Under the pieces are notes generated by a model, which made no database searches, had not been told where the DNA came from, and was given only the letters and a program-made list of their open reading frames with translations. Positions 1-64,000 of a DNA stretch of 64,000 bases are shown in pieces. The position numbers were made by a program, and so were the translations under genes. Origin of the DNA: Mobula hypostoma (lineage: Eukaryota); NCBI RefSeq assembly GCF_963921235.1, contig NC_086097.1, positions 170,626,001-170,690,000 on the forward strand, in the 5' to 3' direction. The number at the start of each line of letters is the position of its first letter. Within the stretch, counting starts at the first letter, position 1.

Positions 1-330
1 CCTAACCTCTAATCCCCCTGACCCATCAATAACCTGTCAATCTCAGCCATAAATACACCAATTGACAGCTTCCATAGCCCTGTGTGGCAACAGATTTCAC
101 AGATTCCCCAGCCTCTGGTTGAAGGCATTCCTGCTTGTCTCAGTTTAAAAGGAATGCCCCTTTATTCTGAGGTGGTGCCCTCAGATCCTGGACTCTCCTG
201 CTAATGGAAATATCCTCTATCGAGATCTTTCAGAATCCAGTCGGCTTGAATGAGATACCCCTCGTTCTTCTGAACTCCATCAGGTAAAGGCTCTGCACCA
301 TCAAACACCCTTCATACGTTAAGCCTTTCA
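1..330 (-). mobile_element. CR1 LINE 3' fragment
   Basis: Reverse complement matches the CR1 ORF2 C-terminus/3' region seen many times in the window (SRIxGHHLRIKGHSFK...RNAFNQRLGNLx). Confidence 0.75.
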
Positions 331-926
331 TTCTTGGCAGCCTGGAAGGAGTTGTGAATGAGGGGAAAACAAAAATGGGATTTGTGTAGAACTAGCATAA
401 CAGGGGTGATTGATGGTCAGAATGGACTCAATAAACCAAAGGGATGGTTCCCCTGTTGTGTGATAATCTGGATCGAGACAATTGGCTGCAAGGTGGTGAA
501 CTGAGCTCTCTGCCTTGTTTACAGAGAATCGCAAGTTAGCTAAATCAAGGTGAATGCCATCAGGGGACGCTAACTTTTGTCGATCTTCTGATTCCAGCAA
601 TAATCAAAACCTGACATTGTCACCCAATCAAAATCAAAGTCAAAAATCACATTTACTGTCATACACACAAGTACACATTTGCATAGGTGCAAAGAAAATC
701 TTACATGCAAGAGCATCACTGGCACATAGTATCAGATGCTCAAATTTAAAAAATCGAAATCACAATTTAACAACTTAAATTGTACAAAATTGTAAAAGAA
801 AGAACATATTTAAAACAAAACAATAACAAAGCCCAAACATGAGGAAATCTGCTGGAAATTCAAGCAACACGCACAAAAATTGCTGGTGAATGCAACAGGC
901 CAGGCAGCATCTATAGGAACAGGTAT

Positions 927-962
927 AGTCGATGTTTCGGGCCGAGACCCTTTGTCAGGACT
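927..962 (-). ncRNA. Hammerhead ribozyme motif (minimal type I), degenerate
   Basis: Reverse complement AGTC-CTGACAA-AGGG-TCTCGG-CCC-GAAACATC-GACT. The core changes are consistent with CpG decay. Confidence 0.6.
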
Positions 963-1269
963 AACTGAAAGAAGAGATAGTAAGAGATTTGAAAGTGGGA
1001 GGGGGAGGGGGAGATCTGAAATGATAGGAGAAGACAGGAGGGGGAGGGACGGAGCTAAGAGCTGGAAAGTTGATTGGCAAAAGGGATATGAGGCTGGAGA
1101 AGGGTGAGGATCATGGGATGGGAGGCCTAGGGAGAAAGAAAGGGGGGGTGAACCCAGAGGATGGGCAAGGAGTTATAGTGAGAGGGACAGAGGGAGAAAG
1201 AGAGGAAAAAGGGGAAAGAAAAAAGTAAGTAAATACATAAGGGATGGGGTATAAAGGGGAGGTGGGGCA

Positions 1270-1596
1270 TTAACAGAAGTTAGAGAAGTCAATGTTCATG
1301 CCATCAGGTTGGAGGCTACCCAGACGGAATAGAAGGTATTGTTCCTCCAGCCTGAGTGTGGCTTCATCTTTACAGTAGAGGAGGCCGTGGATAGACATAT
1401 CAGAATGGGAATGGGATGTGGAATTAAAATGTGTGGCCACTGGGAGGTTCTGCTTTCTCTGGTGGACAAAGCGTAGGTGTTCAGCGAAATGGTCTCCCAA
1501 CCTGCGTCGGGTCTCGCCAATATATAGAAGGCCGCATCGGGAGCACCGGACACAGTATATCACCCCAGCCAACTCACAGGTGAAGTGTCGCCTCAC
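1270..1596 (-). pseudogene. PLE GIY-YIG endonuclease domain (ORF C-terminus)
   Basis: VIYCVRCSRCGLLYIGETRRRLGDHFAEHL...VATHF...LEEQYLLFRLGSLQPDGMN. Confidence 0.9.
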
Positions 1597-2108
1597 CTGG
1601 AAGGACTGTCTGGGGCTCTGAACGGTGGTGAGGGAGGAAGTGTAAGGGCATGTGTAGCACTTGTTCCGCTTACAGGGATAAGTGCTGGGAGGGAGATCGG
1701 TGGGAAGGGATGGGGGGACGAATGGACATGGGAGTCGCGTAGGGAGCGATCCCTGCGGAAAACAGAAAGGGGGGAAGGGAAAGATGTGCTTAGTGGTGGG
1801 ATCCCTTTGGAGGTGGCAGAAGTTACGGAGAATTATATGTTGGACCCGGAGGCATAGGTGAGGACAAGGGGAACCCTATTCCTAGTGGGATGGCAGGAGT
1901 ATGGGGTGAGAGCAGACATGTGTGAAATGGGAGAGATGTGTTTGAGAGCAGAATTGATGGTGGAGGAAGGGAAGCCCCTTTCTTTAAAAAAGGAGGACAT
2001 CTCCTTCGTCCTGGAATGAAAAGCCTCATCCTGAGAGCAGATGTGGCAGAGACAGAGGAATTGCGAGAAGGGGATGGCATTTTTGCAAGAGACAGGGTGG
2101 GAAGAGTA

Positions 2109-2494
2109 TTAGTCTAAGTAGCTGTGAGAGTTCATTGGCTTATAGTAGACATCAGTAGATAAGCTGTCTCCAGAGATAGGGACAGAAAGATCAATAAAGG
2201 GGAGGGAGATGTCAGAAATGTACCAGGTAAACTTAAGGGCAGGGTGAAAGTTGAAGGCAAAGTTAATGAAGTCAGTGAGCTCAGCATGCGTGCAGGAAGC
2301 AGCGCCAATGCAGTCATTGATGTAGCGAAGGAAAAGTGGGGGACAGATACCAGTATAGGCATGGAACATGGATTGTTCCACAAAGCCAACAAAAAGGCAG
2401 GCATAGCTGGGACCCATATGGGGGCCCATGGCTACACTAGTTTGGATGAAATGGGAGGAGCCAAAGGAGAAACTATTAAGATTAAGAGTAAGGG
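2109..2494 (-). pseudogene. PLE reverse transcriptase fragment (degenerate)
   Basis: VAMGPHMGPSYACLFVG, LRYINDC (YIDD decayed), FHPALKFT, LPFIDL, TDVYYKP are PLE RT motifs. Confidence 0.9.
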
Positions 2495-2627
2495 AGCCTT
2501 GTATCCCTTTTGCCAATCAACTTTCCAGCTCTTAGCTCCATCCCTCCCCCTCCTGTTTTCTCCTATCATTTCGGATCTCCCCCTTCCCCTCCCACTTTCA
2601 AATCTCTTACTATCTCTTCTTTCAGTT

Positions 2628-2663
2628 AGTCCTGATGAAGGGTTTCAGCCCGAAACGTCAACT
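2628..2663 (+). ncRNA. Hammerhead ribozyme motif (minimal type I), intact catalytic core
   Basis: AGTC-CTGATGA-AGGG-TTTCAG-CCC-GAAACGTC-AACT: CUGAUGA and GAAA boxes, stem II GGG/CCC, palindromic ACGU stem III, GUC cleavage triplet. One stem I mismatch. Confidence 0.75.
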
Positions 2664-3891
2664 GTACTTCTTATAGATGCTGCCTGGCCTGCTGCGTTCC
2701 ACCAGCATTTTGTGTGTGTGTTGCAATAACAAAGCCCATTGAAGTGCAAAGAGGTCAAAGTGGTCAGGTTTTTGCTCTACTGAGATAGTGATTAGTATTG
2801 TGCCAGCTGGTTCAAGAAGCAAATGGTTGAAGGGAAAAGTTGTTCTTGAACTTGGACCTATGGGACTTCAGGCTTCTCAACCTCCTGCTGATGGTAGCGG
2901 CAAGAAGGTGGTGGGGATCTTTGATAGTGATAGATGTTATCTTCTGGAGATAACACCTAATGTAAACACCAGCAATGCTGAGAGGTGTTGTGGGCCGGGT
3001 CCATGACACTTCCAGTGAGAATAGTCCCTGACATGGTTCAGAGGTGGAAAATGAGAAAACTCAGTAATCCAATCCCAGACCCACAGGGATTGTATAGCAC
3101 AGAAACAGACTCTTTGGCCCATTAAGTCCTCCTCAGCTATCAGTCGCATATTTATATTTATATTCTTATTTCCCTTTCATCACTCAGTTCTCGAAACAAC
3201 TTACACAATGCAAATCCATGACCACTTTGATTAGTTTGAATGGCAATAGCCTTTATTTTTTTTTCTAGTTGTGTCCTTTCTGATATAATTTTTAGTAAAT
3301 TGTAAATTAGTTTATTATTGTTACATGAACTGAGGTACAGTGAAATTTTTATCTTGTATACCGTTCAAACTGATAATTTTGTTACAACAGTGCACTGAGG
3401 TAGTGCAAAGGAAAACAGCAGGAGTGCAGGTTATAAACATGAGAGTCTGTAGATGCTGGAAGTCTGAAGCAACATACACAAAATACTGGAGGAACTGGTG
3501 TAGGTTGAAGTGTGTTACATTAACACACTTCAAAGTGCAGTGAGGTTTTTCTTGTGAACGTTGTGAATCTGTTGCCATCTGCCTGTGATGTGGTTGCAAG
3601 TTTTTCATTGTACTTCTGCATACAAGCAATATGATTTGAGCAAATGACAATAAATCTGACATTAACCTCATTTATTTTATTCTTCTCAGGTTCCTGTCAA
3701 CTTCTAGTACAGTAGCTTTACAATGGTTATCCTTCCAACCAGTCACAGGCAGAACATATAGACAGCACCCGAGGTCAGGATTGAACACAAATCTGTAATG
3801 ATGTGAGGCTATGGCTCTACCAATTGTACCACCTCCTTCCCCTCTTGTTAAAGAAGAATGCTTCCGTACTTAAGAACTATGAATCCAAGCA

Positions 3892-4739
3892 CGGACAAGA
3901 GAAAATCTGCAGATGCTGGAAAACCGGGCAATGCACACAAGATGCTGGAGGAACTCAGCAGCCCAGGCAGCATCTATGGAAAGGAATACAGTTGACCTTG
4001 CAGGCTGAGACCCTTCACCAGGACTGGAGAAAAAAAGGAAGGTAAGGGGAGGAGCACCAGAGGGAGGTAATGGGTGGGTAAGGAGATAAGGTTAGAGAGG
4101 GAAAAGGGAATGGGGAATGGCGATGGGGCGGGGGGCAGGTGTCATTACTAAAAGTTTGAGAAATCAATGTTCATGCCATCAGGTTGGAGGTTACTCAGAT
4201 GGAATACAAGGTGTTGCTCCTCCAATATGAGTGTGGCTTTCCCATTCTGACATGCCAGTCTATGGCGTCCTTTACTATTGCGATGAGGCCATACTCAGGT
4301 TGGAGGAACAGCACCTTGTATTCCAACCTGATGGCATGAGCATCGATTTCTCAAACTTCTGGTAATGCCCCCTCCACCTCCTTTACCATTCCCCATTCCC
4401 ATTTCCCCCTTTCACTTTATCTCCTGACCTGCCCATCACCTCTCTTTGGTGTTCCTCCTGCTTTTCCTTCTTCCATGTCCTTCTTCCTCTCCTATAAGAT
4501 TCCCCCTTCTCCAGCCCCATATCTCTTTCACCAATCAACTTTCCAGCTCTTTATTTCATCTCTCTCCTGCTCCCAGTTTTACCTGTAACCTTGTGTTTCT
4601 TCCTCCCCTCCCCCACCTTCTAGTTCTGACTTCATCTTTTTTTCTCCAGTCCTGGTGAAGGGTCTTGACCCAAAACACTGACTGTACTCTCTTTTCCATA
4701 GATGCTGCCTGACCTGCTGAGTTCCTTCAGCATTTTGTG
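3892..4739. mobile_element. PLE inverted pair of 3' ends (minus arm 3892-4239, plus arm 4240-4739)
   Basis: Both arms carry the GIY-YIG C-terminal coding end, the 3' UTR and a degenerate hammerhead. TSD TGAATCCAAGCA at 3880-3891 and 4740-4751. Confidence 0.85.
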
Positions 4740-5477
4740 TGAATCCAAGCATGCTCGTTGTTAGAAGGTAAAGATATTTTGTCTGCTGCTGCAGACAATG
4801 GGTTACAGGCAGAATTACTGGCAGGCTGTAAGTGAATCTCGTTGGTGCTTATGAGGTCTTGAACACACAGATGTAGAAGACATCTATGGGGAACAATGCA
4901 ATCCTTTTATATGTAAATATTCCAGCACCTGAAAGCAATTCTGAATTGACAAACAGAGCAAAGGGAACAATATGTGGCAGTTATTCCCCTTAGACAGAAT
5001 TGATAGCTGGTGCATTGTATGATTTTAAAGTTCTAACAATGTGATAATCATTCAATTCTAATACTTTGTTTTGAAAATAGTTGGTTAATTTTCACACGCT
5101 TGGATCCTGAACTATTCACGTAATTTTAAATTCAGTTCAACACCTGCCCCTGCACCTTCTCCATAACAGCCAGCGCAAGCCCTAAACAGCCCTTCCATTC
5201 CAGGTGGGATGGTTTTACATATGCAAATCCTGCACTGTTATTTATTGTATTTCGTGCTTCCATTGTGGCCTCCTCTGTATTGGTGAGAAGCAATGCAGAT
5301 TAGGGGACCGCTTTGTTGAGCACCTTTGCTCCGTCCACCGCAGCAGCCAGGGTCTCCCAGTGGCCAGCTATTTCAATTCCACTTCCCATTCCCTCACCAA
5401 TATATCTGCCCATGGCCTCCTCTACTCTCATGTTGAGACTGTTTGGAAATTAGAGGAACAGAACCTCGTAGATAGAT

Positions 5478-5570
5478 ACAACACACATCAAAGTTGCTGG
5501 TGAATGCAGCAGGCCAGGCAGCATCTCTAGGAAGAGGCGCAGTCGACGTTTCAGGCTGAGACCCTTCGTC
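5478..5570 (-). mobile_element. Very short PLE 3' end insertion
   Basis: Close match to 864-960. Reverse complement includes GACGA-AGGG-TCTCAG-CCT-GAAACGTCGACT. Confidence 0.75.
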
Positions 5571-5677
5571 GGATACTTTATTGAATGCAAAGGAAATTAC
5601 AGTGTCACTGTAGCATTACCAGTTCACATATACAATATTAGAAGAAAAGTGAAAAGAGTAAGTGAAAAAAAATTGCC

Positions 5678-5987
5678 TTGATTAATCAAGACTTTCAAAC
5701 ATTGTGGGGACCTTTTCTGAATTATTTTCTAAACCTTTGATTTGCTGTTAAAGCACAGATGATGACTAACTATCTTTTTTTCTTTTTTTTACTAATCAGC
5801 TTCGGTCTTGGTAGTTGGTTAGATTTTTTTTATATTAATAAAATAATTTTTCAATGTCACCAACTAATTGACTTGTACGAATGTAAGGTAAGGAGTTTTT
5901 ATATGCGATTTAGTTTAATGTATTGACATATATTTTTCCGTGTAATCTGTATTCTTATATATATAAATTAATGAAAATTTTGGAAAG
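5678..5987 (+). mobile_element. L1-clade LINE 3' end
   Basis: Begins QDFQTLWGPFLNYF (resembles fish L1 ORF2 C-terminus), followed by an AT-rich UTR and A-rich tail. TSD AAAAAAATTGCC at 5666-5677 and 5988-5999. Confidence 0.6.
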
Positions 5988-6739
5988 AAAAAAATTGCCC
6001 TCAGCACAGCATTGAGTAGTTTCCAACCTAATGGCATGAACACTGAATTCTCCAAATTCTTGCAACGGCTGTCTCTATGTCCCTTTTCACTGAACCGCTG
6101 AACCACCATCTCTTTCCTGGTCCCCACTCTCTGCATCTCCACATAATCCACACACTCCTCCCACTGGATCACCTCTCCTCCTCCCTCCCTTTATTCGATG
6201 ATCCACTTTACTCTCCAATCCGATTCTACCACCTTCAGCCCTTTGTCACCTCCACCTATCGTCTCCCAATATCTGATGCCATTCCCACCCACCCTCCCTC
6301 CCTTATCTGCCCATCAACCCTCACCTGGTTTCACCTAATACCTGCTGACTCTTGTTCCACTCCTTGCCCCCACCACTATATACTGGATATCTCCCCTCTT
6401 TCTTTCAGTCCAGATGATGGGTCATGACCCAAAATATTGACTGCACATTTCTCTACATAGATGCTGCCTGACCAAATGAGCTCCTCCAGTGCTTTTATGT
6501 GTTGCATGTAAATTTATCATCAGATCTGATTTATCTTACACTTGGTTAGATGTTATTTGGTAATTGTGTATGTATCAGATGTATGTATTGGTCTACATTC
6601 TGTCTCTTGAAGTTTCTATTGTGGTTAAGGAAAGACCTTCTTTTAGAAGTAGAATTTTGTATTTGTTTCAATGGGTTGAAGATAGATTGATAACTATTTT
6701 TGGGGGTAATTAGATCATTAGTGTGGCACGGACCATCAT

Positions 6740-7135
6740 GTAATGTAAAGCTTTTAGTCTGCATGCCTTCTGGTCAGATCATTCCATATAAGTTTATCAA
6801 GGCAGTATAAGAGGGGGGAAAAACAGAATGCAGAATATAGTGTTTCAGTTACAGAGAAAGGGCAGTGCAGGCAGGCAGATAATGTACAATGGCTATGATG
6901 AGGTCATTTGGGAGATTGAGAGTTCATGTTTTATTCATACAAGAGGTTATTCTGCAAAAATGAAGCTGTCCTTGAGCCTGATGATAAATACTCTCAAGCA
7001 TTTGTATCTTCTGGCCAATGGTGGGGGGTGGGGTAGAAGAGAGAATAATTGGGTTGGGTAGGGTCTTTGATTATGTTGGCTGCCAACCTGAGACAGTGGG
7101 AAGTGTAGACAGAGTTGATGGAGGGGAGATTGTCT
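6740..7135 (-). mobile_element. Rex1/Babar LINE 3' fragment
   Basis: LPSINSVYTSHCLRLAANIIKDPTQP and RRYKCLRVFIIRLKDSF on the minus strand. Confidence 0.75.
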
Positions 7136-8746
7136 TTTGCAACTATAATATCTGTAATTATAGACCAGAGTGAAACATTCATACATTTGTGAAGAGATGC
7201 CAAAAGTGACAGGGTCTTTGTTGCATATGGCAATCCAATAGAAACTCTTATCTGCAGAATAAACGAGGTAAAATTGTGGTCTCCTCTGCGGGAAATGTTA
7301 CAATAATGGCCAGACACAGAAGATATTAAATGATTGAAAAAGTTTTAAAACTGCATATGCTGGAAACCTGAAACTAAAGAGAAAACACTGAAAACACTCA
7401 ACAGGTCAAGTAGCACCTGAGGGAAAAGTTTCAGATCCAAGGCAAGGTTTTAAGAAAACTTTGTGTTAGGAATTTTCTTGAATTCTTACAAAAACTGCAT
7501 ATACCTTCTGTTCCTGCTGTTCTTTATCTGATAGGTTATTAATATGAAGTACATATTTGAAAGCCAATCATTTACAAGGATTTTCGGGATGGACAGGTGA
7601 GAGCAACATGCTTGAAAGCTCTTACTCAGATAACAAAAAGCCAAAATATTGCAGATGCTGGAAATCTGAAATAAAAAGCTGTAGATAATTAACAGGTCAG
7701 GCTGTTGGCAATCACTTCTTTTCCTCTTTCCTGCCCGAGTACTAAGTGGAACTGCAGAGTTGGGGAGTCATTGTACAGCATAGAAACAATCATTCAGTCC
7801 ACTGCATCTATGCTGAATATCTATCATTATTGCACTTGCCTGCATTAATTCATATCCTTCTGTGCTCTGCTTATTCAAGTACCAGTCCAATACCTCTTAA
7901 ATGCTGTTAGTGTTCCTGCCTCCACCATTTCCTCTGACAGCTCATCCCAGACACCAAGTGCTCTTTGTCTGAAAACCTCATCCCTCTCAACTTAAATCTA
8001 TGCCTCCATAGCCCCCTGGCACCTTCCTGTACACTCATGATTGTGTGGCCACATTCTGCTCTAGTTCTGTCTTGAGGTTTGCAGGTGACACTACCGTAGT
8101 GAGATGTATCTCAAGTAATGATGAGTTGAAACACAGGAAGGACAGAGAGAGCTTAGTGCCATGGTATCATCACAGCAACATACCCTTCAGAACAGCAGAA
8201 CAACAGAGCTTCTGGAAGGCTGGGGGAGTGTTGATTTGAGGGAGTTGATAACCTCAATTTCCGAGGAGTGAATATCATCAATGGACTTCCTTGGCATGGC
8301 TGGAAAGTTCACCAATGTGGCTACTTCATCAGGAGGCTAAAGGAATTTGGCATGTTCCTGTCAACACTTAGAAATGTTTATCGATACTCCATAGAAAACA
8401 TCGTTTATGGATGCATAATAGCTTGGTATGACAACAGCTCTGCACGTGACTGCTATAAACTGCAGAAAGTTGTGGACTTAGATCAGCACATAATGGAAAC
8501 CAGCCTCCCCTCCATGTGCTCTGTCCACACTTCTCACTGTCTCAGTAAAGCAGCCAGCTTAATCAAAGACCCTATCCACCCTGGGTATTCTTTCTCCTCC
8601 CTTTTTCCATTGGGTAGAAGATAACGAAAGCTTAAAAGCATACACCATAAAGCTCAAGGACAGCTTCTATCCTGCTGTTATAAGAGTATTGAATCTCTCT
8701 CTAGTATAACAAGATCGACTCTTGACCTCACAATCTACCTCATTAT

Positions 8747-10924
8747 TGTAGTGCATTTAATATTTCAGTAATATTTTAAATATGTTGTTTGATTAAGCAG
8801 TGGGTACGAACATGAGTTCATAACCAGTGAATACCAGGTGAAAGTAATAATAAATAATTTTACAAAAGCAGAAGTGCCTGGCTACAGCAGAAAGATAGAT
8901 GTGTTTGACTGCATAATGGATAACTGGATGATTTATATTGAATGAATTGAACAGTAGTTTGAAGCAAATGAAATAGCCCATGAAAAATGAGTGCCAGTGT
9001 TGCTGAGTGCAATGGGTAGAAAAACATACAGTTTGTGTAGAAGTTTAACTGCTTCAGCAAAGAGCTGAAATGAGCTTGATGTCGTGAACATAATGTAGGA
9101 ACATTTAGAACCAAAACCATTGTTGATTGCAGAATGTTTTAGGTTTCATAAGCAGAATCAAAAGGAAGGAGAGTCCATTTCAGCTTAGTGGCTGAATTGA
9201 AGTAATTTTTAGAGCATTGTTAGTTCAGCATGGGTTTAAAGATGCACTGAGAGATTTTTTAGTTTGAGGAATTACATAAGAAAGCATTCAAAAACAGCTC
9301 CTATCTGAAGCACAAATCATATTTAAAAGAGCAGTTACAATTGCTGTATCAATGGAAACAGCAGCATGAGACACAATTGAGTTGCAGTCAGAGATGAAAG
9401 TGAACGTGAACAAAATTGCAATATCTAAACAGAAACCTTCTTGGCTGGACAAGTTATGTTGCTGTTGTGGCAAGGCTTTACGTACATCAGACCAATGTAG
9501 CTTTAATGGTGAAACTTGCAGCAAGTGCAACAAAGCAAGAAACATACAAAGAGCACCTCAGGCAGACAAAAATAAAGGTACCTGTATTCACTAGAATCAG
9601 CACAATGAGTGGTGACCTCATTTAAACCTATTGAATGGTGCAAGTCTTTGATAGGGTAGACGTAGAGTGGATGTTTCCTATGGAAGGAGAGTTTAAGACC
9701 AGAGGACACAGCCTCAAAGTAGAGGGCGTCCTTTTAGATCGGAGCTGTGGAGGAATTTCTTTGGCTAGAGAGTGGTGAATCTATGGAATTCTTCACCACA
9801 GGCAGCTGTGGAGATCATATGTTTATGTATATTTAAGACAGAGGTTGATAGGTTCTTGATTGGTCAGGGCATGAGTCAGAACAAACCTTTGTACCAAGAC
9901 TTTTATAGCTGGGTGGTACAGTACAGATGTAATATGTCATATTCCATTCATTTTTAGCAAAAAGATGTGGTCCATTGTCACTGACTCCGTTTTGAAACAC
10001 AGTCCTTGGGAAGAGGCTTCTTGACACATCAACAGTATGTGAGGCTGTGGTGGAGGCTATTGGGAACACTTTTGATTACTTTGTAGCTGTATCTGCTACT
10101 ACCAAAAATTTGTGCCCATAAATGATCTGGCAAAATCCACATTATCCTTTGCCAGGGCTATACAGGACCATTCCCAGGGATGGAGAGGCCCTGTTATTGG
10201 TATCTTCTGAACGTGTTTTGGCATCCTGAACAGTGCATGGTGAGCTCCTGAATCTGCTGATCTATTTCAGGTCACCAGACATAGCTTCGCGCCAACACTT
10301 TCATTTTGGCTATACATAGGTCATCGGCATGTAGCTCCTCCAACACTTTAGCTCCCAGTTTGGATGGTATGATCAGTTGAGGAGAGCTGTCACGTCCACT
10401 TCCTGTCATCCCAGAGTGAACCTCTGCACCACCGTGGAGGAGGTTTCACAACCACATTTCTGACCTGCCAAGTAGAGTGATCCCCTCTAGACAGAAAAGA
10501 TGTTATCCCACAAGAATACGAACTCTTCCACACCAATTAAATCATTATGCCTGAATGAGACAGTTCAAAATTTACTATGATGTGGAGGTCTAAATAGTAG
10601 TTGTATTACATAGTATTCTGTACATATAGGTAGACTAGAGAATAACGTGTTACATATTTGAGTTATGTTGCATTCTATATTGAGTTGGAGTTTATTGCTA
10701 AGCAGGAAGGAGTGCAGTGTTTTTAATATTTCAGTAATATTTGAATAATATTGTAAATATATTGTTTTGTTTTTTACATAATTTATTCTATTTAAGAAGT
10801 ATGTGAATGGTATATGTCATATGGAGAGTCAAACTGAAAAAAAGAAGAGAAGAAAAACTAAGTAGGCAAATATCCCACCCCATGTTTTTAATTTCAATTA
10901 GATTCTGGAGCTACAAAACAAAAG
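8747..10924 (+). mobile_element. Gypsy/Ty3 LTR retrotransposon remnant, rearranged
   Basis: Related LTR starts at 8747 (TGTAGTGCATTTAATATTTCAGTAATATT) and 10713. PPT AAGCAGGAAGGAG at 10700-10712. TTAT flanks both ends. gag remnant (LEPKPLLIAE.FRFHKQNQKEGESIS; Cys-rich knuckle) at about 8880-9560. Integrase remnant on the minus strand at about 9935-10385 (LARSYVWWPEIDQ, VSDNGPH). Confidence 0.8.
9590..9872 (+). mobile_element. CR1 3' fragment inside the Gypsy element
   Basis: GDLI...DRVDVE...TRGHSL...RNFF...VVNLWNS pattern. Confidence 0.75.
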
Positions 10925-11904
10925 TTATGAATTGACACATTATTGTGTACCTGCACTGCACTTTCCCTGTCGCTCACTGTTACACATTATTCTGTAGTGC
11001 AGTGTTCTTGTTCTGCATCAATCCACTGTGGAACAAATTGATCTCTATGAACAGAATGCATGGCAAGTTTTTCATTGTATCTTAGTACATGTGATGATAA
11101 TTAACCAATTCCAGTTCAATTTACCTTCAGACACCCCTCCCCAGGGAAATAGCCACTGGCTGTCTACCCCATCTCTCCCTCTCACAAATGCTTCCACCAT
11201 ACTCTGTCTTCCAGTGATGGGCTTGTATGATGGGCCATGGTGTGGCCATCCTAGTGTGTTTCATCACTTCATGATATATTTTCAGTGCCAAAAACTTCAG
11301 TTGATGGTATTTAACACAAATCTGACGGTTAATGAGTTTGTGGTTCATTGTGGAGGTTATAGAGAGAGTGATGGACAAATCCTGGAGAGTAAGGAATTAA
11401 CAATGAGGAAGTGGGGAGTGACTGGAAGACCCTGAATCATTGTTGGTCTACTGACACAGTGGACAGGACTTCTTCACAGTTGAGGGTTTAGACAGCAATG
11501 TTTTAAAGACATAAAATCACAGAGATACAGCACAGAACAGGTCCTTTAATCATGGAGTCCACACTGACCATTTGATGGTTGGGGAATCAAGAACTAGAGA
11601 GCATAGGTTTAAGGTGAATGGGAGATGCTTAGTAGGAACCTTGGGTAGGACGGCAATATTTTACACAAATGTGTTGCGTATATGGAATGCGCTGCCAGAG
11701 GAAGTGAAGTCATTGAAGTAATCTTTTAAAAGGCGCTACAGTAACAACTTTTAAAAGATACTTTGATTGGTGCATGGACGGGAAAGGTTTTAAGGGAAAT
11801 GGGCCAGATTTGACCATATGGGGATCTTGGGTAGTTGGGCCAAAGGGTATGTTTTTGTGCTCAATGAGTCTATAACTCTATCACTGACTTCACCCAACCT
11901 TCAA

Positions 11905-12112
11905 TGTTCTCCCACTCACCTACACTCTAGGGACAACTGAGCTAACAAACTGTACTCCTTTGGGATGTAGGGGGAAACCAGAGCACTCAGGTGAAACCTA
12001 CTCATTCACAGAAAGGATGGGCAGATTCCACACAGACAACACCCAACGTCAGCATTGAACCCAGGCCTTTGGATCTGTGATGCAGTGCCTCTACCAATTG
12101 AACCACTGTGCC
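11905..12112 (-). mobile_element. tRNA-derived V-SINE (HE1-like)
   Basis: Reverse complement has a tRNA-like head (GGCACAGTGG...GGGTTCAATGC) followed by a body matching the other copies (TGCTCTGGTTTCC...CCCAAAG). Confidence 0.65.
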
Positions 12113-13120
12113 GTCTGTGACCTAGATGTAAATATACAAAGGGGAAATAAATTGCAGAAAAACCATGACCATAAACTTGATTCTAACCCGATCATTCTGC
12201 AAATCTAACCTTGCCAGTTACATTGTGAAAAGCAACCGAGTGTTCTTCATTCTGTGATGTTGAAGTGCCTCAAAATAATCTTTCTGTAGGCATGGAATTG
12301 TTATCATCTTCTGCAAAGGTGCTGCAGAATCCAGTAGGGAGTTTTGAATTCAAACTTCTGCCTCTCCACAATTCAACATCAATTTTCAATATCAAGGGAG
12401 GCTTTCTCGAAGTTGCAAGTGTCCATTCAATCCCTACACATCCCAGCACCCAGCTGAGAAACACTCCTCTTCCACCACTCTGATCCTGCTCATCAATTAT
12501 TCCCATGCAGCGCAGAAGTTGGTGGCTCTGTCATGTTCAACTGCAAATAACTGTGAGACTTATGGAACTCTGCGCAGGTGATCAATGACAGAGCAGCCAG
12601 CCATAAATCTAAAACAAGAGCTGAAGCAATCAAAGGGAATTGATTCTCACCAGTTACATGTCTTCACAGATGCTCTTCCAACAGTCAGCTGTCATGAAGC
12701 GCAAGCGCAGATTATCAAACCTAGAAACATTGACTATGGAGTAGGAATGGATGGTTGGCAACTGTCCTTGAGTTAGACTCAAATTGGCATAGTGTTGACA
12801 ATGTTGTACAGTACCTTGAAACTAAATACTTCAAAAACTGAACACAAGGGATTCTGCAGAGCAACACAAACAAAATGCTGGAGGAAATCAACAGGTCAGG
12901 CAGCATCCATGGAAATGAATAAACAGTCAATGTTTCGGGCTACGACCTTTTAACAAGACTGGAAAGGAAGGAGGAAGATGCCAGAGTAAAAAGGTGGGTG
13001 GAGTGTAAGCTAGGAGTGATAGATGAAGCTAGGTGGGTGAAAAAGGGAAAGGACTGGAAAAGAGGGAATCTGATCCACAGACACAGGCAGAAAGTGCCAC
13101 AAATATTCAGCAGGGCAGTT

Positions 13121-14056
13121 AACACAAAATCTGCAGATGCTAGGGTCAAAGCAACACTCACAACACGCTGGAGGAATTCAGCAGGTTGGGCAGCATCCGT
13201 GGAAAAGTTCAGTCGATGTTTTAGGCCAGAACTCTTCGTCAGGACTGTAGAGGGAAGGGGCAGAGGCCCTATAAAGAAGGTGGGGGGAGGGTGGGAAGGA
13301 GAAGGCTGGTAGGTTCCAGGTGAAAAACCAGTAAGGGGAAAGATAAAGGGGTGGGGGAAGGAAGGCAGAGAGGTGATAGGCAGAGCTTTGTCGAGCACCT
13401 CCGCTCCGTCCGCCACAACATCTATTGCATCCAGTGCTCCCAGTGCGGCCTCCTCTACATCGGTGAAACCCGACGCAGATTGGTGGACTGCTTCGCCGAG
13501 CACCTTTGCTCCGTCCGCCAAAACAGACAAGATCTCCCAGTAGCCGCCCACTTCCACTCTGCTTCCCACTCCCATTCAGATATGTCCATACATGGCCTCC
13601 TCTACAGCCATAATGAGGCTAAACTCAGGTTGGAGGAGCAACACCTCATATACCGTCTAGATAGTCTCCAGCCCCTTGATATGAACATAGAATTCTCCAA
13701 CTTCTGGTAATTCCCTCCCTCCCTCTATCCCTATTTCACTCTGCCCCCTCCCCCCCAGCTGCCTATCACCGCCCTCATAGTTCCGCCTCCTTCTACTACC
13801 CATTGTGTTTTCCCCTATTCTTTCTTCACCTTTCCTGCCTATCACCTCTCTGCCTCCCTTCCCCCACCCCTTTATCTTTCCCCTCACCTGGAACCTATCA
13901 GCCTTCTCCTTCCCACCCTCCCCCCACCTTCTTTATAGGGCCTCTGCCCCTTCCCCCTACAGTCCTGACAAAGGGTTCCGACCCAAAACGTCGACCGATC
14001 TTTTCCACGGATGCTGCCTGACCTGCTGAGTTCCTCCAGTGTGTGGTAAGTGTTGC
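13121..14056. mobile_element. PLE inverted pair (minus arm 13121-13384, plus arm with GIY-YIG 13385-14056)
   Basis: ORF 13351-13710 IYCIQCSQCGLLYIGETRRRL...LEEQHLIYRL. Hammerhead-like motifs at 13211-13247(-) and 13961-13996(+). Imperfect 15-bp TSD TTCAGCAGG(G/T)CAG(T/G)T at 13106-13120 and 14057-14071. Confidence 0.88.
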
Positions 14057-14709
14057 TTCAGCAGGTCAGGTAGCATTTGCGGGAAGAGAAATGGAGTTAA
14101 TATTTCAGGTTGTAGTCACTGCATCATTACAAAGAAATGTTCAAAATTGAATGAGTTTTGAGTTGAAACAAAGAAACCTGGAGAGAATAAAGGAAAAGGA
14201 GGCAGAAGAGACTATAGAAATCTGGAGCAAAACACTGCTGGAAGAACTCAGCAGGTCAGCATCAACTGTCGAGGCAAAAGGATGGTCAATATTTTAGATC
14301 CTAAACCTGCTTCAGGTCAGGGAATAAAGGGAGATAGTCTGAATGGCAGTAGTGATTATAGAAATGCCTTCTCACAAAGGCTGGTGAAGCTTTGGAAGTC
14401 TTTGACCCAGTGTGTGGTGGAAATTGGATCATCAGAAGGCAAATTGGAGCTTAGTAACTATTTGATTGATCAAGGAATGGAACAGTACAAAGAAATGATA
14501 CCGGAGAAGAACTGAGGCCATCGCAGATCAGCTGCAATCATATTAAATGGTGAAGCAGGCTTGAAAGGGCTGAAGCTCTGCTGCTGCTCCTACTTCTTGT
14601 GTTCTTGGTAATGGGGCTTTTAGAGAGAGGGAAGTATGTGGAGCCAGTGTGAATAGGAAGGGAAAAATTAATTCTGAATTATCTGAGGAGGGGGAGGGAA
14701 AAAATAAAG

Positions 14710-15065
14710 CTGGGATTGTGTAGCTGGTAGAGCCTTTGCCTCACACAGCCAGAGACCTGGGTTCAATCCTGGCCTTGGGTGCTATCTGTGTGGAGTTTGC
14801 AAGCTCTCTTAGTGACCTTGTGTGTTTCCTCCTGTTGCTGCAGTTTCCTCAAGCATCCCAAAGATGTGCAGGTTGGGAGGTTAGTTGGTCACTGTAAATT
14901 GTCCCTAATTTGACAGTGAGAGATGCAGTCTAGGGACAGCTGATGAAAATGTGGGAAAGATTTAAAATGGGGTTAATTTAGGATTAGTGTAAATGAGTGG
15001 TTGTTTGTCAGTACTGATTTGTTGGGTTGAAGAGCCTGCTTCTGTGCTCTAACTTTCCATGATTC
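14710..15065 (+). mobile_element. tRNA-derived V-SINE (HE1-like) with CR1-like tail
   Basis: A-box-like TAGCTGGTAGAG, B-box GGTTCAATCC (14760-14769), conserved body, and tail GTTGAAGAGCCTGCTTCTGTGCT resembling the CR1 3' end. Confidence 0.75.
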
Positions 15066-15664
15066 TAAGAACAGACTAGCTGGTTTACTGAAATGATTGA
15101 ATTTCTGGTGAATCTTGATGACTGTTACATGCAGTTGGAAGGAAAGTTATTATGTCTTGAGTATAAGCAGGACATTGTTGGTACAGTGTAGGGAACCAAA
15201 GGCAAAATGGTTGGAGTAGGAGCTGCTGTTACTATTATGCCAGTGTAAGGACGATATGGTAGCATAGCAGTTAGTGTAATGTTTTATAGCACCAGCAATC
15301 GGGGGTTCAGTTCCTGCTGCTGTCCGAAAGGAATCTGAATGTTCTCCACTTGTTTCCTCTGGGTGGTCTAGATTTCTTCCACTTTTTAAACAGGTAAAGG
15401 TGAGTAAGTTGTGGGCATGCTATGTTGCACTGGAAGCAGGGTAAAACACTTGCAGTCTGCTCCGCCATATCCTCGGACTGTATTGATAATGCATTTCACT
15501 ATATGCATTCCCCCCATTTCAGTGTTTCAATATACATGTGGCTAATAAAGCCAATAGTTAAAGTAATTCTGAGTGTTTTAGAGATGGGGTGCCACTTATC
15601 CTTAAGCCAGTTGAGGTCTGTGAGCAAAGAATCACAGGTAAGTGGAACAGTGTGATAGGTTTCA

Positions 15665-16180
15665 TTTATACATTGCGGCTTGGCATGGCAACAGCTCTGC
15701 CTGAGACAGGAAGAAAGTTGTGGACACAGCTCAGCACTTCTTTGAAACTAGCCTCCCTTCTGTTGACTGTGTCTACACATCTCAATGCCTTGATAAAGCA
15801 GCCAACATAATCAAAGGCCCCACCCACCCCGGGCATACCCTTTTCTACCCTCTCCCGTAGGGCAGAAGATACAAAAGCCCGAAAGCACGTACAGCCACCG
15901 GGCGCAAGGACAGCTATCCCACAGTTGTAACACTATTGAACCGACCTCAACGGGGTCATCATCTCACAATCTGTCTTGTCATGCACGTTGCATCTTATTA
16001 TTTGCCTGCACTGCACATCCCTGTAACATCTTTGAAATTCTCTTACTGGTTTTCCCATGTACTACCTCGATTTACTGATGTGATGAAATGATCTGTCAGG
16101 ATGCCATTCAAAACAAAATTTTGACTGTACCTCGACGCATGTGACATAATAATAAACCAATCTACTAATTTACCATTTAC
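15665..16180 (+). mobile_element. Rex1/Babar LINE 3' fragment
   Basis: Matches the other copies (GCAGCCAACATAATCAAAG...GGGCAGAAGATACAAAAGC...ACATAATAATAAACCAAT tail). Confidence 0.75.
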
Positions 16181-16564
16181 CAACTTAGAAATCACTGGCA
16201 CTGCTGACATTTTTTGCCCATTCATTATTACCCCTAAATAAATAAAATGGGGTCTGTGTAAGATTGGTGCAAGTGGGCGCTTTTGTCAGTGTGGACTTGA
16301 TTGTTTGAAGTGCCTCTTCCTTCCCTGTGTGATTCCATGCTTCAGTAAATGAAGGAGAAAGGTAAAGGAAGCCACATTGGGACAGAAGCCACAGAGAGTT
16401 GGTCATACATGGCAAGGACAGTGTCTGCAGGCCATTAGAGCTGACTACCTGATGAGTTGATACAACAGTTTAATTGTTTTGCAGTAACCACTAGAGGCGG
16501 CCTTGTGTTACAGGGTTAATAGATTAAAGTCTGCATCACAATTTTCCATAATGCAAACTTGCTT

Positions 16565-17310
16565 CATAAGACCATAAGATATAGGAACAAAATTAGGCCA
16601 CTTGGCCCATTGTCTTCTCCGCCATTTCATCATGGCTGATCCAATGTTCCTCTCAGTCCCAGTCCCCTGCCTTTTCTTTGTATCATTTCATGCTCTATCA
16701 ACCTCTGCAAGAATCTTTCATCCTTTGCCTTACATATACATAAAGACTTGGCCTCCACAGCTGCCCGTGACAACAAATTCCACAAATTCACCACTCTCTG
16801 GCTAAAGAAGTTCCTCCTCATCTCCGATTTAAAAGGATGCCACTCTATTCTGAGGCTGTGTCCTCTGGTCTTAGACTCTTCCACCATAGGAAACATCCTT
16901 TCCACATCCACTCTATCAGGCCTTTCACCATACAATAGGTTTCAATTAGGTCACCCTTCATTCTTCTGAATTCCAGTAAATACATGCCCAGAGCCATCAA
17001 ACAGTTTTCATATGACAAGCTGTTTAATCCTGGAATCATTTTCGTGAACCACCTTTGAACCCTCTCCAATTTCAGAAAATTTTTCCTAAGATAAGGGGCC
17101 CAAAATCGGTCACAGTATCCAAGTGAGGCCTCATTAGTGCCTTATAAAGTATCAACATTATATCCTTCCTTTTATATTTTAATCCTCTTGAAATGAATTT
17201 TAACATTGCATTTACCTTCCTCACCACCAACTCAACCTGCACAGGGACTCCCAAATCCCTTTAGGCCTCAGATTTTTATATTTTCTCTCCATTTAGAAAT
17301 TGGTCGACCC
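16565..17310 (-). mobile_element. CR1 LINE 3' fragment
   Basis: Minus-strand ORFs LYKALMRPHL, ERVQRWFTKMIPGL, RGHSLRI...RRNFFSQRVVNLWN. Confidence 0.85.
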
Positions 17311-18074
17311 TTCCACTTATGAATGCGTTTTGAAATACGAGTAAAAAAAAGGTTTATTCATTTACTCTTTTTTATCTGCATAGGCTTTGCAATAGGAAAA
17401 TTTTATTCCATATCCCGGATTTTTGAGTAATGGTTTATCACCATTAAGCCTCCCAGCCTCTCCTGCATGGATTCTGTCTACATTTCTCACTGCTTCAGTA
17501 AATCAGGCAGCATAATCAAAGACCCTTCACACCCCAGACATCCTCTCCTCTCCTGCCCTCCCATCGAGAAGAATATGAAAAAAGCTGAAGCATGTACCAA
17601 TAGATTCAAGGACAGATTCTATACTGTTGTTAGAAGACCATGGAATGGTCCATATTGCTATAAAATAGACTCTTGACCTCTATTTTGTGACAATAATAAA
17701 CCAAATTATCAATTCTAGCATCCATGTACACCAACCCGACACTAAACACATTTTATTCTGCAAACATTTCCATCAACTTCCCTGGAATCCTCCAATTACC
17801 CTCATACTAAAGACCATAAGGCCACAAGACATAGTAGCAGAATTAGCCATTTGGCCCATCGAGTCCGCTCCGCCATTCAATCATGGGTGATTTTTTTTTA
17901 TATATATAAGACTAAACTAAAGACAGTGTTCAATGGCTAATTAACACCTTTGTGATGTGGAAGGAAACCAGAAGTGCAGACAGAGGGTGGGATTGAACCT
18001 GAGTTACAGGAGTCGTGAGGGAACAGCTCCACCAGCTGTACCACTCTGCCACCCAGTTCAAACTTGTGCCCCGA

Positions 18075-18500
18075 CAAATCAGAATCAGAAGCTGGTTTAT
18101 TATCAGTGAGTACTTGATGCAAAATTTGTTGTTTTTGTGCCAACAACACAGTGCAAGACATCAAAAATACACGTTACAATAAAAAAACATATCGTGCAAA
18201 AGTCAAGTAGAGTGGAGAAGTAGAAAAGAGGAATAGTGTTCATGGACCATTCAGAAATCTGATGGCAGAAGACAAGAAGCTGTTCCTGAAATGTTGAATG
18301 TGAACCTTCAGGCTCTTGTACCTCTTCCCCAATGGTATTAATGAGAAGAGGGCAAGTCCCGTGTGGTGAGGGCCCTTAATGACGGATGCTGCCATCTTGA
18401 GGCACCGGCTTTTGAAGATGTCTTCAGTGGTGTTGAGGGTTGTAGCCATGATGGGGATGGCTGAACCTGCAGCCCTCTGCAGCTTCTTGCAATCTGTATG
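18075..18500 (-). mobile_element. Rex1/Babar LINE 3' fragment
   Basis: RCLKMAASVIKGPHHTGLALFSLIPLGKRYKSLK...FRNSFLSSAIRFLN. Confidence 0.8.
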
Positions 18501-19159
18501 TGGAGCAAAACTCGCAATATTTCTTGACCCCTTACACTACCTGACTCCAGTGCCACCTCTGGTAACGATGATACTGTTAGCTTCACCACCAGTTATCTCT
18601 TTAAAGGCTAACATTAATGCTTCATTCCCCTCGTTGGTTGACATATTTTAGTTGACAGGACTTGAGCTGTGAGTTTCGTTTGCTACATAAAGAACAACTG
18701 CACCCGATAAACTCTTCGCAATTGTGCAGGAATTCAATTTATTTCAGGATTAGCAGACTCTCTGTGGCATGCTATCTTTCACAGCATACACAAATATATT
18801 GAGCAGGGTGCCTATTATAACACAGTCCTTTAATGTCCTTTCATTTTTTGGGAGTCATGCAAAATGTATATCATTTTCAAAGCATACCAAAGCTCTTTAT
18901 CATCAGAAGGTAATTTGCAGCTAGTACAGCAGTCAAAACCGTAATCTCAGTGCAAAGAGAATTCATCAAAGGTTCAGCTCCCCCACATGCTTCTTCTTCA
19001 GATGGGATGATCAGAGAACACACTATGATGAATAGATAATTTGTGATGTGGATTCTACACAGGACTTGCACTGAATTATACCTAATACTTATCTCCAAAC
19101 AAGGCTATTCACACCAAAAGAGCCTATGCTAGGGTTTATAATTGAGGCTGTGTACTTTC

Positions 19160-20930
19160 ACCAGCTACAACCAGCCACATCTTCCCTACCCTCATCTCTT
19201 TCTGCTTTTCACAGGGACCATGCTCTCTGACTCATGCATTCCCACTCTTGCCTTCCTCTTTCCCAGGCACCGTTGGAAGTGCAACACCTGTCCCTGCACC
19301 TCCTCTCTCACTCCCCTCCAGGAACGTGAACAGCCCTTCCAGGAGAGGAGGATATTTACCTGCAACTTCTCTGATGTGGCTAGTTGAATCTGAACCTCCT
19401 GACATGGCTTCCTCTACACTGGTGAGATGAGATGGAGACTAGACGATCCTTTTGCCGAGCATCTGTCGTTTATGATCCCAGAGGGCCTGCTTCTAAGGTG
19501 GGGTAGGGTGTCCGGCAAGGCAGATGTATGGGGATATTGATTTTTTGCACAGATTGTGGTGGTGGAGGCAGATACAATGGATAAGCACATGAACTTGCAG
19601 GAACTGGAAGGATATGGATATTATATAGGCAGAAGGAATTAGTTTAGTTAAGTGTGCACAACACTGTGGGCTGAAGGGCCTGTTCCCATACTGTATTGCT
19701 CCATGGCCTTCTGAAGCACCTAGTTGCTAGCCAGGATAAGGCTAAAAGCAAACTTATGGTATAGCACCTGTTACGAGAATACACATAAAATTAAGATGTT
19801 TGCTGGCCTGGGCTAGCATCAGTGGCATCAGCAGTTGGTCTGCCACCTGCCCTCAGGGGAAGGAGAGATAAGGAACAATGGAGCAGCGTCTGGAGATGTG
19901 TAATGAAGGGATGTGGGAGGAAGAGCTGTCTGGAGCGGCTCCCCCCTTTGAACCCTGAACTGTTTGAAGTGATGGACAGGCGATACCCCAGCAGGGGGAT
20001 AAAAAGGGACAGGTTCGCTAAGACAGACACACACGCCACCCGAGGTAACGAGACCCTGGAAGCGGTACGCTTCTCACGAGTGGGTGAGAAGTGCCAGACA
20101 ACGACCAGGGTGGAAAGGTACGATCAGCGGGAACCCGGTGTGTGTCCGCCCTTGCCTGGGTGCCGGGTTCACTGCAGAGGATCGACCGCATCTGGAGGAG
20201 GGGTCACAGTCGGTGACCTCAGGTGACATCACTAAGGACCCGCCCAAATGCTGTTTGTGAGCCATCTCGCTGGTCTGTGAGTGAAGCCGTTCTGAATGAT
20301 CAGTTGTTCCTATTCTATGTCTCTCTTCCCCCACCTTGTCCATCGCCATGGCAACGATTACTGCGAACTGAACTACAAACTGGACTGAACTTTGAGTCAT
20401 TTTGAAATTGGTCATTTAACCCCTAGACAACGATAGAGCTTGATTGATGCTGTTATCTTAATTCTGTGCACATGTGTGGTTATCATTGTTGAATTGTTGC
20501 ATTTATTATCCTTTCGATTACTGTGTTGCTTGTTTCTTTAATAAAACTTTCTTAGTTCTAGTACTCCAGACTCCAACTGAGTGATCCATTTCTGCTGGTT
20601 TGGCAACCCAGTTACGGGGTACGTAACACACCTCAAATTCTGTCTGGGTAGTCGACAACCTGACAGCTCAAGCATTGAATTCCCCAAATGCAGGTGAACT
20701 GCTTCTCCTCAATCCCTTTTCTCTCTTCTTTTTAATCCTTTTATACCCACCTAGCCGCCACCACCCTGTTTCTTTCCCTTTTTCCACCCACCATGTCCCA
20801 CACATTCCCCTCTCTCAGTCCCTTCCCCAGTGTTTCAATTTGTCCATACCACCAGCTCCTTCATTTCGTACCATTCCTTTCAAATCAGATTCTAACATCT
20901 GCAGTCCTTTGTCTTCTCCACATTCCCTGC
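19160..20930 (+). mobile_element. Degenerate PLE remnant interrupted by a CR1 3' end (about 19500-19705) and a solo LTR
   Basis: CNTCPCTSSL...PFQERRIFTC at 19.3 kb. The xHL|KFCLGSxQPD..IEF C-terminal segment is split across the LTR. Confidence 0.65.
19769..20628 (+). mobile_element. Solo LTR (860 bp)
   Basis: Ends TGTTACG...CGTAACA (TG..CA, 7-bp inverted termini). 4-bp TSD CACC at 19765-19768 and 20629-20632. AATAAA near 20540. Many CpGs retained. Confidence 0.88.
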
Positions 20931-21112
20931 CCTGTGAAAAAGATCATGACCGTTCACCTTATCTGTGCCCCTTGTGATTCTATAAACTTCTATAAAGTCA
21001 ACACCCAGCCTCGTCCGCTCCAGGAAAAGCAGTCCCACACTATCCAGTGCTGCTTCTTATACTGTAGCTTTTTTTCCCTGTAGCTCTTCCTCTTGCTTGG
21101 AAAATATAACTA

Positions 21113-21950
21113 CAGTGCCTATAAAAGGTATTTACCCCCTTTGGCAGTTTTCATGTTTTATTGTTTTACAACATTGGATCACAGTGGATTCAATTTCGCT
21201 TTTTTGACACTGATCAACAGAAAAGACTCTTTCATGTCAAAGTGAAAACAAACTTCTAAAAATTGGTCTAAATTTATTACAATTATTAAGCACAAAATAA
21301 TTGTTTGCATATTTACTCACCCCTTCAAGTCAGTACTTAGTAGATGCACCTTTGGAAGCAATTACAGCCTTGAGTCTGTGTGGATAGCTTGCTATCAGTT
21401 TTGCACGTCTGGACGCTGCAATTTTTCCCCATTCTTGTTTACAAAACTGCTCAAGCTCTGTCAAATTGCACGGGAATTGAGAGTGAACAGATCTTTCAAG
21501 TCCAGCCAGAAATTCTCAATTGGATTGAAGTCTGGACTCTGACTTGTCCATTGGCTTTGTGGTGTAGCTTTGCCAGGATACTGACGCACCAGCAGTTGGA
21601 CCTTCCAGACACGGATGTAATTTTACTATAATCAATTGAAACACCTCGACTGCACATGGTGATCTCCATTTGACTAATTATGTGACTTCTAAAAACAGTT
21701 GGGGGCACCAGTGATGATTTGGTGTGTCTTATTGAAGGGAGAGAATATTTAGGCAATCAATTATTCTGTGTTTTATATTTGAAATTAATTTAGATCACTT
21801 TGTTGAGATCTGTTTTCACTTTCATATGGAAGTTTTTTTCTGCTGATCAGTGTCAAAAAAAGCCAATCAAATCCACTGTGATTCAATGTTGTAAACCAAT
21901 AAAAATGAAAAGTTCCAAAGGGGTGGGGTGAATACTTTTTATGGGCACTG
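21113..21950. mobile_element. Non-autonomous Tc1/mariner element with long TIRs
   Basis: TA|CAGTGCCTATAAAAGGTATTTACCCC ... GGGGTGAATACTTTTTATGGGCACTG|TA. Inverted similarity extends about 200 bp. No transposase ORF. Confidence 0.9.
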
Positions 21951-22719
21951 TATTAAGGTTTAAAATCAAAATGGTGCAGCTGCTGTGAATTCTGCAACAG
22001 AACTGGAAAATTTAAAAAATACTTAGCAGGCAGCTAACTTTGTCTCTAATACTGTCTGATCTGAGTATTTTTGTTCATGTAGACATTTGCAGTAACTTTA
22101 AATCAAGTCATTAAAGGGATAATGAATGAACAGTCTTATTAACAATTGCTGTTTCAGGTTCTAACCTGAGATTCCAATGGGTTCATCAAACTCCACCGTT
22201 ATTCCTACTCTTGAACATGTCAAGGAACACTTCATATAGGAATGTGAAAAATACAGAAGTATTTTCAATTGTCCTGCTCTGGTGTGCAGGATCATGGAAG
22301 AATTAATGTAATTAATTAAGAAAATTATTTAATCTTGAAGAATATCATAGCCTGAGTCATTTCAGATGTACATTGGGTGTAGATTCTCAATATTCCCTCA
22401 GTGGGAAGGAGTTTAGGCAACTTTGTAAGTAGGTGAAGTGATGATGTTAGGGAGATCACAATGTAAAGAGTCAAACATTTAGGTCAGAGAAGAACTATTG
22501 GAATTCTCTACCTAGGAGACCAGCAGTGACTGACTCACTGTGTATACTCAGGAAATATGCCATAGATTCATAGCTGCCTTTCTAAAGCAGCTAAGAAAAT
22601 CAAAATTATCTCTTCTTCCCCCTCCTATCAGGCAGATGATACAAAAGCCTAAAAACACATCACCATCAGCCTTAAGGACAGCTTCTGTCTCATTGTTACA
22701 ACTGTCTCATAGTACTATA

Positions 22720-23030
22720 GTGTTGGTGCGTGGCCAAGTGGTTAAGGCGTCGGTCTAGTGATCTGAAGATCGCTAGTTCGAGCCTCAGCTGAGGCAGCGT
22801 ATTGTGTCCTTGAGCAAGGCACTTAACCACACATTGCTCTGAGATGACACCGGTGCCGAGCTGTATCGGCCCTCATGTCCTTCCCTTAGACAACATCGGT
22901 GGCATGGAGAGGGGAGACTTGCAGCATGGGCAACTGCTGATCTTCCATACAACCTTGCCCAGGCCTGCACCCTAGAAACCTTCCAAGGCGCAAATCCATG
23001 GTCTTACGATACTTACAGATGCCTATATAT
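22720..23030 (+). mobile_element. tRNA-derived CORE-type SINE inserted in a Rex 3' UTR
   Basis: A box TGGCCAAGTGG, B box AGTTCGAGCC, CORE-like GTGTCCTTGAGCAAGGCACTTAACC. TSD ATAGTACTATA at 22709-22719 and 23031-23041. Confidence 0.85.
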
Positions 23031-23204
23031 ATAGTACTATAAGACGGAGTCTTGGCCTCATAATCTATCTCGTCATGGCCTTGTACCTAATTGTTGTCCC
23101 TACCTTATTATTCTGCATTCTGTCATTGACCTCAATGTATGTTTGTGATGAATTAATCTGCATGGATGGCATACAAAATAAAGTTTGTCACTGTACTTCG
23201 GAAA

Positions 23205-23930
23205 ATGACCATGAAGCCATACGATATAGGAGCAGAATTAGGCCAATTAGCCCATCAAGCCTGCTCTACTATTTCTCTCCATTTAGAAAATGCTTTTATT
23301 TCTGCTACCAAAGTGCATGGCCATACTCATCCCAACTCTGCCACTTCTTTGCCTATTCTCCTGATCGTCTAAGTCCTTCTGCAGCCTCCCTGCTTCCTCA
23401 ACACTACCTGCCCCTTCACCTATTTTAAGATTGTCTGCAAACTTGGCCATAAAGCCATTAATTCTGTCAGACATATAACATAAAAAGGAGCAGTTCCACA
23501 CAGACCCCTGAGGAACATCAGTAGTCACTGGTAGCTAATCAGAGAAGGCATCCTTTATTCCCAGTCTTACCCTCCTGCCAATCAGCCAATGCTCTACCCA
23601 AGCTAGTATTATTTCTGTAATATACAAAGGACTTTTAACTTGTTAAGCAGCCCTTGTCAAAGACCTTCTGAAAATCCAAGTAAACAACAACCACCAATAC
23701 TTCTTTGTCTATCCTACTTGCTACTTCTTTAAAGAATTCCAACAGATTTGTCAGGCAAGATTTTCCCTTAAGGAAGCCGTGCTGACTTCTGCCTATTTTA
23801 TCATAAGCCTCCAAGTACCCCAAAGCCACATCCTTAACAATGAACTCCAACATCTTCACAACCATTGAGGTCAGACTAACTGGCCTATAATTTCCTTCCT
23901 TCTGCCTCTCTAACTTCTTGAAGAATGCCG
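23205..23930 (-). mobile_element. CR1 LINE, internally deleted, with RT remnants
   Basis: SQHGFLKGKSCLTNLLEFF...YLDFQKVFDK and VPQGSV...KFADNLKIG. Confidence 0.85.
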
Positions 23931-23947
23931 TGACAATTATAAACCAA

Positions 23948-24374
23948 TTTAACGCCCTGGGAAACGTTTCACTGCTAACGTAATGGTCTTTCTGTAGAAG
24001 CGGTGTTTGGGTTATGGTCAGAGTTAACGGGTGCTTTGGAATGTGAGCTGGGTCTTTTGTTCAGCGGGAGATGAAGAGGGAAGACCCTGGAGAGAACCAG
24101 TCATAGGATATGACTCGATGGGGAGATCGTGATTCGATGGAGCCAGGTGGCGAGATCGACTGAGGATCGGTGAATTGAGCTCCAGCTGGTGTACATTTGA
24201 CTGTTTAATTATAATGGGCTTTTTTCATTTTTCCTTTCTTTTCTTTACTAACCCTTTATTTAAGATTTATAACCGGGGTTTGGAGTGGGAGAGCCGTCTC
24301 AATCTCATGGGTTTGGCGGTACTGAAATGTGTCTTCCCTAGACTTATGCAGCCAAGGAAACCAGTAGGGTTTCA
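23948..24374 (+). mobile_element. Probable degenerate solo LTR
   Basis: CpG-containing block starting TTTAACGCCC (TG possibly mutated) and ending GGTTTCA, flanked by CCAA at 23944-23947 and 24375-24378. Confidence 0.45.
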
Positions 24375-24849
24375 CCAATTTCCCATTGTTCAGAGAATTT
24401 GGGAAATGGTGTTGAGGTAGAAGATCAGGCATGATCTTCCTTCTTCATATAGACATTGTTGATATTGAACATGGTGGTTTAAAATATGGAAGAAAATGTA
24501 GAACTAGAATGGGCCAAGGACTGTGGAAGCAGACAGATCAATTGTCTTTATGTGGAGTGATTTGAGCTGGTTACTGAAGAGAACTACTAATCGTCACTTG
24601 CTGGGAAGAGGGCAATAAATGGATGCTGGCCTGGAGCAGACCCAATGAAAAGCCAGTGACCTATAGCCAATGACACTGGAAAGCAATATTTGAATTTAAA
24701 AATATTTCAAATATTTTGAATATTTTGAATTTTAAAAACTGTGTTTAAAAAGACTCTTCCCATATATAAGTGAATGAAATAGCAAGGAGATCTAATTATC
24801 AAACATATCATCTACCATACAAAACTATAACTTGAGTGTTCCTCATTAG

Positions 24850-25975
24850 AAGAACTAAATGCACCTAATATTCTGAAAGAGGTAGCTGAGGAGATTGTGG
24901 AGGCATTAGTAATGATTTTGCAAGAATCATTAGATTCTGGTCTGGTTCTCAAGGTTCGGAAAATTACAAATATCACTCCACTCTTCAGTGGTTGGGACCA
25001 CTTTTTCTTACGGTGTCTGTCAATGATTTGGATGACAGTATTGATGGCTTTGTGGCCAATTTTGTAGATGATACAAAGATAGGAGGAAGAACAGGTAGTG
25101 TTGAGGAAGCAGGAATGCTACAGAAGGACTGAGATAGATTAGGAGAATGGGCAAAAAAGTGGCAGATGGAATACAGTGTCAGGAAGTGTATGGTCCTGAA
25201 CTTTGGTGGAAGGGATAAAAGTGTAGACTGTTCTCAAAACAGAAAGAAAAGTTTCAAAATCTGAGGTGCAAAGGGACTTGGGAGTCCTTGTGTAGGATTC
25301 CCTAAGGATTAAATTGCAGGTTGAGTCAGTGGTGAGGAAGGCAAATGCAATGCTGGCACTTATTTCAAGAGGACTAGAATATAAAATCCAGGATGTAATA
25401 CTGAGGCTTTACAAGGAACTGGTGAGGCCTCACTTTGGTGTATTGTGAGCAATTTTGGACCCCTTATCTAAGAAAGGACATGCTGACATTGGAGAGCGTT
25501 CAAAGGAAGTTCACAAGAATGATTCTGGGAATGAAAGGCTTATCATATGAGGAGCATTTGATGGCTCTGGAGCTGTACTCGCTGGAATTTCAGGCAATTG
25601 AAGGAGGATCTCATTGAAACCTATCGAATATTGAAAGGCCTAGATAGAATGGATGTTTCATATAGTGGGGGTGTCTAGGACTAGGGGGCACAACTTTAGA
25701 ATAGAGGGACTTCCATTTAAAATGGAGATGAGGAGGAATTTCTTTAGTCAGAGGGTGATGAAACTGTGGAATTCATTGTCATAGTCAGCCGTGAGAGCCA
25801 GGTCATTGGGTATTATTAAGGCAGAGGTTAATAGATTCTTGATAAATTGGGGTGTAAAAGGTTAGGATAAGGCAGGAGAATGGGATTGAGAGGGAAATGG
25901 ACCAGTCATAATCAAATGGTGGAGCAAACTTGATGGGCCAAATGGCCTAATTCTGCTCCTATGCCTTATGCTTTT
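24850..25975 (+). mobile_element. CR1 LINE, internally deleted
   Basis: FVDDTKIGG and YCEQFWTPYLRKDMLTLESVQRKFTRMI, ending in the CR1 3' UTR (GGCCTAATTCTGCTCCTAT). Confidence 0.85.
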
Positions 25976-27529
25976 ATATAATAGTGGGGCATCCAGTCTA
26001 CATGTGAAAACTCAGTTCCGGGAATCAAGAATCAAAGATTTTAGTTGTTACCTCTGGAATGGTGACTGGTTGGGAGACAACTGATAGAAATTTATAAAAT
26101 TATGAAAGGCATACCCATAGTTGATAGTCAGAATCTTTATCCCAGAGTATAATTGTCAAATACTAAAGGGTATGTATTTCAAAAGAAAGGTGAAAAGTTT
26201 TAAGGAGATGTGTGAGGTATTTTTTTAAGCAGAGTTATGGGTGCCTGGAATGGGCTAGCAGGGGTGGTGGTGGAAGAAGTTCTAAGAGTGGCCCTTACAA
26301 CGCTGTTAGGTGAATACACAGGGAATGGATAGATATAGATCATGAAGAGGGATATGATTTAATCATGTCTAATTTAACAATGTCTGTGCTTGGCACAAAT
26401 ATTGTTCCTGTGCTGTATTCTTCTCTAATCTATGCCCTATGTTTGGAACCTAATTTTGAAAGCAAAGTACGTTACAGAGCCTCTCTTATAAAGCCAGTTT
26501 AACATTACTCACTAGGAATAAATTTCTATGTAATTCTCTATACACCATCTATTCATGTTTCCTTCAGCCAGATGGTTCAAATTTTATTTGAATTACATTC
26601 AGGTATCTAGGTTCAAATCCTACACGAGAACTTCAAACTCAAAAATAAAATTCGGCCACCACCCCCAGTGCAAGAGGTGATTTTTTTTCTGACATGTGCT
26701 AAGCTGAAGCTTCATTTGCGCCTTCAGATGGCATGCATTCTATTTGTCTTTGTTTTTGCCAAAATGTTTTTAAAGCAAGTGGTCTCAACGTGAGCTCCCA
26801 CACTTGAATTATGGGACATAGGGTTGAAAAATCAAAGTAGCAGCTCCAGCCCAATCATATCTCCCGCAGCAAGATACCAGCATGTTGTGGAGAGATGTGA
26901 AGAGAGAAAAAAAATCTGTGAGGGAAATCTTGCGTGAAACAAAAATGCAGCAAGCACTCTATCTGTTGAGTAAACAATTCAACATTGCAGTAAAATAAGA
27001 ATGTACAAGGTTACAAGGTGAGAAACATCTGTGAAGGCATTTGGATTGGTATTTCAAATCAAATCAGAGAGGTATATTCAGAGAAAGCTGCATGTACAAA
27101 TCTAAAGAACACTTTCCCTTTGGAATAGGGATTGTTCATGTTACGCTGACACAGCAATACCAAGTATTTTCAGTCTTGACCCCAGTGAGGTCAGCTTTGA
27201 TTAGTCTAGACACCACCATGCACAAATCCAAAATAGCTCTGCTTTTCTGCTCTGATCTGAGGAGCTAATTTAAATTCAGTGTGAGAGACTGGAATTCCCA
27301 CAGAGTGCAGAGGAGATTGATTTCTCAAAGCAGGCAGCAATGGGTACACTCTCACCGATTCGATCAAACCCCATTCTCTCCACCACCCCATCCCCCTAAG
27401 AAACTGCAATGGTTTCCCTTTGGCTCATGTTGACCTCACTTACCAGCTTTTTTAATCCATTTAAATTCTATAAATTTGTTTCCGCCTCTGACTCTCTGCA
27501 TTTTCCTTTAATACCTCCTTAATGCTGAC

Positions 27530-29585
27530 TTAGAGTTATTGAGTTGTACGTCACGGAAATGCGTCGAATGGCTCAGCTCATCCATGTGATGAATTTATAT
27601 ATTTGAACTAGTCCCATATACATGCCTTTTCACTGCATAATTTTATAAGCTGCTATCAGGTCTCCCCTCAGCCTGTATTGCTCCAGAGAAAATAACTGAA
27701 GTTTTTCTATCCTCCCTTGATAGGTCATTCCCTCTAATCCAGGCAGCATCCTAGTAAGTTTCATCTGTACCTTTTCCAAATCCTCCACACGTTCCTGTAA
27801 AGGAGCATTCAGAACTTCATCCAATAGTCAAAGCACAGACTAATCACATTGTTATAGCTCTTCTTCAAAGGGGAAGGATGACCATGTCCCCAAACCTAAC
27901 CACATTTTCCTGCCTGAGTATAGATTCCACTCCACTGCCAACCATTGATCTCCCCTTGGCCCCTCATTTTACGTGGTCACAGAGAGTTACACAGCTCAGA
28001 GACAGGCCTTTTAACCTAACCTATCCATGCTGACCAAGTTGTCCACCTGAGCTAGTCCCAGTTGCCCGCATTTGGCCTATAAACCTTTACTGTCCATGTA
28101 GTTGTCCAAATATCTTTAAGCATTGTAATTGTACCCACCTCTACCAATTCCCTTGGCAGCTCATCTCACATGCCACCACATTCTTCGCCAAAAGCCTGCC
28201 CCTCAGTTTTTTAAAAATCTTTTCCCACTCATTTTTATCTCATGCCCTTCAGTATTAGACTATCACCATTTTATATATGCCCCCCAGAATTTTATTATAG
28301 CATCCTATTCTCCAGTGGGAATAATTCTAGTCTATCCAATCTTTCCTTATAATTACAATCCTCTATTCCAGGCTACATCCCTGTGAATCACCTCTGTACC
28401 ATGTCCTGTGCTGCTACGTCCTTTCTATAGTGTTGGTGACTTGAAATGTATGCGATATTCGAAGTGTGCCTTAGCCAATCTCTTGTATGACAGCCCCACA
28501 ATGTCCCAACTCTTATACTCAATACCACTGCCTCTGATGGTGTGCAAGCCAACACTTTTTCATTACCCAATCCACCTTCAGCTCTATTTTCATGGAGCAA
28601 TGAACTTGCATCACATTAATGCTTCTGTGCACTTTGTCTTTTGCTATACATATCCAGCCAGTGTTATACAAGATAGAATGCATTATCTTTCAATTGTCTT
28701 GATTACATTCCATTTGCCACTGCACCGTGCAACTTTCCGGCTGATCTATGTCATTCTCTATCTTTATCCTAAAGTAACTGTCCTCACTATCTACAACTCC
28801 ACCAATCTTTGTGTGACCAGCAAAAGCTTCCTCAGACTTCTCATCCAAATCATTTATGCAACATATGGCATATAACAAAGGTTCCTACCCAGCACTAGTC
28901 ACTATGGTACACCACTGGTTACAGAAAAAAATAATCATAATATGAACAAGCTTGATATAGTGCACAGAAAATTTATGAGGATGTTGCCAAGACTTGAGGA
29001 CCTGAGTTATAGGGAAAAATTGAATAGCTTAGGTTAGGACTTTATTCCATGGAATGCAGGGGAAAGAGGAAGATCTTATAGAGGTATAAAAAATTGTGAG
29101 GGGTATAGGCAAGTTGAATATTTGAAGGTTTTTTTCCTTCAAAGTTAGGTGAGATGGGAACTAGAGGATTAAGGTGAAAGGTGCAGTATTTAAGGGGAAT
29201 CCGAAAGGGAGTTTCTTCACTCAGATGGTGGTACAAATGTGGAACAAGCTGCCAGCAGGAGTGGTAGATGCAAGCTCCATTGTAGCATTTAAGAGAAGTT
29301 TGGATAGATACATGAATAGGAGAACTATTTAGAGCTGTTATCCAGGTGCAGGTAGACGGGAGTAAGTAGAAAATTAGGCTGGCATAGACTAGATGAGCTG
29401 AAGAGCTTGTTTCTGTGCTTTATGACTCTAACCACTACCCTCTGTCTCCTATCACCAAGCCAATTACATAATACCTTTCCTCTGACACCTATCCCTCTAA
29501 AACTGAACATCTTAAACTTTATGAGTCCTAACTTTCTGGACCAGCCTACTGTGCAGGATCTGATCCAAGTATACCATGTTTCTTA
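27530..29585. mobile_element. Cluster of old CR1 fragments in both orientations
   Basis: LEKVQMKLTRMLPGLE...RLRGDLI(-) and FAGHTKIGGVVDSE(-), with a plus-strand CR1 3' end at about 28940-29430. Confidence 0.7.
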
Positions 29586-29690
29586 CTTTGCCTTCATCAA
29601 TTTATCTGTCTACACCCCTTGCTGCCTTGGAAAAGTAACTAGCATAATCAAAGTCCCTACCCGCCATGGACCTCCCTTCCACTGGGCATA

Positions 29691-31935
29691 TAGTTTCAAT
29701 ATAATTATGGAGAAGGATAGGACTGGACCCAGGGCTGAGATTTTTGATTGGAGAAAGGCTAACTTTGAGGAGGTGCGAAAGGATTTAGAAGGAGTGGATT
29801 GGGACAATTTGTTTTATGGGAAGGATGTAATAGAGAAATAGAGGTCATTTAAAGGTGAAAAATTGAGGGTACAGAATCTTTATGTTCCTGTTGGGTTGAA
29901 AGGAAAGGTTAGAAGTTTGAGAGAGCCATGGTTTTCAAGGGATATTGGAAACCTGGTTCGGAAAAAGAGAGAAATCTACAATAAATATAGGCAGCTTGGA
30001 GTAAGTGAGGTGCTCGAGGAATATAAAGAATGTAAAAAGAATCTTAAGAAAGAAATTAGAAAAGCTAAAAGAAGATATGAGGTTGCTTTGGCAAGTAAGG
30101 TGAAAATAAATCCAAAGGGCTCCTACAGTTATATTAATAGCAAAAGGATAGTGAGGGATAAAATTGGTTCCTTAGAGAATTAGAGTGGATCGCTATTTGC
30201 GGAGCCAAAAGAGATGGGGGAGATTTTGAACAATTTCTTTTCTTCGGTATTCACTAATGAGAAGGATATTGAATTGTGTAAGGTAAGGGAAACAAGTAGG
30301 GTAATTATGGAAACTATGACAATTAAAGAAGAGGAAGTACTGGCACTTTTAAAGAATATAAAAGTGGATAAATCTCCGGGTCCTGACAGGATATTCCCTA
30401 GGACCTTGAGGGAAGTACGTGTAGAAATAGCAGGGACTCTGACAGAAATATTTCAAATGTCATTAGAAACGGGGATGGTGCCAGAGGATTGGCGTATTGC
30501 TCATGTGGATCCATTGTTTAAAAAAGGGTTCTAAGACTAAACCTAGCAATTATTGGCCTGTGAGTTTGACGTCAGTGGTGGGTAAAATGACGGAAAGTAT
30601 TCTTAGAGATGGTATATATAATTATCTGGATAGACAGGGTCTGATTAGGAACAGTCAACATGGATTTGTGCATGGAAGGTCATGTTTGACAAATCTAACT
30701 GAATTTTTTGAGGACGTTACTTGGAAGGTTGATGAGGATAAAATGGTGGATGTTGTCTATATGGACTTCAGTAAGGCCTTTGACAAGGTTTCACACGGAA
30801 GGTTAGTTAGGAAGGTTCAATCGTTAGGTATTAATATTGAAGTAGTAAAATGGATTCGGCAGTGGCTGGATGGGAGGCACCAGAGAGTAGTGGTGGATAA
30901 CTGTGTGCCAGATTGGAGGCTGGCGTCTAGTGGTGTGCCTCAGGGATCTGTACTGGGTCCAATGTTTTTGTCATATATATTAATGAACTGGATGATGGGG
31001 TGGTAAATTGGATGAGTAAGTATGCAGATGACACTAAGATATGTGGAGTTGTGGATAATGAAGTAGGTTTTCAAAGCTTGCAGAGAGATTTAGGCCAGTT
31101 AGAAGAGTGTGCTGAAAGATGGCAGATGGAGTTTAATGCTGATAGATGTGAGGTGCTACATTTTGGTAGGACTAATCAAAATAAGACATACATGGTAAAT
31201 GGTAGGGCATTGAAGAATGCAGTATGAATGGAAGGATCTAGGAATAGTGGTGCATAGTTTCCTGAAGGTGGAATCTCATGTGGATAGGGTAGTGAAGAAA
31301 GCTTTCGGTATGCTGGCCTTTATAAATCAGAGCATTGAGTATAAGAGATGAGATGTAATGTTGAAATTGTACAAGGCATCGGTGAGGCCAAATTAGGAGT
31401 ATTGTGTACAGTTTTGGTCACCGAATTATAGGAAAGATCTCAACAAAACAGAGAGAGTACAGAGAAGATTTATGAGAATGTTACCCGAGTTTCATCACCT
31501 AAGTTACAGAGAAAGGTTGAACAAGTTGGTTCTTTATTCTTTGGAACGTAGAAGGTTGAGGGGGGACTTGATAGAGGTATTTAAAATTATGAGGGGGATA
31601 GATAGAGTTGATGTAGATAGGCTTTTTCCATTGAGAGTGGGGGAGATTCAAACAAGAGGACATGAGTTGAGAGTTAAAGGGCAAAAGTTTAGGGGTAACA
31701 TGAGGGGGAACTTCTTTACTCAGAGAGTGGTAGCTGTGTGGAACGAGCTTCCAGCAGAAGTGGTTGAGGCAGGTTCGATGTTGTTGTTTAAAGTTAAATT
31801 GGACAGCTATATGGACAGGAAAGGAATGGAGGGTTATGAGCTGAGCGCAGGTTGGTGGGACTAGGTGAGAGTAAGAGTTCGGCACGGACCAGAAGGGCCG
31901 AGATGGCCTGTTTCTGTGCTGTAATTGTTATATGG
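29691..31935 (+). mobile_element. CR1 LINE, 5'-truncated, relatively well preserved ORF2 with RT, inserted in a Rex 3' end
   Basis: Consecutive ORF pieces KSPGPDRIFPR, SQHGFVHGRSCLTNL, YMDFSKAFDKV, SGVPQGSVLGP, YADDTK, RRLRGDLIEVFKI, broken by a few stops and frameshifts. Confidence 0.93.
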
Positions 31936-33679
31936 TCATAAGATACAAAAGCCTGAATACATGTACCGCCAGGCTCAAGGACAGATTCAGCTCCACTGTT
32001 ATCAAATAAATCAATGGTTCCACCTTGTTTGATAAAATAGAGTCTTCACCTCACGGTCTACCTCATCATGGCCTTGTACTTTATTGTCCGTCTGCACTGC
32101 ATTCTCTCCTTAACTGCAAGATTTTATTCTGTATTCTGTTATTGTTTACCTTTGTACCACCTCAATGCACTGATGCAATGAAATGCAAAACAAACGATTT
32201 CACTGTATCTTGGTACATGTGTCAATAATTTTTTTAAATAAACTGATTTCTCCAAAAAACTCAGTCAGATTTATAATGCTCATTTAATATTTACATATAA
32301 TGTATTTTTTTGTCTTTGAATGTGAACTTTATCAACTATTGCTTGGATCCTGTAGAAGTTTTTAGGAAAGGTTTGGCAGGCTTAATGTCTTTAGAATTCA
32401 ATAGCTATGAATTAGCTTGGAGGTGCCATGTTGGTAAGGCTATTAAAATTGTTGACAGTTTAACATCTGCAGCTGGCTATATCAATACTTCATTTAATTG
32501 ATGTTCTTTACTATGCTTTTAAGATTTAAGAGCATTGATAGTGCTACTGTGGGAAGCAATCTGAAGTCTGATATTGATTATTAACCTAGTTGTGAACTGG
32601 TAATTAAATCCTTTCTCTTGATCAAGTTCCAGCAAAACAAATATACCTTTTAATCGTGTTAAATCTGGACTGCCTAATCAAATACTGTTTAATATGTTAA
32701 ATTCCCCTTCACATTATGAAAACTCAGTTCATTGTGCATATTCCCTCCTTATCGTTCTCTCCCAGGTGGGACACCTTACAACAACTAAAAACTATTCTCT
32801 CTTAATCTGACTTCCCACTTTCTCAATCTTTCTTTCATCACACTTTCTCCTTTCTTTCTCTCTCACTTTGTTCCCTCTGCCTTGCTCTTTTCTCACTTTC
32901 ATTCTCGTTCTCAGTCTTTCACTCTTTCCTTTTCTCCTCACTCTCTTTTCCTTCTCATTCCAATGTTGTTATTCTTGCTCCCACTCACATATTCCATGTT
33001 TCTGACCTCCCTTTTTGCTCTTAGATCACTCCCTCCTCCTTTTACACTCCCTCACTCATCTTTTCTTCAGCCTTTTGTACCTGCTGCACTATTCAATGAG
33101 ATCATTGCTGATTTTTTATTTATCTCAGCACCACGTTCCTGCATTAAGTCTGTATCTCTTGATTCTTTTAATATCTAGGATCAAAGCAGTAGATTTTAAG
33201 TTTCATAAAGTGAGTAAAGTCAGGCTGAATCTGAGCTCTGTCAACCAGTTCTATTGTGAGAATAACTATGTCTTCTGAGTCACTAGAAATACCACAGACC
33301 TGGTTGTGACAACAGAATAAAAGCAGTTTGCAATAACATCAAACAGCCTTTTATCAATCATACCAACAGACTTCTCAGAACAAGCTTCAATTCTAAAATA
33401 GAAAGGAATGGTAGCTTGCCTTTTTCAGAAGTTGGAATCACAGTGCACTGTAGGAGATTACTCTGCCCATCAGACTGTTCTGGCTCTTTGTAGGTGTTTT
33501 CTGATTTGTTCCACTGCCTCCCTTTCTCCTTATCTTCTGAGATCCAATCCCCAAGAAATCACGGTTCCCCTTCAGTTGCTTTGCAAAGCAGGGAGTGGAG
33601 GCTGGAAATTGATTTATTATTGTTGCACGTACTGAGATAGATCAAAAAGGTTTTATTCTGTGGGTTCTTCAGATGTTTT

Positions 33680-34085
33680 CGTTTTAGTACTGCTATGTAA
33701 TTATGCCATACATAATTACATAGTGTTAGTAAAAAGGAAACAGAGAGCAAAATAACGTTACAGTTACAGAGAATGTGCAGTACAAATAAACAAATGAAGT
33801 ACAAGAATCAAGGTGAGATGAATTGTGAGATTGAGCTCACCTTTAACGACAAGAGATTTATTCAAGAGGCTTAAGCCAGGGCGATAGAAGCTGTCCTTGA
33901 GCCTGATAGTATGTGCTGTCAGGCTTTTGTATCTTCTGCCCAATGGAAGGAAAGAGAAGAGAGAATGGCAGGGGTGGAAAGGATCCTTGTTTATGTTCCC
34001 TGCCGCAGGAAGCGTAGACAGAATATGGAGGGGAGGCTGGTTTGCATGATGGATTGGGTTGCATTTACAACTCTCTGAAATGTCT
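33680..34085 (-). mobile_element. Rex1/Babar LINE 3' fragment
   Basis: Reverse complement of the GGGCAGAAGATACAAAAGCCTG...CTCAAGGACAGCTTCTATC block. Confidence 0.7.
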
Positions 34086-34579
34086 GCTTTTTAGACGAAG
34101 CTTCAGAAACTCAACTTCCTTCTGCCTCCTTAAGTGACTAAAGAAATCTCATGATGTGGAGTGAGTTCTGGCCAATGTCTATCCCTCAATTAACGTTTCA
34201 AAGCAGCTTAATCTGTCATTGCCACAGTGTTTTTCCAACATTGTAAGCATGATTGCATTCCAGAACTCCTCAACGTCTTGGCCCGAAGCGTCAACTGTTT
34301 ATTCCTCTCCATAGATGCTGCCTGACTTGTTGAATTCCTCCAGCATTTTGTCTGTGTTTCTCAAGGTTTCAAGCATATGCAGAATTGCTTGTGTCACTAA
34401 CATTAAAGTAATTTTAAATAAGGATACTATAAAGTACAGTAGAAATGCAAATGTTTCTTTACAAGATCCCTCAGGAACTTGTGGACCATAAGGTAACTGA
34501 TGCAGCCAGTTTATGACTTGCAGAATTCATTACTGTGGACGAGAAATTGTTGGACAGGTGGGTAGTTTTTGAGGTGATA

Positions 34580-35170
34580 CGTTCCTTCTACTTGTTATGA
34601 CTGTGGAGCTTAAATTTGTCAATGCCAACTTGGACACTTCTCTGCATTGTGAGATGCCATACACAATGGGTTCCTAGAAGTCAATAAGGAAGTGGTGCTC
34701 TATCAAGATGACTCCGAGAACTTCTGTAAAACAATTCCTTTGTCCACATGGAAATATCTTGCTGAATTCAGAACAGAGTTTCTCATTCCAGAGCTTGGTG
34801 TCAGGCATCCAGAGTCAACTGGAAACCAAGTGCGGCCTCAGAAATCTACCAATGGATTTGGGCAATTTTGTGCAGAGAGTGTATTTGGTATTGTTCCAGT
34901 GCTTCGAGAGGTTTGCTGTAAGCAGTCCAACTTTAAGAGGCATACAGTAAGGCAGAATTAATTATTGCCTACTGGGCTGGGAACTTTCTGCCACCTTTGA
35001 CATCTTGATCCCCAAGTACATCTCCTCTGATTTCCTAAAGCTGTACTGGTGCACTGAAGTTAATGGTGAATTCCCACATTCATGTCTGCTTTCACTGAGG
35101 CTTCCTTAGCTTCCCTGGCTACTGTGGGGCTACAGGCTTCTCCTATCCTGTGGAAACTTGGATTGTGAAC
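34580..35170 (-). mobile_element. Old RTE (BovB-like) LINE remnant
   Basis: Manual minus-strand translation gives SVKADMN..IHH*LQCTS, ALEQYQIHSLHKIAQIHW and MPDTKL..KLCSEF...GQRNCF, collinear with the RTE ORF C-terminus. Confidence 0.55.
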
Positions 35171-35419
35171 AGTTATCAGAAACAGAACACTCCTGGAACC
35201 CACGGAAGACCTGCAGAAATAGATGCATTTAAGGTGAGAGGAAGGAGCTTTAAAAGGGATATGAGGGGAAACATTTTAACACAGGGAGAATTTGATATCT
35301 GGAGCTCACTGTATGAGGAGATGATGGAGTTAGATGCAGTCTCTTTGTTAAAAAGACTTTTAGACAAATGTTAAATTGACACTGATGTCACAGTACAGAG
35401 AGATCTCTAACACCAAGGA

Positions 35420-36530
35420 AAATCCTACAAAACGTAATGGCCAGTCCATCACGAATAAAGCCCTCCCCACCATTGAGCCTTTCTACACAGAACATTGTTG
35501 CAGAAAAGCAGCATCCAACATCAGGGATCTCTACCACCCAGGGCATGCTCTCTTCTTGCTGCTGCCATTGGGGAGAAGGTACAGGAGCCTCAGGACTCAC
35601 ACAACCAGGTTCAGGAATAGTTATTACCCATAACCATCAGGCTCTTGATTGAAAGGGGATAATTTCACTCAACTTCTCTTGCCCCATCATTGAAGTGTTT
35701 CCACAACCTATGGATTCACCTTCAAGAGCTTTTCATCTCACGTTCTTGATATTTATTGGTTAGTTATTTATTATTATTGTTTCTTTCCTTTTGTATTTGC
35801 ATAGTTAATTGTCTTTTGCACACTAATTGAATGCCCAAATTGGTACAGACTTTCATTTATTCTATCTCAGGGTTGTATATTGTGACATATATGTACTTTG
35901 ATAATAAATTTATTTGAACATCTCTACTTCCTCAGGAGACTAAAGAAATTTGACATGTCCCTGTCAATGCTTACCAACTTTTATTGATACACCATAGAAA
36001 GCATCCAATTTGGATGCATAATGACTTAGCATGGCAGCTGCTCTGCATATGACCACAAGGAACTGCAGATAATTGTGGACACAGCTCAGTACATCTTGGG
36101 AACCACCCTCCACTCTATGGACCCTGTCTTTAATTCTCATTGCTTCAGTAAAGAAGCCATCATACCCCCACCCTGGACATTTTCTCTTCTCCCTTCTCTA
36201 ATCGGGTAGAAGATACAGAAGCCTGAAAGCATGTACTGCCAATCTTAAGATCGGCTTCTATCCCACTGTGATTGGAGTCTTGAACAGACCTCTTGTACAA
36301 TAAGATTGAATCTTTGCTTTACAGTTTACGTTATGATCTTGCACCTTATTGTTTACCTGCACTACACTTTCTTGGTAGCTTTTACACTTTATTCTGCATT
36401 GTTATTGTTTTACTTTGTTCTGCCTCAATGTATTGTGTAATGATTTGATCTTTATGTATAATATGTAAGACAAGCTCTTCACCGTACCCTGGAACAGGTG
36501 ACAATAATAAACCAACATGAATACCAAAAT
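35420..36530 (+). mobile_element. Two adjacent Rex1/Babar 3' fragments with different UTRs
   Basis: KAASNIRDLYHPGHALFLLLPLGRRYRSLRTHTTRFRNSYYP in the first. The second starts at about 35920. Confidence 0.8.
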
Positions 36531-36607
36531 AGACAAGGAATAGAAAAATAGGGATATAATGTGGACAGATTGGAATTGGTTTATTATAATCTATCCTGGA
36601 CACAACA

Positions 36608-37692
36608 CAGACATCCCACCCTGCAAAAACTCATTTCAGGGAGATAGCACCACCATTGCAGGGAGGTAGCACCCACGCACCCTCCAACCCCATATCACCA
36701 CCCCACCCCCCCAACCGCTGTCGACCTCCAAGGGTGCATGTATACAGGACATTTGATTAGGAAAGAACACTACAATTTATTTGACACATATTGAAACTAT
36801 TTACACAGACACACACACACACACACATATATATATTCCTTGTTGAGTATTTTGTTGACAATCTCAATGCTAATGCAAATAGCTTTTCTATTTCTTTTGC
36901 AAACTTTCCTTGTACTGTGATGTGGCTCTGCTGAAAAGAACTGTGAAATACTTGAGCAGCCTTCCCTGCGATTAGCCTCCCTAATGTGTTGAGGTCCCTA
37001 AAGGAAATAAAAGCATAAGGTGTATCCTTATTATATTGTCTTATGTAATACTTTGTTTTTGTCCAATCTGTAATCTGTAAACTGGGTATATGCAGAAAAT
37101 GTGACATTAAAATATGTACTTGTATATTATCATGGAGTCATTTTAAAATTCTATTACAACTTTAAGCACGTCTTGGCCTCATCACGTAGGACATCAATAC
37201 AGTAGCTCCTTAGCAGCTAGCCAGCTGGTTTAAATAACATTAGCTATGCTAATGAATGAATGACACATGTTAAACTCACCTCAACATGTCTTTTACATTT
37301 TAACCCACCATGGGCAATAGAAAAGTCACTGTTGCAAACAGTGCAGCGAGCAACACTGTCATTATTTTTGACCCCTGTTAGGCAGGGGTACGCTTTAGTG
37401 TAGTCTGGGGTGACGTATGTTTTACATTTTCTTTTTTTGAAACACTTTGCCTTGGTGGTGCAGGACACGAAACTGAAATGATGGAGAGACAGAGGTCGAC
37501 TGTAGAGCCCGCCCACAGAGAAAACTGATAGGTCTACTTAGCACAAAAGGAGACTAATCAGGATGCTCGCTCTCGCTCCAGCTCCCCCTCTCCCTTTCAT
37601 TTCCGGGATATTGTATATAATTTGCGGGCATCAGGGAACTGCTATTAATACGCGGGAGACTCCCGGAACTTCCGGGAGAGGTGGGATGTCTG
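36608..37692 (-). mobile_element. Non-autonomous hAT-like DNA transposon inside a Rex LINE
   Basis: TIR CAGACATCCCACC / GGTGGGATGTCTG with ACAACA on both flanks. Minus-strand transposase-like N-terminus KKRKCK...ARCTVCNSDFSIAHGGLKCKRHVE (BED-like zinc finger). Confidence 0.8.
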
Positions 37693-38295
37693 ACAACATA
37701 TTGATGCATTTACAAAGAAGGCACGACAGCAATTGTACTTCAGTTGGAGTTTGAGGAGACGTGGCTTATTACTAAAGACCCTCGCAAATTTCTGAAGTTG
37801 TGCAGTGGAGAGCATTCAAACTGCTTGTATCATAGCTGTATCACTGTACATGATCAAAAAAGCTACAGAAAGTTTTAAACTCAGACAGCTCCATTATGGG
37901 CACTAACCTTCCCTCCGTCCAGGAAACCTTCAAAAGGCGATGCCTCAGAAAGGTGGCGCCCATCGTTAATGTCCACCATCACCTTGGCCATGCCCTCTTC
38001 TCATTGTTACCACCAGGGAGGAGGTACAGGGGCCTGGAGACACATACTCAATGTTTCAGGAACAGCTCCTTCTCCTCCGCTATCAGATTTCTGAATTCAC
38101 AATGAACCCATGTACACTACCTCATTGTTTTTTTTTTACTTTTTTGCACTCTTTTTGCACTACCTTAAATTAATGCTTATATATATTTCTTATGTAATTT
38201 ATAGTTTTGTAATTATATGTTGCAAATTACTGCTGCTGCAAAACAATTAATTTCATAAAGTATACCAGTGATATTAAATCTTTTTCTGCTTCTGA
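37693..38295 (+). mobile_element. Rex1/Babar LINE (host of the hAT)
   Basis: LPSVQETFKRRCLRKVAPIVNVHHHLGHALFSLLPPGRRYR...FRNSSFSSAIRFLN. Confidence 0.8.
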
Positions 38296-39219
38296 GTAGT
38301 GGCTGCCCTTGCACCTGGTGGCAAGTGCTTTCAAGCTTTTGTGTCTTCCTGATGGCAGAGGAGAGAAAAGAGAATATCCAGGGTGAATGGGATTAATGAA
38401 GATGACAAAATGTCCGGCAAGGATATGATGGGCTGAAGGGCCTGTTTCTGTACTGTATGACTCTCAGACTCTATGACTCTGAAACTGAAGTTTGAGGAAA
38501 TTGCTCTGATTACCAGGCACTTGATCATATTCTCATGTAGAGTATCTGCTGTGCTGCTACTTGCCAATGTACATACATAAATAATAGAGACCCAGCACCA
38601 TGGCAGGTCAGGGCCTCTCCATTACAGAGGATTTAATTTAAAATCTGTCTGTGAAATGCCCTCACTATAATTAAAATGAAGAACAACATGTGGCCTGTTT
38701 GTAGGGTTGACTCAAAGTCATGACTGCGGGGAGTGTTGGGGTGAATAGCATTAATAAAGCTTAAAGAAAAACACATAAAGAATATACCTGTAGAAAGAAA
38801 CACTGATGAGTTAATGGAGGAAGGAAATTTCATGCAGAGCTAACAGTGATCAGTTGGGCTGATTAGACTGCTTCAGTGATTCTGTTCCAGGATAAATTTT
38901 TGTATGTCCTGAAGGAGTGGAGCTTCTTGTCTCCTGTTATGTACCATCAATAGTTCCTCTAATCCTTGAGCTAAGGCTTTAACTGAGACTCTCAGCATCA
39001 ATGTTTAACTCCCTTGCAGTCCAGGGGTGTGGAAGTAAAAATCCATGCTCTGGTATTATCAGACAAGGAGAACTTTTCTCAGTGTCCTGGCTTCAAAATA
39101 GTACTTCTCCGATGTTACTTGCTGGTCATCATTTCACTCTGTGCTGATTGGTTGTTGAGATTCTAGCACTCACAGCAATTAGTGCACTACGAATGCACTC
39201 TGAAATGTTTCTGATATGT

Positions 39220-42200
39220 CTACCTTCTTTCTGAGTGGTGGCTTCTCCTTTATCAGTGGCAACAAAGGCCTTGCCTGTAGCTCATCCATTTCTCATGCCT
39301 CCCTCTCTGCTCCAGAACAGAACAAGAACAGAGCTCCCCATAGTTCCCATCTACCGCCTGACTAGACTCTGCATTCAGCCGTTCATGCCCCGCAGTTTCA
39401 ACATCTTCAAAGAGGTTCCAGCATCAGTCATGTCTTTCTCTCTACTCTCCTTCCAGAATTTCACTGAGTCATACAGCACGAAAGCAGGCTCTTCAGCCCA
39501 ACTGGTCTATGCTGTGATATCCATCTAAGGCTAGTCCAATTTGAGTACAATTCCTCTGAATCGTTCCTATCCGCATACTTGTCCAAATGTCTTTTAAATG
39601 TCATTGTAACTGCCTTAAATACTTCTAGCAGCTTGATCCATATATCAAGCTATAAATCCTGTCCATCCCAGGGTTCTGAAAGAGAAGGCTGAAGAGACAG
39701 TGAAGGCATTAATAATGATCTTTCAAGAATCACTAGGCTCTGGAATAGTTCTGGAAGACTGGAAAATTGCAAATGTCACTCCTCTCTAAAAAGGGAGCGA
39801 GGCAGAGGAAAGGAAATTATAGAGTAGTTAGTCTGATCTCAGTGGTTGAAGATGTTGGAGCCGAGTGTTCAGGATTGGTTTCGGGGTACTTGGAGGCACA
39901 TGATAAAATGGGCCATAATCAGCATGGTTTCCTCAAGGGAAAATTTTGTCTGACAAAATTGTTGGAATTCTTTGAAGAAATAGCAAGCAGGATAGACAAA
40001 GGAGAGTCAGTTGATGTTGTGTGCTTGGATTTTCAGAAGGTCTTTGACAAGGTGCCAAACATGAGGATGCCTATCAAGTTACAAGCCCATGGTATTACGG
40101 GAAAGATTCTAACATGGATAAAGCAGTAGCTGATTGGCAGGAGGCAAAAACTGGGGATAAAGGGAGCCATTTATGGTTGGCTGACAGTGACTAGTGGTGT
40201 TCCACAGGGTCTGTGCTGGGACCAATTCTTTTTATGTTACATGTCAATGATTTGGATGATGGAACTGATGGCTTGGTTGCAAAGTTTGCAGATGATATGA
40301 AGCTAGATGGAGGGATGAAGAAGGAGAGAGGGTAAAGAAAGACTTAGATTAGGAGAATGGACAAAGAAATGGCAGATGGAATACAATGTCGGGAAGTGTA
40401 TGGTCATGCACTTTGGTAGAAGAAATGAAAGGGCTGACTATTTTTTAATTGGAGAGAAAACACAAAAAACTGGGCACAAAGAGTTGAGAGTCCTTGTGCA
40501 GGATTCCCTAAAGGTTAATTTGCAGATTGAGTCTGTGGTGAGGAAGGCAAATGCGGTGTTAACATTCATTTCGACAGGACTAGAATATAAAAGCAAGGAT
40601 GTAATGTTGAAACTTTATAAGGCACTGGTGAGGCCTTACTTGGAGTATTGTGAGCAGTTATGGGTCCCTTATCTGAGAAATGATGAAACTGAAGAGAGTT
40701 CAAAAGAGGTTCATGACAATGATTCCAAGATTGAACGGCTTGAATTATGAAGAGCATTTGATGGCTCTGGGCCTGTATTCACTAAAATTCAGAAGAATAA
40801 AAGGTGACCTAATTGATACCTATCAAATGGTGAAAGGCCCTGATCGAGTGGATGTGGAGAGGATGTTTTCTATGTTGGGAAAGTCAGATCAGAGGACACA
40901 CCTCAGAAGGCTTCATTTCAGAATGGAGATGAGGAGGAATTTCTTCAGTTAGAGAGTGGTGAATCTGTGGAATTTTTTGTCACGGTCAGCTGAGGAAGCC
41001 AAGTCTTTATACTTAAGGCAGAGGTTGATAGATTCTTGATTGGTGAGGGTATGAAGGAATATGGGGAGAAAGTAGGAGATTGAGGCTGTGCAGAAAAATG
41101 GATCAGTCATTATGCAATGGTGAAACAGACTCGATGGGCCAACTTGCCCATTTCTGCTCCTATATCTTACGATCTTATATCCACCACCTTCAGTGTGAAA
41201 AAGTTATCTCTTAGGTCCTTTTTAAATATTTCTCATCTCACCTTACATCCATGCCCTCTAGTTCTTGACTCCCATTCCCTGGGAATCAGACTGAGTGCAT
41301 TCAACCTACCTATGCCCCCCTTGATTTTATACACCTCAGTAAGGTCACCCCTCAGACTCCCATAATCCAAGGAATCAAGTTCTACTGGGACTCTTCCCTT
41401 TGTGATTCCTTGATTCAATCTTCCATCTCCATTTCTTATGACCTTTCCTACCTTAGGTACTTCAAGACTTATCCCTTTGTCTTCTCTTCTCCCACTGTCT
41501 GTGGGGGCCCAGAGTCTTTGCAGGTGAAGCAGCAACCCCCTTGCACTTCTTCCAAACCAGCAAACTGCATTTGGTGTTCAGAAAGTGGTCTCCCCTAAGT
41601 TGGAGGATACAAGCATAGACTGGGCTTGCAGAGTACATGCTCAGTTTGTAGGAGTGTCCCCGAGATTCCTGTTTCTTGCCTCTTGAATTCTTCATCCCAT
41701 TCCCATTGTGACTTATTGGTCTGTGACTTTCTTCACTGTTACAATGGGCCCAATGCAGGCTTGTGGAACAACATCGCATCTTCTGGCTGAGCATGGTGAA
41801 ACCTTTGGCACTCAATATCCAATTCTCCAACTCTTTCATTTTTTTTGTCTGTATCAGTCACCCATCTGCGATATTAGCTCAATGTGTTTAATTTTATTTT
41901 GTTTTTCTTTCTCATTTCCCTCTGGAAGTGGAGGACATGCACACCCTGACCTGCTGGGCCGATCCTCCTGCTCTGCATTTTGCAGCTTCCACATTCATTT
42001 GCCTATGTTCTCTCGCTCTATCCATTCTCATCCGCTCATTGAACAGACAACCTCATTTTCAGTTTCAGTTTATTCCATTGGTCACTCTGGCTACACCCTA
42101 TCAGAGACTCCCCTTGTCCACCCCTCCCAACACCTTCCTGCAGCTGAATGAGCTTTTGTCTCCTTCCTTGTTCTGACAATGATGTGAAGCACTAACTCTG

Positions 42201-42250
42201 TTTCTCTTTCCACAGACGTGCCTGACCTGCTGACGGTTTCCATACCACAA
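39220..42250 (+). mobile_element. Old PLE split by a minus-strand CR1 (about 39460-39650 and 41175-41390), itself split by a plus-strand CR1
   Basis: PLE pieces (QNRTR..LP..PIYR.T.L.IQ; GP.ESLQVKQ..PCTSS....CIWCSESGL) flank the CR1 pieces. Confidence 0.6.
39655..41175 (+). mobile_element. CR1 LINE ORF2/RT remnant with 3' UTR
   Basis: NYRVVSLIS, NQHGFLKGKFCLTKLLEFFEE, LDFQKVFDKVP, FADD, LYKALVRPYLEYC. Confidence 0.9.
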
Positions 42251-42869
42251 CCATCGTCCTTTTGTAAAGTCCTACAGTCTCCTGATGTTCTGAAAGGTGC
42301 TATACAAATACACATGCTGTATATGTTGGTCACCTGGTCAGATTCTCAATGTGTGCTGGTAAGATGTTCATTTTTTTTTCATTTAAAATGAGTTTCAGGT
42401 TTATTGTCTCGGCCTTTTGTTGTGAAGTTTGTCATTTTGTGGTAGCAATACAGTGCAAGACATAAAGTAATTGCTTTAAGTTCCAAGAAACTTTTTTAAA
42501 CAGTACTAAAGAGGAATAGCAAATTGCATTCAGAAATATCACAGCAGATGGAAAAAAGCTGTTCGTAAAATGTTGAGTGTGGTTCTTCAAGCTCCTGAAC
42601 TTTCTCCCTCATGGTAGTAATGAGAAGAGAACATCTCCTGGGTGCTGCGAGCCCTTAAAGATGGATGCCACCTTCTTGAGGCATGACCTTTTGTTGTTAC
42701 AGCTAAGCTGTGATAACTTAAGAGTCATGTTTACTTATTGACCATAGAGGCAGCTTTGTTTGCAGAGTGACATTTTCAACACTTATTTGAAATCAAGGTT
42801 CTACTGAGCATACACGGGCCAGGAACACGTCAAAACAGGTTGCATCCAGAGAGTAGATACAAAGGACAG

Positions 42870-43170
42870 TAGTTCCTAGAATCTGAAGTGAAAAATAAGC
42901 TGCTGGAGGAACTCAGCAGTGAGGCAGTTCCTGTGGGGGCAAATGGACAGTCCATGCTTTGGTTTGAGACCTATCGTCAAGGCTGAAAGAAGAGTGGGGA
43001 GGTAGCCGCTCTCCCATCTCTATTTGCCTATCACCCCCGTCACCTCTTTATTCTGGATATCTTTCCATTAGTCTTGAAAACCACATGAAAGTTCAAATCC
43101 AGAGATTTTGACTGTCAATTTCCTTCTGCAGATGCTGCCTGACCCTCGGAATTCCTTCAACGTCTTTCAT
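42870..43170. mobile_element. Short inverted pair of PLE 3' ends
   Basis: GCTGGAGGAACTCAGC... on the left and ...GATGCTGCCTGACCC...TTCCTTCA on the right, each with a decayed hammerhead region. Confidence 0.6.
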
Positions 43171-45342
43171 TTTGCCCAGCCAAAGAGTGACAATCTGCTT
43201 CTGCTAAAGCCCGAAGGCTCCAAAGGGCTTTACCTAGAGGACCTTCATATTTTTCCACTGTTATTCTTCATCTCCACACTCCCTCCCCACTACGAATACC
43301 CTCAGCATTCCTTGAACATCCCACCCTCCCGTCAAAAATCACGATAGCCTTACCGGCACAGCGGAGGCACTTTGGTCCATCATGTCTATGCTTGCTCTGG
43401 TATCTTGCCCTATCTATTCTATGGTTCAACAATCAGTCCTCTGGAGAAACTCAATGGCTTTCTATAGGGGAAAAGGACTGTCGAAGGTTTGGATTGAAAT
43501 GTTGCATTATGACTATGCCAATTGTTTGTTGCTCCAAATTCCAACCCCTGTGTCTCCTATAAATTCTATTCTTTTCCTTGTTCTCCTCATCTATACTGAT
43601 TTTCTCTCTCATTATCCATCCCATTCTCTTTCGAAAGCCCGGATGACCACTATATCCACCATTCTATAGGGAGTGAATTCCTGCTCTCTATGTGGAAGAC
43701 TTCTTTTTTCACATCGCCCTTTTACCTTTTCATCTTCAAGTTAAATCATAATATTAATCTATTAAAATTAAAATATTATTTTTAAGATTAGCCACAGGTT
43801 TCCTCAGTCTGTTGGGTCTGAAAAATTCAAGAACCTGTGCACCTCTATCACATCTGGTTGACCAGAAATAGGAAGAATTTCATTAAGTTGGAAAAGGAGC
43901 AGAAAAGATTCACAAGGGCGTTGCTTGGACTGGAAGGCCTAAATTACAGGAAGAGGGGTGACATTAGAGTGGTTTTAAAATCATGAAGGTATTGATAAGG
44001 TAGACAGCACAGGGTGGGAAAATCTAAGACTAAAGAGTATGTGTTTAAGATCAGAGAGGAAATATTTAAAGGTTGAATATTTAAATGTTATAAAAGAAAG
44101 ATTGTAATAGTAATTGGTACACATAATTGTCACAAGTACTGAGATGCATTGAAAAGCTGTTGTTTGCGTGCTATCGGACAGATTATGTCTGAGGGGTAAG
44201 TTTATCACACCGAGGGTGGTGAATTTATAGAATTAGCTGCCAGAGGAGCTGGTAGAAACAGGTAGAATTACAAAATTTAAAATACATTTTGACCACTACA
44301 TTGATAGGAAATGTTTCGGAATATGAGCCAAATGCAGGCAAATTGCATTAGCTAAGATAGGTAAGTTGGTTGGCACAGTTGAGATGGGCTGAATGGGTTG
44401 TTTACATGCTGTGTAACTCCATGACTCTATGAGTTAACAGGCCAGGTAACATCCTTGGAAAGAAAAAACAGAATTAATGACCTCACATCTTAACAATGTG
44501 AGAAGTGATTGTATGAAATTGTTGAATTTAGTGTTGAGGTTATGAGCTTGTTTTCTCAAAGGAGGACAATTTCATCTTCAGTCTAATCCTGAAGCTGAAA
44601 TCCTTCCACTGTTCACCATTCTTGTACAATGTTCCTCAAACCTACCTCTTTGATTGGGCTTCTGTTCATCTGTCCTAATGTACCACCTCATTGGTTCAAT
44701 GTCAAAGTTTGTTTCATTATGCTCCTGTGAAGTACCATGGGATATTTCACTGGGTTAAGGGTAATACATAATGCAATTTGCAGTGTGTCTAATCTTAACA
44801 ACTCCATTTGCAGGTTGTGTTGAAATTCACAGATTTTAGAGCTCTTTTAATCACAAGTGGCTGATGTTCTCTTCAAAGCTAATATAGTTGCAAACCTATA
44901 TGATTTGCTGAAAAACTGATATCTTAGTCCCTGGAAATTTGCACTCTGTGTTTCCTTCAGTTGCATTCAGTCTGTTAGACTAGCAATATTCTTCTTTCCT
45001 GTGAAAATGAGCAAAGTGCAAGGTGCTGGCTATGTCTTTTTGCCCACCATTGCAATTCCTTTGTTGGGAGGTTTCAGCTTGATCACCCACTGTGCATGTA
45101 ATCCAGGCTGACTCAATGAGTGCTGCTCTGTCTGAGTTGCAGATTTTCGGAGAAGTATTAAACTGTCTTCTCCAGTGAACAAGTTAAGAACATTACAGGA
45201 TTCATGAAGGAAGCCTTTCACCAATGAGCTTCCATACCTCAGCAGCCAGAATCCCGGCATCTGAGAGCTCTTTCTGGAAGTATGATGCTGTCCGTTTAAA
45301 ACATAGAGCAGTACTGCACAGACATACTGTAAACCCTTCAGC

Positions 45343-46149
45343 CAATGTTCCCTCGAATTTGTAATGACCAGTGTGTGCAAAAATCTTGTGCTGTACAATT
45401 TTTTGCCCAATGACAACAATGTGTGCGCTGAATTTTATATATAGAGGTATTCATTTTAACAGCGAGCAAAACACTGTCAATAAGAACTTTGATCTCCTCT
45501 GGCTTTGATTGCTTTCACTCTCGTTCATCTGCACTCTCATAAAACATAAGTAGCGGGCCTATAGTGGGTAATGAAGGATTTTCTCACTGGAGCTTTTGCA
45601 CACCGTCTATTTGTGATTTGCTTGCTAAATGACACATCAAAAAGTCAAGTTTCCAAATATCACTGCACTTCTTCCCACTTGTAAATTCTCCAACAACTTT
45701 TGCATCATGACAATACACACAGGTAACACCAGTTTCTGTATTGTACATAAATATTTCTCATTGTTGCACATTTCTGACCTCATGAGCTTTCAGTATAGCA
45801 TTTACTACTGTTTCAGTAAGCCATTCTGCTTTAAATAAACTAGCAGTTCTTTTGCACTTCACGCCCTTTGCTTCTTTGGAATTCGACATAGTGAATCAAT
45901 AATTTCTTCAGTAAAAACAGTATAAATAAGCCAGTTCTAAAATCTACAGACACGTCATCGCAAATGCCACAGTGTCAACACCGTCCGCATCAAAACCAGA
46001 AAAGGAAGTGTATGATTGTAAAATATATTTCACATGCCAACAAGGTAGAGGGTGACAACCTTCTGTGCACAGTTTAAATTCCTTTGTGCACAAGTAGCAA
46101 AAGATGTGTGCACGCACGCATGCATGTGCACATCTTAGAGAGAACATTG
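45343..46149 (-). mobile_element. Non-autonomous hAT (Tip100-like) element
   Basis: TIR CAATGTTCCCTC / GAGAGAACATTG. 8-bp TSD CCTTCAGC (45335-45342) / CCTTCAAC (46150-46157). Minus-strand remnant TCVYCHDAKVVGEFTSGKK...WKLDFLMCHLASKS. Confidence 0.82.
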
Positions 46150-46159
46150 CCTTCAACTC

Positions 46160-47915
46160 ACAATGTCCTACAGAATCAATTAAATGCTTAACTAATCTCT
46201 CCTGCTTATAAAATGTCCATATCCCTCCATTCTCTGCACATTCATAGAACATAGAATAGTGCAGCACAGGAACAAGCCCTTCGAGCCACAAAGTGCCGAA
46301 TGATCTAAATAAATAACTAAAGAATCAAATCCCTTCTGCCTGCACAATAAATCCTTCTATTTCCCTCATGATCATGTGCCTAACTAAATGTCTCTTAAAA
46401 ATCCTTAATGTAGCTACCTCTATCACTGCCCTAAGTAATGCATTCCAGGTACCACCACTCTCTGTATAAAAAACTTGCCGCTTATATCTCCTTTGAACTT
46501 ACCCCCTCTCATTTCAAATCAGGCCCTCTGGTATTAGACATTTCAACCCTGGGAAAAAGATACTGCCTGTCTATTCTATCTATGCCTCTTGTAATCTTAC
46601 AAACCTCCCCTCAGCCTCTGTGACTCCAGAGAAAACAATGCAAGTTTTTCCATACTCACATTATAGCACATACTCTCTAATCCAGGCAGTATCCTGCTAA
46701 AACTATTCTGCACCCTCTCCGAAGCCTTAACATCCTTCCTGTGATGGGGTGACCAGAACTGTATGCAATACTCCAGATGCGGCCTAACTAGAGTTTTATA
46801 AAGCTGCAACATAACTTTCTGACTTTTGAACTCAGTGCCTCGACTAATAAAGACAAGCACGCCATATGCTTTTTTAACTACCCTATCAATCTATGTAGCC
46901 ACTTTCAGGGTGCTATGAACTTGGACCCTAAGATCCTTCTGTCTCTTTCCACTTGAAGAACCAAAATGCAACACTTCACATTTGGCCTGGTTAAGCCCCA
47001 TCTGCCAATTCTACACCCTTATCTGTAACTAATATATATCTACCGTATTCTTTGCCGGTCTTCTGTGCGACCCATAACACCAATAATCTTTGTATCATCT
47101 GCAAACTTACAAATTCACCCATCTACATTACCATCCAGGTCACTTATATACACCACAAGCAGCAGAGGTCCCAGTACAGATCTTTGCAGAACACCACTAA
47201 TCACAGACCTTTACCTAAAATACTTCCCTTTGACCACTTTTCTCTGTCTTCTATGGGCAAGCCAGTTCTGAATCCAAATGGCCAATTCACCATGAATCAC
47301 ATGCATCTTAATCTTTTGGATGAGCCTCCCAAAAGGGAGCTTGTCAAGTGCCTTACTAAAATCCATATAAATACTATCCACAGCTCTACCTTCATCAATC
47401 ATCCTCAAAAAAACTTAAGCATTTTAGTAAGACATGAATACCCCCATACAAAGCCATGCTGGTTCTCGTTGCCAAGTCACTGGGTATATTTAAGGCATAG
47501 ATTGATGGGTTCCTGATTAGCCAGGACATCAAAGGGTATGGGGTGAAAGCAGTGGAGTGGGGATGACTGGAAGAATTGGATCAGCCCATGATTGAATGGC
47601 AGACTCGATGGGCCGAATGGCCTACTTCTGCTCCTATATCTTATGGTCTAATCAGGCCATGGTTCTCCAAATGTTCATAAATCCTATCCCTAAGAAAGGA
47701 CGTCTATGTGACTATCTGATAGCCTCTCAGATGCCTCTGTCAATTCTATGTCCACCCTGCCTCTGGTAGCACACACCACTCTGTGTGAAAATCTTGCCCT
47801 GTACAAACTCCTTTGAACCTTCCTCTTCTCACCTTAACTGATGCCCTCTGTTATTAGACATTTCAATCTAATGTCTGACTGGAAAAAGATAATGAATGTC
47901 TACTGTGTCTATAGA
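46160..47915 (-). mobile_element. Nested CR1 fragments (mostly minus, with a plus-strand 3' end at about 47470-47650)
   Basis: LYKTLVRPHLEYCIQFWSP and YMDFSKALDK...WIQNWLAHRRQR. Confidence 0.8.
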
Positions 47916-48299
47916 TACTAATGAACCTGAGCTTTCCAGCAATACAAGAAAAATGCAGGAATAACTTCAGCCACTGGAGATGGCCTTTATAACCTCACTA
48001 AAATCTTTGTCTCCATCATTTGGGGTGGACTGTAGGACACTCCCCAAAGATGTGGCTACTCAAAGAAATGCACATTAATGTTTCACTTGCGTCATGACAG
48101 CACACAAACTATGATCCCCACTGAAGGGTCATCAGCAAAGCCAACTAAATGCTTTGGGAACTCACTGGGTTGAGCAACATCTGTGAGTTGTCAATGTTTT
48201 GGATTGTGTCACGACTGAAAGTGGAGGAGAGATGGCCAGTAGAAAGAGGAGTGGGGGAGCAGTGATACAGGATCTAGGACAGAATTAGTCTCATTGAAG

Positions 48300-48640
48300 A
48301 CCAGCACCAAATTAGGCAGTATCATTGCCTTGACACTTTGCTCAGTCTTTCTCACTGCAGTGTAGTACCTCAGCTCTCTCTGTGCAGTCTGCATGCTCTC
48401 CAGATAACCATGTGGGGTTCCCTGGGAGTTCCAGCTTTCTCTCATATCCCAATAACTTGTGGCTTGGTAGACTAATGGTCCAGCATAAATTTCCCCTGGT
48501 GTGAAGCTGAATGGCAGCATGTGGGGGAGATAATGGGAATATAAGGGCCATAGAGTGGGATAGTATGTCAGTACCTGCAGATTTACAGAGACTTGATAGA
48601 TCGAAGGGCCTTTTTCTATGCTATATGGGTCTATGGCCCT
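48300..48640 (+). mobile_element. V-SINE (HE1-like), degenerate
   Basis: Body ATGTGGGGTTCCCTGGGAGTTCCAGCTTTC and tail CGAAGGGCCTTTTTCTATGCT match the other copies. Confidence 0.55.
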
Positions 48641-48729
48641 AAGACTACACTGACGAAGAGTGAAGTAGCTTTCTCTGGTATGCTGTTAATTTTTGTCCCT
48701 CTATTGACATCATTGCATATGGTAACAGT

Positions 48730-49690
48730 CACACTGGAGACACAAGAGACTGCAGATGCTGGACTAGAGAGCAAGGAGTAAACTGCTAGAGGAACTTACT
48801 GGATCAGACAGCATCCGTGTAGAATAGGCATTTGATGTACAGGGCTGAGACCCGTTTCATATGAAAGATAGAGTGGGAGGGACGGAGCACGAGCTGGCAA
48901 ACAATAGGAGGATCAAGTGGGAGGGGATAAGCAGATGAAGGTGGGAAGAGTGAAAATAATGACAGAGGCTGGAGGTGATAGCAGGCAACAAAGAGCTGAA
49001 GATGGTGGAGTCTGATAGGAGAGGAACGTGGAGCATAGAACCAAATAAGAAAAGTGGAGAAGGCAAATGGGAAGGGGATCCAGTGGAGGAGTGTTGTGCA
49101 TTTTGGGCAGCTGGAGAGGGCAGAAGAAGGGAAAGAGACAGGCGGATCAGGAGGAGAGAGAAAAGGACTGACGGGAAACAGGTTACCTGAAACTGCAAAA
49201 CTCAGTGTACATGCCATGCCTGGTATAGAGTACCAGGTGGAACACAAGGTGCAGTCTATTATTTTATCTGTCTTACTTTGGCACAGAATCCTATTTCTGT
49301 TGTGTTCCTAATCATCACCATCCTGCATCTGTCTACACACTCACCTGTCCCAACCCTCACCTCACTCCACCTGCCATTTCTTTTCTCTGCATCCATCCAT
49401 CACCTCATTCCACCTCTCCCTCCCCTACCTGGCTCCACCTCTCTCTGTCCACCAGCCACCTATATCTCACCTCTCCATCTCCTCACTGTACTGGCTGTCA
49501 GCACTCCCCTCCTCAAGTTCAAATTCAAGTTTAATTGCTATTCAACCATACATGAATACCCATGAATACTTAGTCCTGATGTTGGGTTTTCACCCAAAAC
49601 ATCAAGCTATCCTCCCCCCCACAGATGCTATTTGACCCACTGAATTCCCTTAGCAGGTTGACTGTTGCATCTGCAGCCGCTTTTAGCATA
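48730..49690. mobile_element. Old inverted pair of PLE 3' ends
   Basis: The left arm starts ACAAGAGACTGCAGATGCTGG and is purine-rich. The right arm is pyrimidine-rich with AGTCCTGATG...CCCAAAACATC at about 49572. Confidence 0.65.
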
Positions 49691-50464
49691 GAATCTGCAT
49701 CTCAAATTGTTCATTAGATACGATAGGCACTATATCAACAGAAAAGTGACTGCTTACTAATAAACAAGTAGTAAAATATGTGCTTGAAAGGAAGGTGAAG
49801 AAGGGCACTATCTTGTAAAAGGTTTTGCGGCATCTGGAACACTTTCACCTTATTGTTTCCATGCACTGCACTTTCTCTGCAGCTCTTACACTTTATTCTG
49901 CATTGCGATTGTTTTATCTTGTTTTATCACAATGCACTGTGTAATGATGAACAGTATGCAAGACAAGCTTTTCAATGTATCTCGTTACATGTGACAATAA
50001 TAAAACAATTCCAATTCCAATAGTAATGTACCTTAATCCTCTTCCCAAATTTGGAAAACAGAAAACAAGCAATATCTGGGAAATTTGAGATTAAAATACC
50101 CTAAACTGGATATTTATACAATATACGTTGAAGTATGTCCCATGAAATATGAATACATTTATCAACCATTATAGAATCTAAGAAAATTGATTTTTGTTTT
50201 GTTTTGCTTCACATATCATTCGTGGTAAAGTCAATTTTCATTTCTTTTCGATCTGACCAAGGTAACTGAAGAGTCTTTTGTTGTATTTAGTTGAATGTGC
50301 ATTTTTAACTATTTTCTGTGGTAACATTATGCTTTTGACGACTTTAGATGGCAGTGCTTCGGGTACCTTGGAGATATAATTGTGCTCTCTGTCATTGGTG
50401 ACAGTGTGTCCCTGACCAGATTCATTAAAGCCAGTAACTGCTTTATGCACTATTGGCTCTTCAT

Positions 50465-52140
50465 TAGGGAGGAGAGAGGTGAGGGGAGCAGAAGTGGCAA
50501 AACGGGAGGAGGTGTAAAGGAGGAAAGGGAAGAAGAGGAGGGAGGGGTGAATGAGGGTAGGAGGATGGGGACAGGAGGATACAAAGATGGAGAAAGAGGG
50601 GGAGGAACAAAAGGAGGGAGAAAGAATAAGAAGAAGGAAAGGGTTGGAAAAAAGTGCAGATGGAGTCACAAAAGACTGCAGATGCTGGAATATGGAGCAA
50701 GAAACAAACTGCTGGAGGAACTCAGCAGGTTGGGTAGCATTTGTGGAGGGAAATGAGCAGTCAGCATTTCAAATCTAGTCAAGTAAAGTCAAGTTTATTG
50801 TCATTTAACTAAATACATGTGTATATAATGTATATAACAATATAATATATATAGAAATGAGGCAAAGGTTCTCTGAAGCAGGGTGCAAAACACAGTATAC
50901 ACATAACACATCACACAATATAACTTATGAAGGTGAGGATAAAATCTACAGATGAAACACACATAATAACAAACTAAAGTGCATTCATATTAAATATTGC
51001 ACTGGAACAGATTAATCAGTGAGTTCCTTCATTTTTACTGAAGGGGTAGGCAGTATAAAGAATTGAGGACAAGTGGTGGGGAGAAATCTGGCGAGTGAAG
51101 GGTCGATCCAGGTGAGGAGGGGTAATAGAGGGAGGAGGAAAGAGAGAGAAGCTGAAGGTGAGGGGTGGAGGTGACAAAGAACTGCCAAAGGTGGAATCTG
51201 ATAGGAGAGGAAGGTGGAGCATGGAGAAGTGAGGGATGATGGGGACAGTGGGGGAAGGGACCCAGTGTGTGGGTGATGACTAGATGGAATTGGTGCAGGC
51301 GGGGAATGAAACAGGATGATGGGAGGATGAGGTGAGTGTTGGGTGGGTGCAGGAGGAACTGGGTTAGCCAAGAAGAGAGAGAAGGGACGGCAGAGGTGAG
51401 GGGAAGCAGGTCACCTTGATAGGGATTAGTGGAGAGTCAGAGTATTAGGAGGAAGGGAGTTGAGGAGAATGAGATAAGGAGGAGGGAAAGCTGTGAGGCA
51501 GGTGAATAAGGAGGGTAGGAACTGGAGAGAGTGCGGACAAAGTGAGAATGGGGAGGAGGGGAAGTGAGGAGAGAGAAGAAAGGACATAAAGTAGCAGAGG
51601 AAACTTCAGAAGGGAGGGGGTAGGAGGGAAAAATGGGAGCAAGGAGGTCTATGGGGAAGGAAAGAAGTAGAGGCAGAAGAATGAAAAAGGAGAAGAAAGA
51701 TGGAGGGGAAGATTGAATGCAAAGAATTAGCGGCACATAAAGCACTTTAGGACCTTAGCGAGTCGGGCAGCATCGATGGAGGGCGCTGAACAGCTCGTAG
51801 TTTGGGCTGAGATCATTCACTAGGACTGGAAGGAAAGAGGAGAGATAGCCAGTATGAGAAGTTGGGATGGGTGAGTGAGGTGGAGCAAGGATTGGCAGGT
51901 GATAGGTGGACCAGTGGATATCACAGAGGGGCACCAATGAGGGATGGTCTCAGAGAAATCCTGGGATATCATTCGCCAGCTCTTCTCCAACCCTCTCCTC
52001 TCCTTTTTATACTAGCTAGCTCCCCTCTTTCTTTCCAGTCCTGATGAAACATCTACTGTCCATAGATATTGCTTGACTTGCTGAGTTCCTCCAGCATTTC
52101 ATGTGTGCTGCAAAGTTCCAACTTCAGCAGTCTCTCTTGA
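50465..52140. mobile_element. PLE 3'-end remnants and long purine-rich low-complexity tracts
   Basis: ACTGCAGATGCTGG...GCTGGAGGAACTCAGCAGG at about 50675 and its inverse at 52060-52135, with GA-rich tracts between. Confidence 0.6.
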
Positions 52141-52879
52141 GGAGCTCGGAGGAGGGGGTGTGAAGAAGGGTGGAAAGGGACAAGTGAAATAGGTTGGGAC
52201 CCATCCACGGGCAGGTTACTAAGCTTCCTGTAGGAATCAGCAGTGCAGTTATTGCATCTCAATAAAACCTTGTCCTGGCATGTGTTCCAGATGGAGCTGT
52301 CACTATGGCGATGATGGACAACTGCACCCTCAATAACTACTGTATGAACCAGCTACTGTTTTGTGTCGGGCAGGACCCACCACTCTCATTGCTGAGTATT
52401 TCCCCTAGCTTTTACTGTTAAACAGCAGAAGACAGCTTTGTAAAAAGAATGTGACCACTGGGTGGGGTGAAAGTACAGAAATCTCTCAGCCCTGCAATAG
52501 AAACAAACAAAGCCTTCAGTACTTCTTGTTTTATCCTTCCCGGCGTTCCAACTAAACTGATCGGATTAGCAGAGAGTGACCTGCCGCAGAAATGCTGATG
52601 GCAAGGGCACAGGCTGAGTTAGGCTCAAATTAATGTTTCAGCACTGGAGGGGAATTGGGTATAAACTTGAAAACGAAACACTTGCAGGAATGTAGAGAAG
52701 GAGCAACAGGCTAAATTTGGAGAAACGCAAGCCGTTACAGTCTGTATTGCACTGCCCAAAAGGTAGGCGAAAGAAGACCTACTTTCCCCCCTGGGAGGAT
52801 ACAAAACTGGCAAAACATTGGAGAAAAGAGAGATCCACTATATTGACCTCACTAAAGACAGAATAAATCATTACAAGGA

Positions 52880-53590
52880 TATGATATTGGTATTGGTTTA
52901 AAATTATCACATGTACCATGATGTTCATACAGATCATATCATTAAATATTTGAATAAGGTAAAACACTAACAATAAGAAATAAAGTGTAAAATTTACTGA
53001 AACAGTAGGTGGGGTATTTGATTATGCTGGCTGCTTTACTGAGGCAGCCTGAAGAATAGACAGAGTCCATAGAGTGGAGGCTCGTTCCTGTGATGTGTTG
53101 AGCTCTGTCCACAACCCTCTGCAGTCTCCTGCATTCATGTTCAGAACAGTTGTTGTACTAAGTCTTTACACATCAAGGCAGAATGTTTTCAATGATGCAT
53201 GGATAAAAATTGGTAAGAGTTGACGGGGGAATGCCAAACTTATTTAGCCTCCTGAGGAAGTAGAGGCATTGGTGAACTTTTTGGCCTTGATATCAATGTG
53301 ATTGGATGAGGACAGGCTATTATCAATGTGATTGGATGAGGACAAGCTATTATCAATGTGATTGGATGAGGACAGGCTAATAATCATGTTCACAACTAGA
53401 AGCCTGAAGCTCTCAACCCTCTGAACCTCAACACCATCGATGTAGACAGAAGCATGTGCACCAAACTCCATTCTGAAATCAATGACCAGCTCTTGTGCTT
53501 TCTTAACATCGAGGTAAAGGTTTTTAACATGATACTGTGTCAATGAACTCTCTATCTTCTTTTTGTGCTCCGACTCATTGTGGCGGAAGT
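52880..53590 (-). mobile_element. Rex1/Babar LINE fragment
   Basis: NLYLDVKKAQELVIDFR...VYIDGVEVQRVESFRLL. Confidence 0.8.
53291..53380. repeat. Tandem repeat, 3 x 30 bp
   Basis: TATCAATGTGATTGGATGAGGACA(G/A)GCTA(T/A) three times, head to tail, with no spacers. Confidence 0.95.
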
Positions 53591-54104
53591 GTTACCGCCT
53601 ATCCTTATCGACTGCAGCATGTTGGTCAGGAAGTTAAGGGTCCATTGCAGAAGGAGATGAGTGCGATCTGGACTAGACATGGTGCACTGAAAGGTCTCAT
53701 TCTATGTCAGTCAGTCATTTCATGCTGATCACTTGAGAAATAACTGAAATAGCATAAATTTAAAAAGTCAAAGTTTATTGTCAAATATGTGTATGCGCAT
53801 ATTGGTGCAATAAAAAAATATTTATTTACTTCGAATATTGCATGGAACTGACTCTTCTTTCCTAACGAGTCGCACCGTTCACCAACCCAGCTACGTAACA
53901 CTAGCCTAATTTACAAAACAGGGCAATTTACAATGTTCATTAACCTACTAACCAGTATGCCTTTGGCTGTGATAGGAGACTGGGGCACCCAGAGGAAACC
54001 CAGGAAAATATACAAACTCTTTACAGACAACACCAAAATTGAATCCCAAACTCTGGAATGCCCTGTGCTGTAATAGCGTCATGCTAACTGCTGTGCTACA
54101 GTGG

Positions 54105-54480
54105 CAAGTAAGTGAAAAATTTACTTGCTGCAGCATCACTAGAAATCATTATTTATATACAATTTTTAAAATAAAGAAAACAATTAGAGCAAAAAAAATG
54201 GTCCATTTTAGTACAAATTGATCAAAGAGGTCATAGTGTTGCTAATCTGTAATGATTGGAGTTCTGCTGTTTGTTTCAAGAACTGAATGGTTGAAGTGAA
54301 GTATTTGTTCCTGAACCTGATAGTGTGGGATTTCAGTTTCCTGTACCGCCTGCCTGCTGGTAGCTGCAAGAAGATAGCATGGTACAAATGATGGAGATCT
54401 TTGATGATAACCATCAATTGAAAGCACGGCACTTGCTCCTTTATGGTCTTCTTTGAATAAGGACAGTTGTTCAATGAGGG
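54105..54480 (-). mobile_element. Rex1/Babar LINE 3' fragment
   Basis: IIKDLHHLYHAIFLQLPAGRRYRKLKSHTIRFRNKYF. Confidence 0.75.
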
Positions 54481-55649
54481 GATACAGATGGTCAGTACAA
54501 TTCTGTGTCTGTGTGTTACACAATTCAACTTTCAGCTACCAATGAAGCATGTTGTGATCAAAGACAAAAATGCCCTTAGGTTAAGTAATCTTCTGAACCG
54601 ATCAAAATGATCCCCAAATTAATCATTCAACCATAAGCAGACATACTTTCACATGTCAGTATTCTAAGTTGTGGAATTCCTTACCTAAACCCCACTCTGC
54701 ATCTTCAAGATGCTCCTCAAACCTATTTCTTAAACTACATGTTTATTAATTTTTTAATAATTTGTGTGGCATTGGTCAAATTTTATTTAATAATGCTACT
54801 TTGAAGTGAATTGGTTTATTTGTACTGGTTTATGTCTAGAGCAAACTGCACAATTAATTGTCCAAGCAGTTTATTATGGATTGCTATTCCGTATTATACT
54901 GTAAAACTAAAGACAGAATTACATCTTATTTAATTTGTCTTAAAGGACCTTATGCCAACCTGAATGTGGCTTGCCAAATGGAAAACCCATGTCAACATGC
55001 AAGCTGTCATGACAACGTCATTACCTAGCATGTCATTCTGTTCATCTCCAAGGTAACCCTTTGAAGCTATTTGCTACATCTAAATGGTATTGTCACTGTT
55101 GGCAACTGAACCATTTGACCTAACTAGCTTGACGTGGAATCTTCTCCTTCATAGGCTCCGAAGAGCACTTTTAATGATCCTACAAAATTCTTCAGACTTT
55201 TACCAATTTCACTAGCTTGTTTCAAATTTCTTCTCCTCTCATGAGATGCACACTCTTTATGCATCCAGCACTTGAAATGAATTACTATCCTGCAGTGTTA
55301 GCTGACTGTACAATTAATTCATAATCTTCAGTGCCTATTAGTGATGGGGTCATGGGAGATTTTCACTGTATAAACGAAACATATAAATGCAATGAAACAA
55401 GTCTGCTGGAGGAACATGGCAGGTAGAGCAGCATCTGTGATGAGGGGTAGGGGGGGGGTGGGAAGGAATTGCTGATGTTTCCAGTTGAGACCCTGTATCA
55501 GGACTGAGAATGGAGATGGGAGAGGTTCCTTTCTGCTTACAGACAGAGTTCAATCCCCTGAGTTCCTCCAGCAATTTGTTTTTCACCTCAGATCCCAGTA
55601 GCTGCAGTGTAATGTGCAGCCATATAAATGTAAGCAATTGTTTAATGGG

Positions 55650-56500
55650 ACCATAAGACCATTGGAGCAATTCAGTCCACCAAATATGCTTCACTGTTCT
55701 ATTATGGCTAATTAATTATTCCTCTCAACCCCATTCTCCTGCTTGCTTCCCGTAACCTTTAATGTCCTTACTAATCAAGAACCTATCAAACTCCACTTTA
55801 AGTATACCAAATACCTTCTCCTTAGTAACTCACTTCTGGCCTCTGACCCTCTTGAATTTCTGGCATATTGCTAATGTATTTCACAATGAAGAATGACACA
55901 AAATAATTATTGAGTACATCCACCCTCATTACTCTCATTATTACATCTCCAGTGCCATTTTCCAGCAGTCCAAAATCCATTCTTGCCTGTCTTTTTATAT
56001 ATTTGAAGAAAAACCTTTGGTATCCCCCTTTATGTAATTGGCCAGCTTACCTTATTATTTCCATTTTTTTCTCTCATTAGTTATTTTTTATTTGCCTTTT
56101 GTTGGTTTTTGACAGTTGCACAATCCTTTAGCTTCTCACTAATTTTTGCTACTTTGTATGCCTTTGCTTTTGTTGTTACGTTGTCTTTGACTTTCCTATC
56201 AGTCACATTTGCCTCATCCTCCCTTTAAAGTACTTGTTCTTCATTGGGATGAATCTATTCTACACCTTCTGAATTGCTACCAGAAATTCCAACCATTGTC
56301 ATTCTGCTGTCATCCCACCAGGTGCCCTTTTCTAACCAACTTTCGCCAGCTCTGTAGTTCCCTTTGCTCCACTGTAATACTGATACATCTGATTTTAGCT
56401 TTACCCTCTCAAACTGCAGGGTGAGTTCTATCATATTATGATCACTTTCACCTAAGGGTTCCTTGACCTTAAACTCACTGATCAAATCTGTTTCTTCAGA
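55650..56500 (-). mobile_element. CR1 LINE remnant (endonuclease end to 3' UTR, deleted)
   Basis: VKEPLGESDHNMIEL (APE SDH motif), with a CR1 3' UTR at 55650-55800. Confidence 0.75.
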
Positions 56501-57303
56501 CTGAATATAAGATATATTGCCAGTAAAATACTGCACAGTTTGCATTACTCAGATATAGGCCAATTGGCTCAATAGGCCATAGTATTTATACTCTACTCAA
56601 GCATCCTCTTGTCTTTCCTGATAAAGGATGAACTCTTAAACTCCTGATCTCCCAATCTACCTCATCTTGGCCATTGCATTTTATCTGTCTACCTGCATTA
56701 CACTTTCTCTATAGCTGTAACACCAAATTCTGCATTCTGATTCCTTCTTACTATCTAAGTACATAGATAGGAGAGAGTTAGAGGGCTATAGAGCAAATGT
56801 AGGTAGATGGAACTAATTGCTGGGTAACACAATCAACAGAGGAGTTGGGCCAAAGGGTTTGTTTCTGTGCTGTAAGTCTCTATAACTGTATAACATTGGT
56901 CTAAACGTGCATGAGGTGATCTGTCTGGATGGCATGCAAAACAGAAGCTTTTCACTGTATCAGTTCACGTGACAACAATAAACAAATTATTATAATAATA
57001 ATCATATTAATGTAACCCTTCTTTCCCCTCTCCCTCCTCAGCCTGTCTATGATCTCAGGGATAATCAATGCCATTTACCCCAGTCACTCTCTATGGCAGT
57101 CAGTTCCTCATTCTCTCTATCCTCTGAGTAAAGAAAACTTTCCTTGCCAGGTTTCTTGGTGATTTATTGGAAGGTTTTCTAAGGAACAAGATATTTAAGT
57201 ATTAGGATATACAGGGCCTGATTAGGGATAATCAACATAGTTTTCTGTGTGGTAGGCTGTGTCTAACCAATCTAGTAGAGTTTTTTGAGGAGGTTACCAG
57301 GAA

Positions 57304-57592
57304 ACTACTACTATTACTACTACTACGTCGACTCAGGCCTAGGGGGCCGACGTTGGGCATGATGACGGACTCTCCACTTCTCCCTCTCCCTCATCAGTGT
57401 GTTCAGTTCATCCACATTAGCCACGCCGCTGTCTTCTAGGAGCGTGTTGACCATAGTCTTGGGAGGGTGCCCAGGGTTCATCCTCCCATGCTTGGGCTCC
57501 CATATGATGACTAGGCTGGCAGGTAGCTCGGGATGGCGTAGACAGTGCCCCGCTAGTTGTAGTCTTCTCACTCGATTTTAGTGGTGAGCATC
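57304..57592 (-). mobile_element. RTE-clade (RTE-X-like) LINE 3' end with (TAG)n tail
   Basis: RRLQLAGHCLRHPELPASLVIIWEPKHG...PPKTMVNTLLED...MREREKWR, with (CTA)n at 57305-57326 on the plus strand. Confidence 0.8.
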
Positions 57593-57685
57593 GGTGGTGG
57601 TGGTGGTAGTATCACCACCACCACCACCACCACCACCACCAGCAGGAGAAGTGTTGAAGGAAAGGCAGTGGACTTTATCTACATA

Positions 57686-58381
57686 AACCATAGAACCATA
57701 GAACCATAGATACTACAGCACAGAAACAGGCCCTTTGGCCCTTCTTGGCTGTGCCGAACCATTTTCTGCCTTATCCCACTTACCTGCACACGGACCATAT
57801 CCCTCCATACACCTCCCATCCATGTATCTGTCCAATTTATTCTTAAATGTTAAAAAAGAACCCGCATTTACCACCTCATCTGGCAGCTCATTCCATACTC
57901 CCACCACTCTCTGTGTGAAGAAGCCCCCCCTAATGTTCCCTTTAAACTTTTCCCCCTTCACCCTTAACCCATGTCCTCTGGTTTTTTTCTCCCCTTGCCT
58001 CAGTGGAAAAAGCCTGCTTGCATTCACTCTATCTATACCCATCATAATTTTATATACCTCTATCAAATCTCCCCTCATTCTTCTACGCTCCAGGGAATAA
58101 AGTCCTAACCTATTCAACCTTTCTCTGTAACTGAGTTTCTCAAGTCCCGGCAACATCCTTGTAAACCTTCTCTGCACTCTTTCAACCTTATTTATATCCT
58201 TCCTGTAATTTGGTGACCAAAACTGAACACAATACTCCAGATTCGGCCTCACCAATGCCTTATACAACCTCATCATAACATTCCAGCTCGTATACTCAAT
58301 ACTTCGATTAATAAAGGCCAATGTACCAAAAGCTCTCTTTACGACCCTATCTACCTGTGATGACACTTTTAGGGAATTTTG
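57686..58381 (-). mobile_element. Young CR1 3' end with uninterrupted ORF2 C-terminus
   Basis: ORF 57713-58411 is open throughout (LYKALVRPNLEYCVQFWSP...FFTQRVVGVWNELP). Terminal (AACCATAG)x3 octamer repeat. Confidence 0.92.
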
Positions 58382-59394
58382 TTTAGCAAGGCCTTTGACA
58401 AAGTCCTGCATTGGAGGCTGATCCAGAAGATTCAGTCACTTGGCATTCTCAATTAAGTTGTAAAATAAATTCAACATCGGCTTAGCAATTGCTAGGGAAT
58501 GACAGCAGATGGTTGCCCCTCTGATTGGAGACCTGTGACTAGTGGTGTACACTGTGGTTGGTACTGGGTTCGTGATTGTTGATCATCTATATTCATGACT
58601 TGAAAAATAATGTGATAAACCGTATCAGTAAATTTGCAGATGACTCCAATATTGGGAGTGTAGAGGATAGTGAAGAAGTCTGTCAAAGCTTGCAGTGGGA
58701 TCAGGACTAGATGGAAAAATTGGCTGCAAAATGGCACATGAAAATTAATGCAGACAAGTATGAAGTGTTCTGCTTTGGGAAGTCAAACCAGAGTAGGACC
58801 TACACAGTGAACTGTAGGGCACTGAGGAGTGCAGTAAAAGAAGGGATGTGATAAAGCAGATATATAATTCCTTGAAAATTGTGTCTCAAGTAGATAAGAG
58901 TCATAAAGAGAGCTTATGACATTGGCCTTAAGATATCAATAAGATTTAAAGAGTACCGAGAAATTTTACAAGAGTGGTGCCGGGACTTGAGGACCTAAGT
59001 TATTATGAAAAGTTGAATAAGTTACGATTCAGGGGAGATTTGATAGAGATATACAAAATTATGAGGTATATAGATGCAGGCTTTTTTCACTGAGGTTGGA
59101 GGAGACTTCAACTACAGGTCCGAGGTTAAGGATGAAATGTAAAATATTTAAGGGTGACCTGAGGGGGAGATTCTTCACTCAGAAGGTGGTGTGACTGTGG
59201 AAAGAAACTGCCAGCAGAAGTGGTGGATGTAGGTTTGATTGCAGCACAAGAGAAGTTTGGATGAGTACATCAATGGGAGGGGTATGGAAGGATATAGTCC
59301 GGGTGCAGATTGATGGGACTAGGCAGAATAATAGTTCAGCACAGACTGTATGGGCTGAAGGGCCTTGATTGTCTTATACCTACGGCAAATCCTT

Positions 59395-60275
59395 CCCACA
59401 ATGGAAACATTCTCTCTGCTTCCACAAATTTGTAAGATACCTGTTAACCTGAGATTCATTTTAATGTAGGCATCCTCAATTAATCCATATAATAATAAAC
59501 GTAACAGAATCAATGAAAGACCCTCCAACTTGGGCATTCCTCCAGAGTGCAGAAGACAAAAAACTGTGCAAATACAAAAATAAATAATAATAATAAAAAA
59601 ATAAGCTATAAATATTGAGAACATGAGATGAAGAGTCCTTGAAGTTGAGTTCATTGGTTGTGGGAATATTTCAGTGATTGGGCAAGTGAAGTTATCCCCT
59701 CTGGTTCAAGAGCTTGATGGTTGAGAGGTAGTAACTGCTCCTAAACCTGGTGGTATGAGTCCTGAGGCTCCTGTACCTTCTTCCTCATGGCAGCAGTGAG
59801 AAGAGAGCATGTTTTGGGTGGTGGGGTTCCCTGATGATGGACACTTCTTTTCTGCAACATCATTTCATGTGGATGTGCTGAATAGTCGGGAGGTCTTTAT
59901 TCGTGGTGAACTGGGCTGTATCCACTATTTTTTGTAGGATTTGCCGTACGAGGACATTGGTATTTCCTTACCAGGCTATGATGCGGCCAGTCAATATACT
60001 CTCCACTACACATCTATGGAGGCTTATCAGGGTTTTAGTTGTCAGGTCGAATTTCTGCAAATTGCTAAGGAATTAGAGGTGCTGTAGTGCTTTCTTCATA
60101 ATTGTATTTACATGCTGGGCCCAGGGCAGGTCCTCTGAAAAAATAGCACAGAGGAAATTAAAGTTGTTGACACTCTCCATCTCTGATCCTCCAATAAGGA
60201 CTGGCTAATGCACATCTGAGTTCCTTCCCCTGAAGTCAATAATGAGCTCCTTGGTCTTGTTGACATTGAGTAAGA
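59395..60275 (-). mobile_element. Rex1/Babar LINE 3' portion
   Basis: Reverse complement LNVNKTKELIIDFR...LLPxGRRYRSLRTHTTRFR followed by the 3' UTR. Confidence 0.8.
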
Positions 60276-60539
60276 TATCTAAAGTGGAGGTTGATAGGTT
60301 CTTGATTAGTAAGGGTGTCAAAAATTATGGGTAGAAGCAGGAAAATTGAGATGAGTGGAAAAATTAATCAGCCATGATTGAATAGCAGAGCAGACTTAAT
60401 GGGCTGAATGACCTAATTCTGCTCCTAAGTCTAATGATTTTATGGTCCTATAATCAGAAAAGATTCTGTAGATGATAGAAATCTTGAGCAAAAGGCAGAA
60501 AGTCTGGAAGAATTCATCAACTCAGGCAGCTTCTGTGGA

Positions 60540-61225
60540 GGGGGCTAAACTGCAGTTCTGTGCAGTGGTGTGTTCCTGTTCTTGGAGCTCACCAATCGAT
60601 CCTGTTTTCGATAGCTCCAGGAGTGGCCTGAAGATGGGTGCCTTCAGGTTGTGGCCTAATGCAGCCCTGTGGACTCGATTTCTCATCGACTTTGCAAACT
60701 GAAACATTGCAGGGAGCTGGAACAAAGACAGTGAGTGCAGCTGTCCGAGACCTCTGCACTCGGGTAATTGTCCTCTCTTTCAATGGTGAGTGAGTTGGGA
60801 GAACTTGAAATAAAAGCGGCGCTACAGAGAGACTGTAACATTGAAATAGCAACTGTTTGTCTCTCCTCTCGAGTGATATATCTCTCTCCCTCATTGCTGA
60901 GAGTGAGAGACTGAAGGATGTTGAACTGTTGGAATGAGCAGTAGCTTTTGATGGACTGTAGGCCATGGTCTCTCTTCAGGGCTTTGCTGTTGTTTGCATG
61001 GTGTGTGGTGGGAGTGCTGATGATTTCTGCTGGAATAAGTAGTGGGTGAGGGAAGAAGGAGGGCTGATGCTGCTTGTGCATGGGAGGGGGGGCGGCAAGC
61101 TTTTGGGGTTCTTTCTTTATTTCCGTCATTCATTCTTTGGGGTTTTTTTCTGCTTCAAGGCTGTCTGTAGAGAGGAAGAATTTCAGATTGTATATTTTGT
61201 GCATTCTCTGATATTCAGTGGAAGC
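60540..61225 (+). mobile_element. Probable non-autonomous retroelement with Rex-like 3' tail
   Basis: CpG-containing non-coding body ending GAAGAATTTCAGATTGTATATTTTGTGCATTCTCTGATA, similar to the Rex tail near 35865-35905. Confidence 0.4.
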
Positions 61226-62787
61226 CTTGAAACAGTCGACTATACCCTTTTAGGGAGGGAGTTATCTTTCTGCTTTTGTTTGTGGCTTTGCAGTGGTTTA
61301 TCATAACTGAATAGCTTGCTATGTCACTTCAGAGGACGGCTAAGAATGCCATGGTGCTGAAGTCATGTGGATGTGTACAACAATCAGCCCCAGTCATCAT
61401 TAAAGGTTGTATCACCTGAATTCAAATTGATCACATTCTGCTGTGGTGGGGTTCAAACCAACGTATCCTGAATATTAATCCAGTGCTAACACCACAGTGC
61501 CATCACCTCCCTCTCTGCGGTGTGACCCTCCCCTGCTCTGATGCCAGCTGCCACCAAGCATCAGTTCATAGGGAATTCCTGTCACTGAGAAGTATTATGT
61601 AGTTTTTAAGGATTAACTAGTAATTATAGCTTAGCCCATCATTTAAAAAATGCACCCGGATGCCTTGTAACCCAAGTAGAAAATAGTCAGGTATTTCATC
61701 TTGAAATTAGTTTGTCAGCCACTTGAATCCACATGTTAACATGTTTACCTGAGAGAGGTGCCAACAGTACAGTCTGTCAAGAAGTGTTGCATCACTGACA
61801 GCGACGACAAGATTTTCTGCATCAAACTTTACATCTGTGGAAACCACAACCTTGCTGCAATATCCATGCAGCCAAGGTGGTGAACGCAAATAATTTTGCC
61901 ATTATTACTGCCACAAAATCCTTACCAGTATATCCCTAGATATTCAGATGGCCCTGGAACAGATGGCATTGTGCTTCCCTGTGTCAGTTGGTACATTTGC
62001 TTCTGCCTGTTACTGTGCTTCGCTCAGTTCTTTACTCTTTTGTCCTGTCCCTTTCTCTCTGTGCTGCACTTTCTTTACCACCCTGCTCTAGGTGTGAAAT
62101 TTGGTGTAACTCAATAAATTATACAACATCGTTTCCTTCTGTTCCCTGTGGAGATATGACTATGAAACTCCAATGTCGTTAATAGTACTTTTTTGAACGG
62201 AAGCATGTCTTAATATTGAGTGTATCCAATCTAATCTTATGCTGCCATTGTGACATAGCCCCAGTTGGTGCTGTAATTTTGTTTGCTATCATTCCCGAGA
62301 AAGGGGTTCCATTCCACGCTTTGTTTTCTCTGCTGTTGTTTAGTGTGAGGTGGGGGGGCCTCCCTTCTGTTCCCAGGCTGGTGGCTGGAATTGCCCCCAA
62401 TTTGTTCCGGCCCTCTCCTGCCAACCACAGAATGCAGAAGGAACTCGGGTCATTAGGCTGAGCAGGAAGCCTGACCCTGGTCTGAATGCAGAAGGTTCAT
62501 CCTTTCAGCTGTGCCAATCAGGCATGTGTGTGAACACATTTACTGTGGGGAGGCGGGGCAGAGGCATCCACTAGTTCAGTGATTTAAAGCAAAATTCTCT
62601 TTTTTATGTCCCTCTCCTTTTTTTTATGTTATTCAGTTGTTTTTTGTTTGGCCTGAGAGCAGCTCTGCCAGCATCTGCCACCTCTCAAGCAACTGAGGGT
62701 TATATCTTTTTAAAGAACTGGCAGTAATTCAGTGGCAGAGAATGAATTCTTTCAAACTGAATGTTGCAACCTTGTTTTAAAGTGCAT

Positions 62788-62789
<2 letters not shown>

Positions 62790-62827
<38 letters not shown>

Positions 62828-63080
62828 AAATGCAAACACAGACACAAACCCCACACACTTACTCACCTACACAAAAGCCTACCCACACACCCACAAATAC
62901 AAACACAGACACACGCACAACCATCCAGAAACACACATACTGAAATAGTGACAAAAATACACCAAGTTCGATGGCCATGTAGACACAAGAACACACACAG
63001 CCAGGTATACGGATACACACGTGAACACAGACTTGCACATATTGCAAGCATGTATAGACCCACTCTGAAACACACAGAGG
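62790..63080. repeat. (CA)n microsatellite and degenerate CA-rich tract
   Basis: Perfect CA run at about 62789-62823 followed by imperfect CA-rich sequence. Confidence 0.9.
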
Positions 63081-63385
63081 CAAAGGCATACTTACCTCCT
63101 CAGTGAGCAGCTTAAAATCTGTTCTTGTGCCAATGGATCAAAACCTTGATAGGATTTACCAAGCAAACAGGATTGAAATAGTACCGGTGAAGTCACTGCA
63201 GGAATTCTATGCAGGGTATTATGCTGCAATGTTCATTCAAGGGAGTTTAACATCTCTTACTTTACCACAGATTTCTGTCGGCAGAAAGCTGCAGCAAAAC
63301 ATGAAGATGGTACCGAGTCTCCCACTGTCATTTTAACTACAATATCCACCCTCCATGCTACAGGCAGGACATGGTTCAAGTATAG

Positions 63386-63550
63386 AAAGTGCTGGAAACA
63401 CTCAGCAGGTCAGGTAGCATCCATGGACAGAAATATGGATTTAGCATTTCAGTTCAAAGACTTCTGATGAAGATTATCCACCATGAAACATGAATTTTCT
63501 TTCTCTTTCTACAGGTACTGCCTGACCATCTGAGTGCTCCCAGTATTCTC
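63386..63550. mobile_element. Miniature inverted PLE-end derivative
   Basis: GCTGGAAACACTCAGCAGGTCAGGTAGCA ... TACTGCCTGACCATCTGAGTGCTCCCAG inverted arms with central CTGATGA...TGAAACAT. Confidence 0.6.
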
Positions 63551-63569
63551 TATATTTATTTTTGAATTC

Positions 63570-63932
63570 CATGTAAATGGATAGGATGGTAAAGAAGGCA
63601 TATGGTATGCTTGCCTTCATTGGTTGGGCACAAAGTAGAAGAGTCAGGAGCTCAATGGTTAAGCCACACTTAGAGTATTATGTGTAATTCTGGTTCCTTA
63701 TTACAGGAGGGATGAGGAGGGTTGGAGAGAGTGCAGAAGTTTCTGTTTAAACATCCTCTATACTGCTTGGATTAGAGGGTATCAACTTTAAGGAATGGTT
63801 GGGCAAACTTGGGTTGTTTTATATGGAGTGTATATGGCTGAGGCAAGATGTGATAGAAGTTTATAACATAATGACAGGCACAGATATACAGTCAGAAACT
63901 TCTTCCCAGGGTAGTAATGTTAAGTACTAGAT
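63570..63932 (+). mobile_element. CR1 fragment
   Basis: VKPHLEYYV*FW...LERVQK pattern. Confidence 0.7.
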
Positions 63933-64000
63933 CAGGGATCCCCAACCTTTTTTGCACCACGGACCGGTTTAATATTGACAATATTCTTGCGGACTGGCTG
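63933..64000 (+). mobile_element. Left end of a hAT-Charlie-type element (runs off the window)
   Basis: CAGGGATCCCCAACC terminus preceded by TACTAGAT, similar to the Charlie NTCTAGAN target. Confidence 0.7.

Follow-up and report, generated by a model that had tools for sequence, protein, structure and literature searches.

The motif at 2628–2663 is contained in a 1.9-kb insertion (836–2723) of the analysed window, the whole 64-kb stretch of DNA from the ray Mobula hypostoma. The insertion has its ORF on the minus strand, is flanked by a 15-bp target-site duplication (TSD), and represents a dead, 5′-truncated Penelope-like element (PLE), the parts of which are listed in Table 1. Its two arms (2495–2724 and 864–1095) are inverted relative to each other, with 210 of 233 columns identical (90%). 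The motif lies in the inverted 5′ partial pLTR, antisense to the ORF. A previous description, made from the letters of the window (the sequence-only reading), had placed it in a Penelope-like 3′ tail; the origin in a PLE pLTR stands, but the 3′ tail is where the motif comes from rather than where it now sits. The tail of PLEs is described in PMC8557442, PMC3846280 and PMC11167929, and the combination of inverted pLTR, one-sided tail and TSD is a standard PLE layout (PMC3846280, PMC8557442). It is repeated by two more insertions of the same family, both with inverted arms and a one-sided tail, at 3892–4739 (TSD of 12 bp, 3880–3891/4740–4751) and 13115–14056 (9 bp, 13106–13114/14057–14065), giving three PLEs with inverted arms in the first 14 kb of the window. 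All four hammerheads in these two insertions show core changes.

Table 1. Features of the PLE insertion and of the hammerhead motif (window positions).
Feature	Position	Strand	Remarks
Target-site duplication, left copy, 15 bp	821–835		
Tail extension, ∼28 nt, at one end only	836–863	−	
Part of true 3′ pLTR matching the inverted arm	864–1095	−	carries sense-strand hammerhead 931–958
Broken, 5′-truncated PLE ORF	1270–2492	−	RT C-terminal part, linker, GIY-YIG; stop 1270–1272
Inverted partial pLTR, tail-less, at truncated 5′ end	about 2495–2723	+	carries motif 2628–2663
Target-site duplication, right copy, 15 bp	2724–2738		
Helix I	2627–2630 with 2661–2664	+	four pairs can form, one U·G
Core box C3–A9, CUGAUGA	2632–2638	+	intact
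Extra A between positions 9 and 10.1	2639	+	
Helix II	2640–2643 with 2648–2651	+	GGG(U)/(G)CCC: 3 bp Watson-Crick (all G-C), 4 bp counting U·G; loop 4 nt; G10.1–C11.1 = G2640–C2651
G12–A15.1, GAAA	2652–2655	+	
Palindromic ACGU, helix III without loop III	2655–2658	+	C15.2, G16.2 = 2656–2657
GUC triplet	2657–2659	+	U16.1 = 2658, C17 = 2659; predicted cut after C2659

The coding region of the element starts within the C-terminal part of the PLE RT at ∼2492 (−), which was found by tblastn, and is damaged by a stop at 2109–2111 and by a frame change between 1674 and 1851. A CX4CX2C linker (in P0001), which falls within the CX2-5CxxC definition, precedes the GIY-YIG endonuclease. The Pfam match of the latter (E 0.00075, 20.2 bits) is slightly below the cut-off of 22.6 bits, and CxxC and two His are seen. 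This is the arrangement of EN+ PLEs, with an RT followed by a C-terminal GIY-YIG endonuclease carrying a CCHH motif. The RT motif that bears the Asp-Asp pair reads YIND, compared with YIDD in the relatives P0003, P0006 and P0007. The protein search gave eight relatives, 67–82% identical, every one of them a gene model from one of two rays. The CX2-5CxxC linker marks the Neptune/Nematis type and is absent from Penelope/Poseidon (PMC8557442); this motif, together with the report of Neptune as the clade that carries it in vertebrates, would type the element as Neptune. Diverged, older PLE endonuclease fragments, 31–53% identical to P0001, occur at 5198–5494, 19259–19474 and 41467–41745 (all +). 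PLE coding sequence of the element is also contained in the ray gene models P0005, P0008, P0009 and P0010, which are named as host genes (kinase-domain protein, mucin-2, chitinase-domain protein and NLR), and such occurrences are either annotation run-ins or exonisation.

The letters at 2628–2663 (+) are identical to those given in the sequence-only reading, and the core boxes, helix II, ACGU palindrome and GUC named there are all present, including 12 of 12 hammerhead core nucleotides. Of the traits of minimal PLE hammerheads, the motif shows the core CUGANGA...GAAA...UH, the extra nucleotide, G10.1–C11.1, a helix II of at least 3 bp, the palindromic 15.2–16.2 without loop III, and a position in a PLE pLTR. 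Missing is a helix I that closes directly on the core, as the core-closing pair 2.1–1.1 is a C2631·A2660 mismatch; in the sister arm, position 1.1 is G. The motif had been called an intact minimal hammerhead; it is indeed minimal and complete in its core, but not intact, since this mismatch had passed unnoticed. Judged by these features, it is a genuine copy of the PLE minimal type I hammerhead motif, whose helix III is palindromic and lacks a loop, as in hammerheads that cleave as dimers (PMC4209133), in agreement with the earlier assignment.

A descriptor scan of both strands of the window returned 2628–2663 as the sole match to core, helix II and palindromic helix III. In 300 dinucleotide shuffles of the window, core, helix II and palindrome were matched 0.21 times per shuffle, falling to 0.017 if three of the four helix I pairs were also demanded, so that the hammerhead motif by itself is only moderately above chance. 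Rfam 15 gave zero matches at the gathering threshold over the whole window and none at E≤10 over 700–6000, and is therefore no test for this class of minimal motif. Of the model searches proposed as a check, the descriptor scan thus recovers the motif and the Rfam models do not. Both the shuffle rate and the silence of Rfam could be taken to mean that the motif is a chance look-alike, but its identity as a hammerhead is settled by its place in a PLE terminal repeat, not by the motif alone. It belongs to the pLTR, 3′ of the GIY-YIG stop, where PLE hammerheads lie, and the same core stands beside PLE coding sequence in other organisms (see below). Position and helix I covariation across families together refute a chance origin, which is scarcely credible.

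Comparison of the arms, and of family copies elsewhere in the window, points to decay. Of the 19 substitutions between the arms, 17 are transitions and 7 are in CpG context, 2660 among them, and the C·A mismatch at 2.1–1.1 is probably the product of CpG decay. The sense-strand hammerhead at 931–958 (−) is broken, with G8 changed to A and the palindrome lost. A covariance model made from 13 window copies gave 33 matches in the 64 kb (counted at E≤1, the weakest being fragments or chance), and all 12 core nucleotides are kept in only one of these, at 2628–2663. Among the 13 copies, departures from the majority were found in 20 of 129 cells at 11 core positions (0.155) and in 75 of 505 cells of the downstream flank (0.149), which means that the core is no better kept than the flank; at G positions of CpG type the figure is 18 of 47 (0.38). 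By these counts the family copies in the window appear to decay neutrally, and the full core at 2628–2663 would therefore be the luck of one copy among many, and not selection. The 2.1–1.1 position is paired in 7 of the 11 informative copies of window alignment A1, and so the mismatch reflects decay of this particular copy rather than a family trait. In the window alignment the first two helix I pairs of the ray family are C-G and U-A. Covariation in A1, which holds the 13 best window copies, is not above that of shuffles (371 of 500 were as high); in a 33-row alignment fitted to the structure only 2 of 500 shuffles were as high, a result biased by the fitting itself.

Related motifs were sought in metagenome contigs. 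A long degenerate pattern of the ray family had no metagenome matches, and one in which nothing but the core and helix II was fixed matched at least 121 loci, from other organisms. Among the matches listed there are 123 motifs with full flanks, 70 of them distinct; helix I lies outside the pattern, and helix II is fixed by it. The first helix I pair (2.1–1.1) is formed in 65 of the 70 distinct motifs (A-U 56, U-A 7, G-U 2) and the second in 63 (G-C 32, C-G 27, other 4), while the fifth and sixth positions are paired in 14. Because these motifs form a few related groups, they are not 70 independent cases, and it is between families, within these few groups, that helix I covaries. The pair lost at 2628–2663 is the best-kept helix I pair among the motifs listed. 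PLE protein matches occur at 25 of the 121 loci listed, and relative to the PLE coding sequence the motif lies downstream on the same strand in 22 of 26 cases and upstream on the opposite strand in 4. One metagenome contig (L002/L003) has a PLE whose ORF is 47–57% identical to P0005 of rays. Both hammerheads of this PLE are complete, one in sense orientation 3′ of the ORF and the other on the opposite strand, in an inverted arm at the 5′ end, and it is a better-preserved example of the layout seen at 836–2723. In a viral contig, L001, two reading frames are separated by a type I hammerhead of canonical form at 295–350 (+), with a complete helix III. Folding reproduces this structure (z −2.0), yet the motif is without an Rfam match at the gathering threshold; it shares only the core with the ray element.

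The pairing of helix I and the PLE context of the metagenome motifs indicate that the hammerhead register proposed in the sequence-only reading is correct, and the family motif is likely to be a real self-cleaving ribozyme. Alternatively, it might serve the pLTR as a signal, structural or for protein binding, that resembles a hammerhead and does not cleave itself in practice. Cervera and De la Pena left open 'functions other than self-cleavage' (PMC4209133), hammerhead mutants of the Anolis element were without effect on insertion in vitro (PMC11167929), and the A1 copies do not covary above shuffles. However, C3 and G8 mutants of the Anolis hammerhead abolish cleavage and the double mutant partly restores it (PMC11167929), dimers of the Schistosoma minimal hammerhead do cleave (PMC4209133), and the covariation of helix I between families, among the metagenome matches listed, arose outside the search pattern. 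Such a non-cleaving role, structural or protein-binding, is held to be highly improbable. The check on family conservation and covariation that had been suggested thus has a divided outcome: within the window the core is kept no better than the flank, A1 gives no signal and the fitted 33-row alignment gives some, while across families helix I covaries among motifs of a few related groups.

For the copy at 2628–2663 itself, predicted folding is unfavourable. All folding figures are equilibrium predictions only. In the local minimum the core box pairs with CGUCA (2656–2660), at −12.2 kcal/mol against −6.3 for helices I and II, and the local probability of helix II, leaving out the arm duplex, is 0.03–0.42, varying with the length of flank. 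A plus-strand RNA spanning the element runs through the complementary arm before it reaches the motif. In such an RNA (830–2745), the predicted pairing with the opposite arm takes in 223 of 230 arm positions, including 34 of the motif's 36, and helix II has a probability below 1e-15. A plus-strand transcript across the element is therefore predicted to bury the motif in an arm-to-arm duplex of ∼230 bp; one beginning inside the element, after 1095, would escape this duplex. RNA of the minus strand carries only the antisense of the motif and the broken sense copy at 931–958. For dimerisation, no second full-core copy is found among the 33 model matches in the window, and pairing of ACGU in isolation yields just −1.7 kcal/mol. 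The unconstrained fold of two copies did not give a dimer hammerhead, a result without evidential weight given that the complete dimer lies beyond what the program can represent.

It had been suggested that the copy or its family consensus may self-cleave. For the family, the metagenome helix I and PLE context make this probable; for the copy, the mismatch and the arm duplex make it unlikely. A working ribozyme at 2628–2663 would cut a plus-strand transcript by palindrome pairing with other copies of the family, whether in that RNA or in a different one, perhaps helped by PLE protein. The full core and palindrome are compatible with this, as are the abundance of the family (33 model matches in 64 kb) and the cleavage of the Anolis PLE hammerhead once the element's protein is added (PMC11167929). 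The C·A mismatch, though, lies beside the cut site, and a mismatch right 3′ of the cleavage triplet slows an engineered trans-acting hammerhead at least 500-fold, as cited second-hand in a review (PMC3138052). With the predicted arm duplex, the lack of another full core in the window, the weakness of the isolated ACGU duplex, the absence of a host exon among the 315 frames of the window described below, and Anolis RNA-seq showing no read ends at the cut site (PMC11167929), activity of this copy is rated as improbable.

The further proposal that a host transcript crossing the motif could be cut found no support. None of the 315 non-repeat frames of at least 45 aa in the window has a host protein domain above the Pfam cut-off (shorter exons would be missed), the motif is predicted to be buried, and there is no second full core, so that cutting of a host transcript at 2628–2663 is unlikely. 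The scan of these frames gave three weak matches, all below the cut-off (Mod_r, DDE_3 and PLAC). The PLAC frame was considered as a host exon and rejected, as the frame is not exon-like. Contigs from four sequencing runs, the RNA status of which is a guess, number 16,698–34,436 per run and lie almost all on repeat parts; the unique flanks of the locus are barely covered, which makes them uninformative on expression, strand and ends. Other repeats in the window include an inverted pair at 21111–21328 and 21732–21952 (80% over 223 bp), with the weak, sub-cut-off DDE_3 match between them at 21464–21622 (−), possibly a decayed DNA transposon of Tc1/mariner type. A long, diverged inverted pair at 57728–58198 and 58932–59365 (69% over 473 columns) has no match to the PLE, and RVT_1 fragments of another, LINE-like retroelement are found at 30467–31003 and 39749–40126 (both +).

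Minimal hammerheads of metazoan PLEs were described in 2014 by Cervera and De la Pena (PMC4209133), with the extra nucleotide between 9 and 10.1 and the G10.1–C11.1 pair among their traits. Intact ones failed to cleave as monomers and cleaved at a low level when joined into dimers or trimers (PMC4209133). The ray motif is like them in its type I topology, core, extra nucleotide, G10.1–C11.1, loop-less palindromic helix III, short helix I, U-rich 5′ flank and place in the pLTR, and unlike them in its unpaired 2.1–1.1. The legend to Fig. S4A of the same paper describes the layout of this insertion, with one hammerhead lying 3′ in a 5′-truncated PLE and another, of opposite strand, at its 5′ end. 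That work thus already contains the hammerhead class, its dimer model and the reversed 5′ copy; its Table S1 and Fig. S3 include no cartilaginous fish. Poseidon PAc of Anolis carolinensis (Frangieh et al. 2024, PMC11167929) shares the pLTR hammerhead, a tail (30–40 nt in PAc) and a GIY-YIG/RT ORF, but is an intact member of the Penelope/Poseidon clade, whereas 836–2723 has the Neptune/Nematis linker and is truncated and broken. The PAc hammerhead cleaves only with the element's protein, and is not required for insertion in vitro (PMC11167929). PLEs with inverted pLTRs (Arkhipova et al. 2013, PMC3846280; Craig et al. 2021, PMC8557442) likewise have an inverted, 5′-truncated copy at the 5′ end, a one-sided tail and a TSD; they differ in host lineage, and in rotifers have a TSD of 8–10 bp, compared with 15 bp here. 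Non-LTR retrozymes (PMC7229834; bioRxiv 10.64898/2026.07.22.740005) are animal repeats that also contain type I hammerheads, with a relationship to PLE pLTRs; nine dimers from Xenopus retrozymes included one that cleaved, and retrozymes are reported from one chondrichthyan genome (bioRxiv 10.64898/2026.07.22.740005). They are head-to-tail non-coding tandems, whereas the motif here is single and occupies the inverted arm of an element with coding sequence. Retrozyme identity was rejected, as the two copies of the element are inverted and there is one full core in 33 matches. No account of PLE hammerheads specific to rays or sharks was found in the literature searched (which did not extend to Repbase and most subscription papers), the 2026 preprint having sampled one chondrichthyan for retrozymes. 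What is added is a ray family of Neptune type within a known class.

The reading that very probably holds is that the motif is a passenger in a dead PLE copy, of a parental ribozyme class that is probably real, the copy itself having decayed and most likely cutting no RNA in the cell. The active parent would be a Neptune-type PLE of rays with a minimal type I hammerhead in each pLTR. Alone, such a hammerhead would be unable to close helix III; in a tandem transcript, copies on the same strand would base-pair through their ACGU palindromes, with slow cleavage after GUC that is probably aided by the element's protein, as is established in other PLEs. The insertion itself, as its arms, tail and TSD show, is a 5′-truncated copy with an inverted partial pLTR at the 5′ end. 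Neutral decay of both arms would have followed, in which the copy at 2628–2663 kept its core by chance and lost the pair adjoining the cut site. The window would offer it no competent partner on the same strand, and in a spanning transcript it would pair with the opposite arm. Most likely it is idle in the cell, although the retention of 12 of 12 core nucleotides and of the palindrome is a counterpoint. On a more speculative view, the ray PLE hammerheads, being abundant and often inverted, could act widely on host RNA: surviving cores of distant copies could dimerise in one long pre-mRNA and cut it, with inverted arms acting as an antisense lock that silences the ribozyme and yields long dsRNA, and 2628–2663 would be one such locked or latent cutter; this is considered very improbable. 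Under the passenger reading, the locus by itself is of little significance, and a copy both decayed and inverted is ill suited to testing what PLE hammerheads do in the cell, for which a young and intact tandem is to be preferred. Evidence that read-through RNAs are cleaved at sites of this kind would make it important, given the very large number of them in ray genomes.
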